In this document: positions 1-64,000 of the stretch, piece by piece
Numbering within the stretch: position 1 is the first letter of the stretch
Layout: every line of letters begins with the position of its first letter
Assembly (NCBI GenBank): GCA_963794155.1
Contig: CAWCCX010000006.1
Span: 2,187 to 66,186 of the forward strand
Length of the DNA stretch: 64,000 nucleotides
Origin: an uncultured Alphaproteobacteria bacterium
Lineage (GTDB): Bacteria; Pseudomonadota; Alphaproteobacteria; Rhizobiales; Beijerinckiaceae
Direction of reading: 5' to 3'
Position numbers and translations under genes: made by a program
The notes under the pieces: generated by a model
Told to the model about the DNA's origin: nothing
Seen by the model: only the letters and a program-made list of their open reading frames with translations
Database searches by the model: none

Positions 1-968
1 CTTCGACGAACCGAAGAAGCCGATTGTCTCGAACATCCAGTCTCCTTCGATCACCCCAAATGAAGTGATGATCCGTTCGCGTCGCGTCGGCATCTGTCAT
101 TCGGACTACGAGCTCCTTGCCGGTAAGTACATCATCCCGATTTCCTATCCGGTCATTCCCGGCCACGAGTGGGTCGGCGAGGTGGTCGAAGTCGGCAAGA
201 ACGTGACCGGTCTCCAGGTAGGCGATCGCGTGGTGGGCGAGTGCGTGATCAAGACGCCCGAGCGCATTCACCACTTCGGCTTCTCGATGGACGGCGCCAA
301 CCGCGAGTATTTCCCCGCCCGCCCCGAATGGCTCCACAAGCTGCCGGATGCGGTCGATGACGCGAAAGGCGCGCTGATCGAACCCTTCACCTGCGGCTTC
401 TACGCCGTCCTGCGCAATGGCGCGCCTAACGCTTCCGAGACGGTCGTGGTCTCGGGCGGAGGGCCAATCGGCCTTGTTGCGGCCGCGGCTGCCATCGGCA
501 TGGGCGCGCGCGTGATCGTCGTCGACCCGGTGCCGCTGCGTCGCGACATAGCGAAACGGTTGGGCGCCGACGCGGCCGTTGATCCATCGGCGGGCGATTC
601 AGGCGACGCGGTGCGTGAGTTGACCCACGGTGGGGCCGACCTTGTCGTCGAGGCGTCGGGCCATTCCGCGTCGCTTGCGAGCGTCTTTGACTACGCGCGG
701 CCAGAAGGCCGGATCTCAATGGTCGGAATCAACATCGGAAACAAGATCCCGGCCGAACTCGGGAAGATCCAAATGAAGAACCTGACGGTGCGCGGCTGCA
801 TCGGTTCGCCCGGCGTCTGGCCTGCCGCCATCCGATTTCTCGAACGGACGGGAATCGATCTGTCGCCCATTCAGACGCATAGCCTTCCCGCTCGACGATG
901 CAGTTAAAGCGCTCGAGCAGGGAAAGAAGCTGACCGAAGCCGTCAAAGTGACGTTGGAGATTGCCTAG
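1..968 (+). CDS. Zn-dependent (MDR family) alcohol/polyol dehydrogenase, 5'-truncated by window edge, +1 frameshift near 883
   Basis: Frame open from base 2 (FDEPKKP...). Motifs GICHSD, GHEWVG and GGGPIG. Removing one C from the cc at 883-884 restores ...HSFPLDDAVKALEQGKKLTEAVKVTLEIA* (TAG 966-968). Confidence 0.85.
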
Positions 969-982
969 ACTCGCGCGCCGAC

Positions 983-2051
983 ATGGCGCGCCTGGAAATC
1001 CGAACCGTGCGCACAGGTTCGCAATGCCGGCAAAGCAGCCTGATGAATGAAGTCGTGGACAGATCAAGCACCTTCTTTGGGCGGCGGAGGGTTTTTCCGT
1101 TCATGCTCGCGAAGGGGTTTGTGACGATCGTGATTTCAACGATCGCGCTGATCGGCATCTGTCTCCTGTTTGCGCCGTCCAGTCTGTCGCATGGCGCTCT
1201 GGAGGGAAGCCTGCCGTTTGCGGCCATCATTGCGATTGTCGGCCTGGGGCAGCTGCTGGTCGTTCAACAGGGAGGTTTTGACCTTTCGCTGGCAGGAGGC
1301 GTCTCGCTCGCGGTCGTCATATCGACACACTATCCGCAAGGAGACAACGCTCTGCTCCTCCCGGCCGTTTTGATCGCGATCGCGTGCGCGATCATGGCCG
1401 GCTTGGCGAACGGGATTCTGGTCAGCCTCTTCAGCCTCAACGCCATTGTCGCGACTATCGGCGTGAACGCTCTGCTATATGGGGCCGTCTTCGCTGTTTC
1501 CGGCGGCGTGCCCAAAACAACAACCAACTTGTTGGCCGCAATCGCTGGCGGCCGCGCATTCGGGCTTCCAAATTCCCTCTATTTCGCGTTGGCCGCGTTG
1601 CTGGTGGTTTCATTCATCTTGAAAAAGTCTGCGGCTGGAAGGCGTTTCGAAGCGATCGGCGCAAACCCATTGGCTGCCCAGGCCGCGGGACTTCGGGTGA
1701 AGCTTCATCAGCTTTTGGCCTATGTCTATGCCCAGCTCCTCTATTGCATTGCTGGCCTGCTCTGTGGCCGGCATCACTCGTGAACCCACAGCATTCCAAG
1801 GCGATTCCCTGCTTTTGCCTTCGGTTGCTGTTGTCGTTCTCGGTGGAACGTCGCTGCTCGGTGGTCGTGGTTTTCCGATCTCGACCGTCATTGCTTCGTT
1901 CTTCCTGAACCAGTTGAGCCAATTCGCACTCGCAGTTGGTGTGCCGTATTCGGCTCAAACCATCATCCAGGCTTTGGCCTTGGGTTTTGGTATCGGCGTC
2001 TACTCTATCCGGTGGACGGCAAACATGAACAGGCAAACTAAACCTGTGTAA
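983..2051 (+). CDS. Sugar-type ABC transporter permease (RbsC-like), frameshift near 1762
   Basis: ORFs 983-1783 and 1722-2051 join into one permease: GGFDLS, GRRFEAIGANP, AVVVLGGTSLLGGRG. Confidence 0.85.
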
Positions 2052-2063
2052 GTGGAGGAAAAA

Positions 2064-3131
2064 ATGAAATTCTCGAACAGGCAAAAACTAGCGCTCACCG
2101 CGGCGGCGACAGCCATCGCCCTTGGGTGCTCCAATTTGGCTCAGGCCGAAACTCCGTCATGGTGCGGCCCGAAGAAAGCGACAATTGCTTTGCTCGACGG
2201 CTATGGCGGCAACAGCTGGCGCCAGGTGACGACCGCTTCCGGCAAGGAGGAAGCCCTCAAGTGCCCCAGTATCACGAAGTACGAATATGCTGACGGCCAG
2301 GGCGACACCCAAAAGTCGATTTCCGACATCAAGGCGATGGCCGCCAAAGGCATCGACGCGCTGGTTGTCTTCCCTGACGCCGGACAGGCGATGCTGCCCG
2401 CGATAACCAGCGTCTACAAGTCGGGCAAAGTCATTGTGCCTTACCGCGTCGAAGCCGGGGGTCAGGCCGGCGTGAACTACACCAAGTTCATCGGCACCGA
2501 TTTCGTGAATGACGGCCAGAACTGGGGCAACTGGATCAAGAGCGTGCTGCCTCAAGGCGGCAACCTTCTGTTCTTGAGCGGCCCTGCGGGCAACAGCCAG
2601 GGGCTCGACGAGCTTAAGGGGCTGAAGTCTGTGCTTGGACCCGAATACAAGTTCATCAACCCCGAGCCCTTCGATGTGACGAACTGGGATCCTGCGTTGA
2701 CGCAAAAAGTTCTGACGGCCGAAATCGCCAAGAACAACAAGATCGACGTCATCGTTTCTGATTTCGGGCCGTCGCTGGTCGGCGCGCTTCCGCTGTTCAA
2801 GCAGTCCGGTCGGTCGATCCCGGCGCTCGCCACATCTGACGGCAATTCACTGGGCTGCTTGTGGGCCGACGTCCATCAGGACAACCCGGACTTCAAGCTA
2901 TTCACCGTCTCAACCGAAAACGACAACGTTCGCCTGGCCGTGCAATGGGCGGTCGCAGCGGTGACTGGCGGCACGCCGCCTACAGCGGAAACGTTCAAGG
3001 GCCCTGTCTTTGAAAATTCCGTGACTGGCGCGCCTCATGCGGTCCAGTGCCGCAAGGATCTCCCGGGTCAAATCTATTTGTCGGCCGAGCTGTCTCCGGA
3101 AGAACAGACGAAAGCGGTCAGCACCAAGTAG
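2064..3131 (+). CDS. ABC transporter periplasmic sugar-binding protein (RbsB-like fold)
   Basis: GGAGG RBS at 2054-2058, N-terminal signal peptide, GNSWRQ...DALVVFPD and TNWDP motifs, located between ABC genes. Confidence 0.85.
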   Translation: MKFSNRQKLALTAAATAIALGCSNLAQAETPSWCGPKKATIALLDGYGGNSWRQVTTASGKEEALKCPSITKYEYADGQGDTQKSISDIKAMAAKGIDALVVFPDAGQAMLPAITSVYKSGKVIVPYRVEAGGQAGVNYTKFIGTDFVNDGQNWGNWIKSVLPQGGNLLFLSGPAGNSQGLDELKGLKSVLGPEYKFINPEPFDVTNWDPALTQKVLTAEIAKNNKIDVIVSDFGPSLVGALPLFKQSGRSIPALATSDGNSLGCLWADVHQDNPDFKLFTVSTENDNVRLAVQWAVAAVTGGTPPTAETFKGPVFENSVTGAPHAVQCRKDLPGQIYLSAELSPEEQTKAVSTK

Positions 3132-3142
3132 CATCGCACGTG

Positions 3143-3180
3143 CCCCGGAGGCAAAATAGCCTCCGGGGAGCGACCTTTTT
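3143..3180 (+). terminator. GC-rich stem-loop after binding-protein gene (partial terminator or mRNA-stabilising hairpin)
   Basis: CCCCGGAGGC-AAAATA-GCCTCCGGGG (3143-3168), 10-bp perfect stem, with TTTTT shortly downstream. Confidence 0.55.
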
Positions 3181-3185
3181 GGCAA

Positions 3186-5736
3186 GTGCCGGATGTGGGT
3201 GTCTTAAGCGGAATGCTCACCGTGAATGTTCGTAGTGACGAATCTCGTCTAGCTGGCGCGCCGGCGCATGGTGACACGACGATCCGGTTGTCCAACATTT
3301 CAAAATTCTATTCAGGCGTTCCCGCGCTGCTCGATGTAAGCGCTGAGTTCTACGAGGGCGAGGTTCACGCGATCCTCGGCGAGAACGGGGCCGGCAAGTC
3401 AACCCTCATCAATATCATTTCCGGCGCCCTACAGCCAGAACTGGGCGTGATCGAATTCGAGGGGAGTCGGGTTTCCTCGATGTCGCCGGAAACCGCCGCG
3501 TCGTTGGGCATATCGATTTCCTTTCAGCACCCGGCTGTGCTCGACGATCTCTCGGTGCTTGGAGAATTTCCAGGTCGCTCTTCCTCCGTCGTTGTTTGTC
3601 GGAAAGTCCGCACAGACCGTTGCACGAAATGCGCTCGACGCAGTCGGCCTGCGCCTCCCGTTGCGAACGCGCGCCGATGCGCTGACGGTCGCCCAAAAGC
3701 ACTTGCTCGAAATCGCCAAAGCTTTGGCGATCAAGCCGAAGGTGCTGATCCTCGACGAGCCAACGGCTTCCCTCGATCAAGCGGCGACCGATATGCTTTT
3801 TGACCGCATAAGGGAGGTGGTCAGGACAGGAACGTCGGTGATCTACATCACCCATCGCCTCGCGGAATTGCGTCAGATCGCCCAACGGGTCACGGTTCTT
3901 CGCGACGGTCGGGTTCAAGGCGTGAGGCTGGTCAACGAGGTAAGCGACGCCGAGCTTCTAAGCATGATCGTCGGGCGAACGCTGGGGTCGACGTTCCCGC
4001 AGAAGTCTCAAAATGTCTCGAAGGACATCAACTTTGCGGTCGAGTCGTTTAGCGGCAAGAGATTTACGGATGTGAGCTTTGAAGTGTCGCGGGGCCAAAT
4101 CGTGGGCGTCGCCGGTGTGGCGGGCAACGGCCAATCCGAGTTAATGCGCGCGCTGGCGGGCCTCCAACAATCCAAAGGCGCGATTCAACTCAATGGCCGC
4201 GCCCTCGATCATAGCGACCTTTTGCGCGAAGCAGCATTCATGCCTTCGGATCGGCATACCGAAGGTTTGGCCGCAAGCCTGACGGTGCGCGAGAACGCGA
4301 CATTTGCCGCTCTGGACAGGTTTGCCGCGTATGGACTGCTCAGCCGAAAGAGAGAAGTTGAACAGGTCGCGACGACGTTCAAGTCGCTGGCGGTCAAGAC
4401 GGCGAGCCTGGAAGCTCCGATCCTATCGCTTTCCGGCGGCAATCAACAAAAGGTCGTAATGGCCCGCGCCTTGCTGTCGGAACCCAAACTTATCGTCGCC
4501 GACGAACCGACCCAGGGAGTCGATGTTGGCGCGCGCGCTGAGATCTATCGTATTTTGCGCGAAGTATCGAGTTCGGGCACGCCAGTCATCGTCAATTCTT
4601 CGGACGCGGCGGAGCTTGAAGGGTTGTGCGACCAAGTCATTGTCATGTCGCGGGGGCGCGTCGTCGCAAAGCTGAGCGGCGACGAAGTCTTGGAGGCCAG
4701 GATCGTCGCCGCCGCTGTCAAAGCCGACACCCACGTCGGCGACTCCGGCTTGCAGGACCGCGTCGCTTCGAGGAGCAGCGGATGGCGGCACTTTCTGCAA
4801 TCGGACAACGCGCCAGCCGTTCCCCTGGCTCTTGTCACCAGTCTGCTCGGGCTCTACGTTTTCGGCCAAAATCCCAACTTTCTGTCGGCGTTCAATATCT
4901 CCAACATCCTCCTGTTGGCGACCGCGTTGGGCTTCATCGCGCTCGGGCAAACCGTCGCGCTGTTGATGGGTGGAATTGACTTGTCGGTTGGCCCGCTCGC
5001 GGGTTTTCTGGTCGTGGTCGCCTCGTTCTTCGTGAACGATGGCAAGTCTCCATCGGTGATCGCCGCAGGCTTCCTCTTGATGTTCGGCGGCGCGTTCGTC
5101 GTCGGCGCGATCAACGGACTTCTCATAAGATTTGCGAATTTCACTGCGATTGCCGCGACGCTGGCGATGTATATCGGCCTTCAGGGGATGAGCTTCCTGT
5201 TGCGTGATGGCCCGGGCGGATACATCAACGCCGCTGTCGCTGACGTCATCAACAGGCTGTATGGGCCGATACCCCTGGCGTTTCTGGTCTTGGTCGCTTT
5301 CGCCGTTGCGGGCGAATACGCGTTGCGGAGCTCGCGGCTCGGCTGGCAGCTTCGGGCGATAGGCTCCGATGAGGAATCGGCGCGGCGGATCGGCGTTCGG
5401 ATCGATCGCACGTTCGTCGCCGGCTATATCGCTTCGTCGCTGTTGACGGCGTTTGGCGCCGTCATGCTGTTCGGCCAGATCGGGGTCGGCGATCCCAGGC
5501 AAGGCGCGAACTATACGCTGTCGAGCATCACCGCGGTCGTGCTTGGCGGAACGAGCCTGCGCGGCGGACGTGGAACGTTCATCGGCACAGTGCTCGGCGC
5601 GCTCCTACTGACGGAAGTTCTCAATGCCGCCACCTTTCTTGGTCTGTCTGAAACCTATCAATACGTGTTTCAAGGCATTCTCGTCCTGATCGCCGCCCTG
5701 ATTTATTCGACGGTGCGTGGGCGGGGCCCAGCTTGA
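3186..5736 (+). CDS. Fused sugar ABC ATP-binding (two NBDs) + permease protein, +1 frameshift at 3561-3562
   Basis: Walker A GENGAGKST, ILDEP, LSGGNQQK and ADEPTQG, followed in frame by a permease (GGIDLSVG, VVLGGTSLRGGRG). Start codon uncertain (3186 GTG or 3213 ATG). Confidence 0.88.
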
Positions 5737-5857
5737 AACGATGTGACGCAGATCGGGAGATCACATGACGAAGCGCGGAGGTCGCAAGCTTAGGACGCCG
5801 AGGGGTTTCGAAGGCCGTGGCGTCAGACGAAAATAAGCTAATGGGACGGAGGGAAAT

Positions 5858-6913
5858 TTGGCTTCGAGCGTGACTGACAATCCAAAGATTGCCTTCGTTG
5901 GAACAGGCGCTCAAGGAGCCTCGATCGGCGCCGACTTCGCTTTGGCGGGATTCGACGTGACCTTTATCGAGCAGTGGCCCGCCCATGTCGAAGCCATCCG
6001 CGAGAAGGGCATTACGGTCAATCTGCCGGCGCGAACGATCAACGCCAGAGTGCCGGCGCTGCATTTCTGCCAGGTCGCCGAGATAAAGGAAAAATTCGAC
6101 CTCATCTTTCTCGTCGTCAAGGCCTATGACACGAAGTGGGTGACCCAGATGGTTGAGCCTATTCTGGCGCGGGACGGATTTGTCATCGGTCTTCAGAATG
6201 GCATGACGCATTTGGATATCGCATCCGTGGTTGGCGCCGAGAGGACGATTGGCGCCGTCATCGAGATTGCTTCCAATATGTTCGTCCCAGGTATCACCAA
6301 TCGGCAGAACGACCAGGAAGAGTCCTGGTTCGCGCTCGGGGCGGTGGATCCCGATCAGCAATATCGAATTGAAGATGTCGCCAAGCTTCTTCGATGCTCC
6401 GGCCGGGTCGAGGTGACGAGCGACATCAAGTCGTGCAAGTGGATGAAACTGGTTGTCAACGCCGCCGAACTGATTCCGTCAGCCATTCTCAACTTGCCGC
6501 TCGGCGACGCGGCGCGCTTCCCCGGCTTTCTCGAAGTGATGCGACAGGCGGGTTACGAGGCGATGCAGGCGGCGCTGCTGGATGGGGCCTCGATCATTCC
6601 GATCATCGGGTTGCCGCCCATTACGACGAACGATCCCGAGCGCTACGTCGACCGGATTTTCGACGAGGTGCTGCAGACGTTTTCCAGGCCCGACACGCTT
6701 ACGTGTTCTTTGCAGGATTGGCGCAAGGGGCGCCGCGCGGAAATCGACGAAGTCAACGGATACGCCGTCGACATTCTGCGCAAGCATGGCCACGAAGCCC
6801 GGATCAATCAGCGCGTCATCGAAATCGCGTTCGAAATCGAAAAGGGGACATTGGAAGCCGATCCGAAAAACGCGCCGGCGCTCATCGAATGCCTCGCCGC
6901 AGCGCGTTCATAG
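5858..6913 (+). CDS. Ketopantoate reductase (PanE/ApbA) family oxidoreductase
   Basis: GTGAQG Rossmann motif, VKAYDT, LQNG, WMKLVVN, SLQDWRKGRRAEIDEVNG. Confidence 0.8.
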   Translation: MASSVTDNPKIAFVGTGAQGASIGADFALAGFDVTFIEQWPAHVEAIREKGITVNLPARTINARVPALHFCQVAEIKEKFDLIFLVVKAYDTKWVTQMVEPILARDGFVIGLQNGMTHLDIASVVGAERTIGAVIEIASNMFVPGITNRQNDQEESWFALGAVDPDQQYRIEDVAKLLRCSGRVEVTSDIKSCKWMKLVVNAAELIPSAILNLPLGDAARFPGFLEVMRQAGYEAMQAALLDGASIIPIIGLPPITTNDPERYVDRIFDEVLQTFSRPDTLTCSLQDWRKGRRAEIDEVNGYAVDILRKHGHEARINQRVIEIAFEIEKGTLEADPKNAPALIECLAAARS

Positions 6914-7048
6914 GTGCGGCGCCGCCCACGGAAGCCCTCGGCGCCGCTACGTTCCCGGGATGTCGCAAGTGCGCCAGTATAGCGTTCAGGTTGTCCTCGT
7001 CGTCATCGCGGCCCTCATCGACTTGCCGGTCCGCCGGCGCGCCGCGGC

Positions 7049-7600
7049 GTGAGCGTTTCACAGCAGTCAGCTTTGCAGGATAGCGTCATGGCAGAACGAA
7101 TATACGGCATGCATCATATCGGGATCACCGTACCTGATATCGAACAGGGCATCGCCTTTTTCGAGGCCGTCTTCGGTGCAGTGACGGTGTTCCGGACCGG
7201 CCCTTTCAATGTCGATGAGGCCTTCATGCAGCGCAAGCTCGGCGCAGCGCCACACACGCGGATTCGTGATCTCGTCTTCCTGCGCTGTGGCGATGGCCCG
7301 AGTGTCGAACTCTTCGAATATAGTGGCGAGGACAGCACCGCGCGTCCCAAACGCGTTTCCGAAGTCGGCGGCACGCATCTTTGCTTCGAGGTCGACGACG
7401 TTTTTGCATCCGCCGAGCGGCTGCGGGCCAAGGGGATCGAATTTCTCGAGGGTCCCAACACTGTCGAAGAGGGGCCGCTCGCCGGCTTCAACTGGATCTA
7501 TCTCAATACGCCCTGGGGCCAGTCATTGGAAATCGCGAGCTTTTCCTCGCTCGGCTACGAAAAGAACACGCCGCAACGGTTGTGGCGGGCGAAGGCATAG
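7049..7600 (+). CDS. VOC/glyoxalase family protein
   Basis: HHIGITVPD, VELFEY, HLCFEVDD and P-WG-SLEI metal-binding pattern. Probable ATG at 7088. Confidence 0.85.
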   Translation: MSVSQQSALQDSVMAERIYGMHHIGITVPDIEQGIAFFEAVFGAVTVFRTGPFNVDEAFMQRKLGAAPHTRIRDLVFLRCGDGPSVELFEYSGEDSTARPKRVSEVGGTHLCFEVDDVFASAERLRAKGIEFLEGPNTVEEGPLAGFNWIYLNTPWGQSLEIASFSSLGYEKNTPQRLWRAKA

Positions 7601-7636
7601 CGGGTTCCTGCGGTCGACCAACGAAAGGCCTTGTGA

Positions 7637-8734
7637 TCAAAGCCGCTTCGCGATCTCTTCTGCGATCGCGAGGCTCGCCGTAAGGCCGGGGAACTCTATG
7701 CCGAACAGATTGACAAGCCCTCGGACGCCGTGGTCGCGTTCCGTCTGGATGAGAAAATCGGTCGACGACCCTCCAGGGCGAGCAATCTTCGGGCGGATTC
7801 CGGCGTAGCCCGGCTGCAACGCGCCGTCCGGCAGATCGGGCCAATAGGTCCGGATCGCGGCATAGAAGGATTCGGCGCGCCGCGGGTCGACGTCGTAGTC
7901 GATCGTCTCCACCCATTCGACGTCCGGTCCAAACCGCGCCTGCCCGGCAAGGTCCAGCGTAAGATGGACGCCGAGGCCCCCTGGCGCCGGCATCGGATAG
8001 ACGAGCCGGGAAAACGGCGAGCGAACGGTGAGCGAAAAGTAGTTGCCCTTGGCGAGAAACAGCGGCGGGATCTTGTCAGGCGGCAGGCCGTCGATGGCGC
8101 GAGCGACCGCTTGCGCATCCAGGCCCGCCGCATTGACGACAAGGGTCGCCGTGAACCGCATCGGCTCCGCGCCGCCAGTTTCGATCGTAACGCCGTCGCC
8201 ATGCGCCCGCCCCGAGACGACCGGCGTCGCGAGCGCGATCATCGCCCCATGCGCCTCCGCGTCACCCTTGAGCGCCAGCATCAGGGCGTGACTGTCGACG
8301 ATGCCGGTCGAGGGCGAAAGCAGCGCGCGGTTCGCCCTGAGCGCCGGCTCGAGCGCGCGGACCTCTGCGCCGCTGAGCCAGAGGAGGTCGTCGACGCCGT
8401 TCGCCTTCGCCTGTGCCTCGAGCGCCGCAAGCTTGGCGATCTCGCTCTCGTCGGCGGCGACGATCAGCTTGCCGCTGCGCCGGTGCTGCACGCCGTACTC
8501 GCGGCAGAAGCGGTAAAGCATCACCTTGCCCTCGACGCAGAGCCGGGTCTTGGCAAGGCCGGTCGCGTAATAGATGCCAGCGTGGATGACTTCGCTGTTG
8601 CGCGAGCTCACCCCCGTCCCGATGGCGTCTTCCGCCTCGACGACGACGACCTCGCGGCCAGCCCGCGCCAGCGCGCGCGCGACCGCGAGACCGACCACAC
8701 CGGCGCCGATGACGAGGCATTCGACGGCGTCCAT
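7637..8734 (-). CDS. FAD-dependent oxidoreductase, L-2-hydroxyglutarate oxidase (LhgO)-like
   Basis: [47 protein letters not shown]. Confidence 0.8.
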
Positions 8735-8789
8735 GGCAGCCTTCAGCGCGTCGGGGCGGCGACGCTCAACAACCCGCCGGCGCCGCCGG

Positions 8790-9587
8790 TCAGACCAGCA
8801 CCATGCCGCCGTCCGACATGATGACCTGTCCGGTGATATAGTCGGAGTCGCGCGACGCCAGGAACGCCGCGATCCCCGCGAGGTCGTTGGGCTTCGACGG
8901 ATAACCGAGCAGGATGCTGGCCGAGAAGCTCTCGATGAACTCGCCCTTCTTCTTGATGACGCCCTTGTCGATCATGTCCTGCTCGAGCCCGTCCCACAGC
9001 GGCGTCACCACCACGCCCGGCGCGAAGGCATTGACCGTGATCTTGTGCTTGGCGAATTCGCGGGCGCCCGCCTGGGTCAGCGAGATCACCGCGGACTTGC
9101 TGCAGCAGTAGGGCGCAAACTCCGCATAGCCCTGCCGGCCAGCGATCGAAGCCGTGTTGATGATCTTGCCCCCGCCGCCCTGGGCGATCATTTGCTTGGC
9201 GCCCTCCTGGATGCCGAGCATGACGCCCCATGTGTTGACGCGCATGATGCTGTTGAAGTTCGCCTCGTCGACCTCAAGAAACGGAAGCGGCTTGTTGAAG
9301 CCAGCGTTGTTGAACAGGACGTCGAGCCGGCTGAAGCTGTCCACGACCGCCTTGATAGCCGCCTGAACCTGGCCGCGATCCCCCACATCGACCTGCACGC
9401 TGATCGCGCCAGCCGCCCCTTCGCCCTTCAAGGTCTCGGCCACCGCTTTCGCCTTGTCGCCGTTGAGGTCGGCGATGGCGATCGCGGCGCCTTCCGAGGC
9501 GAGACGGCGGGCGATGCCCTCGCCGATGCCCTGCGCGCCCCCGGTGATCATGACGACTGTGTTCTCAAGCCTAGCCATCGTGTTCAT
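8790..9587 (-). CDS. SDR family oxidoreductase (acetoin/butanediol/polyol dehydrogenase-like)
   Basis: [20 protein letters not shown], catalytic YCCSK, and GAGGAGG RBS upstream. Confidence 0.88.
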
Positions 9588-9602
9588 CCTCCTCGTGCGT
9601 CC

Positions 9603-9980
9603 CTACGGCCGTCCTTGCAAAGACCTCCTCGGGCCCCGAGCGCCGACCTCAGAAGGTTGGCGTTCGAAGGCAAGGGGGCCAAACACCCCGCTCTCGATCC
9701 TGGCGGCGATTGCGATCAGCGCCTCGTTCACGGGCGCGCAGGGACCGAGGCGGCGCTGCTCCCGCGCGTGGAAGGCCGTAAACAGGTGTGACCAAAGTCT
9801 CGACTGGCATGACGACCCAAACCCCGTTCGTCGCATCGCCTCGGCATGCGCCGGCTCGATGAAGGTGACGTCGAGGCCGGCGTGGGCGAGGCCCGCGCCG
9901 ATGCCGGCTCCGTTCGCGCCCGCGCCGACGAGGGCGATGTTCTGGCTCTTCAAGCCCAGTCGTCCCCAGAAGGCGCCCAT
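9603..9980 (-). pseudogene. Internally deleted ketopantoate-reductase-family remnant
   Basis: N-terminus IALVGAGANGAGIGAGLAHAGLDVTFIE and C-terminal PVNEALIAIAARIESG align with the two ends of the 5858-6913 protein, but the middle is missing. Confidence 0.65.
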
Positions 9981-10245
9981 AGGGTGTGTTCAAGCAGCTA
10001 CCAGAGCCCGAGAAGCCCGTAGGCCTTCGCTACCGCAATGGATGAGGCCTGCACTCGCGAAGACAGCCCCGAAGTGAATGCGCTCCAAGACGCCGTTCCA
10101 GTAGCGCTCCCACGGGCTGCCTTCGGCTGCGCTTGCGGTCGTTCTGATAGCGATCTCCGACGGTTCAGGCATATAATCCGCTCCGCGAGCTACCCGGGAC
10201 CGGACGTTTCTCCCTCGACAAATGGGTCCCTAGTTTCGCGGAGCG

Positions 10246-11406
10246 CTAACCCCACAATCGCTTCGACGCGATCGCGGCGCCTTCACAAAGTGACTTCAGC
10301 TTGGCCCACGCCACGTCCTCGGCGACCCATTCCCAGCCGGTGAAGGTGCCAAAGCCGCAGTCGACCCCTGCGATAACACGCTCCTTGTCGCCAATCGCAT
10401 CCACCACTCTCTCGATGCGCTGGGCGACCACTTCGGGGTGCTCGACGAAATTGCTCTTTGAATTGATCACGCCGGGAATGACGGCCATGTCCTTGGGTGG
10501 CTTGTTCGCCTTGAGCGCCGCGGTCTCGTGCTGGCGACGCGGGTTGGCGAACTCGAGACCGATCGCACCGACATTCGCCCGATAGATCGGCGGCAGCACC
10601 ACCTCCATTGCCACGTCGTGGTTATGCGGTCCTTCCCAATTGCCCCAGCAAACATGGAGCCGGACACGGTCGCGTGGAATACCCGCAAGCGCCTTGTTCA
10701 GCGCCTCGACATGTCTTTCCGTCTGTTCCGCGAACTCGGCGTCCGTCAAATCCTGATACAGCAGCACCCGCTCCATGGCGAGATCGGGCCCGTCGACCTG
10801 CAGTACATAGCCGGCATCGACGATGGCTTTGTATTCCTTGGATATCTCGCGCGCGATCGCAGCGAGATAGGCTTCATCCGAGTCGTAATAGGCATTCAGC
10901 ATCGTACACGCGATGATGCCGGGCGAGGGTGCGTTCATGAACCACTCGGTGACGTGCGCATCGGCTTTCGCCGCTTGTTGCTTGAGGCGGCCGATCTCTT
11001 TCTGCAGCTCCTCTTCGCCGCGGTAGTGAACTTCGCCGATCGCCTCGGGCGCGTCGAACACCCTGCCCGTCTTGGGGATGCGCTGCATCATCCGTTCGGT
11101 GAACTTCGGAAACTCGGCGAACTCCTTGCCGTATGGACGGCTCGACTTGCCACCAAAGCCGCTCCACCGTTGCGGCACGTAGGTCTGGAATCCGACCCGT
11201 CCCTGCTCGCCGTCGTTGGCAATATCAATGCCAACCTCGACCTCTTTCCTCACAATGTGAGCGACGCGCTCGGCGGCGACCTCGTCGATCTTCCGGCGAT
11301 CGATTCTCTTGCCTTCCTCCTGGTCGATCAGCATCGACCCGAGGGGCTCCCCGCGCGGCATGCTTCCAGCGTGGGTGGTGAGAATCCTGTGCGTGCTGAG
11401 TTTCAT
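10246..11406 (-). CDS. Cobalamin-independent methionine synthase II (MetE catalytic-barrel only) family protein; epoxyalkane:CoM-transferase-like
   Basis: ILTTHAGSMPR start, ANDGEQGR, Zn-ligand HVCWGN, LEFANPRRQHE, AGVDCGFGT. ATG at 11406. Confidence 0.8.
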   Translation of the reverse strand: MKLSTHRILTTHAGSMPRGEPLGSMLIDQEEGKRIDRRKIDEVAAERVAHIVRKEVEVGIDIANDGEQGRVGFQTYVPQRWSGFGGKSSRPYGKEFAEFPKFTERMMQRIPKTGRVFDAPEAIGEVHYRGEEELQKEIGRLKQQAAKADAHVTEWFMNAPSPGIIACTMLNAYYDSDEAYLAAIAREISKEYKAIVDAGYVLQVDGPDLAMERVLLYQDLTDAEFAEQTERHVEALNKALAGIPRDRVRLHVCWGNWEGPHNHDVAMEVVLPPIYRANVGAIGLEFANPRRQHETAALKANKPPKDMAVIPGVINSKSNFVEHPEVVAQRIERVVDAIGDKERVIAGVDCGFGTFTGWEWVAEDVAWAKLKSLCEGAAIASKRLWG

Positions 11407-11550
11407 TTGAATACTAACCCCCGGCGCTGCCATCCTCGGTGGAAAACCGATTGATCCTAGACTATGGTGTTCGATTATTGTAGCCATGTTTGGCTCCAAT
11501 AAAAATGAGCAAATCCGGCACGGTCCTGACGACATCAAGGGAGGGGACGA

Positions 11551-12675
11551 ATGGCCTCAAGAATGCGACTTATCCTTCGCGCGAGCGCTGTGGCACTCAC
11601 CTCGCAAATGGTAATGGCGGCCCCGGCGGGCGCCGAGAACAGTTTCTCGAAGGTCAATCTCGCCCCGGACAAAAAAGGCGGCATCCAGGACATGGAGGAC
11701 ATCTCGAAATATTGCGGCACCAAGCCGCTCAAGGTCGCCTACTCAGACGGTTGGGGCGGCAACTACTGGCGGCAGATCACCCGCGCGGAGTTCGAGAACG
11801 AGGCGGCCAAGTGCCCCAACATCACGGAAGTCCGCTACACCGACGGCGAGTTCAAGGCTGAGAAGCAGATCGCCGACATCAAGGGCCTGATCGCCCAGCA
11901 TTTCGATGTCATCGTGGTTTTCGCCGACACTGGCGTGGCGCAATTGAAGGTCATGCGTGAGGCGCTGAATGCAGGCGTCGCTGTCGTTCCGTTTACCACC
12001 GGCGATGCGCCGTTCGGCGAGATCGGCAAAGACTATCTCACACGCGTTACCGAGACCCAGATCGGCCTCGGCGAGATGCTTGCCCAATGGATGGTCAAGA
12101 CCCTTGACGGCACGGGCAACGTCATCGTGCAGGGCGGCACGCCAGGCAATCCGATGACCGGCTCGCAGGCCGTCGGCTGGCGCAAAGTCTTTGACGCTAA
12201 CCCGGGGATCAAAGTCCTTGAGGGCCCGGTCGACACAAATTGGGATCCAGCGCTCGCCCAGAAGGTGACGGCAGCTGAGATTGCCAAATACGACAAGATC
12301 GATGGCATCATGGCTGAGACCACGGGGCCGATCCGTGCATTCCTCGCATCTGGCCGGCCGATCCCCGCGTGGGCGGGTCAGGACCTCAATGAACTGAGCT
12401 GCCTGTGGCAGGACAACCACGCGGCCAACCCGACCTTCAAGCTGGCGACTGCCAGTGCACACACCTGGCTGGTTCGCCTAGCGCTGCGCAAGGGCCTCGC
12501 GGCAGTCAACGGCATGGACAACGACGAGCCCAGCCTGATCGACTTGCCGTTTTCCGAGGACAGCACGTCCTCAGATCCGGCTCTGGCGGTCAAGTGCGAC
12601 AAAAACCTGCCGCCGACAGCAATTCCCTCGGCGATGGTCTCCGGTACGCAGATGAAGGCAATCCTGTCCAAGTAA
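11551..12675 (+). CDS. ABC transporter periplasmic sugar-binding protein (paralog of 2064-3131)
   Basis: GGAGGGG RBS, signal peptide, GGNYWRQIT, KCPNIT, TNWDPALAQKV shared with the first SBP. Confidence 0.85.
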   Translation: MASRMRLILRASAVALTSQMVMAAPAGAENSFSKVNLAPDKKGGIQDMEDISKYCGTKPLKVAYSDGWGGNYWRQITRAEFENEAAKCPNITEVRYTDGEFKAEKQIADIKGLIAQHFDVIVVFADTGVAQLKVMREALNAGVAVVPFTTGDAPFGEIGKDYLTRVTETQIGLGEMLAQWMVKTLDGTGNVIVQGGTPGNPMTGSQAVGWRKVFDANPGIKVLEGPVDTNWDPALAQKVTAAEIAKYDKIDGIMAETTGPIRAFLASGRPIPAWAGQDLNELSCLWQDNHAANPTFKLATASAHTWLVRLALRKGLAAVNGMDNDEPSLIDLPFSEDSTSSDPALAVKCDKNLPPTAIPSAMVSGTQMKAILSK

Positions 12676-12699
12676 TCTGCGCTTTCGGCAGTTGCCGCG

Positions 12700-13911
12700 A
12701 TGATACCACCCAGAAGTACGGTTGCGGCCGATCAGCAATCGGAGCGACGGCGGCCGGAGCGAGCCTGGACGAGGCGTGAGTACAAAGGGCGAAAAAAGCC
12801 GCTGCACCGGCTGCTGATTGTCTCGATAGCCGCGGTTGTGCTGCTGGCGGGCGGCGGAATAGCTGCCCCCAGCACCGTCTCGGTCAGCGCGATGCAATCG
12901 ATGCTGCCGTTCTTCGCGATCCTTGCGGTCGCGTCGATCGGCCAGCATCTCGTGGTCCAGCAGCGCGGACTCGACCTGTCGGTCGCCGGCGTCATGTCGT
13001 TTGCGGCAGTCATCGTCTCGGCGCTGCCGAGTTCAGAGGCTGGAGTCCCCGAGACCCTGGCCTTCGTCGTGCTCGCGCTCGCGATGGGGCTCGGCGTCGG
13101 CGCCGTCAATGGCGCCATCGTCGCGCTGCTGCGCGTCAACTCGCTGGTCACCACCATCGGCATGAATTCGCTGATGCTGGGGATCACCATGCATGTCACC
13201 AGGGGATTCTCGCAGCAGGCGCCCCCGCCGCTCAACAAGTTCGGCGTCGGTAAACTCCTCGGCGTGCCGCTGACGCTCTACGTGATGATCGTCATCGCCG
13301 CGATCGCGATCTTTGTCCTGGAGAAAACGACTGTCGGGCGGCGGTTCATTGCGACCAGCGTAAATCCGGACGCAGCGCTTACCGTGGGCATCCGGCTCGA
13401 CTGGTATCGCGTTGCCACCTACGCGGTTGCCGGCTTCTGCTACGCGGCAGCGGGAATACTGCTGGCGGGCTATGTGCTGTCACCAACGGTGTTCAGCGGA
13501 ATGCCCTATTTGCTGGCAACAGTTGCGGCGGTCGTGGTGGGCGGCAATCCCATTGGCGGCGGCCTCCGCGGCAGCGTTGCCGCGACCATAGTGGGCGCGC
13601 TGCTCCTCACATATCTTGGCCAGCTCGTGCTCGCCGTTGGCTTCGCGACGTCGGCCCAGAACATCGTTCAGGCCATCATCATTATCGCCAGCGTCGGCAT
13701 TGTCGAGGCTGGCCGACGCCTTCGCTTCGAATGGATCCGCTTTAAATTCTGGGTAACCTCGCCTGACGTCGAGTTCCGCGTCCGCACGACGTTCACCCGC
13801 ATGATGACCCGCCTCGGACTTTCCAGATTGCTGAACGTGGCACCGGAGGTCAGATGGCGTTGGGGTGCTGCCTACGCCCGACTGAAGAAGCGACTCGAAA
13901 TCACAGAATGA
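12700..13911 (+). CDS. Sugar-type ABC transporter permease with C-terminal extension
   Basis: QRGLDLSVAG, GRRFIATSVNP, AAVVVGG. Stop overlaps the next ATG (ATGA at 13908-13911). Confidence 0.85.
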   Translation: MIPPRSTVAADQQSERRRPERAWTRREYKGRKKPLHRLLIVSIAAVVLLAGGGIAAPSTVSVSAMQSMLPFFAILAVASIGQHLVVQQRGLDLSVAGVMSFAAVIVSALPSSEAGVPETLAFVVLALAMGLGVGAVNGAIVALLRVNSLVTTIGMNSLMLGITMHVTRGFSQQAPPPLNKFGVGKLLGVPLTLYVMIVIAAIAIFVLEKTTVGRRFIATSVNPDAALTVGIRLDWYRVATYAVAGFCYAAAGILLAGYVLSPTVFSGMPYLLATVAAVVVGGNPIGGGLRGSVAATIVGALLLTYLGQLVLAVGFATSAQNIVQAIIIIASVGIVEAGRRLRFEWIRFKFWVTSPDVEFRVRTTFTRMMTRLGLSRLLNVAPEVRWRWGAAYARLKKRLEITE

Positions 13912-16424
13912 AGGCCGCCAAACGAAATCTACTTGGCGCCCCAGTCATGGGGATCGTGGGGGCAACCAAATATTACGGCCCCGTGCAGGCGCTCAAGGGC
14001 GTCAACCTCACCATCCGGCGCGGCCAGGTGCACGCCGTCGTCGGCGAGAATGGCGCGGGAAAATCGACACTCATTGGCATCGCCGCCGGCGCCGTGCCGC
14101 CCGACTTCGTGGTCCTTCGTGTCGCCGGCAAGGAGATCAAGCGTCCCAACGCCAGGAAGCTGCATCGCGCTGGCGTGGCCGTCACCTTTCAGCACCCCGA
14201 GTTGGCCGAAGAAATGACGGTCATGGAGAACATTCAGCTCGCAGCGCCCCAACTGACCGGGCGCGGTAGCCGGGCAGAGGCACAGCGGCTCCTGGCGTCT
14301 GTGGGATCCGAACAGCACTTCATGTCATTGGACGCGAGGGTCCGCGACCTGACGCTCGCACAGCAACATATCATCGAGATCGCGAGCGCCATCGCTGCAA
14401 AGCCCAGGGTTCTCTTTCTGGACGAGCCGACCGAGCCGTTTCAGCAGGCCGATGTCGACAAACTATTCGAGCTCATCAGGCAGTTGCGTGAGGAAGAGGT
14501 AGCGATCGTCTACGTCTCGCACCGGCTGCACGAAATCGAACAGCTTGCTGACTACGTAACCGTGCTGCGCGATGGCCGGTCCATCGACAGCCGCCCCGCA
14601 GCGCGGATCACGACGGGCGAAATCATCAGCATGATCGCGGGCCGCCCCCTCGACCAGGTGTTTCCCAGCAAGATGCAAAACCGAGGCGAGCTCAAGCTTG
14701 AGGTCAAGGACCTTTCGGCGGCCGGCTTCGCGAGGATCAATTTTTCCGCCTACGCCGGCGAGATTGTCGGTGTAACCGGGGTCGAAGGAGAGGGTCAGCG
14801 CGAATTTCTGCGTACCGTGGCGGGCCTCGAGCGTCGCAAGAGCGGATCGGTGCGGATCAAGGGTAAGCTCGTCGAGGGCACGTCCGCCGCCGCCGCCCGC
14901 GGCGCCGGAATCGGTTTTGTTACGGATGACCGTCACGAAGAAGGTCTCTTCCTGACCTTGAGATTGCGCGACAACATCGGCATCGGCGCGCTCGACCGGA
15001 TTTCGACCGCTGGCGTGATCGACCGGAAGCGCGACTACGCCTTGACCAGGGAAGTGATGGAACGGCTCGGCATCTACACCGGCTATCGCATCAAGGAGCA
15101 CGACGACACGACGGCTGCGGAGCTGTCTGGCGGCAACCAGCAGAAGACGCTGATCGGACGCGAAATCGCAGGCGACCCCGAGGTCATCCTTATCGACGAG
15201 CCGACTAAGGGCGTCGATGTCGGCGCGCGCACCGAAATCTACGAACGCCTACGGGAACTGGCGGTCAACGGTGTCGCGATGGTGGTGTCGTCGTCCGACG
15301 GCATTGAGCTTGCGGGGCTGTGCGACCGGGTTGTCGTGTTCGCGCGTGGCCAGATCGTGAAAGAGCTTGAAGGCAAGTCCCTTACCGACGCGGCCATCAC
15401 CGAAGCGAACATGACCGCCAGGGTGGCGCGCGAAGGCGGCCCGACCCGCAAGGAAAAGGAAGACGAGGGCTGGCGCCGCATCATGGCCGCTGACTGGTTC
15501 CCGGCAGCAGTGCTGGCCGTGCTGACCGCCATCGTCCTGTTCGGCACCGATTCGATCAGCGAGTATTTCCTCTCGGCCTTCAATATCGAGACCATGCTGA
15601 CCTTCCTTTCGATCCTGGCATTCATCTCGATCGCCCAATTGGGCACTATCCTGGTCGGCCGGATCGATCTCTCGGTAGGCGCTCTGGCCGGATTCGTCGT
15701 CGTGCTAGCATCGTTCCTGACGCCCGATGGCGGGTCGGCTGCCAATGCTCTGCTGGGTTCGGTGCTGATCCTTGCAATCACCGCCACCTTCGGACTGGTC
15801 CAGGGCTGGTTGGTCACCTGGCTCAACATCCCCGCGATCGTGGTGACGCTCGCCACCTTCATCGGCTTGCAAGGGCTGTCCCTTGAATTGAGGCCGGAGG
15901 CGGCCGGCGCCGTCACGGACTACCTCTCCGATGCGACGCAGTGGACGGTTGCCGGGATGCCCGCCTGCTTCCTCGCCGTCCTGGTCATCGTGGCTACGTT
16001 TGAATATGTCCTGTTCCGCACCGGGCTCGGGCGGCGGCTTCGCGCCGTAGGATCCAATCCGCTCGGCGCGACTCGGGTCGGCATTCGGGTCAACCGGCAA
16101 ATTCTGCTGGCTTTCTTTCTGTCCGGATTGCTGAGTGGCATCGCTGGTCTCATTCTCGCGGGGCAGGTCGGCATCGGTTCGCCCGCCACCGGAATTGACT
16201 ACACGCTGATGAGCATCACCTCCGTCGTGCTCGGTGGCACGAGAATCGCCGGCGGGCGCGGCTCGGTCCTGTCCGTCTTGATGGGCGCGGCCCTTGTGCA
16301 ATCGCTGTCGAGCGCGTCGTCCTTCATCAATCAGGATTTCGCGATCCATCTGATCGTGCTCGGTGCAGTCACGATGGTTGCCGCCACCTTCTTCAGCGTC
16401 GCACGGCGCGAGAGAACCGGGTAG
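13908..16424 (+). CDS. Fused sugar ABC ATP-binding + permease protein (second copy)
   Basis: GENGAGKST, FLDEP, LSGGNQQK and IDEPTKG, then permease GRIDLSVG, VVLGGTRIAGGRG in one uninterrupted frame. Confidence 0.9.
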   Translation: MKAAKRNLLGAPVMGIVGATKYYGPVQALKGVNLTIRRGQVHAVVGENGAGKSTLIGIAAGAVPPDFVVLRVAGKEIKRPNARKLHRAGVAVTFQHPELAEEMTVMENIQLAAPQLTGRGSRAEAQRLLASVGSEQHFMSLDARVRDLTLAQQHIIEIASAIAAKPRVLFLDEPTEPFQQADVDKLFELIRQLREEEVAIVYVSHRLHEIEQLADYVTVLRDGRSIDSRPAARITTGEIISMIAGRPLDQVFPSKMQNRGELKLEVKDLSAAGFARINFSAYAGEIVGVTGVEGEGQREFLRTVAGLERRKSGSVRIKGKLVEGTSAAAARGAGIGFVTDDRHEEGLFLTLRLRDNIGIGALDRISTAGVIDRKRDYALTREVMERLGIYTGYRIKEHDDTTAAELSGGNQQKTLIGREIAGDPEVILIDEPTKGVDVGARTEIYERLRELAVNGVAMVVSSSDGIELAGLCDRVVVFARGQIVKELEGKSLTDAAITEANMTARVAREGGPTRKEKEDEGWRRIMAADWFPAAVLAVLTAIVLFGTDSISEYFLSAFNIETMLTFLSILAFISIAQLGTILVGRIDLSVGALAGFVVVLASFLTPDGGSAANALLGSVLILAITATFGLVQGWLVTWLNIPAIVVTLATFIGLQGLSLELRPEAAGAVTDYLSDATQWTVAGMPACFLAVLVIVATFEYVLFRTGLGRRLRAVGSNPLGATRVGIRVNRQILLAFFLSGLLSGIAGLILAGQVGIGSPATGIDYTLMSITSVVLGGTRIAGGRGSVLSVLMGAALVQSLSSASSFINQDFAIHLIVLGAVTMVAATFFSVARRERTG

Positions 16425-16692
16425 AGCCGTCGAGAGGGGAAAGTCTTGCACCATCTGGTGAGAGCGGCGGATTGCCGGCCAACGTCGGAATACCTCCAAC
16501 ACAGCGTTGGCATGACACGTGCCAGCCTGGTCTACTGATCGGTCGGCTCCGTGCACACCGGGTTCGGCCTCTGCGCGCACTGCGCCATGCGCCTTCGGCG
16601 TTCTTTCTTGACCATTCTCTATGGTCGCACATTTCGGCAATAAGCGCCATTTCGCCAGACCGTCAGGAAATGACCTCTAGAGCCTTCTGCAT

Positions 16693-17668
16693 CTAGGCTG
16701 ACGCATAACCTGCGCCAGTGAGATAGTTTGCGCATTCGTCTGGTGGGATGGTGGTGAGGGCTTGGGCGATGGCGTCGGAGACGGCGTCGAGGGTTCGGGG
16801 CGCGGTTTTTCGGACGAAGCCTTTGAGCTTGGCGAAGAGCTGCTCGATCGGGTTGAGGTCGGGTGAGTACTTGGGCAGGAACAGGAGACACGCGCCGGCG
16901 GCCTTGATCGCATTTCGCACGGCTTTGCCTTTGTGCGATCCCAGATTGTCGAGCACGACGATGTCGTTGCGCTTGAGGGTCGGAACCAGGAACTGTTCGA
17001 CGTAGGCGAGAAACCGCTCGCCGTTGATGGGACCGTCGAACACGCAGGGCGCGTCGATGCGGTCGTTGCGCAGCGCAGCCAGGAATGTCGCCGTCTTCCA
17101 GTGGCCGTGCGGGATCTTGGCGACGAGCCTGCGTCCGCGCGGCGCCCAGCCGTAAAGGCGGGTCATGTTGGTCTTGGTCCAGAGCCTGCCCTCGGGCTTG
17201 ACCCGAGGGTCACGTCGATGAAGACGAGACGCGAAGGATCGACGCGCTTCTGATGGCTTCGCCAGCGCCGGCGATGGCGCTTTATGTCGACACGATCCTG
17301 CTCGCGCGCGATGAGCGTCTTTTTTTGAGCGCGACGCCAATGCGGCGGAAGAAGCGGCTCATCATCGCCGTGTCGGCTCGCACCCCACGCTCCGCCAGCA
17401 ACCGGTCGCAAAGCGCCTGCAGGGTGATGTCGGATTTCTCTGCTCGCAGCGCTTCGAGAAACTCACGGTGCGGCTCAAGTCTCGGACGCAGATAACCGCC
17501 CATCTTGCTCGCCGCCCGCGAACCGCTCCGCTCGAAGCGCTGCACCCACTTGATCGCCGAGGACTCGCTCACCCCAAAGCAGGCCGCCGCCGCTCGCCGG
17601 CTCATCTTTCCCCGAACCACCGCGTCGATCACCCGGTCGCGCAAGTCTTGCGAATATGCACTGGCCAT
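16693..17668 (-). pseudogene. IS630 transposase (HTH orfA + DDE orfB via -1 frameshift), disrupted by a 26-nt insertion
   Basis: orfA MASAYSQDLRDRV; slippery A7G at 17319-17326; orf[32 protein letters not shown]. Insertion at 17182-17207 breaks the frame. Confidence 0.85.
17182..17209. repeat. REP-like palindromic element inside IS630 transposase
   Basis: CCCTCGGG-CTTGA-CCCGAGGG (8-bp stem, 5-nt loop), resembling the alphaproteobacterial CTCGGGCTTGACCCGAG repeat. Confidence 0.7.
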
Positions 17669-18035
17669 CCCTGCTGGCCTCCGCCCAGCCAGCAGGTTGA
17701 ATCAGAACAACGCCAATTCGGGAATCCCAAGCCAATTCAAATTAGCCACAGCTCGCTCTAGTGGCGCACTCCCGCCATTCAGTCGGGTACCAAGCGTTTG
17801 ATTTTGACCGCTAGGATTCGGCCGCGCGTGCCTCCGCCGCATAGACCGAAAGAGGGCGGGCCGGGGTGAAGTACCGGTCGCGTTCGACCCGCAGCCAGAG
17901 GTCACGGGTAGCCTCGTCCGCGAGTACTTTATCTCCTCTCACCTCCAGCACTTTACTGGCGAAGTAGCACACCACAAGCGTCGTCCCCGGAAGGACCGGA
18001 GTCCGCTCCGGGGGTGAAGAAGGCCAGGCTCGAAG

Positions 18036-18467
18036 TCAGGCGAGGTCCACGGCGAGACGCTTGAGATCGGCGAGCGAGCAGTAGTCGAGGGCGCCTTCGT
18101 GAGTAGCCCGCAAGACCACGCGCGGCGCACAGCCCGCCTCCAGCGCTTCGCGCCAGCGGGGCGCACACAAGCACCACCGGTCGCCGGGCCTCAGGCCCGG
18201 AAAGCCGAATTGGGGCATCGGCGTCGAAAGATCATTGCCGGAGGATTTGGAAAACTCCAGAAACGCGGCAGTCATGACGGCGCAGACCGTGTGGCTCCCG
18301 AGGTCTTCCGGATTGGTGTTGCAGCAACCGTCACGAAAGAACCCCGTCTTGGGCATCATCGAGCAGACGTCGAGCCTGTCGCCGAGGACATTCCGAGGCG
18401 CGCTAGGTCGACCTCCACCGTTCCCGCTGTCGTCCCTCAGCATTGCCAACTCCTGGGTCTCCGCCAT
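18036..18467 (-). CDS. DUF2237 family protein
   Basis: NVLG..L..CS..P.TGFFRDGCC, HTVCAVMT, GNDLSTP, GDRWCLCA.RW signature. Confidence 0.9.
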   Translation of the reverse strand: MAETQELAMLRDDSGNGGGRPSAPRNVLGDRLDVCSMMPKTGFFRDGCCNTNPEDLGSHTVCAVMTAAFLEFSKSSGNDLSTPMPQFGFPGLRPGDRWCLCAPRWREALEAGCAPRVVLRATHEGALDYCSLADLKRLAVDLA

Positions 18468-18822
18468 GCCCCGCCGCGGGAAGGATACCCCTCCGAAGGT
18501 ACCGAATCACTAGCGGTAACCGGACAGCTTGAGCGGTAGCCCGTTATGAGCGACTTCGTCATCGACGTCCCAGTCCTGTCAATTCAGGCAGTCGATGTAG
18601 GCGCGATAGAGATCAGAAAGAGGCATAGTGCCAAAGCGGAATGTCCCTTGGATCAGATAGTCCGCTACCACAGAAATCTACGACCTTCTCCCGGCGTCCG
18701 TTGGGCAACGACCCTTTTTGCGTCAAGCCGAGGCCCTGCTGTTCCATCCAGTCGTAGGAGCCCAGAAACCTCAGAAAGGACGCCGGCGTCCCTCCTGGCC
18801 GCCCCGCGCAGAGCGCATTGCG

Positions 18823-19113
18823 ATGCGAAGCAGTGAGCGCTCTCGCCAAGCTGACCGGGAGGATGGGAAGGTGAGATTTGACCTAAACTCGCCAGACGGG
18901 CAACTCGCAGCCCTCGAAGCCCTCGGGGTAATCCGATATAACGAAGAGCTGGCGAAGACCACCAGCCGGGAGATGGTCGTCGCCACGACTGCCGGCCATG
19001 AAATCGTGACAGCGCACAGCTCCTACGGGGTGCTGCATTACATCAATGGGACCGGCAAGGCGTTCGTCGAGCTTGAAAGCGCCATCCAGTTCGCCGAGGA
19101 GAATCCGGCATGA
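18823..19113 (+). CDS. Hypothetical protein
   Basis: Protein-like composition, no recognised motif. Confidence 0.35.
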   Translation: MRSSERSRQADREDGKVRFDLNSPDGQLAALEALGVIRYNEELAKTTSREMVVATTAGHEIVTAHSSYGVLHYINGTGKAFVELESAIQFAEENPA

Positions 19114-19807
19114 ACTCTCCGGCAGTGTGAATCGGCTTCTTGGCCACAGTCGAGGCGGCCCACCCGGAACTCCCGCAACGCATCGCCAGCGAGACGAATG
19201 TTGATGCCGGGAGCCGGGATTGTGGCGATGAGGATAACGGCGGCTGGCCGAACGGCAGGAATGGGCGGACCTTTCCCGTTCCCCCGCGATGGGAGGCAGG
19301 GGTGGTCCCCGGACCTGCCGTCCGCGCCGTCTGAAAATTATGATGGGGTGGCCCGCACAGGTCTTTGCGGCAAAATGCCCCTGTTAGTGTGGACTACGAC
19401 AAATGCACTATCCGCTGCTGGCCTCTATGGCACGACAACCGTGGTTTGCGTCGGACTGAAGCGACAGATTGACAGATGCACCGCCGCGCCGATCTGATCG
19501 GGCGCCTTTGGGCTCAGCGTCCTCAAGGTTTTACCTTTGATGAGAAAACTGGGTGAACTGCAAATCTGGGTCTCCTATTCTGGTCACGGCGACCGCGATT
19601 TGGCGTTTGTGCGGTGAGACGCTGAGGCAGTGAGGCAATTCGAACGGCAAATCGAACAGCAGAATGACGAGACCCGCGGGATCGACGCATGGGATCTCGC
19701 CGAGAACCAGATAGAGCGTTAGTCCCCCTCTACACCATGAGCGTGTTTTGAGCGCCGCGGATGGCCGGCTTCTTTGCCTTGAGGGCGTCAAACCCAAACA
19801 CGACGCC

Positions 19808-20117
19808 TCAACGCAAACTCAAAATATAGGCGATCAGGTCGCCCCTATCCGTGCCGCTCAGCATCAGGTTCGGCCTGGTGGGATGCGACGTTCTCAGGAA
19901 TACATCCAAGGACTGGGCGGTGGTCGACGGCATCGCCACGATGGCCGAAAACGCGGGCGCCTTGTGCGACGCGTTTCTCAGCCCCATGGCATCCCAGGCA
20001 CGTCGCCTCGGCCAACTGTTTCCCGGCAGTCGGATCGCCGACCTGTTGGCCGAAGGCGATGAAGAGGCTGGCTAGAAGGAGCGGCGCGCTCCACGCTGAC
20101 GAACGAACAGACATCAT
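19808..20117 (-). pseudogene. Small class I cytochrome c, frameshifted twice
   Basis: Signal-like start, CLGCH heme motif, then in shifted frames APAFSAIVAMPSTTAQSLDVFLRTSHPTRPNLML and DLIAYILSLR*. Confidence 0.65.
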
Positions 20118-20331
20118 TGGCGCTCCTTTCGACACGCGTGGGAGTAAGCCTCTGCCGATCAAGGCTTCTGCCTCACATTCGATCCATTCCGCCATCGTGC
20201 GACGGCGACGGCGCGCGCGCCTAGTACCCGGCCCCGCGTGCGTTGGGCGGTCGCCCGAATCAGGCGCACAGCCTCCCGCAAAATCTCCAGCCACGACCAA
20301 CCGCCAGTGTTCGGCGCCGCTCGGCAGAGCT

Positions 20332-20850
20332 TCACTGTTTGCCGCCCTCGGTCAATGTGCCCACCCACTCCATGACATATTCTTTCTCCGAAATAGGCTT
20401 GGCCGTCCAAGTGCCCCTCAACTCAGCATTTGCCAGGCTGCCGGTCCCGCGAATCTGCTCCCAAGTTCCCAAGGCCGTCCATTCAGACTTTCCATTGACC
20501 ATCGTGGTCACCTGCGCTCCAGCATAACTTGTGACGCCCGTGCTTCCGTCCTTATATTTCGCCAGTTCGTAGCCGTGGATCATCCCGCTGCCTTTGACCA
20601 AATCGTCCGCTTCGACCCAAGTTTGCTGGCCGCCGTCGAACCTCGCGGACTGGCCTGTGGCGCTGCCGCTGCAGATCACCTTCTGCACCACCAGAACATG
20701 ATCCGGATCGCCTTCCACCGAAATCGCGTGCTGCTCAGCGGTTTTGCACGTGATCTCACCGGCTACCTGGATCGGTTCAGCTGCCCGTGCGAGTGCAGTT
20801 CCGAGGGTCAGCGCGGTTATGGTGAGGAGCGTGCCTGTGCGAGATCGCAT
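20332..20850 (-). CDS. Secreted hypothetical protein (predicted beta-rich)
   Basis: AAGGAGGAGG RBS, signal peptide MRSRTGTLLTITALTLGTALARA/AEP, closed 172-aa ORF. Confidence 0.7.
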   Translation of the reverse strand: MRSRTGTLLTITALTLGTALARAAEPIQVAGEITCKTAEQHAISVEGDPDHVLVVQKVICSGSATGQSARFDGGQQTWVEADDLVKGSGMIHGYELAKYKDGSTGVTSYAGAQVTTMVNGKSEWTALGTWEQIRGTGSLANAELRGTWTAKPISEKEYVMEWVGTLTEGGKQ

Positions 20851-21515
20851 CTTAAACCTCCCTCCTTTGCGTGGTCGGTTTTGTTAGGATGACCTGCGTT
20901 CTCGCGGTGGCGGCAAACGGCGTGGCGATGGCTAGGAGCGATCGAAATCTTCGGCCAAAACATTCTCGGCGCAACTACATGTATGCGCGCCGGTTTTCCG
21001 GCGACGCCAAACAGAATTCACCATGGCGGCGTAACGTTGTCGAACGAAAAGCGCGACAGGCCTGCGTTTCGTGTATCTTCAAGCTGCTGGAGCGCCTCGC
21101 GCAAAGTGTTCATCGACGCTGCGCGGTACCCTCGTTGGGACTGGGCGATGCGAGGTGGCGTTCAACGTTGAGGGTGTTGCTGGACATTGGGATTTCCCGT
21201 CGGAGCGACTATGCCGCTGTCAGTGGGAATGATCGTGCTTGTTATTTTCATGGCCATGGGCGCGGCGCCGATTCTGTGGGCCGGCGAGAGATCAGGTTCT
21301 AGTGCGGACCTATGCGGCGGGATCGGACCCCTGCCCGTCGAGGCGCTGAAGCTCAAATATCGGCGGCGCCAGACAAATCGTCGCGTGGCGCAGCCTTACT
21401 ATTTGCAAGCCCGCGGGGACTGTCCTCGAAACGTACGTCAACGTACGACGCCTTGTTTGCGGACCGCAAAGATGCGGATCGCAATCTCGATCCGCCTGCA
21501 TCTTGGAGATAGGTC

Positions 21516-23145
21516 ATGACGATCGGTCACGACATGACCCCGAGCATCGACCCTAGCCGGCAGAGAAGCACGGGGCCGGTGCGGACCAAGCGGCCGATCT
21601 ATGTCGATCTCCTGCCGCCCTGCAATATCGCCTGCCCGGCCGGCGAGAACGTCCAGGCTTGGCTGGCGTTCGCCCAGGCCGCCAAGTTTCGAGAGGCCTG
21701 GGAGGCGCTCGTCCGGGACAATCCGCTGCCGGGCGTGCATGGCCGGGTCTGCTATCACCCGTGCGAAACGAGCTGTAATCGCAAGGACCTCGACTCTTCT
21801 GTCGGTATTCACGCAGTCGAACGCTTTTTGGGCGATCTCGCGGCGCAACACGAATGGCCGCTGCCCGTCGACGCGCCCCGCTCCGGCAAACGCGTGCTGG
21901 TGGTCGGGGCTGGTCCGAGTGGGCTCTCGGCTGCCTATCATCTGACGCGGCTTGGCCATCAGGTGGAGATCCACGAGGCAGGACCGCAGCCCGGCGGCAT
22001 GTTGCATTTCGGCATCCCCGCCTACCGGCTGCCGCGCGAGGATCTGATGAAGGAGATCCGCCAGATTGAGCGCATGGGCGTCGGGATAGTGGTCAATCAC
22101 AAAGTCGATGATGTTCTCGCCGAACAGGAAGCGGGTCAGTTCGACGCCGTCTTCATCGCAATCGGCGCCCATCTCTCCAAGCACGTGGACATTCCCGCGC
22201 GCGACGCGGTGAAGGTGCTCGATGCGGTGTCGTATTTGCACGATGTCGAGACCCACGAGGCGCCGTCGCTCGGCCGCCGCGTGGTGATCTATGGCGGAGG
22301 CAACACTGCCATGGATGCCGCCCGTACAGCGCGTCGCCTTGGCGCCGAGGAAGCGATGATTGTCTACCGTCGCGACCGGGCCCACATGCCCGCTCATGGG
22401 TTCGAGGCCGACGAAGCGCTGGCGGAGGGCATCAAGATCAAGTGGCTGACGTCGATCAAGGCGATCGACGGCGGTGATCTCACCGTCGAGGTAATGGAGA
22501 TTGACGCCGACGGCCGCGCCCAGCCGACCGGGCGAACTCGAGACGCTGAAAGCCGACGCAGTGGTGCTCGCCCTCGGACAGGAGGCGGACAGCGCCTTCC
22601 TGCGCAAGATCCCAGAGATCATTCACCAGGCCGACGGCACGGTGGTGGTCGGGCCGGACATGATGACGGCCAGGCGGGGGATCTTCGCCGGCGGCGACAT
22701 GGTGCCGACCGAGCGCTCCGTCACGGTCGCCACCGGACACGGCAAGAAGGCGGCGCACCACATCGACGCTTGGCTGCGCAGCAGCGTCTACAGCCGTCCC
22801 GCCAAGCACCCGACGGTCGACTTCGCCGGATTGAACCTGCCGATTTATGCGGACGCGATGCGCTCCACCGAACACGAGCTGCCCCTCGGAGCGCCTCGGG
22901 CCGGCTTCGATGAGGTGGTCGCCGGCCTGAGCGAGGCGGAGGCCCTGCACGAGGCCCGGCGCTGCCTCTCATGCGGCAATTGTTTCGAATGCGACAATTG
23001 CTTCGCCGCCTGTCCGGAGGACGCCATCTTCAAGCTCGGCCCGGGCCGCCGCTACGAGATCAAATACGCGCTCTGCACGGGCTGCGCGGTGTGCGTCGAG
23101 CAATGTCCCTGCCACGCCATGGAAATGATCCCCGAGCCGGCGTGA
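21516..23145 (+). CDS. GltD/PreT-like FAD/NAD(P)-binding oxidoreductase with C-terminal 2x[4Fe-4S] ferredoxin domain, +1 frameshift at 22530-22532
   Basis: PCNIACP, GRVCYHPCETSC, GAGPSG, FGIPAYRL, GGGNTAMD, AGGDM, CLSCGNCFECDNC and CTGCAVCVEQCP. Confidence 0.88.
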
Positions 23146-23192
23146 GGGAGCCCGCGCCGGCTTGCGGTCGGAATTCACAAGGAGAGCAAGTG

Positions 23193-26796
<3,604 letters not shown>

Positions 26797-26839
26797 CTGC
26801 GCGAGCACGAACTCCGAACGTTATGGTCGCGAGGATGTC

Positions 26840-27835
26840 ATGGATTTGACGACACGGTACATGGGCCTTGACCTAAAGAACCCTCTAGTCGCGTCCGCCT
26901 CGCCGCTTAACGCTGACCTCGGCAACCTAAAACGCCTCGAGGACGTCGGGACCGCGGCCGTGGTGCTTCCCTCTCTCTTCGAAGAGCAGATCGAGGCCGA
27001 GACTGCACGTTACGACCATCTGACCGGCGTGAACGCCGAAAGTTCGCCTGAAGCGCAGAGCTATTTTCCTGCACCGGCCGACTACAAGGTTGGCCCGCAG
27101 CAATATCTCGACCTTGTTCGCCGCGCGAGCGGCTCGCTCGACATTCCAGTCATCGCCAGCCTAAACGGCACGACCGACCATGGCTGGATTTCCTACGCCA
27201 AGTCGATCGAGGAAGCCGGCGCCGCTGGACTGGAGCTCAATGTCTACTTCATCCCCGCTAACCTTTCGATGACCGGTTACGACGTCGAGCAACGCTATCT
27301 AGACATCCTGAAATCGGTGCGGGCCATGGTCTCAATTCCGGTCGCGGTCAAACTCAGCCCTTATTTCAGCGCGGTCGGCAGCATGGCGCTGGCCCTCGAA
27401 CGGGCCGGCGCCGACGCCCTCGTGCTGTTCAATCGATTCTACGAGCCTGATCTCGACATCGCGCGCTTGCAGGTGCTGACCGACCTCAAGCTCAGCCAGC
27501 CGAACGAAATTCGCTTGCCATTGCTTTGGCTCGCCGTTCTCTCCGGCCGCGTAAAAGCCTCTCTCGCCGCTACGACGGGAGTCTCGTCTGCCGACGAGGT
27601 CGTGAAATACCTCCTTGTCGGGGCCGACGTCGTGATGACCACCTCGGCCCTTCTGCGTCACGGGGTGGACCACATGGCAGTCTTGATCGCAGGACTGGCA
27701 TCCTGGCTGCGATCGCGGGAGTTTGCTTCGGTCAATCAGATGCGCGGAATCATGAGTCAGGAGAGGATGCAGGATCCCCAAGCCTTCGAACGCGCCAACT
27801 ATATCAAGATCCTGCAGGGATATGTCGGCGGCTAG
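26840..27835 (+). CDS. Dihydroorotate-dehydrogenase-like FMN protein
   Basis: KNPLVASASPL, PSLFEEQI, PVIASLNG, PVAVKLSPY, LFNRFY. The active-site loop reads ELNVYFIP, without the DHOD S-C-P-N motif. Confidence 0.85.
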   Translation: MDLTTRYMGLDLKNPLVASASPLNADLGNLKRLEDVGTAAVVLPSLFEEQIEAETARYDHLTGVNAESSPEAQSYFPAPADYKVGPQQYLDLVRRASGSLDIPVIASLNGTTDHGWISYAKSIEEAGAAGLELNVYFIPANLSMTGYDVEQRYLDILKSVRAMVSIPVAVKLSPYFSAVGSMALALERAGADALVLFNRFYEPDLDIARLQVLTDLKLSQPNEIRLPLLWLAVLSGRVKASLAATTGVSSADEVVKYLLVGADVVMTTSALLRHGVDHMAVLIAGLASWLRSREFASVNQMRGIMSQERMQDPQAFERANYIKILQGYVGG

Positions 27836-27974
27836 TGGATCGAACCTAACATTTGAGTCTGGATGGGATTTTTGAACGAAGCCGCTACCGCGGCGCGCAC
27901 ATCGAGATTTTGTGAGGGTCTCCTGCCTGAGAGGATGTGGATGTTGAAGCCCATCCCTCAGACAGGAGTAGCCG

Positions 27975-28834
27975 ATGGCCCAGTTGAGCCCTCTTCGCCG
28001 CCGCATGATCGAGGACATGACCGTCCGTAACATGTCGCCGGCGACGCAGCGATCCTACGTCAGCGCGGTTTCGAAGTTCAGCCGGTATTTTGGCAAGTCG
28101 CCCGAGCAGCTGGATCTGGAAGACGTTCGCGCTTTTCAGGTCCATCTCGTCTCGACGGGCATCTCATGGCCGGTCTCAACCAGATCGTCTGCGCCTTACG
28201 CTTCTTCTACGGCATCACGCTCGGCGAGGCGAACGTTCCCGAGCGTATCCCCTATGCGCGCGAGCCGCGCAAACTGCCGGTTGTGTTGAGCGCCGACGAG
28301 GTGGTGCTGTTTCTGGAGTTCGTCTCGAGCCTGAAGAGCCGGGCGGCGTTGACCACGGCCTATGCGGCCGGGCTCAGGGCCTCGGAGGTCGCGGGGCTGA
28401 GAGTGGCGGACATCGACAGCACGCGGGGCGTGATCCTGGTCCGTCATGGCAAAGGCGCGAAAGATCGCAACGTGATGCTGTCTACGCAATTGCTCGGCAT
28501 TTTGCGCGCCTATTGGAGGCTCGCCCGGCCAACGATCTATCTCTTTCCCGGACGGGATGAAGAGCATCCGATTGATCCGACGGTGTTGCACGCTGCGTGC
28601 CGATCGGCGGTCAATGCCGCCGGGTTGACCAAGCGGGTCACGTTGCACACGTTGCGCCATAGCTTCGCGACGCATCTCTTGGAAAGCGGAACGGACATCC
28701 GGATCATTCAGGTTCTGCTCGGTCATAACAATCTGTCGTCGACGGCGCGCTACACGCAAGTCGCGACCCACACGATCCGGGCGACGCAGAGTCCGCTCGA
28801 TCGATTGTCGTTGGAGGTCATGCCGCCGGGATAG
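27975..28834 (+). CDS. Tyrosine recombinase/integrase with N-terminal SAM-like domain, -1 frameshift near 28170
   Basis: MAQLSPLRRRMIEDM N-domain; catalytic set GLRASE, HGKGAK, HTLRH, LGH, RYT intact. Confidence 0.9.
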
Positions 28835-28855
28835 ACGGGCGCTCCGGCGCTGGCA

Positions 28856-30088
28856 ATGGCACGCGCCGGAGCTTCCTTCGACCGACCGACAATCGAAGTC
28901 GCGGATATTCTGCGTCGCCATGGCGAGGCCTATCTTCGCGATCACGTCGGACATGTAGGGCGGACCGAGCAGCGCGTGATGAGCGCGATCGCGGCGTGCC
29001 GAACGGCGGCGCTCGGCGGCCATGTCGAAGCCTGCGACGATTGTGGCGCGACGCGCATCGCTTACAACTCGTGCCGCAATCGGCACTGCCCGAAGTGCCA
29101 AGGAGCGGCGCGGGCGCAATGGCTAGCCCACCGGCAGGCCGAACTGTTGCCGGTTCCCTATTTCCACCTCGTGTTCACGCTGCCCGCGCCGATCGCGGCT
29201 GTCGCCTTCCAGAATAAGAGCGCCGTCTATGCGATGCTGTTCAAGACCGCCATTGAGGCCGTGACCACGCTGGCCGCCAATCACCGCAGGCTCGGAGCGC
29301 GGATCGGCGGCCTGGCCATCCTGCACACTTGGGGGCAGGCGCTGACGCACCACCCTCACATCCATTGCGTCGTCCCCGGCGGCGGACTTTCCATCGACGG
29401 CTCCCGATGGATCGAGGCGCGCTCGAGCTTCTTTCTGGCCGTCAAGCCGCTCGCCCGGCTGTTCCGTCGCCTGTTCCTCGAACGCCTGCAAGCCGCCTTC
29501 GACGCGAAGGGCCTCGGATTCTTCGGTGATCTCGCCTATCTCGCCGATCGCGCCGCCTTCGCCGCACAGCTGGCTGCGGTGCGTCGCCTCGATTGGATCG
29601 TCTACGCCAAGAAGCCCCTTGGCGGACCCGCGCGAGTTCTCGCCTATCTCGGCCGCTACACCCATCGCGTCGCCATCGCCAACAGCCGCATCCAAGCCTG
29701 CGACGACGAACATGTCAGATTGACCTGGAAGGACTATCGCGAGGACGGCGCCGTAAAGACCATGAATTTGAAGCCCGACGAGTTCATCCGGCGCTTCCTG
29801 CTCCACGCCTTGCCCGACGGCTTCCATCGCATTCGTCACTTTGGATTCCTCGCCAATGGCCATCGAACCGAAAGGCTGGCCCTCTGTCGCTCGCTCCTGG
29901 CAAGCCAGGTCGAGCCGACAGCGCACGGAAAGGAAGAACCGGCCTCGCCCGAACCGGACAACAGTAACGGCGTCGATCCTCCGCCCTGTCCGGATTGCGG
30001 CGGGCCGATGAGGTTCGTCGCCGACCTTCCTCGTAGCGGCGAACGGCCTCGGTCCAAGACGTCGTCGTTTTGGTGCGATACTTCATGA
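28856..30088 (+). CDS. IS91-family (Y2 HUH) rolling-circle transposase
   Basis: CRTAALGG, CDDCG, SCRNRHCPKCQ zinc domain, HTWG..HPHIH HUH motif, YLGRY tyrosine pair, RIRHFGFLAN. Confidence 0.93.
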   Translation: MARAGASFDRPTIEVADILRRHGEAYLRDHVGHVGRTEQRVMSAIAACRTAALGGHVEACDDCGATRIAYNSCRNRHCPKCQGAARAQWLAHRQAELLPVPYFHLVFTLPAPIAAVAFQNKSAVYAMLFKTAIEAVTTLAANHRRLGARIGGLAILHTWGQALTHHPHIHCVVPGGGLSIDGSRWIEARSSFFLAVKPLARLFRRLFLERLQAAFDAKGLGFFGDLAYLADRAAFAAQLAAVRRLDWIVYAKKPLGGPARVLAYLGRYTHRVAIANSRIQACDDEHVRLTWKDYREDGAVKTMNLKPDEFIRRFLLHALPDGFHRIRHFGFLANGHRTERLALCRSLLASQVEPTAHGKEEPASPEPDNSNGVDPPPCPDCGGPMRFVADLPRSGERPRSKTSSFWCDTS

Positions 30089-30470
30089 GCGCCGCTGTGA
30101 CGATCCCGCCCACAATCACGGTTCGCGCCCTTTCCGTCACGCCAACAATCGGAGGCGGTCGAAACAACTTGAGCCCTCCCGAAGTCGCAGCGCTCATCAG
30201 ACGCTACTGGCGCGCACTTCCAGCCCATGCAAGCCCCGTTTCGCTGTCGGCCGCTCGCCAAACCCATCATGTTCGCCGCGCGTCGCAAGCCGAAGCGACG
30301 AAAGCGCGCTCGCGCCTTACACAAAGCCCATAGCGCCGCCAGCCAACCTCCCCGCGACTTCGTTCAATCCGGCTTCAATGAGGTAAGCTACCCTATGCTC
30401 GCAATGTTGCGCCGCGGACCTCACAGAAGCCTCTAATTCCCGACGCGGGCTCGCCGTGCGAATCTGCGCG

Positions 30471-31390
30471 ATGCGCGCTGGAAGATTGCTCTCCGTCTCG
30501 TCCGCCGATATTCGTCGGCTCAAAACCCTGGTTCAAGACCGCAACACGCCGCAGAAGCACGTCTGGCGGGCTGAAATCGTGCTGTTGACCGCCGGTGGCG
30601 TTGGCACAAATGCGATTATGTGGCGCACGGCCAAGTCGAAGACCTGCGTTTGGTGCTGGCAGGAGCGCTTTATCGAGGAGGGATTCGACGGACTGCTGCG
30701 CGCGTCCTGATGGCGAAGGCGGCCGGGCTCAGCGTCAGTTCGGTTCAACGCATCTGGCGCGCCCATGGTCCGCAATCGCACCGGACGCGCCAGTTCAAGC
30801 TGTCCAACGACCCGCGCTTCGTCGACATATTACGCGACGTCGTCGGACTCTATGTCGATCCGCCCGCACACGCCATCGTCCTGTCGGTCGACGAAAAGAG
30901 CCAGATTCAGGCGCTTGACCGCACCCAGCCCGGACTGCCGCTGGGGCGCGCCGGAACCATGACGCACGACTATGAGCTGCACGGCACGACGACGCTGTTC
31001 GCCGCGATGAATATCCTCGACGGCACGGTGATCGGCCGCAACATGCAGCGCCATCGCCATCAAGAGTTCATCCGTTTCCTCAATGTCGTCGAGAAACAGG
31101 TTCCCGTGGGAAAGACGATCCACGCGATCGTCGACAACTACGCCGCCCATAAGCATCCCAATGTTCGACAATGGCTCGAACGTCATCCGCGATGGACGTT
31201 CCACTTCACGCCGACATCCGCTTCCTGGCTCAACGCGGTCGAGGGCTTCTTCGCGACCCTCACCAAGCGGAGGCTCAAGCGTGGCGTCTTTCGCTCGGTC
31301 GCCGACCTACAAGCCGCAATCAACCGTTTCCTCGACGAGCACAATCAGCAATCCAGGCCCTTCACTTGGACCGCCGACCAGATCCACTAG
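30471..31390 (+). pseudogene. IS630 transposase remnant with internal deletions
   Basis: RAEIVLLTA..GTNAI HTH part, then a frame break, VDEKSQIQALDR, IVDNYAAHK, SASWLNAVE. C-terminus collapsed to WTADQIH*. Confidence 0.85.
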
Positions 31391-32436
31391 TTCTAGTGTG
31401 TCACGAACTAGCCCCGATTACATTGGCGGGACGAGTCCGTCCTTGCCGAACAGAACCGCGCCGGCATGTATGGAGCCGTCCGCCTGGCGCTGGCCCGGCA
31501 CAAATACCGCTTGGCCGACCTGAATGTCCGCGGCGCTCGACGGCACTAGCGCGACGACCGGCACATTCGCGGGAATGTCGATCTTCTTCTCGCCGCCCTT
31601 GTAGGTCAGCGTTACGGTTTGGCCGTCGACGGCCTTGACCGCGTTGGAGACGGTTGCGTTGGTCATCATGCTGGAGCCCGGCAGATCCCAGGGATAATGG
31701 CCCTCGGCTGTCCCCCTCATGTTATCCGGAAATACGACAACTTCCACTGATCGCAACGTGGAATCGGGCTGAGTGGCCGTCGCGGTGCCGATGAACGTGC
31801 CTTGTTTGATATCCGCCATCGACGCCTTGACGACCGCGATCGCGCCAAACTTGTCGGCTAACGTGATCGCCACGTCCTTGCCGTCCTTGGCATGGACGAC
31901 AAGTTTCGTGCCCTCGAGGCTTGCGACCGTGCCTCGCACCCGCGCCGGTTCGCCGTCCGCGCGGGCCGGTCCACTACTCAATGCGATCGGAACCAGAATA
32001 GCGGCGACAACGGGCGCAAGACGCCCGAAGCCATACTTCGGCTGCATCATTAGTTTCCTCCCATGTTTACGAGCTTCCAACGCAAGTCCGAGGCTCGCGC
32101 CAATTCCCGCTGACCACTTCGGACCGACGCTCGGGCGGCGTCCGCTGACACTTCGTCGGCTTTCGGCTTCCCGTGAAAGGCACTCAGATCGGGCGCAACC
32201 AGCTTTAACCGACATTCCATATAAACGGCGGAACCGGAGTTAGTCTGCCCCTGTTACCCCGATCTGACAAGCTCATGCTGTCGCCTCGGCCGCCGCCAAC
32301 AGGCGCCGTCGCTCCGACCCGAACGGCATATCGAAAACTCGATCGCGACAATCCGCCGTGTTGCCAAGCCTTCCCACCTCGACCACCTATGCGACCACCC
32401 CTACCGAGGATCGTCGTGACACAGTAGAACTAGTGG
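31384..32436. repeat. 23-bp near-perfect inverted repeat pair bracketing a 1.05-kb segment
   Basis: CCACTAGTTCTAGTGTGTCACGA (31384-31406) and TCGTGACACAGTAGAACTAGTGG (32414-32436) are 22/23 complementary. Confidence 0.85.
31418..32050 (-). CDS. Secreted hypothetical protein with two OB-fold-like repeats (DUF5666-like)
   Basis: GGAGG RBS, signal peptide ending ...PARA/DG, RVRGTVASLEG, GTAEGHYPWDL, TMTNATV-like segment, GGEKKIDIP. Confidence 0.75.
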   Translation of the reverse strand: MMQPKYGFGRLAPVVAAILVPIALSSGPARADGEPARVRGTVASLEGTKLVVHAKDGKDVAITLADKFGAIAVVKASMADIKQGTFIGTATATQPDSTLRSVEVVVFPDNMRGTAEGHYPWDLPGSSMMTNATVSNAVKAVDGQTVTLTYKGGEKKIDIPANVPVVALVPSSAADIQVGQAVFVPGQRQADGSIHAGAVLFGKDGLVPPM

Positions 32437-32541
32437 TCAAAGTCTGTCACTTGAGTCCCGCAGGGGGAAACCACACGGCCAGAACCACATTGGCCCAAGG
32501 TCTGTTGCCGGGCCGGAGGCCAAGGGCGCGAGCGCGAGCCG

Positions 32542-32871
32542 TTGTGTACATTGGTGAGGCGCCTATTCGCGGACCAGCGCTACGGCGTCGGGACCGGCCG
32601 GGAATCGCAGTATGGCCATCACGCGATTGCGGTGTTCCGGGTCGGACGGCCGGCGATGGACATGACGCGACGGCTGATGAACACGGTGATCACGACCTAT
32701 GGACGCGACGTGGCGACGGCCAACACGGAATTCCAGCGTGTCGGCGCCACGATGTCGGGCCGGCAGAGCCATGTCTGGCTACGCACCGACCAAGGTTGGC
32801 GAATTACAGCCGCGCATGTCAGTCTCCTGCCACCGGCGCCGGTTGCGCAGCCGACGTCCATGTCGAGGTAG
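32542..32871 (+). pseudogene. AtzH-like / HpxZ (oxalurate catabolism) protein fragment, N-terminus missing
   Basis: YGHHAIAVFR, NTVITTYGRDVATANTEF, GRQSHVWLRTDQGWRITAAHVS. Confidence 0.75.
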
Positions 32872-32951
32872 AGACTGCGAGCAGCGGTGGCCCGGCTCGA
32901 CTTGATTGCACTCATTCACCACACCCGTCGGGGAACGACCGCTTTTTGCGG

Positions 32952-33167
32952 ATAGTGTTGAAAAACTCGAATTTCCGCATCGATCACAATTCAGGAGACC
33001 GCTGGCGGCCTCGGTGAAAAATTCCTTAGGGGGTCGGCGGACCGACCGGGTTTGCCGCGTGCGACGCTCCTATATGCCCTGCCGTGAGGAGTATCGGCTG
33101 AGTTGACGCGACGCCCGCGAAAACGAGATTTTAGCGGTGGCTCAATTTCCGAGTTTTTCAACACTAT
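32952..33167. mobile_element. MITE-like non-autonomous element (about 216 bp)
   Basis: Perfect 18-bp terminal inverted repeats ATAGTGTTGAAAAACTCG (32952-69) / CGAGTTTTTCAACACTAT (33150-67); no credible internal gene. Confidence 0.75.
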
Positions 33168-33234
33168 TTGCGCGTAGCAGACGGCGGAATCGCAATGCGG
33201 ACGTTGTCGAGAGATTGAACGTCGGAGTTCGACC

Positions 33235-33670
33235 TTAAGCGGGAGATTCACGGGGCCGCGGGTCAGCTGTACGTCCGAGTACGTGCCACACCTCCATTTC
33301 ATTGGAGCCTTTCACCTTGATGGTGCCGCGGGATTCGCAATCGAATTGGTCCTCGATCAGGTCATAGGTGCGGCGGGTGATCTGGATGGTTCCGCTTGCG
33401 CCGTGGGATTCCATGAGGCTTGCCAGGTTCACGGCCGCGCCCCAGAGGTCGTAGATGAACTTCTTCCTACCAATGACACCCGCCACTACCGGGCCGGAGT
33501 TGACGCCGATACGGAACGCGAGCTTGTCATCGCCGAATGTCCGCGTGGCCACGGCCTCGCGCATGTCGATCGCAAGTTGCACGAGAGCGGCCGCGTGGTC
33601 AGGGCGCTCCCGCGGCACCCCCGCCGCGACGATGTAGCAGTCGCCGATGGTCTTGATCTTCAGGCCGCGG
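33235..33670 (-). pseudogene. Class III adenylate/guanylate cyclase catalytic-domain fragment
   Basis: KIKTIGDCY, RIGVNSGPVVAGVIGRKKFIYDLWG, VNLAS.MES. The N-terminal half, including the first metal-binding Asp, is absent. Confidence 0.85.
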
Positions 33671-33812
33671 CGTCTGTTGGTACAGAAGTTGGTATTTGCA
33701 CTTCGTTCACACAAAAAAATGCGACAAAATCAATTAGTTATATCTATTTTTCGATTCCCTCAACCGCACCAAATCTCGAAGCTCGCTCCTATCCGCGCGG
33801 GAGGATCAGGCT

Positions 33813-34050
33813 AAAATCAACCTGATCGGCTATAGCCAGACCCTGCGCGGCCACGTCGACCGCATCGCTCGCGCCATCAACGTTCCAAATGCTCAACCCA
33901 ACAGTCAGGGCGTCGCCAACGTCAGCCCCATCTTCCCCTGGGTGCGCTTGGCCCAGCGCATCCCAGTCTGTGTCCGTATTGACGAGGCGCCGCGAGGTTG
34001 CTCTTGTTGCCGGAATGACCGCCACGGTCGAGATTGAAGCGGGCTGGCGA
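33813..34050 (+). pseudogene. C-terminal fragment of an AaeA/FusE-type (HlyD family) membrane fusion protein
   Basis: Short frame reads GHVDRIARAINVPNAQPNSQGVANVSPIFPWVRLAQRIPV, then after a shift LVAGMTATVEI. Confidence 0.7.
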
Positions 34051-34092
34051 GAGGTTAAGTTTATCGGCAATCCCACCCAAGTGACGCCAAGA

Positions 34093-35127
34093 ATGGAAAA
34101 CATAGGCTTTACAGAGAAACTCTTTTCGGCGGCAAAAATAAATGCGGTCGTCGATGCGTTGGTCGGCGAAGGCGCATCGCCTTACGATGCGCTGGTGGAT
34201 GCTGACGTGAGTCTTCCGGACCTGAATTCGCCGGCGACACGCATTTCACGGAGTCAATTGATCCAATGCTATCGAAACGCGATTGCCCTGTCGCGCGATT
34301 CGCATTTGCCCTATACAATCGGTTCCGGCCTCCACCTGTCGGCCTATGGAATGTACGGCTATGCGATGCTGTGCAGCACCGATTTCCGCAGGACGATGGA
34401 CTTCGCCGTCCGATATCATCAATTGGCCACGCCTTTGGCGACGATTGCCTTCGATGAGCGCGATCGTCTCGGGACGTGGACCATCGAACCGCTGATGCAT
34501 CCGGAAATCAACTCTCAGCTCTACCGCTTTGTCACAGAGCTGCAGATTGCGACCCACATCTCCTTGCATCGCGACATCATGGGCGAACCGTTCCAGCCGC
34601 GCGAGGTCTTGCTCGCCTATCGGCCGGCCGCGGACTTTCAAATCCCCCCCGCGATCGCCGGTTGTCCCGTGAGGTTCGAGCAAGATGCCAATCGGATCGT
34701 GTTCGATGCAGCGTTCCTGGACGCCGTGCCGAAGCTTGGCAACCGGATCACCTACCCGGCGGCGATTGCCCTGTGTGACGAATTGCTCGCCAACATCGCG
34801 CTGAGCGCCGGCGCGGCCGGCAAGATTCGAAGCGTGCTTTTGCGCGATGTCGCCAACCAGCCGACCCTCTCGGCCGTCGCAAGGCTGCTCAAAACCACGC
34901 CGCGCACATTGAGACGACAACTTCAGTCCCAAAACACCTCGTTCCGACAGCTGTCCAACGAGCTCCGGGCCCATGTGGCCATACGATACCTGCGCGAGAC
35001 GAAGATGACGACCGACGATATAGCCTTCGCGCTTGGTTATAGCGACGCGGCCAACTTCCGCCATGCCTTTCGGCGATGGACCGGAAGGACGCCTCACGAG
35101 TTTCGGGAGCAGACGATGGACCTGTAA
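34093..35127 (+). CDS. AraC-family transcriptional regulator (OruR/VirS-like N-domain)
   Basis: YGMYGYAMLCS N-domain; C-terminal double HTH TLRRQL...IAFALGYSDAANFRHAFRRWTGRTP. Confidence 0.9.
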   Translation: MENIGFTEKLFSAAKINAVVDALVGEGASPYDALVDADVSLPDLNSPATRISRSQLIQCYRNAIALSRDSHLPYTIGSGLHLSAYGMYGYAMLCSTDFRRTMDFAVRYHQLATPLATIAFDERDRLGTWTIEPLMHPEINSQLYRFVTELQIATHISLHRDIMGEPFQPREVLLAYRPAADFQIPPAIAGCPVRFEQDANRIVFDAAFLDAVPKLGNRITYPAAIALCDELLANIALSAGAAGKIRSVLLRDVANQPTLSAVARLLKTTPRTLRRQLQSQNTSFRQLSNELRAHVAIRYLRETKMTTDDIAFALGYSDAANFRHAFRRWTGRTPHEFREQTMDL

Positions 35128-35257
35128 AGGCTCGCGAATGGCCTATTTGCACCCGCTAGTGGCCCAATTGCACCTTGACGCGGGGGCGCACGCACGAGAG
35201 CGTGCAGGGGTCACCGCCCTCCTTTAGCGCGCGGAATAACGGAATGGGAGGACGCCG

Positions 35258-36913
35258 ATGAACGAGAGAAACATCGCAGTAACGCCGTCGGCCTATTCTT
35301 ATCCTTTGCTGATCAAGCAGCTGCTCCATGCTCCGCTCATGCAGGCCGAGCAGCAAGAGATCGTCTATCGCGATCTTAAACGCATGACGTACGCGGAGCT
35401 GCGCGCCCGGATCGGCCGACTGGGGAGCGCTCTTGCAAAGATTGGCGTGCGCCCGGGCGATACGGTCGGAGTCCTGGACTGGGACAGCAACAGATTTCTT
35501 GAGGCCTTTTTCGCCATCCCGATGATGGGAGTGGTGATGCAGACGGTCAACGTGCGGCTGTCGCCGGAGCAGGTCGCCTATACGATCGACCATGCCGGCT
35601 CTTCGACCCTGCTGGTCAACGACGAGTTCTTCGACCTCGTGCAGTCGATTTTGCCCAAATTGCCCAAGGTCAGGCAGCTTGTCGTTCTCAGCGACCGCAA
35701 GGAGCCGGCGACGGGAGAACTGCAATTCGTCGGCGAATACGAGCAGCTTCTCTCCGCCGCCTCGCCCGACTTTTCCTTTCCTGATTTCGACGAGAATGCC
35801 CAGGCCACGACATTCTACACGACGGGAACCACTGGCCTCCCGAAAGGCGTCTACTACAGCCATCGGCAACTCGTGCTGCATGCTCTGGCGGAGCTCGCTG
35901 TCTTTGGCCTGGCGGAAAAACAAGGCGGCTTCCACCGCGACGACGTCTATATGCCGATCACTCCGATGTTTCACGTGCACGCATGGGGCTTTCCGTGGGC
36001 GGCGACGCTCGCCGGCGTCAAGCAGGTGTATCCCGGCCGATACGATCCTGCGCTGCTCATCAAACTGATCAAGACTGAAGGCGTAACCTTCACTCATGGC
36101 GTGCCGACCATTCTGCAAATGCTGCTCGATGCGGCGACAAAAGCCGACGTCGATCTTGCCGGCCTAAAAATGGTGATCGGCGGCTCGGCGTTGCCAAAAG
36201 CGCTCGCCAGGCAGGCGATGGACAAAGGGGTCGACGTGTTCGCGGGTTACGGCATGTCGGAGACCGGCCCGCTGCTGACCGTGGCGCATCTTCAGTCCAG
36301 CGATCTGTCAGGCGATCCTGATCAGGAGGTCGGGATTCGCGCCAAGGCGGGCCGGGCTTGCCCGCTGGTCGATCTGCGGATTGTGGATCCGGACATGAAG
36401 GATGCGGCTCGAGATGGCGCGACATCGGGCGAAGTCGTGGTCCGAGCCCCCTGGCTTACGAGCGGCTACTTCAACAACCCCGAGGCTTCCGAGCAACTGT
36501 GGGTCGGCGGCTACCTCCACACGAGCGACATCGGGGTGATGAGCCCTGACGGCTATCTCCAAATCACCGACCGAATAAAAGACGTCATCAAGACCGGAGG
36601 CGAATGGATCTCCTCGCTCCAGCTCGAGGACATAATCATGCACCGCGCAGGGGTGGCGGAATGCGCGGTCATCGGGGTCAAGGACGCGAGATGGGGAGAA
36701 CGGCCGCTCGCGCTGATCGTGCGCGATCCAAAAACCACGCCGCCGGTGAGCGAAGAGGAGATCAAGGCCCACGTTCTGACCTACAGCGACAAGGGCGTGA
36801 TCTCGAAATTCGCCGTTCCGCAGAAGATCCTCTTCGTCGACGCGCTGGCCAAGACGAGCGTCGGCAAGTTCGACAAGAGAGCGCTCCGTGCTCAATACGG
36901 CGAATTGGCATGA
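35258..36913 (+). CDS. Medium/long-chain fatty-acid-CoA ligase (AlkK-like)
   Basis: YTTGTTGLPKG, PMFHVHAWG, GYGMSET, DRIKDVIKTGGEWISS, GKFDK. Confidence 0.9.
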   Translation: MNERNIAVTPSAYSYPLLIKQLLHAPLMQAEQQEIVYRDLKRMTYAELRARIGRLGSALAKIGVRPGDTVGVLDWDSNRFLEAFFAIPMMGVVMQTVNVRLSPEQVAYTIDHAGSSTLLVNDEFFDLVQSILPKLPKVRQLVVLSDRKEPATGELQFVGEYEQLLSAASPDFSFPDFDENAQATTFYTTGTTGLPKGVYYSHRQLVLHALAELAVFGLAEKQGGFHRDDVYMPITPMFHVHAWGFPWAATLAGVKQVYPGRYDPALLIKLIKTEGVTFTHGVPTILQMLLDAATKADVDLAGLKMVIGGSALPKALARQAMDKGVDVFAGYGMSETGPLLTVAHLQSSDLSGDPDQEVGIRAKAGRACPLVDLRIVDPDMKDAARDGATSGEVVVRAPWLTSGYFNNPEASEQLWVGGYLHTSDIGVMSPDGYLQITDRIKDVIKTGGEWISSLQLEDIIMHRAGVAECAVIGVKDARWGERPLALIVRDPKTTPPVSEEEIKAHVLTYSDKGVISKFAVPQKILFVDALAKTSVGKFDKRALRAQYGELA

Positions 36914-38619
36914 CGCGCGCCCCAACGTCCGGACCCGAGGCGGAGCCGCAGCCGGACTCCCTGTTGGACGAAGCGGCCCGCAACACGCTGGCCCTGAACC
37001 CGCTCATTGGTCTCCGCGGCGAGGACCTGGTGGACAGCGCCGCAATTTTGCTGAGGGCCGTGGTCAATGAGCCGGCCGTCGCCGGCGGCCAGTGGCTATC
37101 GTTGCTCGGCGAATTGGGGACAATTGGCGCGGGCCAATCCGACCGCGTCCAGCAATCAGGAGACAAGCGCTTCGCCGATGCGACGTGGAAAAACAGCGCA
37201 GCGCACCGCAGACTGCTTCAGGCCTATCTCGCCTGGGGCGACGCGCTGAACGGCTTCATCGACAAGACGAGTCTTAACGATATCGATAAGTCACGCGCCC
37301 GGCTGATCGCCGGCATCTTTATCGATGCCGCTTCGCCGACAAACAATCCAATGAGCAATCCGGCTGCGGTCCGGCAGTTCCTTGACACCGGTGGGGAGAG
37401 CCTGTGGCGCGGATTCAAAAACTATCTCGCGGATCTCGTTGAAAATGGAGGACTGCCCGCGCAGGTTGACAAGGCGCCCTTCAAGCTCGGCATCAACATC
37501 GCGACAACTCCTGGAGCTGTCGTCTTCCGCAATGAGGTCCTGGAGGTCATTCAATACAAGACGACTGCGACGGACGTGCGCAAGCGCCCGCTTGTCATCA
37601 CGCCGCCCCAGATCAATAAGTTTTATTCACTTGATCTTTCGCCTGAAAAGAGTCTCGTTCAGTACCTTTTGAAAAGCGGCATCCAGGTGTTCTGCGTCAG
37701 TTGGCGCAACCCGACCGCCAAAGAGCGCGAATGGGGCCTCGATACGTATGTCGCCGCACTCGACGAGGGGACCGACGCTGTTCGGGAGATCACGAACTCA
37801 GACGACGTCACGATGATGGGCGCCTGCTCTGGAGGAATAACCTCCGCTGCATATGCGGGATGGCTCGCGGGCACGGGCGAGGCGAAGATCAAGAACCTCG
37901 TCATCCCGGTCTGCGTGCTCGATATGACCACTGCGGGAGACAGCGCGATTGGTCCCCTGGTGACGCCCGAAACGTTGGGCGCCGCCAAACGTGCGTCGCA
38001 GCTGCGAGGCGTCCTCGACGGTCAAGACCTCGCGCGCGTGTTCGCGTGGATGCGCCCCAACGATTTGATTTGGAATTACTGGGTGAACAACTACTTGCTG
38101 GGCAACCAGCCTCCGGCTTTCGATATCCTCTTCTGGAACGCCGACACGACCTCGCTGCCAGCGCGACTGCATCACGACTACATCGACATGTTTTCCACGA
38201 ACCCCTTCGTCAACGCCAATAAGCTCATCCTGAATGGGGCTGCCATCGACATGAGGCGGGTGAAGCTCGACGCCTATGTCGTGGCCGGAGTCACCGACCA
38301 CATCACGCCGTGGAAGTCGGTCTATCGCACTGCCAAGATCTTTGGCGACAAGACGACTTTCATCCTGTCGAACAGCGGCCATTTGCAGAGTTCTGATCAA
38401 TCCGCCAACCAATGCAAAGGCGTCCTTTGTCGAGGGAACCGCGAAGGCTCCGGATGGAGACGCGTTTGTTGCCGCCGGGGAAAAAGGGAGCGGCAGCTGG
38501 TGGCCGCACTGGCGGGATTGGCTCTTCGAGCGCTCAGGAGCGGAAATCCCGTCGCCCGCAAGTCTCGGCAGCAAACGTCACCCACCCGGCGCGCCTGCGC
38601 CCGGCACATATGTCTTTGA
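36910..38619 (+). CDS. phaC: Class II poly(3-hydroxyalkanoate) synthase, +1 frameshift at 38391-38392
   Basis: DKRFADATW, PPQINKFY, lipase box GACSGG, WNYWVNNYLLG, DHITPW, SGH, GSWWPHW. Confidence 0.92.
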   Translation: MTRAPTSGPEAEPQPDSLLDEAARNTLALNPLIGLRGEDLVDSAAILLRAVVNEPAVAGGQWLSLLGELGTIGAGQSDRVQQSGDKRFADATWKNSAAHRRLLQAYLAWGDALNGFIDKTSLNDIDKSRARLIAGIFIDAASPTNNPMSNPAAVRQFLDTGGESLWRGFKNYLADLVENGGLPAQVDKAPFKLGINIATTPGAVVFRNEVLEVIQYKTTATDVRKRPLVITPPQINKFYSLDLSPEKSLVQYLLKSGIQVFCVSWRNPTAKEREWGLDTYVAALDEGTDAVREITNSDDVTMMGACSGGITSAAYAGWLAGTGEAKIKNLVIPVCVLDMTTAGDSAIGPLVTPETLGAAKRASQLRGVLDGQDLARVFAWMRPNDLIWNYWVNNYLLGNQPPAFDILFWNADTTSLPARLHHDYIDMFSTNPFVNANKLILNGAAIDMRRVKLDAYVVAGVTDHITPWKSVYRTAKIFGDKTTFILSNSGHLQSSDQSANQCKGVLCRGNREGSGWRRVCCRRGKRERQLVAALAGLALRALRSGNPVARKSRQQTSPTRRACARHICL

Positions 38620-38622
38620 CTA

Positions 38623-39480
38623 ATGCGCGAAGCGATTCGCAGGCTCGAGCGAGCCGTCATGCTTGACGATGAAACGGACTCCGCCGAATTCGACATTCGG
38701 ATGATTGAAGTTGGCGCGCAGCCATTGCGCGTCGCCGTCAAAGACGGTCCTAAGGGTCGGCCTCCGTTCCTGCTGTTCAACGGCATCGGCGCCAACCTCG
38801 AATTGGCGAAGCCATTCATGCGCGCGATGAAGCGCACAAAAGTGATCATATTCGACGTGCCTGGTGTTGGCGGATCCCCGCCGCCCGCTTCACCGTATCG
38901 TCCCTCGTCAATCGCCCGTCTGGGCGCGCAGCTCTTGACGCAACTGGGACACGCGCGGGCCGATATCGGCGGCGTCTCATGGGGCGGCGGGATGGCGCAG
39001 CAGTTCGCCCATCAGCACTACGATATGTGCCGAAGGCTGCTGCTGGCGGCCACATCGCCGGGGGCGGTGATGGTCCCCGGCGATCCCCGGGTCTTGTGGA
39101 AAATGGCGACGCCACGCCGCTATATCGACAAGGAATACATGCGCCGCATCGCTCCGGAGATCTACGGCGGCGCTTTCCGCCAACATCCGAAGCTTATCGC
39201 AAATTACGCCGAGGGCATGGCTGGAGCGAGCGGTCGCGGATACCTTTACCAGGTTCTGGCGATGACCGGCTGGACCAGCCTGCCGTGGCTTTGGACCTTG
39301 AAGCAGCCGACACTCATTCTGGCCGGGAGCGACGATCCCATCGTCCCGCCCATCAACGCGCGGGTGATGGCGCGCCTCATGCCGAACGCCCGCCTCGAGA
39401 TCCTTGATGACGGTCATCTTTTTTTCGTGACGCGGCCGATCGAGACGGCGGCGATCATCGAGAAGTTCTTGGCGCAATGA
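38623..39480 (+). CDS. phaZ: Intracellular PHA depolymerase (Pseudomonas mcl type)
   Basis: LLFNGIGANLEL, FDVPGVGGSP, GVSWGG, MATPRRY, GYLYQ, DDPIVP, DDGHLF. Confidence 0.9.
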   Translation: MREAIRRLERAVMLDDETDSAEFDIRMIEVGAQPLRVAVKDGPKGRPPFLLFNGIGANLELAKPFMRAMKRTKVIIFDVPGVGGSPPPASPYRPSSIARLGAQLLTQLGHARADIGGVSWGGGMAQQFAHQHYDMCRRLLLAATSPGAVMVPGDPRVLWKMATPRRYIDKEYMRRIAPEIYGGAFRQHPKLIANYAEGMAGASGRGYLYQVLAMTGWTSLPWLWTLKQPTLILAGSDDPIVPPINARVMARLMPNARLEILDDGHLFFVTRPIETAAIIEKFLAQ

Positions 39481-39519
39481 GACAGACGGCCATGACGCAA
39501 GCGCTTATCCGGGAGATCC

Positions 39520-39990
39520 GTGGTGCCTAAATTCACTCTTTCCGAGTTGCCTCAATATGTTGGAAAAGAGCTCGGCGTTTCGAAATGGGTGACGGTGGAT
39601 CAGGCCCGGATCGACCAGTTCGCTGAATGCAGCGGCGACCGTCAATGGATCCACGTCGATGTGGCGCGCGCAAAACGCGAGAGTCCGTATCGAGCGCCGA
39701 TCGCGCACGGCTACCTGACACTTGCGCTCGTTGCGCCGTTACAGATGGAGATCGGAGCAGTTCCAGCTGATTCCGCGGCCGCGTTCAACTATGGCCTGGA
39801 CAAGGTGCGCTTCCTTGCGCCGGTCAAGGCTGGCGACCGAGTGCGGCTGCGCGTCGCGCTTGTGAATGTTGAGCAGAAAGGCGGAGGGGTGGTGCTGAAA
39901 ACGAGCAACACCCTTGAGATCCAAGGCTCGGACAAGCCGGCGCTCATCGCTGAATTGCTGGCGCTGATCACACCGCGCAAACCCGTCTGA
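39520..39990 (+). CDS. MaoC-family (R)-specific enoyl-CoA hydratase (PhaJ/NodN-like)
   Basis: IDQFAECSGDRQWIHVD, PIAHGYLTL, NYGLDKVRF. Confidence 0.88.
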   Translation: MVPKFTLSELPQYVGKELGVSKWVTVDQARIDQFAECSGDRQWIHVDVARAKRESPYRAPIAHGYLTLALVAPLQMEIGAVPADSAAAFNYGLDKVRFLAPVKAGDRVRLRVALVNVEQKGGGVVLKTSNTLEIQGSDKPALIAELLALITPRKPV

Positions 39991-40019
39991 TACGCGCGGC
40001 AACACGAGGAGGAAAAGAG

Positions 40020-40457
40020 ATGACCACAGAGTCCTTTATCGACCAGATCAAGGCGTTCGGCGCCCGCCTGGGTTTACCCAAAGTCGATGTCGACAAGCTG
40101 GTCGACATGCAACTGAAGAACATCGACGCGCTCGGGCGGTCGGCTCGAACAGCCGGGGAAGGAGCGAAGGCGATTGCCGACAAGCAGCGCGAGATCTTCG
40201 ACGCGGCGTTCAAGGAGACCTCGGCGATGGTGAAGGACTTTCATCCGTCGGGAGACCCGCAGGCAATCCTGGCCAAACAAAAGGACTATGCAAAAAGGGC
40301 GTTCGAACTCACGATGCAGAATACGCGGGACATCGCCGGACTGACCGCGAAAACCACCACCGACGCAACAGCGATCATCAGGGAGAGGTTGCGAGCAAGC
40401 CTTACTGAGCTGCGCGACAGCGTGAGCCGCGCAGGCAGCGAGGCGGAGAAGAAATAA
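40020..40457 (+). CDS. phaP: Phasin family protein
   Basis: GAGGAGG RBS, helical 145-aa protein, QLKNIDAL...KQREIF, position in the pha cluster. Confidence 0.75.
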   Translation: MTTESFIDQIKAFGARLGLPKVDVDKLVDMQLKNIDALGRSARTAGEGAKAIADKQREIFDAAFKETSAMVKDFHPSGDPQAILAKQKDYAKRAFELTMQNTRDIAGLTAKTTTDATAIIRERLRASLTELRDSVSRAGSEAEKK

Positions 40458-40559
40458 GGCTGTCGTTCCGCTCCGCTAAGCGAAGCTCGCTCTCGCAGCG
40501 CGATCGAGGCTGAGATTTGGTCTCCAGGGTGACAACTGAGAGCGACATAGGAGGAGGAG

Positions 40560-41789
40560 ATGGACCGCACGCTGGCCGATCGAGCTCTCGCGAAGGAGAA
40601 AAGGTTCGTCCCTCCTACCGTCAACGGCGATTTCTATCGGATCGCCGACCTGCTCGACCCAAAAGAGCAGGCAATCGTCAGGCGGACGCGCGCGTTCATG
40701 GAAACCGAAGTCGCGCCGATCATCGAGGACTATTGGGCAAGAGACCAATTTCCGCACGAGATTATCCCGAAGCTCGCGTCGCTTGACGTCCACATCGCTG
40801 GCGTAGGGTATCAGGGATATGGAAGCGCCGGCGGCAGTTGGCTCCTAAGCGGGCTCATCGCCATGGAACTGGCGCGCGTCGACTCGTCGATCGCCACCTT
40901 CTGGGGCGTTCACACCGGGCTTTCGGCCGGCTCGATCTATCTCTGCGGCGATGAGAGTCAAAAACAACGCTGGCTGCCGCCGATGATGCGCTGGGAAAAG
41001 ATCGGGTCCTTCGGGCTGACCGAGCCGCTAGTAGGCTCGGCGACATCGGGCGGCATGATGACCACATGTCGCAAGGAAGGCGATGGGTGGGTCCTGAACG
41101 GACAAAAGAAGTGGATCGGCAACTCGACCTTTGCGGATCTCAATGTGATCTGGGCGCGCGACGAAGCCTCGGGACAGGTCAAGGGCTTTGTGGTTGGGAA
41201 GGACAATCCCGGCTTCTCGGTCGAGAAAATCAAGACCAAGATGGCGCTAAGAGTTGTGCAGAACGGGCTCATCACGCTCAAGGATTGCTGGGCGCCCGAG
41301 TCTGACCGCCTGCAGAACGCCAATACCTTCAAGGACTGCGCGAAGGTGCTGAGGATGACGCGAACCGGGGTCGCATGGTTCGCGGTGGGCTGCGCGATGG
41401 GCGCCTACGAGCACGCGCTGCGCTATGCGCTCGAGCGCAAGCAATTCGGCAAGCCAATAGGCGGGTTCCAGCTCGTTCAGGATCTGCTGGTGCGGATGCT
41501 CGGCAACGTCACAGCCTGTCAGGCGATGATGCTGAGGCTCGCCCAATTGCAAGACCAAGGCGCAATAGAGGACGAACACGCTTCGCTGGCCAAGGCTTTT
41601 ACCACAGTCAAGTGCCGCGAAACGGTTGGCTATGCGCGCGAACTCCTCGGCGGCAATGGGATCCTGCTCGAGAACCATATCGGCCGTTTTGTGGCCGACG
41701 CAGAGGCCATCTATTCCTACGAAGGCACGCGCGAGATGAACACGCTCATCGTCGGCAAGGCCATCACGGGGCTTAGCGCGTTCGTTTAG
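40560..41789 (+). CDS. Acyl-CoA dehydrogenase (glutaryl-CoA dehydrogenase/ACX4-like)
   Basis: FGLTEP, LNGQKKWIGN, RKQFGKPI, LLGGNG, IYSYEGT. Confidence 0.9.
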   Translation: MDRTLADRALAKEKRFVPPTVNGDFYRIADLLDPKEQAIVRRTRAFMETEVAPIIEDYWARDQFPHEIIPKLASLDVHIAGVGYQGYGSAGGSWLLSGLIAMELARVDSSIATFWGVHTGLSAGSIYLCGDESQKQRWLPPMMRWEKIGSFGLTEPLVGSATSGGMMTTCRKEGDGWVLNGQKKWIGNSTFADLNVIWARDEASGQVKGFVVGKDNPGFSVEKIKTKMALRVVQNGLITLKDCWAPESDRLQNANTFKDCAKVLRMTRTGVAWFAVGCAMGAYEHALRYALERKQFGKPIGGFQLVQDLLVRMLGNVTACQAMMLRLAQLQDQGAIEDEHASLAKAFTTVKCRETVGYARELLGGNGILLENHIGRFVADAEAIYSYEGTREMNTLIVGKAITGLSAFV

Positions 41790-41915
41790 GCCACTCGCGT
41801 CGTCTTGGGTTGCGTTCGATAAGAAATCCTGAGTTTCGCCATCCTCTTCGGCGGCCGCGGCGGCTTGAGCAAAAAGACCTGCGCTGAACCCACAAATGCT
41901 ACAAACGGAGAATCG

Positions 41916-42377
41916 ATGGCCGACCATACTGCGATTTCGCCCGCAGAAGTCGCCGATCGCTTGGCGATTCGGGAGCTGATCGACGCCTACGCCCATTGCG
42001 CCGACCGCCGCGTTGCGGCCGGACAAATGGCGCTGTTCACCGCCGACGCTCATTTCGTCGTCTTCATGAACAGCCGGGACCGGCAGCCTAGTCAGGAGTT
42101 TCATCGCCGAGAGGATCTTGCTCCGGTCTTCGACCACCTGAACGCCTATGAGGCGACGATGCACTTCAATGGTCAGAGCACCATCGTCTTGAGCGGGGAC
42201 CGGGCGACCGGCGAGAGCTACTGCCTCGCTCACCATGTGAGCGTCGTCGACGGCAAACGCAGCCTTATGGTGGCGTCAATCCGTTATCTCGATGAGTTCG
42301 TGAAGGAAAACGGGCGATGGCTCTTCAGCGAGCGGGCGTTGATGGCCGACTGGATCGAGACTAAGCCTCTGAACTAG
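41916..42377 (+). CDS. SnoaL-like / NTF2-family protein
   Basis: ADRLAIRELIDAYAHCADRR, TMHFNGQ, GESYCLAHH, RYLDEFVKENGRWLFSER. Confidence 0.85.
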   Translation: MADHTAISPAEVADRLAIRELIDAYAHCADRRVAAGQMALFTADAHFVVFMNSRDRQPSQEFHRREDLAPVFDHLNAYEATMHFNGQSTIVLSGDRATGESYCLAHHVSVVDGKRSLMVASIRYLDEFVKENGRWLFSERALMADWIETKPLN

Positions 42378-42438
42378 AAGTCCCCTTCCGCTTTCGTCCG
42401 AATGCGCCGCGCGGCGCCCGCCTCGACGATCCCTGGTT

Positions 42439-43095
42439 TCAATGTTCCTCCGCTCGGGCCGCAAGCATCTTGATCGCCGCCGCCGCCGCGCCAAAGCCAT
42501 TGTCGATATTGACGACCACAAGGCCGGGCGAGCAGCTTGCGAGCGCCGCGTGCAGCGCGGTCACTCCGCCCGCGGCGACCCCATAGCCAACCGACGTTGG
42601 AACCGCGATGACAGGCGCAGTGACGAGGCCGGCAAGAACGCTGAACAAGGCGCCTTCCATGCCGGCTACTCCGATCAAGACGCGGAAACGGCGAATCTCT
42701 TCGATGCGGTCCATCAGCCGCCAAAGTCCGGCGACCCCGACATCGGCGATGACCGGAGCGTCATGGCCGCAGAATGCGAGCGTGCGCGCAGCTTCCCTGG
42801 CGACAGGCAAGTCTGAGGTCCCGGCCGCCACAATGCCCACGCCCGAGCGCACAACGTCAGCGACGGCGCCAAGAACGGCGGTAGCCGAAAGCGATTCATA
42901 GTCGAGAAACTTGGCGGACGCCTCGGACAAGGCGGCGTATTCGGCTTGACCCAGGCGCGTGAAGAGCAAGCGCCGGCCGGCGCGATGGGCCGACGCAATG
43001 ACGGCTTCAAGCTGGGCTGCGCTTTTCCCCTCGCATAAGATCGCTTCCGGCACGCCGGTTCGGCGATCTCGAGCCCAATCGATCTGGAAATCCAA
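42439..43095 (-). CDS. larB: Nickel-pincer cofactor biosynthesis protein LarB
   Basis: RRTGVPEAILCEGK, AAGTSDLPVA, DVGVAGLWR, VAGMEGAL, PTSVGYG, VVNIDNGFGAA. Confidence 0.93.
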   Translation of the reverse strand: MDFQIDWARDRRTGVPEAILCEGKSAAQLEAVIASAHRAGRRLLFTRLGQAEYAALSEASAKFLDYESLSATAVLGAVADVVRSGVGIVAAGTSDLPVAREAARTLAFCGHDAPVIADVGVAGLWRLMDRIEEIRRFRVLIGVAGMEGALFSVLAGLVTAPVIAVPTSVGYGVAAGGVTALHAALASCSPGLVVVNIDNGFGAAAAAIKMLAARAEEH

Positions 43096-43098
43096 TAC

Positions 43099-43884
43099 CT
43101 ATCCCCGAACGAACATCGAACCGCGGCGGTAGCGCTGAACTCCAGCGAAGGATCGGCCGCTTTCCGTGCAAAGCTCACATGCAATCTTGGTCAGCTCACC
43201 GAAATCTTCGACCTCGTGGCCGACCTCGACGACGACGCCCGCGCGGGTTATGCGGCAGCGCAACGTCGCGTTTGGCGCGACAAACCGCGCGAGTCGCATC
43301 TCGACCGCGTCGACGAAGATGAGGTCCGCCGCGTTGATGGCGATTCCAGTTTCTATCCGGCTCGCCAGACATGGCTGAGCCGACAGCTCCGAAATCTCAT
43401 CGAGTCCCTGTCTGCGGGCCAGCATACGGATCGAGGCCTTGCTCATTCCCGCCTCGATGAAGGGATGGACGACGTTGCGTTCCGCGGCGGCCAGCAGCCC
43501 CGGCCGATAATCTTCCAGATCGTCCAGGTTGGCGCCGGAGGCCATAACGTAGGGCGTGAGCTCGCGAATGCGCTCATAGAGGTTCGTCTTGCAAAAATAG
43601 CAGCGATCGGCGGGATTGTCGCGATAGCGGACATCCTCGAACTCGCCGGCGCCCGTGACGGTCAATTTCCAGCCTTCCGCTTTGGCAAGGGCGCGAACGC
43701 GGTCGGTGGCGGACGGCGGCACTGCCGGCGAGACCGCATGAACGACGCACACCTCCACCGCGCCCAGGCGATGAGCGAAGGTCGCCAATGTGATGCTGTC
43801 CACACCGCCGCTCACCGCTACGGACAGTCCCCTGTGGCGGCCGATCGCCGCTGCGAGCCGGCTATCGTCGTCGGCCAGGGTCAT
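43099..43884 (-). CDS. larE: Sulfur insertase LarE
   Basis: PP-loop SGGVDS, NPADRCYFCK, GANLDDLEDYRPG, PCLASRI. Confidence 0.9.
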   Translation of the reverse strand: MTLADDDSRLAAAIGRHRGLSVAVSGGVDSITLATFAHRLGAVEVCVVHAVSPAVPPSATDRVRALAKAEGWKLTVTGAGEFEDVRYRDNPADRCYFCKTNLYERIRELTPYVMASGANLDDLEDYRPGLLAAAERNVVHPFIEAGMSKASIRMLARRQGLDEISELSAQPCLASRIETGIAINAADLIFVDAVEMRLARFVAPNATLRCRITRAGVVVEVGHEVEDFGELTKIACELCTESGRSFAGVQRYRRGSMFVRG

Positions 43885-45140
43885 TCCTCACGCCCTGCTT
43901 CAGTGAGGCGTTTCATGCGTCGTCGCGCCTCGAGACTGTCGCCGATGAGATCCTCGCTCTCAGCCTTTGCGGTCATTTCTCCGTCGGGGCGCTGCGTCGC
44001 CTTGACACCGACTGGTCGGCCGTCCAACTCGGTTATCGAATTCCGCCTCGACAACTTGACCCTCGATTCCTCGCGGATTCGAAGGCCGATCGTCGAGGTT
44101 TCCGAAAAGCAGCGGTCGATTGCGATGGAAGCGGCTTCCGGCCGCACCAGGAGGCGGAAAGCGTCCATGCTCCTTCCCTTCTTGCCCAAACGATGACCGA
44201 TCGACAGATCGAGAACCCCAGCTACGCGCCGCAGCCGATCGGCTGCAACCGCAATCTCTTCCCCGGTCATATCGTCGATCTCGAAGCTTATCACGGCGAC
44301 GCGGCTCTGCTCGGCCGGATCGATCTCGGCGAATACGAGCGCGCGCAGGACATTCGCCATGCCCGGCAGACTTCGGGTTCCCGCCCCCGTGCCGACGGCC
44401 TGCAGTCGCCCCAGGGCGTAAACCTGTCGAGGCTGACCGACCAGGTGCTTGAGGATCGCGGCGCCAGTCGGCGTCACCCTCTCGCCGCTGACGCCGTCGT
44501 CGAGCCAAGGGAATCCCGTGAGGATGGAAGCGGTCGCCGGCGCCGGGACCGGAAGCAGCCCGTGCCGCGTCTGCGTGAGCCCACCGCCGCGGGGCAACGC
44601 AGAGACAGTCCAGCACGCGCTGCCCAGTGCGGCGGCGATGCTGCCGGCGGCAACCACATCGACGAGCGAGTCCCAATCAGCGATTTCGTGAAACTGCACG
44701 GCGTCGATTGGGATTCGATGGATTAAGGCCTCCGCCTCGGCGATGATGGAGAGAATGGCGACGGCGTGATCGGCCGCCCCGGGGCTTAGCGGAGCGGAAC
44801 GGATGCGGCCCACCATCTCCGGAAAGTTGCCCGCGCTGCTACCATGATCGTTCTGGGCGACGGACATTTCATTATGGTGATCGTGGTCGCCATGATCATG
44901 CTGCGAATGTCCGACGCCACGATCCGGATGGACCTCGCCCTGCCCGGCAAGCCCGAACCGGAGCGCGCGCAAGCTGCCGCTTGTCGCCTCGATGAGCGCC
45001 GGGGAACCGACGCCAGGCGGCAATGAGGCGATTGCATCGCCCAGCACCTTTGCTCGTAAATTCGGCAGAGCGTCCAGCATGGCGGCGACAAACATGTCGC
45101 CGGCGATCCCGCCCACTACATCGAGATGAATGGTCGTCAT
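43881..45140 (-). CDS. larC: Nickel insertase LarC
   Basis: GIAGDM, His-rich HSQHDHGDHDHH, FHEIADWDS, TPTGAAIL, IDDMTGE, KKGR, TSTIGLR. Confidence 0.93.
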   Translation of the reverse strand: MTTIHLDVVGGIAGDMFVAAMLDALPNLRAKVLGDAIASLPPGVGSPALIEATSGSLRALRFGLAGQGEVHPDRGVGHSQHDHGDHDHHNEMSVAQNDHGSSAGNFPEMVGRIRSAPLSPGAADHAVAILSIIAEAEALIHRIPIDAVQFHEIADWDSLVDVVAAGSIAAALGSACWTVSALPRGGGLTQTRHGLLPVPAPATASILTGFPWLDDGVSGERVTPTGAAILKHLVGQPRQVYALGRLQAVGTGAGTRSLPGMANVLRALVFAEIDPAEQSRVAVISFEIDDMTGEEIAVAADRLRRVAGVLDLSIGHRLGKKGRSMDAFRLLVRPEAASIAIDRCFSETSTIGLRIREESRVKLSRRNSITELDGRPVGVKATQRPDGEMTAKAESEDLIGDSLEARRRMKRLTEAGREE

Positions 45141-45143
45141 CGC

Positions 45144-46439
45144 TCAGGGGCGCGCATCGACAGGAATGACGTATGGGCCCTCAGGGATCACAGCTACGGA
45201 CGTGTCGTTATGCCGGATGACGCTGTCCGCGACGGCTTGCTCGACCGAAGGAACGATCTCGACGCCGGTGATCCTCCTCTCCTCCGGATCGAGGCCTTCG
45301 GTATAAAGCTGCACGCGACCGATCCGCATCGACTTCAACTGCATCTCCGTCTGCCACTCATCGATATCGGCCAGCGACTTCGCGGTCAGAGTGGCGAGAA
45401 AGCGGTCGGGACCGAGTTCCAAGAGCTTTGTCTGCGCCCGCCGGAATTCCTTCGAGCCGAATCCCTCCGAACATCGCGAGGCGATAATCAAGGTCCCGCC
45501 GGGCGAGAGAATATCAAGCGGCGTCACCATGCCTTTGACAGTCTGATAATAAGTCTTGTCCAGCGGATATCCCGCCGAGGACGTGACGATCGTCTTGAAT
45601 TTGCGCCCGACCTTGATCCGCGTCGCGCTCTCAACGAACTCGACCGCCGCCAGATGACTGGCGATGATCTCACCAAAGGTGACATGCACGAGGCCGCGAT
45701 GCTCGTCGATCACCGTATTGAGCGCATAGATTTCGCCGATCATGCGAACGATTTCGAGCTGTTCCTCATGCAGAGGATTGCCGACCAAGTTGCACTGTAC
45801 GGCCAGCGGATCTTCCATGAAGCGCGCGGAATGAAACGTCCGGATCGTCTCGTGGCCGGCGACGCCGGGGGCGACGACTTTTCGTCCCCCGGACCAGCCA
45901 GCCATGAAGTGCGGCTCGACCAGACCTGTGGCGATCCTGAGGTCGGCTTCGACAAATCGCCTGTTGATCATGACAGGGGTGCCGCGCGTCGGCGTTCTGC
46001 CGAGGTCAATATGATCGTCGCTGTTACGGGCGAAATGGTTCTCCACTCGAACATGCTGGAGCACCCAGGGATCGCCGATGAGTTCGGCCAATTCGCCGCC
46101 CTCGTTCGGACGGTGAAGACCGGTTGCGACCAGCACCGCGATTTGGTCAATTGCTATCCCGCTCTCCAGCATTGTCTCGATCATCGGCCGCAGAAAAAGG
46201 CTATTTGGCACCGGTCGGGTGATGTCACAGACTAGGATGCAGGCGCTGCGGCGCCCTTTGGCCAGGTCGGTCAGCGACTTTGACCCGACCGGAGCCCCGA
46301 ACGCCTGGCGGATCGCGGCCGGGGCGTCGGAAAGCTTCGGCAACTCAGCCTTGCGAACGATCGTCGCCACAGCCCCAGCGGGGAGCCGAATTGGCAGAAC
46401 GCCCCGTCCATACGCGATTTCGATTGGATCGGGTTCCAT
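45144..46439 (-). CDS. larA: Nickel-dependent lactate racemase family protein (LarA homolog)
   Basis: CDITRPVP, ATGLHRP, NHFA, VEPHFMAGWSGGRK, GYPLD..YYQTVKG. Probable ATG at 46439. Confidence 0.9.
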   Translation of the reverse strand: MEPDPIEIAYGRGVLPIRLPAGAVATIVRKAELPKLSDAPAAIRQAFGAPVGSKSLTDLAKGRRSACILVCDITRPVPNSLFLRPMIETMLESGIAIDQIAVLVATGLHRPNEGGELAELIGDPWVLQHVRVENHFARNSDDHIDLGRTPTRGTPVMINRRFVEADLRIATGLVEPHFMAGWSGGRKVVAPGVAGHETIRTFHSARFMEDPLAVQCNLVGNPLHEEQLEIVRMIGEIYALNTVIDEHRGLVHVTFGEIIASHLAAVEFVESATRIKVGRKFKTIVTSSAGYPLDKTYYQTVKGMVTPLDILSPGGTLIIASRCSEGFGSKEFRRAQTKLLELGPDRFLATLTAKSLADIDEWQTEMQLKSMRIGRVQLYTEGLDPEERRITGVEIVPSVEQAVADSVIRHNDTSVAVIPEGPYVIPVDARP

Positions 46440-46717
46440 CGTCCGCTCCCTCGCTCCGCATCCTTTTCCGCTGCGTCCGGCGCGCCGCCGCTCGTCGATC
46501 CCCGCAAATCCGAGTTTAGTCACATCGGCCACTTTTAGGAAGAGTTGTCAGGTCATTGTCGGAATGCCAGGGCCTGGCGCACGCGCGAGAACGGCGAGGG
46601 CTGCAGAAGCCGTCCAATCGGAAGTCTCTCCGGAAGGCATGTCCTGCGACAAGTTCTGGAATCGCGCGGCTTCGGCCTTCGATAATCTCGGCTCTGCGAA
46701 GCCTGGCTTGCAAACCG

Positions 46718-47650
46718 TCAGAACTTTGAATCAATCCAGACCGCCTCGGAGATTTTTCGGGCGGCCAAAGCGTCAGGCGGCGCAGATTGAAGTCTTGCGA
46801 TGCTGTCGAGACGCGTTTCCGGTGGGCCTGCCGCAAGTCGCCAAGCCGCGATAAGCCACTGACTTGGCATTGCGACCGGGGGAATTGGGAGGTCCTGCGG
46901 CGGAACGACAATCAGTTCGTAAGTCAGCCTCTGGCCGCGCCTGTCGACGATCTCAAGCGTCAGGATATCATTGGGGTGAAGATCGCCCGGGCGCAATGGC
47001 AACGTCACGTGAGCGCTGCCGCAAGTGTCCGCCTGAGCAATCGCGTTGCCGTCCTTCCCGCGCAGCATCGCCCGTACGGAATGCGGCTGCAGCGACGGTT
47101 TCCATGCCGCGACGATTTCCGCGAGGTCGGCGCCAATCTGCTGACGCGTCTGGCTCAGTCGATCGAGCGGAACGAGAGATGAAGCCTCCTCATCGGCAGG
47201 CCCGCATTGCTCCAGCCCCCGGCCGGTTGCATAGACCGTCAGTCCGCTCTTGTTAAAGATATTGTGGTAAAGGGAAGCTAGGTAAGACATGGCTCGCGGC
47301 GACACGTCCTCGGAGGCCTGCGGCGCCTGAAACACGGGGTCATAAGACCCGCCAACATGGCGTTTCCCTTTCATCGTTTCTAGAGTCACAACCGCCTCGG
47401 GACCGACCTCGAGACGATCGCCATAACAAATGTGCGTCCCGGACGTCACCGGGACGTCATCATGTTCCCCGGCGTCCTTCAGGTCGCGCGGGAGCGCACG
47501 TTTGAAATGCATCTTCGTCGTATCGCCTTCGACGGAAAGAACGGTGGCGACGACTTGCTCCATCGGGCACGAGATATCGTCCGCGATCGCGCAGTTCGGC
47601 CGAACGACCAGTGCGGCGGCAAGCAGATGGACGGCAAGAACGCCTCTCAT
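46718..47650 (-). CDS. Secreted hypothetical protein, translationally coupled to the CHASE2 gene
   Basis: ATGA overlap with the CHASE2 stop at 47647-47650, signal peptide, FecR-like N-terminal beta region (VATVLSVEG...GDRLEVG). Confidence 0.7.
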   Translation of the reverse strand: MRGVLAVHLLAAALVVRPNCAIADDISCPMEQVVATVLSVEGDTTKMHFKRALPRDLKDAGEHDDVPVTSGTHICYGDRLEVGPEAVVTLETMKGKRHVGGSYDPVFQAPQASEDVSPRAMSYLASLYHNIFNKSGLTVYATGRGLEQCGPADEEASSLVPLDRLSQTRQQIGADLAEIVAAWKPSLQPHSVRAMLRGKDGNAIAQADTCGSAHVTLPLRPGDLHPNDILTLEIVDRRGQRLTYELIVVPPQDLPIPPVAMPSQWLIAAWRLAAGPPETRLDSIARLQSAPPDALAARKISEAVWIDSKF

Positions 47651-49191
47651 GGCGGCGTCGACTCCGTCACCTTGCCGGTCGAGGGTCCCGGCTGCCGCGA
47701 CGCTTCTGGATGGGGCGGAAACCACCGCGTCAGAAGCCCCTCTACGGCTTGTTCCGTACCGTCCGCGACGGCGGAGCATATTTCGATCAGAAGCACAACG
47801 ATCGTGCCAACGACGAAAGAAAGAATGCCGAAGCGCCAGCCATGCAAGACGTTCCAGCGATGCGACAGCCACCATGAAACGGAGGCGAAGATAAGTCCGC
47901 AAACCAAGATGACGAATGCCTCGAAAAACACCCGCTGCAGGCGTCGCCGCATGGGCAACCGCGCGCCCTGGGCCACCGACTTGAATGTCGGAAGCCAACA
48001 AAGGGGAATGGTCACCAATGCAGCGACGAGGATGAAAAACACGTCCAGCCCGAACTGAGCCGCGAGCTGAAGGTCATCGTTTGAGGACTGAAGGCTCAGC
48101 GCCAAATTGACATGGGCGAGCGCGCCCTGGAGATCGCCGAGCGGCGTCAACAACGTATCTTCCGACCATGGCGCGGTGGCGCCGATCACGACGATGGCGT
48201 CTTTCAAGACGCCAAGGTCCATGTTCGGAGAATCGATCAGGCTCTTGTATTTGACCAGCGAACTCGCCTTAATCCGCGCATAGGCCAGTTTCTTGACGCC
48301 GCCGGTGTCGCCCGATCCTTCTTTTCCGCCGCTGTCATACTTTTGGTCCGTTTCATTCCCGATCGTCCAGCGAATGGGAACGATATCCGGACGATCAAGG
48401 TCCGGCGTCTTGATGCACGACTCCCCCGCGCAGGAAGATCCGGCGTTCGCCAGCTCGACCGCCCGCACCATCGCCGCTTGCCGCGAGACGATCTCTTCGC
48501 CCGGCCCAAATCGAACGCGGTAGGCCGAGCAGGCCCCCTCGGGCAGCCCATAGGCGCCGAGCGTGAGCACCGGATGAACAAGAGCAACCGAGGGCAGCGC
48601 CTTCTCGCTTGCGGATTGCCCCGCCTTCGTCAAGTCGCTGAACGCGGTCTCCAGTTCCGTCGGAGGGATTCGATCGTTTTGATCGTCGCAGGGCGGAAGC
48701 CGGCCCGCGGTGAAGAAAGTCGGAATGAGAACCGGGGTCTTGCTTTGCGTCGCGAGTTCGTCATGGAGGTCGGGGTCATCGGGCAGACGATTGCGAAAGT
48801 CGAAATCGAGGTAGACGACGGCCGCGGAGGCCGATCTCGCAAGCTCCGTCAGTTTAGCAATCAGGCCTCGCGGTGTGTTGTTTCGCAGTGATTCCTGCGA
48901 GGCGGGAGATTGCGGATCGTCGTTCGGCGCGACGCTCCATTTCCTGGCGGCGTTGTCGTCGATGTCGATGAAAACGACTCGATGGGCGTTCGATAGCAGA
49001 TGGATTTCTGGCGAATGGAAGCTATCGTAGACATAGTCCTCGGCGGCGACGAGCTCCTGGAGCGGGCCAAAATCGAGCATCCTGAGAAGGTATGTGAACC
49101 CGAGGACGATCACCGCGACGACCAAGCCCGCCATGGCCGTGCCGGCGGCGCGGGCGATTGCAGATGGCGGGGCGTTCATCCTGACGTTCAT
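47647..49191 (-). CDS. CHASE2-domain membrane protein without output domain
   Basis: N-terminal TM, VVFIDID, VYLDFDF, KDAIVVIGATA..EDTLLTPLG, GALAHVN, then three TM helices and a short tail. Confidence 0.85.
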   Translation of the reverse strand: MNVRMNAPPSAIARAAGTAMAGLVVAVIVLGFTYLLRMLDFGPLQELVAAEDYVYDSFHSPEIHLLSNAHRVVFIDIDDNAARKWSVAPNDDPQSPASQESLRNNTPRGLIAKLTELARSASAAVVYLDFDFRNRLPDDPDLHDELATQSKTPVLIPTFFTAGRLPPCDDQNDRIPPTELETAFSDLTKAGQSASEKALPSVALVHPVLTLGAYGLPEGACSAYRVRFGPGEEIVSRQAAMVRAVELANAGSSCAGESCIKTPDLDRPDIVPIRWTIGNETDQKYDSGGKEGSGDTGGVKKLAYARIKASSLVKYKSLIDSPNMDLGVLKDAIVVIGATAPWSEDTLLTPLGDLQGALAHVNLALSLQSSNDDLQLAAQFGLDVFFILVAALVTIPLCWLPTFKSVAQGARLPMRRRLQRVFFEAFVILVCGLIFASVSWWLSHRWNVLHGWRFGILSFVVGTIVVLLIEICSAVADGTEQAVEGLLTRWFPPHPEASRQPGPSTGKVTESTPP

Positions 49192-49295
49192 GAGCGGCCC
49201 CGAGCGTCCTCATCGATCGCCGGACACGCATTGGCTGCAATGCCGATCCGCTACCGCTCTGCTGTCTGGACCACGAACCAGGAAGAGGGATCGGC

Positions 49296-50528
49296 CTAAA
49301 GCTGATCGGTCGCCCGTCCGTACATCGAGGGGTCGTCCTTCGCGCCATCGGCGGTGAAAATGACGCGTAGCGGCAGCGGGTCCTGAGGCTTGATCTTGTT
49401 GTCCGGTCCGATCAATTGCGCCTCGACCCACTTGATGCATTGCTGCTTGGTGACGTCAGCTACGCCTTTGCTGATTTCCGCCGAACTCGCCATGCCCGAC
49501 TCGGTCGAGCTGATCGCCTCGATGTTGTCGGACAGGCAATCGTAGATGATGCGCTGTGCGCGGTACCGCAGGGCGAAAGCGTTGGGATCGCGCCGCAAGT
49601 ACGGCTCCAGCTGAGCCACCCCGGCGCCGGAAGCCTCCGACAGCAATTGCTCGGCGCTCTCGCGAACTTCGCCGTTCACGAGATCGCCATGGGTCTGATA
49701 GAGACGCTGCACGAACAAGGTCGAGCTTCGATTCGCCGCCAGCAATTCCGACGTCTCGAACAGCCGCGCGTAGACGTTGGCCGCCGCCTTTTTGATGATC
49801 AGGTCGATGTCGTTCATCGTCACCTCGCCGCGGTTGGTGCCGTCGAAGAGGCTGCCGATTTCATTCTGGACGCGAGCGAGAATCATGACCCGCAGACGCT
49901 CGGGCGACCAGTTCTCGCCAAGGAACGTCTCGAACTTGACCAGATTGGCTTCCCGGATCGAGGTCTCCAGCGCCTCGAGGATCGCGTGCTCCGTGACGTC
50001 GCCTTCTTTGGTCGAGTGCTGAGCGTTCTGGGCCTGCTGGATGCGCTTGATCAGGTCGTCGATCCGGCTCGTGTAATCGCGATTGGCTTCGGCGTTGTCG
50101 TCCCTGCCGATCTGTTGGAGATCGTCCGAGGCGCCGACGGCGCCAAGCGATTGACTGGGCGTGACGGATTTCAGGATCGCCTGTTCTTCCTGGGTGGTCG
50201 GCGGCGCGAGCGAGGCAAGCGCGCGGGACGACTCCTCCGGCGAAGGCGGCGCTCCGTTGCCAGCCGGGCGCGAACGACTGTACGCCGCACCGCCCGAGGA
50301 CGGATGATAGGCGGGCGGAGGTCGATGGCTATAGCCGCCGCCGCTGTGAAGGCGTTGCTGCAGGAGCATGTTGCCAACCATCCCGCCCACCATGCCTCCG
50401 ACAAATCCTCGGAGAAAGGCGTCGTTTGCATATGCCGGTGATTGGTCGAAAGCCGCGAGTGCAACGGCGGCGCTCGCCGCCAAAAGTATGCCAGAAGTCG
50501 CGTGGCGCTTCACTGACTCGACGCTCAT
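49296..50528 (-). CDS. Secreted hypothetical protein with glycine-zipper-like segment
   Basis: Signal peptide, GFVGGMVGGMVGNML, Pro/Ser/Gly linker, helical body. Confidence 0.7.
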   Translation of the reverse strand: MSVESVKRHATSGILLAASAAVALAAFDQSPAYANDAFLRGFVGGMVGGMVGNMLLQQRLHSGGGYSHRPPPAYHPSSGGAAYSRSRPAGNGAPPSPEESSRALASLAPPTTQEEQAILKSVTPSQSLGAVGASDDLQQIGRDDNAEANRDYTSRIDDLIKRIQQAQNAQHSTKEGDVTEHAILEALETSIREANLVKFETFLGENWSPERLRVMILARVQNEIGSLFDGTNRGEVTMNDIDLIIKKAAANVYARLFETSELLAANRSSTLFVQRLYQTHGDLVNGEVRESAEQLLSEASGAGVAQLEPYLRRDPNAFALRYRAQRIIYDCLSDNIEAISSTESGMASSAEISKGVADVTKQQCIKWVEAQLIGPDNKIKPQDPLPLRVIFTADGAKDDPSMYGRATDQL

Positions 50529-50589
50529 GGAATTCTCCCGATGATGCGGTTCAGTCCAATTCACACTATAGAGCCGATCTCCGGCATGT

Positions 50590-53308
50590 TCAACGCCGGG
50601 GCTGACGGGTCGACTGGGCGTTCGTTTCGGCTTGCGCCGCAATGATTTGCTGATTGATCAAGTCGGCGAAGGGCACTTTCTCCTTTCGCGCCGCCTCGAA
50701 CGTCGCTGACAGCGTTCGGCGCAAAACATCGTTATCGTAGCAGCGGGTCTCGCGCTCGAGGCTGCGGAACTGAGGCTCGGTAGGCGATTCCGCCCGCCCC
50801 CAGTCCCACACCCAGACCGGCTTCTTATATGGGTAGTTGCAATTCCAGAGCGGAACCTCGAGCCGGCGAATCTTCACCTTGTGGGTCTCGGGGTCGACTG
50901 TCCCGTAAAAGCGCTGCAGCCGGTCGATTTCGTCGGGAGTGAGCAAAGCCCGATCGTTCAGGTCGACCGCCTGGCCGTTGACGGCCATTTCCGCGAGCAG
51001 GATGCCTGCGCCAATCTCGTAGAACGGATTGCCGTCCGCCTTGGTCGGGTCGGCCTGAACCGACAGCTTGATCGCGAGAAAAGCATATTTCATCGCCATC
51101 AGAGGGTCTTTAGGCTGATCGAGTTCGCCGTTGCGGTAGATGTCGGCAAGCATATTGGCCGCCCGGGCCGAACCGTGGCTCAGCGCCCTGTTGAGCAGAT
51201 CGATGGCTTCGTTTGCGCCGTTCTCCGGCTTGACCAGCATGCGGCCGGCCAGAAGCCTGCGCGCGAGTTCGATCTCCGCTTCCTCGTCGCCGCCATGCGC
51301 GGCGAGCCGGTAGTAACGTTCCGCGATCTCCGGCTGCGGGCTCGGCAGGCCCCAGCCATGCTCCATCATCAGGGCCATGTTATATTGCGCGGCCGGATTG
51401 TTGTCGGCGGCCGCGCGCCCCCACCACAGCAACGCTTGGGTATCGTCCGATAGTACGCTGCTCGAGGCGATCTCGCCGGCGGAATTGTAGACCCGGTAGC
51501 CGCTGAAATAATAGAAGCCGAGATTAAGCTTGGCGGCGTCCGAGCCCGAATTCCGCCGCCCGCTGGGCCCATTCGACCCCGCGATGCGGATTTGGAGCCA
51601 CGCCGTGGCCATAGAAGAGCGCATCGGCGGTCTCGACCATCGCCGGAACCGATCCGCTTTCCGCTGCTTTCGAAAACCATCGATACGCCTCGGATAGGTC
51701 ACGCTGCAGCCCGAACGAGCCGCTGCTGTAGCGCTGCCCGAGTTCATACATCGCCGGCGGAAACTCCTGAATGGCCGCCTTGAGAAGAAGCGCATTGTCG
51801 CGCCCCTGCTCCTCCTCGCTCGCGTCGGAGTAAGCGGAGAGCGTAGCCAGACTGAAGAGCGCGGCCACATAGCCGCGATTGGCGGCGTCGTTGTAGGCGG
51901 CGCGCGCGTCGACGATGAGCGGTTTGCGCGTGGGATCATCGAGCCGGAGCGCGTTGGCCGCGGCGAACTTGGCCCGGCCCAGATTGAAAAGATACCTGAC
52001 GATGCGCGGATTGCGCTCGATTGATTTCCCGCACGCTACGGTCGCGGCGTCGAAGTCAATCTTGTCGAGCGTGACCCCCGAGACCTCGGGCGGCCGAGAG
52101 GGGTCGCTCTCGGAGGCGGCGAGCCGGTCGCAATCGTCAATCTGCTTGGGGGTGCCGGATACGGTCGGGGCCACGACCTCGGACGAGCCGATGAGACTCA
52201 CGAGCACGCGGCGGGCGAGCTCTGCGGTGGGACAATCGTGGAAACGCCGGCGATGCCTCTCCAGCGCTTCGCGGTCGGGTTGCTGGCTGATCTCCGCCCA
52301 ATCCACGTCGGCGCCCGCACATTGCTGCTGCGTCAGCTGGAAGCGTTCGGCGCCGACCGGATCGACGAGAGCGAAATTGTCGCTGACGCCGAGATTCTCG
52401 AAATATTGCGGCTCCTGCTGCCGCCCGCCGGCCAGCGCGAAAGCCTGGACCATACGAATGACGCGCTGGCCGAGTTCGATCAGGGTCTGCCCCGGCCGTT
52501 GCAGCTCCGACCGGACAACCTCGGTGAACAGCGAATTGCGTCGATGATCCCCGTATCCGAAGCTCTCGATCGCGGTTTCGCCGAAGGAAGCCGAGAAGAC
52601 GACCATCGAGCCCGCCGGCACATCCTTCGGTTGCAAGAGACGGCTGCCGGAAGTGAGGCCGCGCTTGATTTCCCGCTCGTCCGTCGTCGCGCGGATGAGC
52701 GAGCGGCAAGCGTCAAGAAGGAGAATGGCGACCTTCGGCTTCTTGTCCGCGATCGCGTTCATCACATCGCTGACGGAAATGCCGTTCTTGGCGATTTCGT
52801 CAGTCTCGTAGGCCCCTTCGAACGACGGCATCTTGAGCGAGATGATGTCGTCCCGGCGCTTATCCGCTTCGATCACCTGGTCGCGGGTATATGTCCGCAG
52901 GCTCTTTATGTCGCCGAGCAGCAGATAATCGGTGTCGTTCGCTTCGACGCCGAGGCCATGGCCGGAATAGAAGAACAGAACGACGTCGCCTTCCTTCACG
53001 GTGGCGAGGAACGCCTGGAATCGCTTGTCGAAATCGCTCTTGCCGCGCAGTTCCGTCGCCAGCGTAATGTTCTTCTTGTCGAAGCCGACCTGCTCGAGGT
53101 CGGCGGCGAGATCGCTTGCGTCGTTGTCGGACCGTGTGAGGCTTGGAATATCCTGGTCGGAATAGCGCTGTTCGCCGACGAGAAACGCGCGCCGCGTCTG
53201 CGCGCTCGCAGCGTCGACGCCGAGACAGCCGATCGCGACGATCGCGATTCCGAAGAGGGCTGCGCTTGCCCTCACCAACGACGCTCGTTTCATGCCACGC
53301 CTCATCAA
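50590..53308 (-). CDS. Exported caspase-family (C14) peptidase + Sel1/TPR repeats, +1 frameshift at 51545-51547
   Basis: Signal peptide (probable ATG 53293), FFYSGHG and LDACR dyad. Sel1 repeats (AMYELG, WFSKAAESG, AQYNMA, YYRLAA) continue across the frameshift. Confidence 0.87.
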
Positions 53309-53341
53309 GTTAAAGTCTCGCGTTGACCGTTTGGGTCACGA

Positions 53342-55339
53342 TTAGGGTGCCAAGTCCCGCGCGACGCGAAACCCGACCCTCTCCGACCCCTCGTCGACGC
53401 TCTCATAATCGCGCGCGGCGGCGCGGAGTTTGGCCGGTTCATCCGCCCACGAGCCGCCGCGCGTCGCGCGCGCCGTGCAATCGCCGGAAAGAACCGGGGC
53501 GCCATTCGAGGCGACTGCAGCCGGGGTCGGGTTCCAGCAATCCTCGGTCCATTGCCGCACATTCCCGAGCATGTTGTAAAGCCCGAACGGATTGGCCGGT
53601 CCGTTGTCGACGGGCTCGGTCTTGAGCCGAGGGTCGGCTTTCGGGCTCCCGTCATAGGAACGCCGCGAATCGTAGACCGCGAGCTCGGGCTTGATGGCGC
53701 CGAACCAGAACGGCGCGTAGGCGCATTTCAGGCTGTTACAGCCTCGCGCGGCGTATTCCCACTCCCCTTCGCTCAGCAGGCGATAAGGCTGGCCGGTCTT
53801 GCCTTTGAGCCATTGCACATAGAGTTGCGCGTCGCTCCAGGTTGCGAAGATCGCCGGACGCTTGCCGCGACCGAAGTCGAGGTCGCCGAGCCGGCGGCGC
53901 CCGCAGGCGCCCTCCGCGTAGCAGGCGTCCCATTGAGCAAATGTCACTGCGTACCGACCCACAGCGAAGGGCTTGGCGATCTCGACCAGGTGCGGCCCGG
54001 CTTCAAACTTTTGGCGTCCGCTTTCGCCGAGCGGCGAGCCCAGCATCGCCTTGCCGGCGGGCACGACGACCATTTCAGGACATTCGTCGCATTCCCTGAA
54101 GACCTCGCCGCCCGGATCGTTCACCGCTACCTTCGGCGGGGGGCCGACGAGAACGGCCGCCGCAGTCGATTTGGCGGCGGGCGACCCGGGCGGCGCTTCG
54201 GACGGGGCCGCAGGTGAAGGCGTCGCGGATGGCGGAAGTGCGACGCTCGGCGGCGGGATGACGATTGCGGTTTGGGTGGTCGCCTTCAAAGCCTCCGCGC
54301 GCGCCTTCGCTCGCTCCCTGAGCGGCCCATCCGGCAGCTTGGGGATGAGCGCCGCGAGCAGGTCCGCATTCGTCGTCGCGTCGATCATCGCGTCGAGAGC
54401 TTCATCCGGCGGGGCCGAGTCCATCGGCCGCGCGGAGGCGGTCAAGGCGCCGGCCGTCAAATTCGCCGTCTGCGTTGTTCTCAATGCCCCCGCCCGCGCC
54501 TCGCACGTGGCCGAGAGACAGGCCTCGCCCAACACCTCGTCATAGTAGGCCGGGGTCTGATCATGGTCGGCGGCGGCCGCCAATGCGTGCGTCTTGGCCT
54601 GGCTGGCCTTGATCGCGTCGCGCAGCGGCAGGTCGGCGCTGAGCAGCGGCAGGAATGTGCGGGTGAAAACGCTGTTGGGATCGGAATCCGCATCGGACAG
54701 CCGATCCATCGCGGACTGACCTTCACCGGCGGAATAGATGATGAAACTGCCTTCGACCGATTGCGGCTTCAAGCCGCGCGCCAGAGCGTAGCCTCTCTCG
54801 CCGGGCGGCGGCCGAAACGGGCTGTCGCGGCACGCGTCGATGATCGCCGCCTTCAGGCCTGCGTTCTTGCGTTCGAGGTCGTCGAGCACGCCGTCGACGC
54901 CGTTGCGCAGCGGCAGCGAAAGCCGCGTCAGAAGCTCCTCGGTGGCGCGCCCAGGCACGTCGACGCCGACGAGATAATTGTGCGCGCCATCGCTCCAACC
55001 ATGGCCGGAATAGACGAACACGGCCGTGTCGCCGGGATTGATCTTTTGGACGAAATCCGCGACCGCGCTGGACATCTCGAGCATCGAGAGGTCGTAGCCC
55101 TCCTGCACCGAGAATCCCTTCCCGCGCAGAACCGCCGCGTAAGCGGTCGCGTCGGCCTTGGCCTTTTGCAGCTTGTCGATGTGTTGATAGTCGTCGTTGC
55201 CGATGACGAGCGCGACGCGGCGGCCGGCGGTTTGCGGCGCCGCCGGACCCGAAAGCGCCAGAGCAAGCGCTATCAGCGCGAGGCCCGCCCACGGCCGCCG
55301 CGCGCTCGGCCGCTCTCCCGCAGCGTCCGGGCGTCGCAT
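53342..55339 (-). CDS. Exported caspase-family peptidase + Pro-rich linker + FGE/SUMF1-like domain
   Basis: Signal peptide, RRVALVIGNDDY, YSGHG, IDACRD; CPEMVVVPAG, NPFGLYNMLGNVRQW, RGGSW, GFRVAR. Confidence 0.9.
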   Translation of the reverse strand: MRRPDAAGERPSARRPWAGLALIALALALSGPAAPQTAGRRVALVIGNDDYQHIDKLQKAKADATAYAAVLRGKGFSVQEGYDLSMLEMSSAVADFVQKINPGDTAVFVYSGHGWSDGAHNYLVGVDVPGRATEELLTRLSLPLRNGVDGVLDDLERKNAGLKAAIIDACRDSPFRPPPGERGYALARGLKPQSVEGSFIIYSAGEGQSAMDRLSDADSDPNSVFTRTFLPLLSADLPLRDAIKASQAKTHALAAAADHDQTPAYYDEVLGEACLSATCEARAGALRTTQTANLTAGALTASARPMDSAPPDEALDAMIDATTNADLLAALIPKLPDGPLRERAKARAEALKATTQTAIVIPPPSVALPPSATPSPAAPSEAPPGSPAAKSTAAAVLVGPPPKVAVNDPGGEVFRECDECPEMVVVPAGKAMLGSPLGESGRQKFEAGPHLVEIAKPFAVGRYAVTFAQWDACYAEGACGRRRLGDLDFGRGKRPAIFATWSDAQLYVQWLKGKTGQPYRLLSEGEWEYAARGCNSLKCAYAPFWFGAIKPELAVYDSRRSYDGSPKADPRLKTEPVDNGPANPFGLYNMLGNVRQWTEDCWNPTPAAVASNGAPVLSGDCTARATRGGSWADEPAKLRAAARDYESVDEGSERVGFRVARDLAP

Positions 55340-55614
55340 TGCGCCGCGCCGGTCATGGCGGCGGGTCAGAGCCCATCGAGCAACCTTGCCGATGAATCTC
55401 ATGGCCGGGGTCACCTCTTTCAGTCCCGCATCGCTTCGCCCCTCCCGAACCGACCCATTAAGACCAGAGGACGACCATAGTCCACTGAAAAAGGATGTGT
55501 CATGTCGACGAAAGGAGCATATGGACCTGGCCGCCCGTATTCGTCGGCTCGCAATTCGCCGCTTTCGCGGAATGACAAAGCAGGAGCGCGGCTCATCGCG
55601 TGAGCCCAAATGGG

Positions 55615-57321
55615 CTATTGACGTTTGTTTGTGAACACCCCGACAAAGCCGACGCGGGCCGTGGGGTCCGTCTTCATGGCGCTTGTCAGAAGCTCCGGAA
55701 CGAGCGCCGCGTCGCGCTTGTCATGGTGTTCGCGCAGCCACCCCAACAGATCATCCGCTGGACCCGAGGCGGCCAGCGCCACGATCGTGTCGGCGCCGAA
55801 AGGCGGCGTAACGCCGAGGGAGCAATGCCATTCGCCGTTTTCCGGGTTCGGACAATGCGCGGTCACTCCAGGCGCGCTAGGGTAGAGCATCTGCACGGTC
55901 GCGTCCGCGGCGACGTTGAAGACGACCAAGCGCTGATCAGCGATCTCGTCGATCTCGACTCGCGCCTGGTCGCCGGAGGTCAACAATTGGCCTTCGGTCG
56001 CGAGTCGCATGGGAAGGTTGCGATTTTCCGCGATCTCGCGCAATCGCTTCACCACCCATGTCCGGTCGATGACGCCGCCGATCAGAGAACCGTCGACGAA
56101 CTCCATCACAAGATCGCCTCGAGACAGAGCCTCGCTCTTGGCGACGTCCCAGACGAGATCGGCGCCATCGACCGTCGGCGATCTCGCGAAGGGCGCATTC
56201 CCCTTCTCAATCGTCCCCCATCGGTCCTCCGCTCCATCGATCATTGCGACGCTGACCGCGTCAGCTCGCGCGTCGATCGCCTCCTGCCGAGGCGTATCGA
56301 CCGGCGAGAACCCGCGTACTTTCGGCGGCGCGGGCGAGGCCAAGGCGCTGGCAAATGTCAAAACCGGCTTGCCGTATACGGAAGGATCCGGGCTCTGCGG
56401 CTCGACCTGAATCAATTGGCGATCCTGGGTCGCGTGCCGGACGTTGGGCTTCAAATAATCGTAGAGCGCTTGGCGCGTAACGACCCCGTCCTTGGCCGAA
56501 TCTCCGCGAAGAGCGCGAGCGAGAAAATAGCTGAGCGCCCCCCGCGGCGCTCCGGGCACAAGGCCATCGGTTTCCGGAACGACCGATTTGCTTGTCGCGC
56601 CAGCCAGAAAGGTGACATGGGGCATCAAGGCTACGCTGGCCCGCGCTTCCTTGTCGGTCATGGGAATGCCAACAAATTGCTCGCGCCCGCTTTCCCCGGC
56701 TCGGATCTCATCGGCGCTGGCGCGCAAAACCCGCGTCCGCATCGCGCGTGTGCGGGGATCGACCTCTCGCATGCCGCCGCCGAAACACAAATCCACGATG
56801 ACGAGCGCATCGACGCCCTTCGCGTCAAGCCGCGACAGCCACGCCCGCATTTCCGGATTCACGATGATTTCGCCGGCGCCCGCGCCGCTATAGTTGAATG
56901 CAGAGAGCACGATCTGCTCGTTGACGCCGTTGGCATCGATGCCTTGCCAATGCGGGTATTCCGGAATCTGCATGCCGTGTCCGGCGAATGCGAAGAGAAC
57001 GAGGTCCCCGGGCCTCGAATCGGAGACGAAGGAATCCATCTGCGCCACGATCTTCGCCCGCGTCGCGTCAGCGTCGAGCAGGACGACAGGCTTAACGCCG
57101 TCCTGACTGAGCGCCGCGGCAATGTCCTCAGCGTCCGCCCGCGCGCCCTGCAACTGCCATTCTGGATCTAATCTCGAATAGACGTCGACGCCGACAACGA
57201 GCGCCCGGATCGTCCCGCCGCCCGGCGCCCGCAAGTCACCCGCCGAAACCGCGCCGACCTGTGCAAGCGTCGCGGCGGCTGTCGCCCCCGCGGCAGTCAG
57301 GAAAAGCATCAATTTGCGCAT
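55615..57321 (-). CDS. Exported caspase-family peptidase + C-terminal DUF4384-like domain
   Basis: GGGAG RBS, signal peptide, RALVVGVDVY, FAGHG, VDLCFGGG; C-terminal FNVAADATVQMLYP...VTPPFGADTIVA. Confidence 0.85.
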   Translation of the reverse strand: MRKLMLFLTAAGATAAATLAQVGAVSAGDLRAPGGGTIRALVVGVDVYSRLDPEWQLQGARADAEDIAAALSQDGVKPVVLLDADATRAKIVAQMDSFVSDSRPGDLVLFAFAGHGMQIPEYPHWQGIDANGVNEQIVLSAFNYSGAGAGEIIVNPEMRAWLSRLDAKGVDALVIVDLCFGGGMREVDPRTRAMRTRVLRASADEIRAGESGREQFVGIPMTDKEARASVALMPHVTFLAGATSKSVVPETDGLVPGAPRGALSYFLARALRGDSAKDGVVTRQALYDYLKPNVRHATQDRQLIQVEPQSPDPSVYGKPVLTFASALASPAPPKVRGFSPVDTPRQEAIDARADAVSVAMIDGAEDRWGTIEKGNAPFARSPTVDGADLVWDVAKSEALSRGDLVMEFVDGSLIGGVIDRTWVVKRLREIAENRNLPMRLATEGQLLTSGDQARVEIDEIADQRLVVFNVAADATVQMLYPSAPGVTAHCPNPENGEWHCSLGVTPPFGADTIVALAASGPADDLLGWLREHHDKRDAALVPELLTSAMKTDPTARVGFVGVFTNKRQ

Positions 57322-57350
57322 GCTCCCTTCCTGTCGCAAGCCGAAGACCA

Positions 57351-57839
57351 TCAATCCGGCGCGCCCTTGCGAAGCTGCTCGACCCGGCGGTCTAACTCCT
57401 TACGCTCTTCTTGCGACGCGGGCGGCGCAGCCCGGGAGAGAAGGGAAATGGCGGTCTCGTAGGCGTTGAGCGCCTCCTGGGATTCGCCGCGGCGGCCGTA
57501 ATAATCGCCCAGCCTTTCCGCCGATCGCCAGTCGCCGCCGATCTCAATGATTCCTTCGACGAATTCGATCATCTGCTTTTGCGCGTCTCCCGGCGGAGCC
57601 GTGTCGGCCATATCAATAACCGAATTGATCTCCCGGATGCGATAGGCGTCGATGTCGAAATTGCACACGTTGTCGTCCGCGATCGCCGCCATCGCATCTT
57701 TCAATTTCTCGAACGCCTTGTCATGGATGGCGCTTTTGAAACCGGCGATGAGCGCGCCGCAATCGGCCGCCGCGGCTGAACCCGTCAAGGCGAGGCAGGC
57801 GGCGAGCGAGGTGAGCCATCGGCTCGATCCCGCGAACAT
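57351..57839 (-). CDS. Secreted helical (TPR-like) hypothetical protein
   Basis: Signal peptide ...GSAAA/ADC, Cys pair, WRSAERLGDYY..RGESQEALNAYETAI. Confidence 0.65.
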   Translation of the reverse strand: MFAGSSRWLTSLAACLALTGSAAAADCGALIAGFKSAIHDKAFEKLKDAMAAIADDNVCNFDIDAYRIREINSVIDMADTAPPGDAQKQMIEFVEGIIEIGGDWRSAERLGDYYGRRGESQEALNAYETAISLLSRAAPPASQEERKELDRRVEQLRKGAPD

Positions 57840-58072
57840 CCTCCGGGCCTCCCCAAATTGAACCGCGGCGCTCAGTCTGAGTCTGCAGCCTGTCTGGCGA
57901 TCGAGGCCGTAGAAACCGCCTTCTCGCTCGGCGGCCGACGGAGCAGTCTTACGAGATACGATCGGCATCGTTGCCGAGACAACATAAGAATGTGAGATTT
58001 TTGCGAACGCATCTTGGGGATTTTCCCAAGCCGATCCGCCTCGCGGTCATCTGCGGGAGGCAAGACCAGGCG

Positions 58073-59380
58073 TCAATCCGACACGCGCACGGTAAAGGCG
58101 GAGTTGAGGTCGGAGGGCTGCACATTCAAGTTTCGCAGTTCTTGCAGGATGTCAAATAGAACCGCGGTCTTCTCCGCGTCCGCTGGAACGCACCAAGAGC
58201 GCCCCTCAAAGACAGCCGAAGCCAGACAACCTGGCCCGCTTCCTTCGACAATGTCGATGAGCGGTCCTTTCAGTTGGTTCGCGGCGTCGCTGAGAAACGG
58301 CACGTCATCGGTCGTGCCCCACGCTTCACCGACATATTCGAAAACGCCAAGCGGCGATCGAAGCTTGATGAACTCCAGCGTCACCTTCCCATACGGCTCG
58401 AACACGGAAGAGAATTTCACCGACCTTGTCGGAGGTTTTGACCCGCGGGCGCTCGATGGTCCCGCCGCCGCCGAAGAGCCGCCGGAGGCCTTCGCCAAGA
58501 TCGCGTCGCATCTGAGCTGCGGCGAACCGGTGGTGAAGCGTGAACTTCCAAGCGTGGGGTCGAAACACAATTTGCCGCCCGACTCGGGGATCTTGCTTGG
58601 GCTCTGCTGAGTGTTGGACGACGTTGGAGTGTTGACGGTGTTCGTGCCCGGGCTGGGTGCGGCGCCTGCGCTTGAACTCGGAACCAACTCCGCCGTAAAT
58701 CCATAGTCATCGTAGAGCTGCAACCATCGGACAAATTTTGCATAGTTGCAGTTGTCGGGATTTTCAAACATTTCTTCTACAGACCAAGAGGAATTGGTGT
58801 CCCGCAATTTGTCCTCGCAAGTATAATCATAATTTTTGGCCTTTCCCAATACGTCCGAGTCGCTATGATCGTTGTCGTGGGGATGATTCCTGAACAGGGC
58901 AATGCGACCATTATGTGAGACAGTAATGCTATCAATCACCGCATGGTACACTATCTCTCGCGGATGCGATCCGATAAGCAGCGCGAGATCCTTGAAGCTC
59001 ACCGGGAAGAGCATCCCCTCCTGAAAGCTTGTCGTGATTATGGGGTTGGCCTGGTAGCTAGAAGTAACGGTGCTGCTTAGAGAATTGGTTATCGCATAGG
59101 TCTGTTGGAGGGCGGTTTGGTGGGGTCCGAAAGTGACGGTCGGTAGACCTGTCGACAGCGCTTCAGCCTGCCCTCCGGCAATTTGCGATATGGCGACAAA
59201 CGTTGGCGATTGATGCTTGGAGATCCGAAGTACATTCAACAATGTTTCTTGATTCGAGGCGTCATGCGAGTTGACATTGCCATCATATATTCTTGAACCA
59301 AACTGATCGACGCTCGCGCAGGATCCCAGCACAATACCCAGGAAAAGTAAGGAAATTCGAGCGACGGACAGTCCCGTCAT
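58073..59380 (-). CDS. Putative lipoprotein, hypothetical
   Basis: Lipobox LGS/C after hydrophobic segment, long closed ORF, visibly more AT-rich than its neighbours. Confidence 0.75.
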   Translation of the reverse strand: MTGLSVARISLLFLGIVLGSCASVDQFGSRIYDGNVNSHDASNQETLLNVLRISKHQSPTFVAISQIAGGQAEALSTGLPTVTFGPHQTALQQTYAITNSLSSTVTSSYQANPIITTSFQEGMLFPVSFKDLALLIGSHPREIVYHAVIDSITVSHNGRIALFRNHPHDNDHSDSDVLGKAKNYDYTCEDKLRDTNSSWSVEEMFENPDNCNYAKFVRWLQLYDDYGFTAELVPSSSAGAAPSPGTNTVNTPTSSNTQQSPSKIPESGGKLCFDPTLGSSRFTTGSPQLRCDAILAKASGGSSAAAGPSSARGSKPPTRSVKFSSVFEPYGKVTLEFIKLRSPLGVFEYVGEAWGTTDDVPFLSDAANQLKGPLIDIVEGSGPGCLASAVFEGRSWCVPADAEKTAVLFDILQELRNLNVQPSDLNSAFTVRVSD

Positions 59381-59411
59381 TAACCAACCCCAGCATTCAT
59401 TGCTTTTTTTG

Positions 59412-59440
59412 GTTAAATTGATATGTCCGTAGCTTGTCAA
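59412..59440 (-). promoter_or_regulatory. Candidate sigma70-type promoter for the lipoprotein/caspase operon
   Basis: On the minus strand TTGACA (59440-59435), 17-nt spacer, TTTAAC (59417-59412). Confidence 0.35.
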
Positions 59441-59466
59441 CCGAGCAACCGTGGGAGGCGCTCCAA

Positions 59467-59817
59467 ATGCGTGGACAAATCAAAGCCGCAACTCGCGCGA
59501 TCGCGGCGCCATCTCGCGCTCAGCAAGTCATTCTGGCGCTCGCCTTAGTCAGCGTCCAGGTTGGCTCAGGCGCGATCGAGCAAGTCCAAGCCGGGGCCCT
59601 GAGCCCCGAACAGGATGCCGGATCAAGGATCATCGTAACGGCTCAGATTTACGCCGGAGATCCAAGTATTCCGGTACGTATTCGAGAATTGCCCGGTCCC
59701 AAGACAAATGCGACGGTAAAGCCGGACCCTGGCAATCCCGCTCCCACCAAGGAACTGGCGCCTCCTCCGTCAACCACCGAAAACACGCCGCCGCCTGCGG
59801 CCGATAAACCGCAATAA
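59467..59817 (+). CDS. Small exported Pro-rich hypothetical protein, divergent from the caspase operon
   Basis: Hydrophobic signal-like segment, Pro-rich tail; GGGAGG upstream. Confidence 0.5.
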   Translation: MRGQIKAATRAIAAPSRAQQVILALALVSVQVGSGAIEQVQAGALSPEQDAGSRIIVTAQIYAGDPSIPVRIRELPGPKTNATVKPDPGNPAPTKELAPPPSTTENTPPPAADKPQ

Positions 59818-59957
59818 AAGAGTGCCAACTCATACGTTTTCTACGGCGACTCTATTACTACTATAAATATTCCAGGCTTGAAATCCGACTATATTAGCCG
59901 CAGCGCGCTCTATTGTTATAACCGACGCACGCCGAGATCAAGCGGCCTTGGCCACAA

Positions 59958-61234
59958 TCAACCGGTGGCCCTTAGCTGACGCGAAGCGCGCGAAGTTTCG
60001 CGCAGGCCTTGCTCGATATGATCGGCAAGGTAGAGCGCATCTCTCCCGACGCCGGAGAAGCGTCCTGAACCCCAGGTGTGCAGCCACGGCAGACCGACGA
60101 AATAGACGCCATCGCAATCGGTCACGCCGCGGCTGTGCTTTGGCTGTCCAACGCCGTTAAAGACCGGGACGTCGAGCCAGGAAAAATCCGGGCGGAAGCC
60201 GATGCACCAGACGATGGCGCCGACGCCTGAGCCGTCGAGGGCGAGCGAGCCGCGCTCGACCGGCGGCGTCCATACCGGCGCGTAGACCGACGGCTCCGGG
60301 GCGTCGATTCCGGCCTCGGCGATATAGGCGTCGATCCCGGCGTTGATGCCGTTGTAGGTCCGATCGGCGTCTTCGAGGCAAAGGCCAAGATTGTCCTCGA
60401 AGTGAAGCCTTTCGCCGTCAAAGCCTTTGAGCGCGCCGTAGAGGTCCATCCCGTCGAGAGCGAACTTGCGCAGATCGATGTCGCGGCCACCGTCGCGGCC
60501 AGTCACGTAGTGGTTGGTGTTGTCGCGCACCCCCTCGCGCAACGGGTGACGGTCGACCGGCATGTCGTAATAGCCCATGTCGGCAAGCCAGGCGACGACA
60601 TCGCGGCCGCGATAAAAGCGCGCGCAGCGCGGAGCGCGGCCGACCGCCAGCAGAACGCGCCGGCCCGCAAGATGCAAATCCTCGGCGATCTGCGCTCCCG
60701 ACTGGCCGGCCCCGACGACCAGCACCGCGCCCTCCGGCAACGATTGCGGATTGCGATATTGCTCGGAATGGAGCTGAACGATCGACTTCGGCAGCCGCTC
60801 GGCAAGCCGAGGGACGATCGGCTCATGATAGCCGCCGGACGCCGCGACGACGGCGTCGGCGCGATAGGAGCCGTCGGAAGTCCGTACGTCGAAGCCGCCT
60901 TCGGCGCTGGCCGAGACGCGTTCGACCGCGACGCCCTCGCGCAGCGGCGCATCGACCGCCCTGGCAAATCCGTCGAGATATTCGACAATCTCGTCTTTCA
61001 CCATGAAGCCATGCGGGTCGCCGCCGCGATAGGGTATCCCGGCAAGTCGCACTGCCAATTGGGGGTGACGAGACAGAAACTGTCCCAACGGCGCGCGCGC
61101 CAGACATGCAGCGCCCGACGCCTCTCGAACACGAGGTGTTCGATCCCGCGCGCCTTGAGGTGATAGCTGATCGAGAGGCCGGCCTGGCCGGCGCCGACCA
61201 CGGCAACCGGGACATGAGGGATCGGGTCGGGCAT
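59958..61234 (-). CDS. nitH: MSMEG_0569-family flavin-dependent oxidoreductase (Nit1C NitH), -1 frameshift at 61032-61034
   Basis: [58 protein letters not shown]. Confidence 0.88.
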
Positions 61235-61249
61235 CGTGCGCTCCTTGCC

Positions 61250-61537
61250 TTACTCTTCAAAGGCTTCGACGCTCACGCGCGCGTCCGGGCGATCGGCGAA
61301 TTTCGCGCAACCCTCCTCGATGCGGGCGAGTTGTCCGAGCGCGAGCGAGCAGGCGTGACCGTACTTTTCCTTCACCCGATCGCTGGCGATATTGAGCGCG
61401 ATGCGACAACGGCCAAGAAAGTCGCCCGTCGCATAGCTCGCGCCCAAACGCAGATGCTCCTTGACGACGAGCGAGGGTGAGTAGCAGGTCTCTGTGGCGC
61501 CGTCGGGCCAGAGGATGCGAAAGCGCATTTCAGGCAT
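61250..61537 (-). CDS. nitG: MSMEG_0570-family protein (Nit1C NitG)
   Basis: MPEMRF..RWPDG....CYSPSLVV signature, ASDRVKEKYG.ACS.A. Confidence 0.9.
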   Translation of the reverse strand: MPEMRFRILWPDGATETCYSPSLVVKEHLRLGASYATGDFLGRCRIALNIASDRVKEKYGHACSLALGQLARIEEGCAKFADRPDARVSVEAFEE

Positions 61538-62687
61538 GGATGGCCTGACGCAGCTTCGTGTAAATCGGCAAGTGCGCCCTTGCGGTCACGCCCCAGTCGT
61601 GGCGGTGAGCGACAAGGCGGCCACGACGGGCTAGTCGGGCGCGCATGGGCTCTGCGCTCGCGATCAGCATGGCGTCGGCGATCGAGGCAGCCCTGAACGG
61701 ATCGCACCAGACGACGTCGTCATCGTCGAGATGTTCGGTGAATGGCGCGACCTTTGACACGACGACCGGAACGCCGCAGGCCATCGCCTCGATGACCGCG
61801 AGGCCGAAGCCTTCTTTGAGCGAGGGGAAAACCAGCGCGCTCGCCAGGCGGTAGAGCGCCGGCATGTCGTCGTGCGGCAGCGTCCCAATGACGGCGCCGG
61901 GCGGCATGGCCATTCTCGCCAGCGCCGCGGCAAACCGCCGCTGATAAGCGCTATGGTCGAGCACCGAAGCGCCGCCCGCAACGATCAATTGCGCGGCGGG
62001 CTCGACTGCGCGGATCTCGCCGAAGGCTTCAAGGAGGCGAAGCGTATTCTTGCGTTCCTCAATGCCGCCGATCGACAGGAAGACCGGACCCTCGCCCAGG
62101 CCAAGCCTCGTGCGCAACGCCTGTTCGCGCCCATCGGGCCGGGGGGCGAATCGCGTGCTGTCGACCCCGTTGCCGACCATCGTCGCATTCCGGCCGAAGC
62201 GCTGTCGCACAATGTCGCGCCATGTTCCGCTGACGACGAAAAGCTCGTCGGCGGCGACGATCGAACGCGCCTGGAGCGCCGCGATCTTCGGATCGTCGAA
62301 ATCGTCGATGTGATGGACTGTGCGGGCGAAGCGGTCGATGAGGCCCTGCTGCTTGAGAGCGGCGAGAGCGTTGGCGGAAATGCCGTCCTGGGCATGAAAA
62401 ACGTCGAAACGCCGATTGGCGGCGGTCTCGAAATGCGCGAGGTATTCGGCGATCCTCGTTTCGATCATCGTTGCAACGTCGCCGCCGACCGGAGATGCGG
62501 CGACAAGGACCGAGCGGCAAAGGGTCGGCCGGAAGAAGCCGCCTGCCCTAGCGTCAGGCGCGTGCACGACCGGCTCGCAGCCGAGCCGAACGAGCGCGTC
62601 GCCGAGCTCCAGCGCATGGACCACGCCGCCGCGCGGGTTGGTCGAGTGGGCGAGGATCGCCACCCGCAGGGCGCCCGGGGGACTCAC
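61530..62687 (-). CDS. MSMEG_0565-family glycosyltransferase (GT4)
   Basis: HSTNPRGGVVHALELG, HAQDGIS, RTVHH, GGIEERKN, PSLKEGFGL..EAMA. Confidence 0.9.
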   Translation of the reverse strand: MSPPGALRVAILAHSTNPRGGVVHALELGDALVRLGCEPVVHAPDARAGGFFRPTLCRSVLVAASPVGGDVATMIETRIAEYLAHFETAANRRFDVFHAQDGISANALAALKQQGLIDRFARTVHHIDDFDDPKIAALQARSIVAADELFVVSGTWRDIVRQRFGRNATMVGNGVDSTRFAPRPDGREQALRTRLGLGEGPVFLSIGGIEERKNTLRLLEAFGEIRAVEPAAQLIVAGGASVLDHSAYQRRFAAALARMAMPPGAVIGTLPHDDMPALYRLASALVFPSLKEGFGLAVIEAMACGVPVVVSKVAPFTEHLDDDDVVWCDPFRAASIADAMLIASAEPMRARLARRGRLVAHRHDWGVTARAHLPIYTKLRQAIHA

Positions 62688-63664
62688 GCGACACTCTCCT
62701 GGCGCCGGGGGCCGATCAACGGCTCGCGCTCGAAGTCCCAGATGACCTCGACCGTCCCGCGATCGGCGATCGCGACCTCGGTTCCCGAAAGGACGCGCCC
62801 GATGTCGGCCGCGGCGATGTCCCGCTCGGCGAACAGGCGGGCGACAGCGCCGACATCGTCAGGCGCGACGGCGAGCAGGTAGCCGAAACTCGGAAACGTC
62901 ATCAGCCAACGATCGGTCGGCGCCGAATCCGGTTTCGGAACGGCGCCCACGTCGATCCTGACCCCGACCTTCGAACATTCCGCCAGCATCGCCGCGGTGC
63001 CGACTATCCCTCCCTGGCTGATGTCCTTGGCGGCCCGACAGAGGCCGGCTTCGGCGATCCGCGGCAGAAGCCTAAGGTCCGAGCGAAGCCGCGCGGAAGG
63101 CGCGTCGGTGGCGGCGTCCCAATTGGCGAAGGGCTCGCGGTAGCGGCCCCGCAGGTCGATCGCCGCGACCAGCCGATCCCCTGGACGCGCGTCGAAACTG
63201 GTCAACAGTCTGTTGGCGCGGCCGAGTATGGCGACCGAAAGCTGGCTGCGGCCGGCGCGCATATTGGCATGGCCGCCGACGATCGGAACGGCGAACGCCT
63301 CCGCCGCGGCGCGCAGGCCGGCAAGGATCGGCTTGGCCTCTTCGCCGCCGTTCGCCCAGACCGCATCGACCACGGCGACCGGCCGGCCGCCCATCGCGGC
63401 GACGTCCGAAATATTAACCATCACCCCGCACCAGCCGGCAAACCATGGGTCGGCGGCGACGAATTCGTTGATGAAGCCTTCGATGGCGAACAGCAGATAG
63501 CCTTCGCCGTCCGGAATCGCCGCGCAATCGTCGCCAACCGCGATCGACGACGCCGGCGTGAGCCCGAGCCGCTCGGCGACCGCCCCAATATCCGCCTTGG
63601 CGGCGAGTCCGGGCGCGCCGCGTAACGCCTCTCCAAGCGCGCGCATGTCGAGGCGCTCGGCCAC
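62684..63664 (-). CDS. nitF: sll0787-family AIR synthase-related protein (Nit1C NitF)
   Basis: VGDDCAAIP, FAIEG, GWCGVMVNISDVAAMGGRP, GGHAN, AAKDISQGG. Confidence 0.9.
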   Translation of the reverse strand: MAERLDMRALGEALRGAPGLAAKADIGAVAERLGLTPASSIAVGDDCAAIPDGEGYLLFAIEGFINEFVAADPWFAGWCGVMVNISDVAAMGGRPVAVVDAVWANGGEEAKPILAGLRAAAEAFAVPIVGGHANMRAGRSQLSVAILGRANRLLTSFDARPGDRLVAAIDLRGRYREPFANWDAATDAPSARLRSDLRLLPRIAEAGLCRAAKDISQGGIVGTAAMLAECSKVGVRIDVGAVPKPDSAPTDRWLMTFPSFGYLLAVAPDDVGAVARLFAERDIAAADIGRVLSGTEVAIADRGTVEVIWDFEREPLIGPRRQESVA

Positions 63665-64000
63665 TACGCCGCCTTAGGGCGTTCGCAAGAACGCCCGTTA
63701 TGGCGCAGCGCGAGGAAGCCGGTCTCGGGCGCGCGGAACGGGGGATAGAAAGCGAGATCGGCCTCCATGACATGATGCGGACGGCCATGAAGCTCGATCT
63801 CCTCGAGCGTCCGCCAGTGGAGTCGCTGAAACATGAGCGCGTTCTGGCTTTGCACATGGGCGAGGAAGCGCCGGCATCCGAGCGAATGGGCCGAGGCGAC
63901 GGCGAGCCGAATCAACGACGCGCCGATCGCCCCGATCCGGCGGTAGTTCGGCGCGACGGCGAGCCGCGAGCCGCGCCACAGGCCTGGCGCCTGTTCGTGG
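63664..64000 (-). CDS. nitE: MSMEG_0567/sll0786-family GNAT acetyltransferase (Nit1C NitE), 5' end beyond window
   Basis: HEQAPGLWRGSRLAV, LIRLAVASAHSLGCRRFLAHVQSQN, GRPHHVMEADL. Confidence 0.88.
   Translation of the reverse strand, partial: HEQAPGLWRGSRLAVAPNYRRIGAIGASLIRLAVASAHSLGCRRFLAHVQSQNALMFQRLHWRTLEEIELHGRPHHVMEADLAFYPPFRAPETGFLALRHNGRSCERPKAA

Follow-up and report, generated by a model that had tools for sequence, protein, structure and literature searches.

A PFOR gene cluster with an NADP(H)-type iron-sulfur flavoprotein and a DHOD-like protein in an alphaproteobacterial genome

Carbon and redox metabolism under anaerobic and microaerobic conditions depends centrally on pyruvate:ferredoxin/flavodoxin oxidoreductase (PFOR, nifJ), whose electron partners are usually taken to be free ferredoxin or flavodoxin. 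In the 64,000-nucleotide stretch analyzed here (the window), from the genome of an uncultured soil alphaproteobacterium, nifJ lies between a gene for a GltD-like iron-sulfur flavoprotein and one for a protein resembling dihydroorotate dehydrogenase (DHOD). This arrangement raises the question of what the flanking proteins do for PFOR, and whether the three form a single machine. The original prediction took the flanking genes for a PreT/PreA-like pair, the two halves of dihydropyrimidine dehydrogenase (DPD), joined to PFOR in one electron-disposal complex. We recovered all three genes in the predicted order, with their domains and the altered motif of the DHOD-like protein, and the genes are co-conserved across the loci surveyed; the framing as a PreT/PreA pair did not hold, and two frameshifts within the cluster had gone unseen.

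Composition of the cluster

All three genes lie on the forward strand (Table 1). The flavoprotein gene starts at ATG 21516, preceded by a Shine-Dalgarno sequence (GGAGA, 21505-21509). The true start of the PFOR gene is ATG 23193, with AGGAGA at 23180, and not the open reading frame start at 22971. Window genes upstream of 21516 gave no Pfam match, and a promoter and terminator scan of 20800-28000 returned nothing exceeding shuffled expectation. The surrounding region is rich in IS630 and IS91 elements.

Table 1. Features of the PFOR cluster and its downstream boundary, in window coordinates
Feature	Position	Strand	Remarks
NADP(H)-type iron-sulfur flavoprotein, GltD/NfnB/DsrL architecture	21516..23145	+	two frames as assembled: 21516-22534 and 22531-23145
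Frameshift site 1, GAACTC	22534..22539	+	GACTC (CcrM GANTC site) with an additional base
C-terminal 2x[4Fe-4S] ferredoxin domain, PorD/delta-subunit-like	22978..23127	+	second piece, aa 150-199: Fer4_21, Fer4_7
Single-polypeptide PFOR (nifJ, TIGR02176)	23193..26796	+	two frames as assembled
Frameshift site 2, GATTTC	24586..24591	+	GATTC (a GANTC site) with an additional T
DHOD-like FMN-barrel protein (NF005741/PRK07565, 'dihydroorotate dehydrogenase-like protein')	26840..27835	+	intact, 331 aa
ELNVYFIP, residues 132-139 of the DHOD-like protein	27233..27256	+	replaces the ELN-x-S-C-P-N catalytic loop
IS630-type insertion, left end CTAGTGGATC	27832..27841	+	target CTAG includes the DHOD-like stop codon
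IS630-type insertion, right end GATCCACTAG	31381-31390		

PFOR carries the POR_N, PFOR_II, POR, EKR, two Fer4 and TPP_enzyme_C domains. Its two reading frames match contiguous parts of TIGR02176 (pyruv_ox_red), at model positions of about 3-455 (731 bits) and 453-1166 (933 bits), and the C-terminal piece alone exceeds the family cut-off of 911 bits. The flavoprotein comprises a Fer4_20 domain (aa 34-113), a Pyr_redox_2 domain and a C-terminal Fer4 dicluster. Against NF009410 (PRK12771, 'NAD(P)-binding protein'; 566 positions, cut-off 516 bits) it aligns in two contiguous pieces, 28-364 (482 bits) and 365-565 (241 bits), whose simple sum of 723 passes the cut-off only when the frameshift is read across. 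The predicted placement of a 2x[4Fe-4S] ferredoxin domain on the GltD-like protein is borne out by the Fer4 matches and by a match to TIGR02179 (PorD_KorD, E 9e-11), and the cysteines of both C-terminal cluster motifs are invariant in 27 orthologues. The protein also bears YRR, here within IVYRRDR, and YRR recurs in 20 of these orthologues. In NfnB and DsrL-2, YRR binds the 2'-phosphate and accompanies NADP(H) specificity (PMC7596348). With this motif, the flavoprotein most likely links pyruvate oxidation to NADP(H), and the NAD(P) coupling proposed earlier for the complex is plausible; nucleotide preference may vary between lineages, since 7 of the 27 orthologues lack YRR.

The DHOD-like protein belongs to NF005741, where its 456 bits exceed the cut-off of 303 and its residues 1-328 cover model positions 2-329. 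It gave no Fer4 match in its 331 residues, the chain stopping after the barrel. Its AF2 model (pLDDT 92) most closely matches the pig DPD FMN domain and class-1 DHODs. The catalytic cysteine of class-1 DHODs is Cys130 in DHODA and Cys135 in DHODB, and the ELNVYFIP segment aligns to ELNISCPN of the DHODB PyrD from L. lactis and to ELNLSCPH of pig DPD. The cysteine is absent here, as predicted, and throughout the family as well: among 62 diverse members there is no conserved Cys column, the equivalent position 137 (Phe here) being occupied by F, Y, S, R, L or V, and the Asn that follows the catalytic Cys is also replaced family-wide. The Lys that contacts flavin N5 in DHOD and DPD is likewise not conserved, and position 44 is Pro here. 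Other FMN-barrel residues, which in class-1 DHODs are a Lys on strand 5, Asn on strands 4 and 6 and the Gly-rich phosphate loop, are kept, comprising K171 (62/62 members), N134 (58/62), N198 (58/62) and G247 (61/62), and these conserved motifs are consistent with FMN binding.

These data suggest that ordinary DHOD or DPD chemistry is unlikely, as had been proposed from the window's motif and is now borne out by the family-wide loss of the catalytic Cys. A pyrimidine enzyme (DHOD or PreA) that neighbors PFOR by chance would account for the Pfam DHO_dh match and for the 'dihydroorotate dehydrogenase (fumarate)' labels in source annotations. However, substitutions of the catalytic Cys/Ser and of the Asn beside it run through the whole family, and the scores fall far below the cut-offs of the class-1 PyrD models (NF005574, 77 vs 269; TIGR01037, 75 vs 270) and of the PreA/DPD FMN-subunit model (NF006183, 79 vs 335). 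Moreover, the genome holds a separate PreT/PreA-like pair, at C16, and the adjacency to PFOR is kept at 92% across phyla. We regard such a chance neighborhood as extremely unlikely.

Frameshifts at GANTC sites

As written, the sequence encodes neither an intact GltD-like protein nor an intact PFOR, because a +1 shift interrupts both genes, which the original prediction had overlooked. Deleting base 22535 yields a gapless alignment with three orthologues (L016, L018 and L026), and the corrected reading at the second site is YFVYDSHKSGAQT, matching orthologues. With one base removed per site, both proteins align with orthologues end to end without gaps (GltD-like, 542 vs 543 aa, 78% identity; PFOR, 1200 vs 1199 aa, 80% identity), and apart from the two extra bases neither gene contains stops or other lesions. 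We compared the sites with contigs from other soil-metagenome samples, which show the state of relatives and are not reads of the sequenced strain. Every contig covering site 1 lacks one base at 22534/22535, and at site 2 one base is missing at 24590 in contigs from all four soil runs. Among these, record 8 of run X1 differs from the window by that base alone between 24563 and 24800; some of the X1 depth at this position does not show the loss.

A codon-bias scan of the whole genome detected 177 same-strand frame switches with the upstream reading frame open, comprising 143 of the +1 and 34 of the +2 type. For 97 of the 143 +1 switches, a GANTC site expanded to six letters by duplication of one base lies within 20 nt, where the background rate is 15.7% (p = 2.6e-44). 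Both frameshifts in the cluster are of this type, and the same signature marks approximately 100 other genes on all contigs, several of which are hit twice. Because of this genome-wide excess, the metagenome contigs without the extra bases and the gapless alignments restored by their removal, the frameshifts are almost certainly systematic assembly errors at CcrM-methylated GANTC sites, a reading that draws on statistics over the whole genome and on contigs of other samples. Programmed or otherwise real frameshifts were rejected on the same signature. If both shifts were real, the cluster would be the decaying remnant of an operon in an IS-rich island. Such decay would fit with two of the three genes being broken as assembled, with the IS630/IS91-filled region and the insertion at the DHOD-like stop codon, with a truncated 880-bp copy of the DHOD-like gene at C13, and with a search of 12 same-family genomes that did not turn up the cluster. 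Yet the GANTC mark is shared by genes across all contigs, insertions outnumber deletions by 143 to 34, unlike natural decay, and both genes retain full-length identity of 78-80% to their orthologues with no lesion beyond two bases that environmental contigs lack. Decay is therefore very unlikely, and the assembly instead carries systematic one-base insertions at methylation sites that mimic pseudogenes.

Distribution of the two partners

We collected 80 loci from at least 15 phyla through the DHOD-like gene. PFOR lies directly upstream of it in 70 of the 76 evaluable loci, again spanning at least 15 phyla, and in several the PFOR stop overlaps the DHOD-like start. A GltD-like gene precedes PFOR in only 30 of 52 loci, and across these 52 there is no conserved neighbor besides PFOR and the DHOD-like gene. 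Where 301 genomes were sampled from the phylum, all 15 evaluable DHOD-like genes come after a PFOR. A control search found the same succession in Synechococcus elongatus and Bacteroides thetaiotaomicron, and the full gene order of the cluster occurs intact on plasmids of Methylovirgula (pHY1) and Phenylobacterium zucineum. That a DHOD-like gene comes after PFOR across 15 or more phyla, model organisms among them, exposes a real gap in knowledge of the electron partners of PFOR.

The DHOD-like gene thus tracks PFOR and not the GltD-like gene, as the counts of 70/76 and 30/52 loci show, which speaks against a PreT/PreA-like pair. Moreover, at least 10 genomes have two PFOR paralogues that divide the DHOD-like and GltD-like genes between them, each paralogue having one partner (five pairs checked on L096-L105). 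A PFOR tree unites 37 of its 38 GltD-linked members in one clade with an SH-like support of 100, comprising 29 of the 30 PFORs with both partners and all eight with the GltD-like gene only; the exception, L038, sits just outside. PFORs with only the DHOD-like gene are scattered outside this clade. PFORs without a partner, or with the GltD-like gene only, are under-sampled in this tree, because the loci were sampled via the DHOD-like gene. From the distribution of the partners and the split paralogues, the two seem to be modules that PFOR can have independently of each other, and not an obligate heterodimer of the PreT/PreA type.

We also considered PFOR-DHOD-like fusions as Rosetta-stone evidence, and rejected them. 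Among 68 long homologues, many have the look of such fusions, but their junctions are mostly Arg/Pro-rich out-of-frame read-through, with the DHOD-like part usually beginning at its own Met. None of these 68 fuses a GltD-like to a DHOD-like protein.

Related systems and models of electron transfer

The cluster type is already known, and the cluster described here is an ordinary further instance of it; the original prediction had missed the published arrangements. In Propionibacterium and Acidipropionibacterium, genes annotated as 'glutamate synthase small chain-like' and 'dihydroorotate dehydrogenase' flank nifJ, are co-transcribed and co-regulated with PFOR, and have a function that is only postulated, as a quinol-dependent bifurcating complex (McCubbin et al. 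2020, PMC7650540). These are the same three gene families in the same arrangement, whereas the present cluster belongs to an alphaproteobacterial host and lies in an IS-rich, apparently acquired region. In Synechocystis sp. PCC 6803, dark microoxia induces the nifJ operon TU3296 (sll0741-sll0743-sll0744), in which a gene labeled DHOD (fumarate) comes after that for PFOR (PMC11368403). By annotation, sll0744 corresponds to the DHOD-like protein, and the operon shares the core pair found in cyanobacterial loci L082 and L087; unlike the present cluster, it lists no GltD-like gene and has an extra small gene between PFOR and the DHOD-like gene.

The flavoprotein has the domain order of DsrL, the NAD(P)H:acceptor oxidoreductase of dissimilatory sulfite reductase, namely an N-terminal two-cluster domain, FAD and NAD(P) domains, a linker, and a C-terminal two-[4Fe-4S] ferredoxin (PMC7596348). 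Its YRR is that of the NADP(H)-specific DsrL-2 (PMC7596348). DsrL partners DsrAB, whereas the flavoprotein partners PFOR, and a further DsrL feature is absent, the flavoprotein gene ending 47 nt before nifJ. DsrL-like genes linked to pyruvate/ketoisovalerate oxidoreductase genes have been noted, and explicitly excluded from DsrL (PMC7596348). An NfnA partner (FAD and [2Fe-2S]), which an NfnAB transhydrogenase would have beside its NfnB-like subunit, appeared neither among the conserved neighbors of the 52 loci nor, by Pfam match, among the window genes upstream of 21516.

In Azoarcus evansii 2-oxoglutarate:NADP+ oxidoreductase (KGOR) and the phenylglyoxylate:NAD+ oxidoreductase PadEFGHI, a GltD/NfnB-family subunit lets a ferredoxin-type 2-oxoacid oxidoreductase reduce NAD(P)+ directly. 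These are multi-subunit enzymes without a DHOD-like subunit, and they are likened to the present flavoprotein by subunit type. The pyruvate:NADP+ oxidoreductase of Euglena and Cryptosporidium is a PFOR fused to NADPH-cytochrome P450 reductase, in which electrons reach NADP+ via FMN and FAD. It is alike in principle, carrying PFOR electrons to NADP+, but uses unrelated flavin modules (flavodoxin-like FMN and FNR-like FAD) in one fused chain, with no extra FeS clusters. KGOR-alpha has been counted among the relatives of GltD, NfnB and DsrL (PMC10134865).

The original model arranged the cluster as a shuffled DPD; a wire would then run from NAD(P)H through FAD and four [4Fe-4S] clusters to FMN, with PFOR feeding or draining one three-component machine. 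Its inventory stands: between them, the GltD-like and DHOD-like proteins hold all five domains of DPD (pig; E. coli PreT/PreA), i.e. the N-terminal 2x[4Fe-4S], FAD, NAD(P), FMN barrel and 2x[4Fe-4S] ferredoxin domains, split as I-II-III-V and IV. The fold match to the pig FMN domain and the 29 PFORs of one clade that retain both partners also fit this model, and GltD-type subunits do feed FMN barrels in glutamate synthase and DPD. Unlike in DPD, the ferredoxin domain sits on the GltD-like chain and not on the FMN chain, the equivalents of Cys671 and of the pyrimidine-binding Asn are missing, and the FMN protein gene follows PFOR rather than the GltD-like gene. Against a single machine, 22 of the 52 loci with PFOR and the DHOD-like gene have no adjacent GltD-like gene, the partners sit on different PFOR paralogues in the split genomes, GltD-only PFORs are nested inside the both-partner clade, and the long homologues hold no GltD-DHOD-like fusion, leaving this model rather unlikely. 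The flavoprotein is related to NfnB, which bears a bifurcating FAD. For Propionibacterium, a complex working by confurcation or bifurcation has been postulated, in which the NfnB-like subunit would reduce NAD(P)+ with electrons drawn together from reduced PFOR clusters and from a quinol bound by the DHOD-like subunit (PMC7650540). However, the DHOD-like protein is a soluble barrel without a membrane or quinone-binding N-terminal domain like that of class-2 DHODs, an NfnA-like partner is not adjacent, and the two partners are found apart from each other. The distribution data do not favor this quinol-dependent complex, and we consider it improbable.

We judge it somewhat more probable than the reverse that the whole is an acquired, intact PFOR operon with artefactual frameshifts and two independent electron-transfer partners. 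The three genes would have been gained horizontally, and are almost certainly intact in the organism. PFOR converts pyruvate to acetyl-CoA and CO2 and passes electrons along its three [4Fe-4S] clusters; two dedicated partners are encoded alongside. The flavoprotein joins FAD and an NADP(H) site of the YRR type to 2x[4Fe-4S] domains at both ends, the C-terminal one being a PorD-like ferredoxin. We infer that this ferredoxin domain docks on PFOR, so that electrons could reach NADP+ without free ferredoxin; flow may also run in reverse, from NADPH through the flavoprotein to PFOR for pyruvate synthesis. The flavoprotein and PFOR would then be a bacterial counterpart of those 2-oxoacid oxidoreductases that a GltD-like subunit links to NAD(P). 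The DHOD-like protein, predicted to retain an FMN-binding barrel while having lost the catalytic residues of DHOD and DPD, appears to be the older and more faithful partner, and may give PFOR a second way for electrons to leave or enter, by FMN. Against this scheme, the extra flavin and clusters are not obviously needed for NADP+ reduction, because PFOR has its own ferredoxin domain.

A bolder proposal, which we put forward tentatively as a possibility, is that the DHOD-like protein is a stoichiometric, unrecognized subunit of most bacterial single-chain PFORs, whose remodeled FMN site would be a direct non-ferredoxin outlet, for instance to a quinone-like or other small acceptor, or a safety valve by which PFOR stays active in oxygen-exposed bacteria. 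The NADP flavoprotein would then be a later addition in one PFOR clade, from which the cluster spread horizontally. The flavoprotein itself points to a possible path from pyruvate to NADPH that bypasses ferredoxin and would bear on metabolic models and engineering. In keeping with modular partners, the same genome also holds a second GltD/ferredoxin protein, 57% identical to that of the cluster, beside a multi-subunit 2-oxoacid oxidoreductase with no DHOD-like gene there.

The PFOR operon and the altered loop of its DHOD-like protein

Between 21516 and 27835, three co-oriented genes encode a GltD-like flavoprotein, a single-polypeptide PFOR and a DHOD-like protein. The original prediction described a PFOR flanked by a domain-shuffled PreT/PreA-like pair acting as an electron-disposal complex; family-model matches confirm the genes, their order and their domains, and curated NCBI models exist for both partners of PFOR. 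In the flavoprotein, a two-cluster Fer4_20 domain (aa 34-113) precedes an FAD/NAD(P) fold of the Pyr_redox_2 type; the C-terminal domain, a 4Fe-4S dicluster, is closest to PorD, the delta subunit of 2-oxoacid oxidoreductases (TIGR02179, E 9e-11). The two short inverted repeats directly 5' of its start may have a regulatory role; their spacing differs from the 5-4-5 pattern of FNR/FixK sites.

Features of the PFOR operon and its surroundings (window coordinates)
Feature	Position	Strand	Remarks
IS630 fragment	16693-17340		upstream of the operon
Short inverted repeats	21455-21500		TTGCGGACCGCAA and GATGCGGATCG..CGATCCGC..GCATC
GltD-like flavoprotein	21516-23145	+	first gene; NF009410/PRK12771, 'NAD(P)-binding protein'
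Frameshift site 1	22534-22539	+	GAACTC, expected GACTC
PFOR/NifJ, single-polypeptide	23193-26796	+	second gene; TIGR02176
Frameshift site 2	24586-24591	+	GATTTC, expected GATTC
DHOD-like protein	26840-27835	+	third gene; NF005741/PRK07565, 'dihydroorotate dehydrogenase-like protein', 456 bits vs cut-off 303
IS630-type insertion ends	27832-27841 and 31381-31390		inverted ends CTAGTGGATC and GATCCACTAG, 3.5 kb between
Integrase + IS91 (Y2 transposase) element	27872-30440		nested in the IS630-type insertion

The operon belongs to a known, uncharacterised gene arrangement. In Propionibacterium the same genes are co-transcribed and co-regulated, with a function postulated only (PMC7650540); in Synechocystis, sll0744 shares a transcription unit with nifJ, and dark microoxia induces it (PMC11368403). 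No study on the function of the DHOD-like partner turned up in the literature searched.

The suggestion that this partner is unlikely to perform pyrimidine chemistry, its S-C-P-N loop being replaced by ELNVYFIP, is borne out across the family. Profile alignments pair ELNVYFIP (residues 132-139) with ELNISCPN in Lactococcus DHODB PyrD and with ELNLSCPH in pig DPD, so the catalytic Cys and the next Asn are both replaced. Among 62 family members (36-58% identity), position 137 is F, Y, S, R, L or V, and no Cys is conserved, with at most 10 in any alignment column. Flavin-barrel residues are retained, K171 in 62/62 and also N134, N198 and G247. With a pLDDT of 92, the AF2 model is of high confidence; its best fold matches are the pig DPD FMN domain and class-1 DHODs. 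The protein is very probably a flavin barrel, for which DHOD or DPD chemistry is highly unlikely from its sequence.

Linkage of both partners to PFOR and a candidate electron route

The co-occurrence analysis proposed with the original prediction was run on one genome per species with the DHOD-like alignment as query, yielding 80 loci that span at least 15 phyla. PFOR lies directly upstream of the DHOD-like gene, on the same strand and within less than 400 nt, in 70/76 evaluable loci, whereas a GltD-like gene directly precedes PFOR in 30/52; the genes are thus co-conserved. The PFOR stop overlaps the DHOD-like start in several lineages, and all-against-all clustering of flanking ORFs revealed no other conserved neighbors. 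Dozens of apparent PFOR-DHOD-like fusions (database proteins P0272-P0338) were rejected as read-through of frameshifted high-GC assemblies, their linkers being Arg/Pro-rich and out of frame.

Among 301 genomes sampled from the phylum, all 15 evaluable DHOD-like genes follow PFOR, and two PFOR paralogues occur together in at least 10 members of a single family, one paralogue followed by a DHOD-like gene and the other preceded by a GltD-like gene. Five such pairs were fetched and confirmed (loci L096-L105, from genomes G009, G017, G037, G045 and G285), providing a natural experiment that separates the GltD/Fd-like from the DHOD-like partner. These genomes are small (1.7-3.1 Mb) and belong to one family of the same phylum. 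In a FastTree of 70 PFORs, most sampled through the DHOD-like gene and with partner-less PFORs under-sampled, 29 of the 30 both-partner PFORs and all 8 GltD-only PFORs form one clade (SH-like support 100). The remaining both-partner PFOR (L038) falls just outside this clade, DHOD-only PFORs are scattered outside it, and phyla are mixed within clades. We read PFOR and the DHOD-like protein as an old core pair that gained the flavoprotein in one PFOR lineage, with partners that can act apart; the DHOD-like protein is tied to PFOR, not to the flavoprotein. The tree and the paralogue-based evidence for independent modules are new to the present analysis.

GltD-like subunits are known to confer NAD(P) dependence on 2-oxoacid oxidoreductases. 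The flavoprotein described here is built like DsrL/NfnB and carries a YRR motif, which recurs in 20/27 orthologues. This residue triplet holds the 2'-phosphate of NADP(H) in NfnB and accompanies NADP(H) specificity in DsrL-2; linkage of DsrL-like genes to pyruvate/ketoisovalerate oxidoreductase genes was noted, then set aside, by the DsrL authors (PMC7596348). KGOR-alpha is among the listed GltD/NfnB/DsrL relatives (PMC10134865). By analogy with this architecture, the motif and the GltD-like precedents, electrons from pyruvate would enter the PFOR clusters, pass to the PorD-like ferredoxin domain of the flavoprotein, and continue via its N-terminal clusters and FAD to NADP+, a route reversible in principle. 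The YRR motif makes plausible the NAD(P) coupling of pyruvate oxidation in the original prediction; the PreT/PreA-like pairing fares less well, since the DHOD-like gene follows PFOR. In clusters that carry both partners, a DPD-like heterocomplex is an unlikely arrangement, and quinol confurcation, as proposed in the Propionibacterium work (PMC7650540), we consider less probable still.

Elsewhere in the same assembly, contig C6 (166742-171234) encodes a second PRK12771-type flavoprotein (57% identical, 780 bits), whose neighbours are the PorA/B/C-like subunits of a 2-oxoacid oxidoreductase of the multi-subunit type; a DHOD-like gene is absent there. A third copy, of lower similarity, lies at 137119-138885 on the same contig beside further OFOR-like matches. 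On contig C16 (635210-637416), a GltD-like gene directly precedes a PreA-like one, which scores only 74 bits against NF005741; the two are probably the ordinary PreT/PreA-type dihydropyrimidine dehydrogenase pair of this genome.

Frameshifts at GANTC sites

The reading frame changes in the GltD-like gene near 22530 and in PFOR near 24590, and the family models are continuous over both breaks (model positions 364/365 and 451/453). Each break is one extra base within a GANTC site. Contigs from four soil-metagenome runs over 22300-24800 have exactly one base fewer at 22534/22535 and at 24590, and one of these contigs, which matches the window at every other position of 24563-24800, lacks the extra base at 24590. 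Once one base is removed at each site, orthologues align without gaps over 542 and 1200 residues (78-80% identity). Supported independently by the contigs and the alignments, assembly artefact is the highly likely explanation of both frameshifts, a diagnosis new to this analysis.

A codon-bias scan of the whole genome (5.8 Mb, 24 contigs) sought strong coding signals that switch frame on the same strand with the upstream ORF open for at least 60 nt. It flagged 177 switches on nearly all contigs (143 +1 and 34 +2), some genes being hit twice; within the window, only 22529/22530 was flagged. In Alphaproteobacteria, CcrM methylates GANTC. Within 20 nt of 97/143 +1 events lies a GANTC hexamer in which one base is duplicated (GAACTC, GAGTTC, GAATTC, GATTTC and similar), against a background of 15.7% (binomial p = 2.6e-44); the 34 +2 events are not similarly enriched for GANNTC. 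This insertion bias at a methylated motif has the appearance of systematic long-read base-calling error, and apparent pseudogenes of this assembly should be checked for the signature before interpretation. Two long ORFs (13854-16424 and 3559-5736) combine a double ABC ATPase with a permease domain (ABC_tran x2 + BPD_transp_2, one 856-aa frame), apparent fusions to be viewed with care given this artefact.

Mobile DNA and probable horizontal acquisition

The confirmed ends of the IS630-type insertion place its CTAG target over the end of the DHOD-like gene; the target supplies the TAG stop, leaving the protein intact and cutting off whatever followed the operon. The assembly holds 15 more copies of the nested integrase and IS91 element, spread over 12 contigs at ~99.4-99.8% identity (about 99.7%), near-identity that indicates recent activity. 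Neither PFOR nor the DHOD-like gene was found in any of 12 genomes sampled from this family (0/12), and among the plasmids of the collection the DNA matches best those of Methylovirgula and Phenylobacterium, which carry the same three genes intact and in the same order. Together with the mobile DNA context, these data make horizontal acquisition of the cluster very probable. An 880-bp truncated duplicate of the DHOD-like gene, covering its 3' part (95.6% nt identity), lies on contig C13 (355766-356645), split into two frames and with no PFOR or GltD-like gene adjacent.

Follow-up and report, generated by a model that had tools for sequence, protein, structure and literature searches.

What is the structure at 31384-32436 of the window, the 64,000-nucleotide stretch of DNA analysed here, in which one gene and its upstream region stand between the arms of an inverted repeat? 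The host is an alphaproteobacterium of 64% G+C; its nearest named relatives are Bradyrhizobium, Roseiarcus and Xanthobacteraceae MAGs. A repeat search placed arms of 23 nt at 31384-31406 and 32414-32436, 96% complementary (22 of 23 nt, with one mismatch) and spaced by 1007 nt. Three hundred shuffles of 31200-32640 failed to yield a single 23-mer inverted pair with one mismatch or fewer, so the repeat, first described in an earlier note on this DNA, is real. The inner repeat of 17 nt (16 of 17 matching) is as that note stated, as is the palindrome CCACTAGTGG that it obtained by arithmetic, and the secreted-protein gene that it placed between the arms is indeed an intact open reading frame, on the minus strand.

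The arms are terminal repeats of an IS701-family insertion sequence. When the last ~130 nt of the segment (32301-32433) were searched against same-genus genomes, they matched a multi-copy element in several congeners, an insertion sequence of 1.49-1.54 kb (1489-1541 bp) with the left end TTCTACTGAGTCAC... and the right end ...GTGACACAGTAGAA. Its 468-aa open reading frame encodes an IS701-family transposase (NF033540, 432 bits against a cutoff of 150; PF13546, 278 bits, E=9e-83), and all 10 full copies, which come from four genomes, are flanked by perfect direct repeats of 4 bp (CTAG, n = 6; TTAG, n = 4). The IS701 family as defined by De Palmenaer et al. (2008; PMC2266710) comprises elements of 1400-1550 bp with ends of the form ---YACT-Y--YR and a target duplication of exactly 4 bp. 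The congener element agrees with this definition in length, end consensus and duplication; set against the family consensus, its terminal sequences read TTCTACTGTGTCAC.

Both arms in the window are of the right-end type. The right terminal repeat (32414-32429, TCGTGACACAGTAGAA) is identical to the right-end repeat of the full IS copies at 16 of 16 positions. The left one (31391-31406, plus strand, TTCTAGTGTGTCACGA), delimited by the repeat search and by comparison with full IS copies, agrees with the right end (IRR) at 15 of 16 positions and with the left end (IRL) at 12-13 of 16, and the core common to the two inverted ends is TTCTACTGWGTCAC. The right repeat lies inside an IS 3'-end remnant (32301-32429, plus strand) that, when aligned with five full congener copies, corresponds to the last ~178 nt of the IS minus deletions of 43 bp and 5 bp; it is closest to the variant found in congener G018 and includes the transposase C-terminus (...IVVTQ-stop). 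Only the last ~43 codons of the transposase gene remain, and ORF and Pfam scans revealed neither a transposase ORF nor a DDE domain within 31391-32429. The left arm keeps just its 16 nt, followed by an A, an inner CTAG (31408-31411) and, 6 nt on, the stop codon of the gene; it is bracketed by CTAG at 31387-31390 and 31408-31411.

In the IS701 register the locus reads CTAG/TTCTAGTGTGTCACGA ... TCGTGACACAGTAGAA/CTAG, with direct-repeat copies of CTAG at 31387-31390, whose TA is common to the junction of a neighbouring IS630 element, and at 32430-32433. These coordinates replace the boundaries proposed earlier, in which TA flanked GTTC...GAAC, by a 4-bp CTAG flanking TTCTAG...GTAGAA. The segment so delimited, 31391-32429, is 1039 bp long and contains, in order, 16 nt of one IS end, the gene for a 210-aa protein with its leader, and the last ~130 nt of the IS.

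The reading that we prefer, at a probability of about 55%, is that 31391-32429 is a non-autonomous, IS701-derived element resembling a mobile insertion cassette (MIC), a term used here in the ISfinder sense. Two inverted IS terminal repeats would bracket a passenger gene and its own leader in place of the transposase gene. An IS701-family DDE transposase supplied in trans would bind both ends and excise the unit, which would then insert at a YTAG sequence, duplicating its 4 bp. We infer that the cassette can be mobilised in trans in this way and that the two-ended unit in the window arrived by one transposition event. The idea of a non-autonomous transposon that carries a gene had been raised in the earlier note; its kind is retained here, and its family and junctions are changed from IS630 and TA to IS701 and a 4-bp YTAG. 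A mobile unit is supported by an unoccupied version of the right target in one congener and by a second inverted end in another context of the same gene. Among the features that weigh against a single unit, the two-ended form is found in one context, the left arm is 16 nt long, and neither arm is of the left-end type.

The passenger gene (31418-32050, minus strand) probably starts at 32050, where ATG follows the ribosome-binding site GGGAGGAAACTA, and stops at 31418-31420. The ORF encodes a predicted secreted protein of 210 aa with a signal-peptide-like N-terminus. The gene is intact, and purifying selection acts on it: between contexts, dN/dS is 0.17-0.21 at dS of 0.08-0.10. An AlphaFold2 model (pLDDT 77, pTM 0.70) predicts two small beta-barrels, and a Foldseek search of this model against the PDB gave no match at E<=0.001. 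The resemblance to DUF5666 claimed earlier can be kept only as a weak one: the window protein matches at E=0.016, below the cutoff, and 3 of 26 homologues match at E<=0.01. Homologues are widespread in Hyphomicrobiales and Burkholderiales and are ordinary chromosomal genes in many genomes. The closest chromosomal ones, in Roseiarcus MAGs, have ~80% nucleotide identity and part of the leader in common with the window, and no repeat; a search of a plasmid collection returned only distant "hypothetical protein" homologues. Because the passenger protein has no known function, no immediate physiological consequence follows.

The leader of the gene (32051-32300, minus strand), delimited by comparison with the chromosomal homologues and the other contexts, is weakly conserved with the region upstream of the homologues in Roseiarcus MAGs. 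Searches of the leader found no Rfam family and no sigma-70 consensus. Leader and IS remnant meet at a microhomology of 5-6 nt (CGCCT / AGGCG, ~32296-32305), and the arm-leader junction in the window reads CCGCCGCCAACAGGCGCCGTCGCTCC. This joint is illegitimate and not the work of a transposase.

Such a joint speaks for the main rival explanation, a serious one that we nonetheless regard as on balance unlikely. According to this explanation there was no transposition of a two-ended unit, and the structure consists of two independent IS relics that came to lie round the gene in situ. The gene, with a solo 17-nt end, would already have been nearby; a separate full IS701 copy would have entered the CTAG before TGGTCAAAG; and a deletion running from inside that IS (at about position 1340) to the leader would have fused the two, leaving two inverted ends by accident. 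The left arm, with CTAG on both sides, looks like a collapsed separate insertion, and deletions and nested elements abound in this region. The two-ended form is confined to one context, and matching flanks are uninformative when all targets are CTAG.

An exact-pattern scan of metagenome contigs for the left junction (repeat, CTAG and gene end) returned four contigs, to which exact-protein look-ups added further ones. On these contigs the gene, its leader and the 17-nt left arm were found, 95-97% identical, in no fewer than four further contexts (A, A2, A3 and B), and every metagenome copy of the gene has this 17-mer linked to it, with C at position 6. In each context the homology stops at the very tip of the repeat, where TTAG, CTAG or CCAG follows, so this end is a mobile boundary. 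Different flanks had been named in the earlier note as a check on mobility; their presence beside the gene and left arm in metagenomes favours mobility. Two independent relics would still need this earlier mobility of the gene with its end, now seen in at least four other contexts, and would take at least as many events as the cassette.

The contexts differ in what surrounds the module. In context A (L131) the arm is followed by TTAG/GAGGCC..., and in A2 (L137, L139-141, L132 and L134), with the same 3.9 kb upstream as A, by CTAG/GCAGCC.... Context A3 (L143) diverges 42 nt upstream of the leader. In context B (L133 and six more contigs, n = 7), a GST neighbourhood, the arm is followed by CCAG and a terminator-like hairpin. 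Context C is the locus of the window, also found in L135 and L136, which are the same locus, and it is the one context with the complete two-ended form of the window. A phylogeny of the three lineages was a star without resolution (shared derived sites, 3 versus 2).

Context B has an inverted second end of its own, upstream of the same leader position. It consists of CTAG, the repeat, whose 10-nt tip stands three times in tandem, and then 57 nt of unmatched origin. Beyond 18 nt, no homology could be detected between the second arm in the window and that in context B, and homology of the context B arm to the IS is not significant. The second inverted ends of B and C nevertheless lie within ~6 nt of the same leader position, which would be an unlikely coincidence if independent deletions had produced them. 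In the type-A contexts no second end was found within 3.9 kb, and all of these contigs stop at another IS630 copy. Searches for empty sites returned no orthologous flank for context B in 129 same-genus genomes, and look-ups of neighbouring proteins gave only occupied loci; for context C no empty-site allele was found, and the left junction had no exact match in contigs of species genomes.

The same contexts bear on another explanation, one-ended capture, in which the gene with a single right-type IS end is re-mobilised time and again by pairing with any upstream second or surrogate end. One fixed and one variable boundary would result, as in ISEcp1-type units but without a linked transposase. 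The downstream boundary indeed lies at the tip of the repeat every time, and the upstream one differs from context to context (N, N-tail, a 57-nt arm or a 114-nt IS arm), and L131 and L137, with 3.9 kb in common upstream, differ right after the repeat tip. No transposase is linked to the module, however, and we know of no such mechanism for IS701-family elements. The variable flanks could also be later insertions at adjacent CTAG sites, as with the IS630 in the window, and the contigs are short, so that a second end may lie beyond them. We consider one-ended capture improbable as an account of the window. The broader proposition that a host gene and a single 16-17-nt IS701 right end form a self-standing "capture module", repeatedly re-mobilised with any second copy of that end, seems a shade less improbable, though still doubtful. 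If true, it would be an undescribed route by which IS701-family elements capture and spread genes, with no need for a linked transposase.

The cassette abuts another element on its left. IS630#1 is a decayed IS630-family copy (27835-31387, plus strand), recognised by its transposase (NF033545, 178 bits; DDE_3) and by the ends of intact relatives, and it is flanked by TA at 27833-27834 and 31388-31389. In congeners, intact relatives start with TA/GTGGATCGAAC and finish with ...AAATTCGATCCAC/TA/G, and by this comparison the left outer flank of the cassette is the true right terminus of the decayed copy. The copy has decayed by the insertion of an IS91-family element, now nested in it, and by two deletions, one of ~107 bp near 30703 and one of ~55 bp just inside the right end. 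IS630-family elements target the TA in CTAG, according to Tenzen & Ohtsubo (1991) as cited in PMC2170065. The IS630 terminus abuts the cassette because the CTAG of the cassette is also the TA-in-CTAG target of the IS630.

At the other end of IS630#1, the left target CTAG overlaps the stop codon of a DHOD-like gene. The corresponding stop-codon CTAG in G031:C17 holds a different IS701-family element, and G031:C25 contains a head-to-tail IS630 junction, ATCCAC-TA-GTGGATC. We rejected an IS630-derived non-autonomous element as an identity for the cassette: IS630 ends read GTGGATCGAAC... and the cassette TTCTAC..., and in the register of the IS701 consensus the duplication is 4 bp, not 2 bp.

The IS91-family element nested in IS630#1 (27872 to ~30440, plus strand) encodes a Y2 transposase and a tyrosine recombinase (Pfam Phage_integrase, Y2_Tnp and Zn_Tnp_IS91; NF033538). 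Both ends are found again, 98-100% identical, on ~13 further contigs of this genome, giving ~14 near-identical copies. Because it is nested in IS630#1 and present in ~14 copies, its recombinase is not a dedicated partner of the cassette, and the element is unrelated to it. The earlier note had also suggested an invertible, phase-variable segment flipped by this nearby recombinase; in favour of this stand an inverted repeat that brackets a gene and its upstream region and a tyrosine recombinase gene 2.6 kb away. The suggestion can now be set aside as very improbable: the recombinase, the only one nearby, belongs to a multi-copy IS91-family element, and the arms are IS701-family ends with the target duplication of that family. 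The window, L135 and L136, three independent assemblies, all have the segment in the same orientation, and the gene has its own leader inside the segment, so that inversion would not switch it.

To the right of the cassette lies a conserved sequence of ~180 nt (32434-32613, plus strand), delimited by comparison with congeners, the first ~45 nt of which resemble IS630 left ends. The score of this likeness was reached by 2 of 500 shuffles when the C8 copy was used and by 38 of 500 with IS630#1. Including the CTAG, 32430-32613 is conserved at 77-88% in congeners G071, G140 (two copies) and G089, where it adjoins an SDR gene without a transposase. A second IS630 copy on the right was rejected since the same sequence stands in congeners without a transposase, and the flank is at most an old solo-end relic of IS630, or perhaps a mere resemblance. 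The IS630-like right flank had no exact match in the genome contigs searched. The earlier note had likened both outer flanks to IS630 ends and had offered two IS630 copies as one reading; the left terminus proves genuine, and the right flank is an IS630-end-like relic, alike over only ~45 nt and conserved among congeners, not a second copy. Homology to the congeners' locus stops at ~32613, at a 5'-truncated fragment of an HpxZ/AtzH-like gene (32566-32871, plus strand; NF033625 profile positions 34-122 of 122; PF11533).

One congener preserves the right target without the cassette: G140:C16 reads ...CTCAA/CTAG/TGGTCAAAG. An empty site at the locus of the window would read ...GATCCACTAG joined directly to TGGTCAAAG.

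CTAG occurs here at 0.14 times the frequency expected from base composition. Each insertion regenerates CTAG, and CTAG-specific elements therefore pile up at the same spot. Because CTAG is the common centre of the IS701 element, the IS630 elements and the relic flank, matching CTAGs do not prove a single insertion; by the same logic the order in which the cassette and the IS630 inserted is unreadable from the junctions. A shared preference for an under-represented tetranucleotide thus makes unrelated elements stack end to end, and such stacking yields palindromes and "cassettes" that may be misread as recombinase switches.

The MIC-like cassette is probably now stranded, because the genome is without a cognate transposase. 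No such transposase, full IS copy, other copy of the repeat or partial match was found in this 97%-complete genome. The genome's own IS701-family elements (C4 and C14) have 37-43% protein identity and different ends. Cross-mobilisation by them is doubtful, given this level of identity and ends (CACTACTTTG) that fit those of the cassette at only ~7 of 10 tip positions. A pattern scan of congeners for other non-autonomous derivatives of the IS returned essentially only pairs of ends ~1.5 kb apart.

The capture and movement of a host gene by transposon ends is an ordinary kind of case, here well documented. If the preferred reading is right, the locus is a clean example from nature of transposon ends that, by themselves, enclose a host gene and its promoter region and move them from one replicon to another, in this case among soil and peat alphaproteobacteria. 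The MIC concept would then extend to the IS701 family, for which a limited literature search found no earlier report of a MIC-type element.

Set beside known systems, the cassette is closest to its parent family and to MICs. Like an IS701-family IS it has ends that fit ---YACT-Y--YR, a 4-bp duplication and a remnant of the transposase C-terminus that reads into the right end; it differs in the loss of ~1340 bp, and with them of almost the whole transposase gene, and in carrying a host gene, and it is not autonomous. With IS630 it has in common an adjacent element that is a true IS630 copy and whose TA lies inside the same CTAG as the cassette, whereas the ends of the cassette (TTCTAC...) are unrelated to those of IS630 (GTGGATCGAA...). 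Two other classes of element were considered and rejected. A composite transposon would have two complete IS copies, and only 16 nt and ~130 nt of IS remain here; MITEs are non-coding and under ~0.5 kb, and this element is 1039 bp long with an intact gene under selection.

ISEcp1-type transposition units have one fixed IS end and a variable second end, and they carry an intact IS with its transposase. By analogy, the gene with its left arm would resemble such a unit in having one boundary fixed at an IS end and upstream boundaries that vary, and would differ from it in that only the 16-17-nt end is linked to the gene.

The prototype of the MICs is reportedly MIC231, which comes from Bacillus cereus and derives from IS231, an IS4-family element (Chen et al. 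1999, in the reference list of PMC2266710). Like a MIC, the cassette has IS-like inverted repeats at both ends, no transposase, and a passenger gene that serves no role in transposition; it also has a flanking direct repeat of the length made by its parent, CTAG, which is weak evidence since CTAG is the obligatory target as well. Mobilisation in trans would be a further likeness, presumed by analogy. The cassette differs from MICs in its parent family, IS701 with a 4-bp YTAG duplication and not IS231, in having two ends of the right-end type, one of them only 16 nt long, and in its distribution, with the complete form in a single context and the gene with one end in several.

The stop-codon CTAG of the DHOD-like gene, in which the decayed IS630-family copy to the left of the cassette begins (window 27835-31387), is a recurrent insertion hot spot. 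In the congener G031 (contig C17, locus L030, just after the DHOD-like gene) another IS701-family element, of a different kind, has inserted into the same CTAG. The end of that element, CTAGCACTACTTTG, is of a type also present on C4 and C14 of the window's own genome. The gene itself, together with the PFOR neighbourhood, is duplicated: a second copy in this genome (C13:355774-356310) is 95% identical to window 27300-27835, and genome G024 likewise carries two copies.

Two further elements in the window belong to larger families. Nested in the IS630 copy is an IS91-family element (27872-30440) that encodes a Y2 transposase and a tyrosine recombinase, of which about 14 near-identical copies are spread over 13 contigs. 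To the right of the cassette lies a MITE of approximately 213 bp (32951-33163) with perfect 18-bp terminal repeats, and about 50 copies of it occur across the genome. An ENA contig of the same locus and strain (L135, 99.7-99.8% identical) is without this MITE copy, the alignments on either side abutting with a 9-nt overlap, and the MITE has therefore moved recently.

At about position 140 of G031:C25 (L039) two IS630 copies stand head to tail with one TA in common (…ATCCAC TA GTGGATCG…), and the 10-bp palindrome at this junction is the one expected in the window after removal of the cassette. Several IS701-family copies in G031 (L025 and L147-L150) adjoin one common flank, YTAG followed by CAGGCTGCTG..., which on C25 also comes after an IS630 end. 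The recurrence of this flank points to a further repeated element with a YTAG that is favoured as a target.

In the congener G071 (C12, L244, 1454-2322) a paralogue of the passenger gene with 45% identity directly adjoins the conserved 180-nt sequence that forms the right flank of the cassette in the window, and the two have the same relative orientation as there; no passenger-gene paralogue lies beside the 180-nt sequence at G140:C16 or G140:C37. In G018 (C29, L026, 3762-3800) the sequence next to a complete IS701-family copy contains ATGTAATCGGG, and about 23 nt of this flank resemble the 3' end of a passenger-family gene, with a score reached in 3 of 1000 shuffles. This flank may be the relic of an independent insertion beside a member of the passenger family.

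Among the metagenome contigs, context A2 has the gene module between two sequences, N and N', that are 79% similar and each begin directly behind a CTAG (L131/L137 3429-3612 and L132 237-373); N' is followed by an ORF of 353 aa and a fragment of IstB. In context B (L133, 1596-1629) the 10-nt tip of the upstream repeat, TTCTACTGTG, is present as three tandem copies, which points to slippage at a transposon end or to aberrant repair there.

What the first reader, a model, noticed from the sequence alone, without database searches (positions are those of the whole stretch)
46718..59380. Candidate novel system: an exported triple-caspase operon with a CHASE2 sensor
Eight co-oriented genes all encode signal-peptide, lipoprotein or membrane proteins: lipoprotein, TPR-like protein, caspase-DUF4384-like, caspase-FGE-like, caspase-Sel1, glycine-zipper protein, CHASE2, and a coupled secreted partner. 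All three C14 domains keep the His-Gly and Asp-x-Cys dyad (AGHG/DLC, SGHG/DAC, SGHG/DAC), and each has a different binding module. Characterised bacterial caspase-like systems (gasdermin activation, CHAT/Craspase, cyanobacterial orthocaspases) are largely cytoplasmic. Three exported ones in tandem suggest a periplasmic or surface proteolytic cascade for sensing, defence or cell-cell interaction. I know no description of this arrangement, but could not run a search.
Basis: partly seen in the sequence, partly recalled or inferred. Interest (0 to 1): 0.85.

Follow-up and report, generated by a model that had tools for sequence, protein, structure and literature searches.

The report
Exported caspase gene cluster, CHASE2 accessory
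A soil alphaproteobacterium carries a conserved cluster of exported caspase-like proteases, and in related bacteria one caspase module is replaced by a membrane-spanning TIR immune domain, so the cluster is probably an undescribed defence-type system that watches the cell envelope.

Summary
Eight co-oriented minus-strand genes at 46718-59380 all start with signal-peptide, lipobox or membrane segments. Three carry Peptidase_C14 domains with intact His/Cys dyads.

Across 34 Hyphomicrobiales species, g6 (Gly-zipper protein) sits beside g5 (exported caspase-Sel1-DUF2610) in 33. In 30, g4 also lies alongside: a periplasmic PvdO-like, non-catalytic FGE-fold domain carrying a swappable N-terminal module.

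That module is an exported caspase in 16 species; two unrelated caspase cassettes exist, and the window holds the rare one. In 13 species it is a cytoplasmic TIR joined through one transmembrane helix. Six TIR loci also have a SLATT-like membrane protein next to them.

- g1, the lipoprotein, has no homologue in any related locus.
- CHASE2 (no output domain) and its coupled partner g8 are accessory. They are intact in 3 species (a fourth is cut by a contig end), reduced to remnants in two, absent at the same site in a relative, and twice paired with exported CHAT proteases.
- The caspase-Sel1 frameshift at 51549 is an assembly error.

Most likely this is a defence-type system monitoring the periplasm. 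The mechanism is inferred; nothing was tested experimentally. No description of it was found.

The parts
57351..57839 (-). g2: small secreted helical (TPR-like) protein. In relatives it is fused to a C-terminal OmpA-type peptidoglycan-binding domain, of which the window keeps only about the last 30 aa.
   Evidence: Signal peptide MFAGSSRWLTSLAACLALTGSAAAA. TPR_2 is weak. It is 70% identical to the N-terminal part of the OmpA-domain ORF in L001, L015 and L017. The OmpA tail remnant is at 57449-57354.
55615..57321 (-). g3: exported caspase-like protease (Peptidase_C14, AGHG/DLC) with a C-terminal beta-rich region that weakly matches DUF4384.
   Evidence: Pfam. Signal peptide and a good Shine-Dalgarno sequence at 57321. 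Orthologues are 59-80% identical with the His/Cys dyad kept.
53342..55339 (-). g4: exported caspase (about 55222-54542), Pro/Ala-rich linker, then a PvdO-like FGE-fold domain (about 54085-53357). The caspase cassette differs from the one in close relatives.
   Evidence: Pfam. Best PDB match is PvdO 5HHA at 1.3e-40, and the two catalytic Cys of FGE are absent. The caspase domain is 25-39% identical to orthologues that are 67-97% identical to each other, while the FGE domain is about 90% identical. In 13 species a TIR plus TM helix replaces the caspase.
50590..53305 (-). g5: exported caspase (SGHG/DAC), Sel1 repeats and a DUF2610-like C-terminal domain; 904 aa after removing the spurious base at 51549. 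It lies next to g6 in 33 of 34 species.
   Evidence: Pfam on both halves. Frameshift shown to be an assembly error. Intact orthologues of 899-903 aa. It sits next to g6 in 33 of 34 species loci, with the dyad kept down to 47% identity.
49296..50528 (-). g6: exported protein with an N-terminal glycine zipper, a disordered Pro/Ser/Gly linker and a highly conserved helical domain of about 310 aa containing two conserved Cys. It is the marker gene used to collect the related loci.
   Evidence: No Pfam or NCBIfam match. 449 clusters. Alignment A2. 34 species loci. The AF2 model has low confidence, a helical C-terminal domain and a disordered N-terminal 150 aa, and has no fold match.
47647..49191 (-). 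g7: CHASE2 membrane protein (TM1, periplasmic CHASE2 domain, three TMs, roughly 35-aa tail) with no cytoplasmic output domain. It belongs to the accessory module.
   Evidence: Pfam CHASE2 48 bits against a 26.3-bit cut-off. TM segments 10-42, 374-406, 417-444 and 448-479. All 52 homologue clusters carry only PF05226. Present in a minority of loci, with remnants in L017 and L021.
46718..47650 (-). g8: secreted partner of g7, translationally coupled by an ATGA overlap. It has two beta-sandwich domains and a three-helix C-terminus and belongs to an orphan family.
   Evidence: Start at 47650. 61 clusters. 75 representatives among 1.84 billion proteins. AF2 pLDDT 73 with only generic Ig-like fold matches. 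It follows a CHASE2 gene in every locus where its upstream flank was read.

Best explanation
The locus is the all-periplasmic, caspase-armed form of a modular envelope-surveillance (conflict or defence-type) system of Hyphomicrobiales.

Shown:
- The g5-g6 pair (exported caspase-Sel1-DUF2610 and Gly-zipper/helical protein) is adjacent in 33 of 34 species, and g4 lies beside it in 30.
- g4's periplasmic PvdO-like FGE-fold domain lacks the FGE catalytic cysteines.
- g4's N-terminal module is interchangeable. It is either an exported caspase (two unrelated cassettes) or a cytoplasmic TIR joined through one transmembrane helix.
- TIR versions often have a SLATT-like membrane protein beside them. 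Some caspase versions have a TIR-STAND-TPR gene beside them.

Inferred:
- The lectin-fold domain, the Sel1 repeats and the beta-sandwich tail of g3 bind a periplasmic ligand. That ligand could be invader-derived or a damaged envelope or peptidoglycan component.
- Binding brings the caspase domains together and activates them, as proximity does for other caspase-fold enzymes.
- The active proteases then cut a target after basic residues. The best candidate substrate is g6. Its long disordered linker separates a membrane-inserting glycine zipper from a conserved domain, so cleavage could free a membrane-active fragment or disrupt envelope function.
- In TIR versions the same periplasmic event is passed across the membrane to a TIR NADase or signal generator and a SLATT-like pore.
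- g2 (OmpA-linked in relatives) and g3 are clade-specific additions that tie the system to peptidoglycan.
- CHASE2 and g8 form a separate, dispensable membrane module. It associates with exported caspase-fold proteases in general (C14 here, CHAT elsewhere). It most likely works as a receptor or regulator whose output is proteolysis, or as a protease substrate, rather than through a second messenger.
For: Export and topology:
- Signal peptides or TM segments on all the proteins, conserved in orthologues.
- In 13 of 13 TIR-FGE proteins, exactly one TM helix lies between TIR and FGE. No TM lies between caspase and FGE. This puts the FGE domain in the periplasm.
- The FGE domain's best match is periplasmic PvdO, and it is rich in cysteines.
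- The weak NCBIfam matches of the Sel1 region are to proteins I know as periplasmic (MerG, MotX, AlgK, ExoR).

Conservation:
- Synteny table over 50 loci; 34 species.
- Dyads kept in every orthologue.

Effector swapping:
- Caspase cassettes A and B.
- TIR_2 at 1e-19 to 1e-26.
- The catalytic Glu of TIR aligns with SPARTA TIR E77.

Defence-type neighbours:
- A DUF4231/SLATT-like protein lies next to 6 TIR-type loci.
- A TIR-STAND-TPR gene lies next to 3 caspase-type loci.
- The CHASE2-g8-CHAT set in L012 is flanked by integrases.

Published precedent:
- TIR with a caspase-like protease is Thoeris type IV, and TIR with SLATT is Thoeris type VII (bioRxiv 10.64898/2025.12.03.692087).
- The effector-N-terminal-to-FGS rule (PMC7159879).

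Accessory status of g7-g8. Exported CHAT partners.

Peat metatranscriptome contigs at 85-95% identity lie on g3-g8.
Against: - No experiment of any kind supports this. Substrates, ligands and activation are all inferred.
- PADLOC recognises no known defence system.
- The window version has no TIR, no SLATT and no NTPase, and it does not sit in an obvious defence island. It is flanked by Lar cofactor genes and a monooxygenase-like gene.
- g5 and g6 are very conserved (70-96% identity among the closest, Roseiarcus-like loci). In the Roseiarcus clade the locus keeps a fixed chromosomal position. That pattern fits a housekeeping function better than an arms race.
- The FGE-like domain is not hypervariable (53-91% identity), unlike DGR-linked FGS sensors.
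- The SLATT assignment is marginal: Pfam is just above threshold and NCBIfam is below its cut-off.
- The CHAT link rests on two loci.
- Co-transcription is not shown.
Confidence: 0.5

Rival explanations
1. This is a housekeeping periplasmic protease module. The exported caspase-like enzymes, tethered near peptidoglycan and the outer membrane (OmpA-linked g2, Sel1 repeats, Gly-zipper g6), process or turn over envelope proteins. Alternatively they mature a secreted product, with the PvdO-like domain acting as a periplasmic enzyme or chaperone. There would be no role in conflict.
For: g5 and g6 are highly conserved. The locus keeps a fixed chromosomal position in the Roseiarcus clade. The closest relative of the FGE domain is PvdO, a periplasmic maturation factor. 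No known defence system is recognised. The window's flanking genes are metabolic.
Against: In 13 species the same gene position carries a cytoplasmic TIR with the catalytic Glu kept, often with a SLATT-like neighbour. This is hard to reconcile with housekeeping maturation. Effector cassettes are exchanged between close relatives. Accessory genes are gained and lost. The PvdO match is far below the equivalog cut-off, 170 bits against 500.
Confidence: 0.25
2. All eight genes form one operon in which the CHASE2 protein senses a signal and triggers a sequential cascade of the three exported caspases.
For: The genes are co-oriented with short gaps, and g7-g8 are coupled by an ATGA overlap. CHASE2-g8 recurs next to caspase-fold proteases.
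Against: g1 is not conserved with the rest. CHASE2-g8 is missing from most loci that keep the caspases, is convergent in several, and has decayed to remnants in two. The third caspase, g3, is absent from many loci. CHASE2 has no output domain. No evidence bears on the order of cleavage.
Confidence: 0.1
3. This is a self-directed programmed cell death or cell-cell (kin or social) interaction system, in which the exported caspases act on the producer's own envelope, or on neighbouring cells, during development or stress.
For: Orthocaspases have long been discussed in the context of programmed cell death (PMC3501461, PMC5756287). The proteins are exported and have protein- or glycan-binding modules. 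CHASE2 receptors in rhizobia respond to an external protein signal (PMC13001267).
Against: There are no toxin-immunity or secretion-system genes in the locus. TIR and SLATT partners elsewhere point to abortive-infection-type logic. Nothing is known about development in these organisms.
Confidence: 0.1
4. The genes are unrelated exported proteins that happen to be neighbours, and there is no system.
For: No co-transcription data.
Against: g5 lies next to g6 in 33 of 34 species and g4 joins them in 30. The longer g2-g6 block recurs too. g7-g8 stays adjacent even after inversion.
Confidence: 0.03

Closest known systems
Thoeris type IV (TIR plus caspase-like protease ThsE) and type VII (TIR plus SLATT effector ThsH)
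   Same: Loci homologous to this one combine a TIR domain with the catalytic Glu kept, caspase-like proteases and a SLATT-like membrane protein. Those are the parts list of these Thoeris types.
   Different: The window itself has no TIR or SLATT. Here the caspases carry signal peptides, so they could not bind a cytoplasmic nucleotide signal. The TIR is anchored in the membrane with a periplasmic FGE-fold domain. The g5-g6 pair has no Thoeris counterpart. PADLOC ThsB models give only weak partial hits.
FGS (FGE-sulfatase-fold) effector fusions in prokaryotic conflict systems (Kaur, Burroughs, Iyer and Aravind, 2020 and 2021)
   Same: The syntax is the same: a variable effector (TIR or caspase) always lies N-terminal to the FGS domain. 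The authors read FGS as a lectin-fold sensor of invaders.
   Different: The published systems are intracellular, tied to STAND or vWA-MoxR NTPases, and often diversified by retroelements. Here the domain is periplasmic, PvdO-like and conserved rather than hypervariable, and it has no NTPase in the core.
Prokaryotic orthocaspases and metacaspases with FGE-sulfatase, Sel1 or DUF4384 tails; multi-caspase operons
   Same: The domain architectures match. Probable signal peptides, operons with up to three caspases, and OmpA neighbours were catalogued in 2012 (PMC3501461). Trypsin-DUF4384 pseudo-orthocaspases are known in alphaproteobacteria (PMC6426788).
   Different: Those are survey listings. None was characterised as a periplasmic system, and neither the g5-g6 pair nor the TIR-for-caspase exchange was noted.
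CHASE2 receptors (for example the S. meliloti cyclases CyaD1, CyaD2 and CyaK)
   Same: The periplasmic CHASE2 domain and the 1+3 TM layout are the same. The rhizobial ones respond to a protein signal.
   Different: There is no cyclase, kinase or GGDEF output. Instead there is a coupled secreted partner, g8, and neighbouring exported caspase-fold proteases.
Bacterial gasdermin with caspase-like protease operons (from my own knowledge)
   Same: The proposed logic is a caspase-fold protease paired with a membrane-active partner that cleavage could release.
   Different: No gasdermin domain was found in any of the eight proteins. Those systems are cytoplasmic. The resemblance is functional speculation only.
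PvdO (Pseudomonas pyoverdine maturation; PDB 5HHA)
   Same: It is the closest solved relative of the g4 C-terminal domain (1.3e-40). Both lack the FGE catalytic cysteines and both are periplasmic.
   Different: The NCBIfam PvdO score is 170 bits against a 500-bit cut-off. There are no pyoverdine genes here, and the domain is fused to a protease or a TIR.

Membership tests
Peptidase C14 (caspase / orthocaspase) | Match to the family profile above the curated threshold | tested here: met
   g3 48 bits, g4 86 bits and g5 68 bits, against a 21.4-bit cut-off.
Peptidase C14 (caspase / orthocaspase) | Catalytic His (in H-G) and Cys (in D-x-C) dyad | tested here: met
   AGHG/DLC, SGHG/DAC and SGHG/DAC, conserved in every orthologue.
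Peptidase C14 (caspase / orthocaspase) | Proteolytic activity and P1 specificity | not testable with these tools
   Requires an enzyme assay.
Formylglycine-generating enzyme (FGE) | FGE-sulfatase fold or profile | tested here: met
   PF03781, 144.6 bits.
Formylglycine-generating enzyme (FGE) | Pair of catalytic (copper-binding) cysteines | tested here: not met
   g4 reads RGGSWADEPA where S. coelicolor FGE reads RGGSYLCHDSYCNR. It is therefore not an FGE enzyme.
PvdO (dihydropyoverdine dehydrogenase equivalog) | NCBIfam equivalog score | tested here: not met
   169.8 bits against a 500-bit cut-off.
CHASE2 transmembrane receptor | [quoted passage not shown] | tested here: met
   PF05226, 48.1 bits against 26.3; TM segments listed.
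CHASE2 transmembrane receptor | Cytoplasmic output domain (cyclase, kinase or GGDEF) | tested here: not met
   A tail of roughly 35 aa follows the last TM helix. All 52 homologue clusters carry only PF05226.
Thoeris (TIR signalling defence) | A TIR-domain gene in the locus | tested here: not met
   There is none in the window. A TIR occupies the g4 position in 13 homologous loci.
Thoeris (TIR signalling defence) | An effector with a cytoplasmic signal-binding domain | tested here: inconclusive
   The SLATT-like neighbour of TIR-type loci matches DUF4231 marginally and SLATT_1 below its cut-off. The caspases are exported.
Any defence system catalogued in PADLOC | Match to the system's protein models | tested here: not met
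   Only a generic caspase model gives partial hits.
Gasdermin-protease system | A gasdermin gene next to the protease | tested here: not met
   No gasdermin family hit in any of the eight proteins.
   g1 is absent from all 50 related loci. g7-g8 and g2-g3 are variable.
   No internal terminator rises above chance. No RNA run of this strain was available. Metatranscriptome contigs from relatives cover g3-g8 but span no gene junction.

The most novel reading that the evidence does not exclude
A bacterial immune system senses trouble in the periplasm. An exported caspase-Sel1 protease and its Gly-zipper partner form a near-constant pair. They work with a periplasmic lectin-fold receptor whose effector is swappable. 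One effector is a TIR domain on the other side of the membrane, which gives a Toll-like-receptor topology in bacteria and feeds a SLATT pore. The other is an exported caspase that acts within the envelope. In addition, output-less CHASE2 proteins with their g8 partner would be a new class of receptor whose output is an exported caspase-fold protease (C14 or CHAT) rather than a second messenger.
Probability: 0.3. Interest if true: 0.85.

Novelty: new variant of a known kind. Interest (0 to 1): 0.62.

Why it matters
To my knowledge, characterised bacterial TIR and caspase-type defences detect invaders inside the cytoplasm. A conserved system with its sensing domains and proteases in the periplasm would mean infection or attack is detected at the envelope, before or during entry. 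Its TIR variant spans the membrane as an animal Toll-like receptor does. That would add a new site of innate sensing in bacteria.

It would also give a first functional context to the many exported orthocaspases and to stand-alone CHASE2 proteins. Two cultured carriers of the TIR form, Bosea sp. 117 and Siculibacillus lacustris SA-279, make the idea testable.

Tried and rejected
- g8 as a FecR-like protein, my first guess from the sequence pattern. There is no Pfam hit, and the AF2 model matches only generic Ig/FN3-like sandwiches. Dropped.
- Fold of g6. The AF2 model has pLDDT 55 and Foldseek found nothing below E = 1. No assignment.
- Plasmid origin. No megablast match in PLSDB.
- Wider family of g7 and g8. 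Genome scans with the single proteins and with alignments returned only the same four or five MAGs. Two metagenome scans with divergent g8 alignments failed because no stretch was conserved enough. A look-up of the divergent CHASE2 P0106 ended at contig ends.
- Promoter and terminator scan. No signal above chance.
- RNA evidence for this strain. No run was listed. Only contigs from related strains were found.
- g5 as a pseudogene. Rejected, because the frameshift is an assembly error.
- Source of the window's g4 caspase cassette. There is no other caspase in the window, and the cassette is only about 26-32% identical to g3 and g5. The donor is unknown.
- g5 caspase domain against PDB sequences. 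No hit at E 0.01.

Full report
**1. What is in the window**

Eight genes lie on the minus strand between 46718 and 59380. I refined the gene models from start-codon context and N-terminal hydrophobicity.

| Gene | Coordinates | Product |
|---|---|---|
| g1 | 59380-58073 | lipoprotein, lipobox LGSC |
| g2 | 57839-57351 | small secreted helical protein |
| g3 | 57321-55615 | exported caspase with beta-rich tail |
| g4 | 55339-53342 | exported caspase, linker, FGE-fold domain |
| g5 | 53305-50590 | exported caspase, Sel1 repeats, DUF2610 |
| g6 | 50528-49296 | Gly-zipper protein |
| g7 | 49191-47647 | CHASE2 membrane protein |
| g8 | 47650-46718 | secreted partner of g7 |

- Pfam confirms Peptidase_C14 in g3, g4 and g5. 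It also confirms FGE-sulfatase in g4, Sel1 and a C-terminal DUF2610 in g5, and CHASE2 in g7.
- DUF4384 in g3 and TPR in g2 score below threshold. g1, g6 and g8 match nothing.
- g8 starts in an ATGA overlap with the g7 stop.

**2. The caspase-Sel1 gene is intact in nature**

In the window, g5 is broken by a frameshift near 51549. Contigs from all four soil metagenome runs that carry this sequence lack one base there. Removing it gives one 904-aa ORF. Orthologues are single ORFs of 899-903 aa. The break is an assembly error.

**3. Which genes belong together**

I gathered 50 related loci using g7, g8 and g6 as queries. I compared them with the window's proteins and domains by tblastn. The carriers are mostly uncultured peat and soil Hyphomicrobiales: Roseiarcus, Methylovirgula, Beijerinckiaceae, Alsobacter and Xanthobacteraceae. 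Two are cultured, Bosea sp. 117 and Siculibacillus lacustris.

Among the 34 species-level loci (my tally):
- g5 lies next to g6 in 33.
- A protein with the g4-type FGE domain lies just upstream in 30.
- g2 (fused to an OmpA-type domain) and g3 precede them in about ten, sometimes with two trypsin/DUF4384 genes in between.
- g7-g8 is intact and adjacent in three, and a fourth locus is cut by a contig end just after g7 starts.
- g1 has no homologue in any locus.

g7-g8 sits either after g6 in the same orientation or convergent to it. In a 2.66-Mb contig the block g2-g6 lies at the same chromosomal site as in relatives that have g7-g8, flanked by DUF1236, HpcH and DctPQM genes. In that contig, g6 is followed directly by DUF1236. 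Two other species keep only 83-aa and 50-aa remnants of g7 after g6.

So g5-g6, usually with g4, is the core; g2-g3 is a clade-specific extension; g7-g8 is a dispensable accessory pair.

**4. The g4 position is a swappable effector on a periplasmic domain**

- The C-terminal domain of g4 is closest to periplasmic PvdO (PDB 5HHA, 1.3e-40). It lacks the two catalytic cysteines of FGE and scores far below the PvdO equivalog cut-off.
- Its caspase domain is only 25-39% identical to that of close relatives. Those relatives are 67-97% identical to one another. The FGE domain is about 90% identical throughout. The break falls in the linker. This is a cassette exchange.
- In 13 species the same position holds a TIR_2 domain instead of a caspase.
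- All 13 have exactly one strong TM helix between TIR and FGE. No caspase-FGE protein has a TM helix there; each has only an N-terminal signal-type segment. One locus encodes caspase, TIR, TM and FGE in a single ORF.
- The Bosea TIR aligns with SPARTA TIR-APAZ so that its KKEI Glu matches E77. From memory, E77 is the catalytic residue. The motif recurs in most of the TIR versions.

This fixes the FGE-fold domain in the periplasm and marks the N-terminal module as the variable effector.

**5. Neighbours point to conflict systems**

- In six TIR-type loci, a protein of about 640-660 aa lies beside the core. It carries a DUF4231 (SLATT-clan, from memory) 2-TM region. NCBIfam SLATT_1 hits are below cut-off. 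No caspase-type locus has it.
- In three caspase-type loci, a TIR-STAND-TPR protein follows g6.
- A recent preprint defines Thoeris type IV as TIR plus a caspase-like protease and type VII as TIR plus a SLATT effector.
- The Aravind group described FGS domains as sensors with effectors always fused on the N-terminal side.
- PADLOC recognises no known system here.

**6. The CHASE2-g8 pair**

- All 52 homologue clusters of g7 carry only a CHASE2 domain.
- g8 belongs to an orphan family: 61 clusters, and 75 representatives among 1.84 billion proteins.
- Its signal peptide and cysteines are conserved. The model shows two beta-sandwich domains and a helical tail, with no specific fold match.
- Outside the caspase cluster, the pair occurs next to a convergent TPR-CHAT protein. 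It also occurs next to a PG_binding_1-CHAT protein flanked by integrases. Both CHAT proteins have signal peptides.
- The pair therefore tracks exported caspase-fold proteases in general. This rests on few loci.

**7. Expression and operon structure**

- Promoter and terminator scans are uninformative.
- No RNA run of this strain was available.
- Peat metatranscriptome contigs at 85-95% identity lie on g3-g8 and none on g1-g2. This is weak evidence that relatives transcribe these genes.

**8. Interpretation**

The best reading is a modular envelope-surveillance system of the conflict or defence type, and the window holds its all-periplasmic, caspase-armed form. The steps from ligand binding to proximity activation to cleavage of g6 or another target are inference.

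The main rival is a housekeeping envelope protease module. The high conservation of g5 and g6 and the stable chromosomal position favour it. The TIR and SLATT-like variants and the cassette swaps argue against it.

**9. Novelty**

- The single-protein architectures, probable signal peptides, multi-caspase operons and OmpA neighbours were listed in surveys.
- In the searched literature I found no description of three things. These are the g5-g6 pair with a swappable effector-FGE gene, the TIR-TM-periplasmic-FGE topology, and the link between CHASE2-g8 and exported proteases.
- I rate it a new variant of a known kind.

Noticed in passing
window 51549 (within g5): One extra base in the window splits the caspase-Sel1 gene. 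Contigs from four of four metagenome runs lack it, so the window comes from an assembly with at least one indel error. Other apparent frameshifts in this window should be treated with the same suspicion.
   Followed up: yes
window 54470-55339 (g4 caspase domain): The caspase cassette of g4 is unrelated (25-39% identity) to the one in close relatives, although the downstream FGE-fold domain is about 90% identical. This looks like a recent recombinational replacement, with the breakpoint in the Pro/Ala linker. The donor is unknown and is not in the window.
   Followed up: partly
window 57351-57449 (end of g2): g2 keeps only about the last 30 aa of the OmpA-type peptidoglycan-binding domain that is fused to it in relatives (L001, L015, L017). 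This looks like an in-frame internal deletion.
   Followed up: partly
window 58073-59380 (g1) and 58001-60000: The lipoprotein g1 has no family match and no homologue in any of 50 related loci. It sits in a stretch of lower G+C (0.55 against about 0.63). It is possibly a recent acquisition unrelated to the caspase cluster.
   Followed up: partly
window 42439-46532: Directly downstream on the same strand lies what looks like a LarA-LarC-LarE-LarB set, the lactate racemase and nickel-pincer cofactor genes. LarA is confirmed by Pfam in the identical Logan contig. The other three were identified from the translations only.
   Followed up: no
L017 11407-11655; L021 11188-11337: Short in-frame remnants of the CHASE2 gene (83 aa and 50 aa) remain after g6 in two species that have lost the rest of g7 and all of g8. 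This indicates repeated loss of the pair.
   Followed up: yes
L043 3832-6741: A single 969-aa ORF combines Peptidase_C14, a truncated TIR_2, one TM helix and the FGE-fold domain. It is either a true double-effector fusion with a cytoplasmic caspase, or two genes merged by a long-read assembly error.
   Followed up: no
L012 3450-14163: The CHASE2-g8-(PG_binding_1-CHAT) trio is bracketed by two tyrosine-integrase genes. This suggests that this version rides on a mobile element.
   Followed up: no
L035 13104-14969: In Alsobacter sp., a TrkA_N plus RyR-domain protein follows the SLATT-like gene. It may be a further component of the TIR-type version.
   Followed up: no
L039, L040, L042 (about 4700-6800): Three Methylovirgula-like loci have g5-g6 without any FGE-domain gene. 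A flavin amine oxidase and a bestrophin-like channel gene lie upstream instead.
   Followed up: no
L030 6137-7093: The palsa_929 MAG has a second, solitary copy of g6 with no g5 beside it, in addition to its full locus (L028).
   Followed up: no
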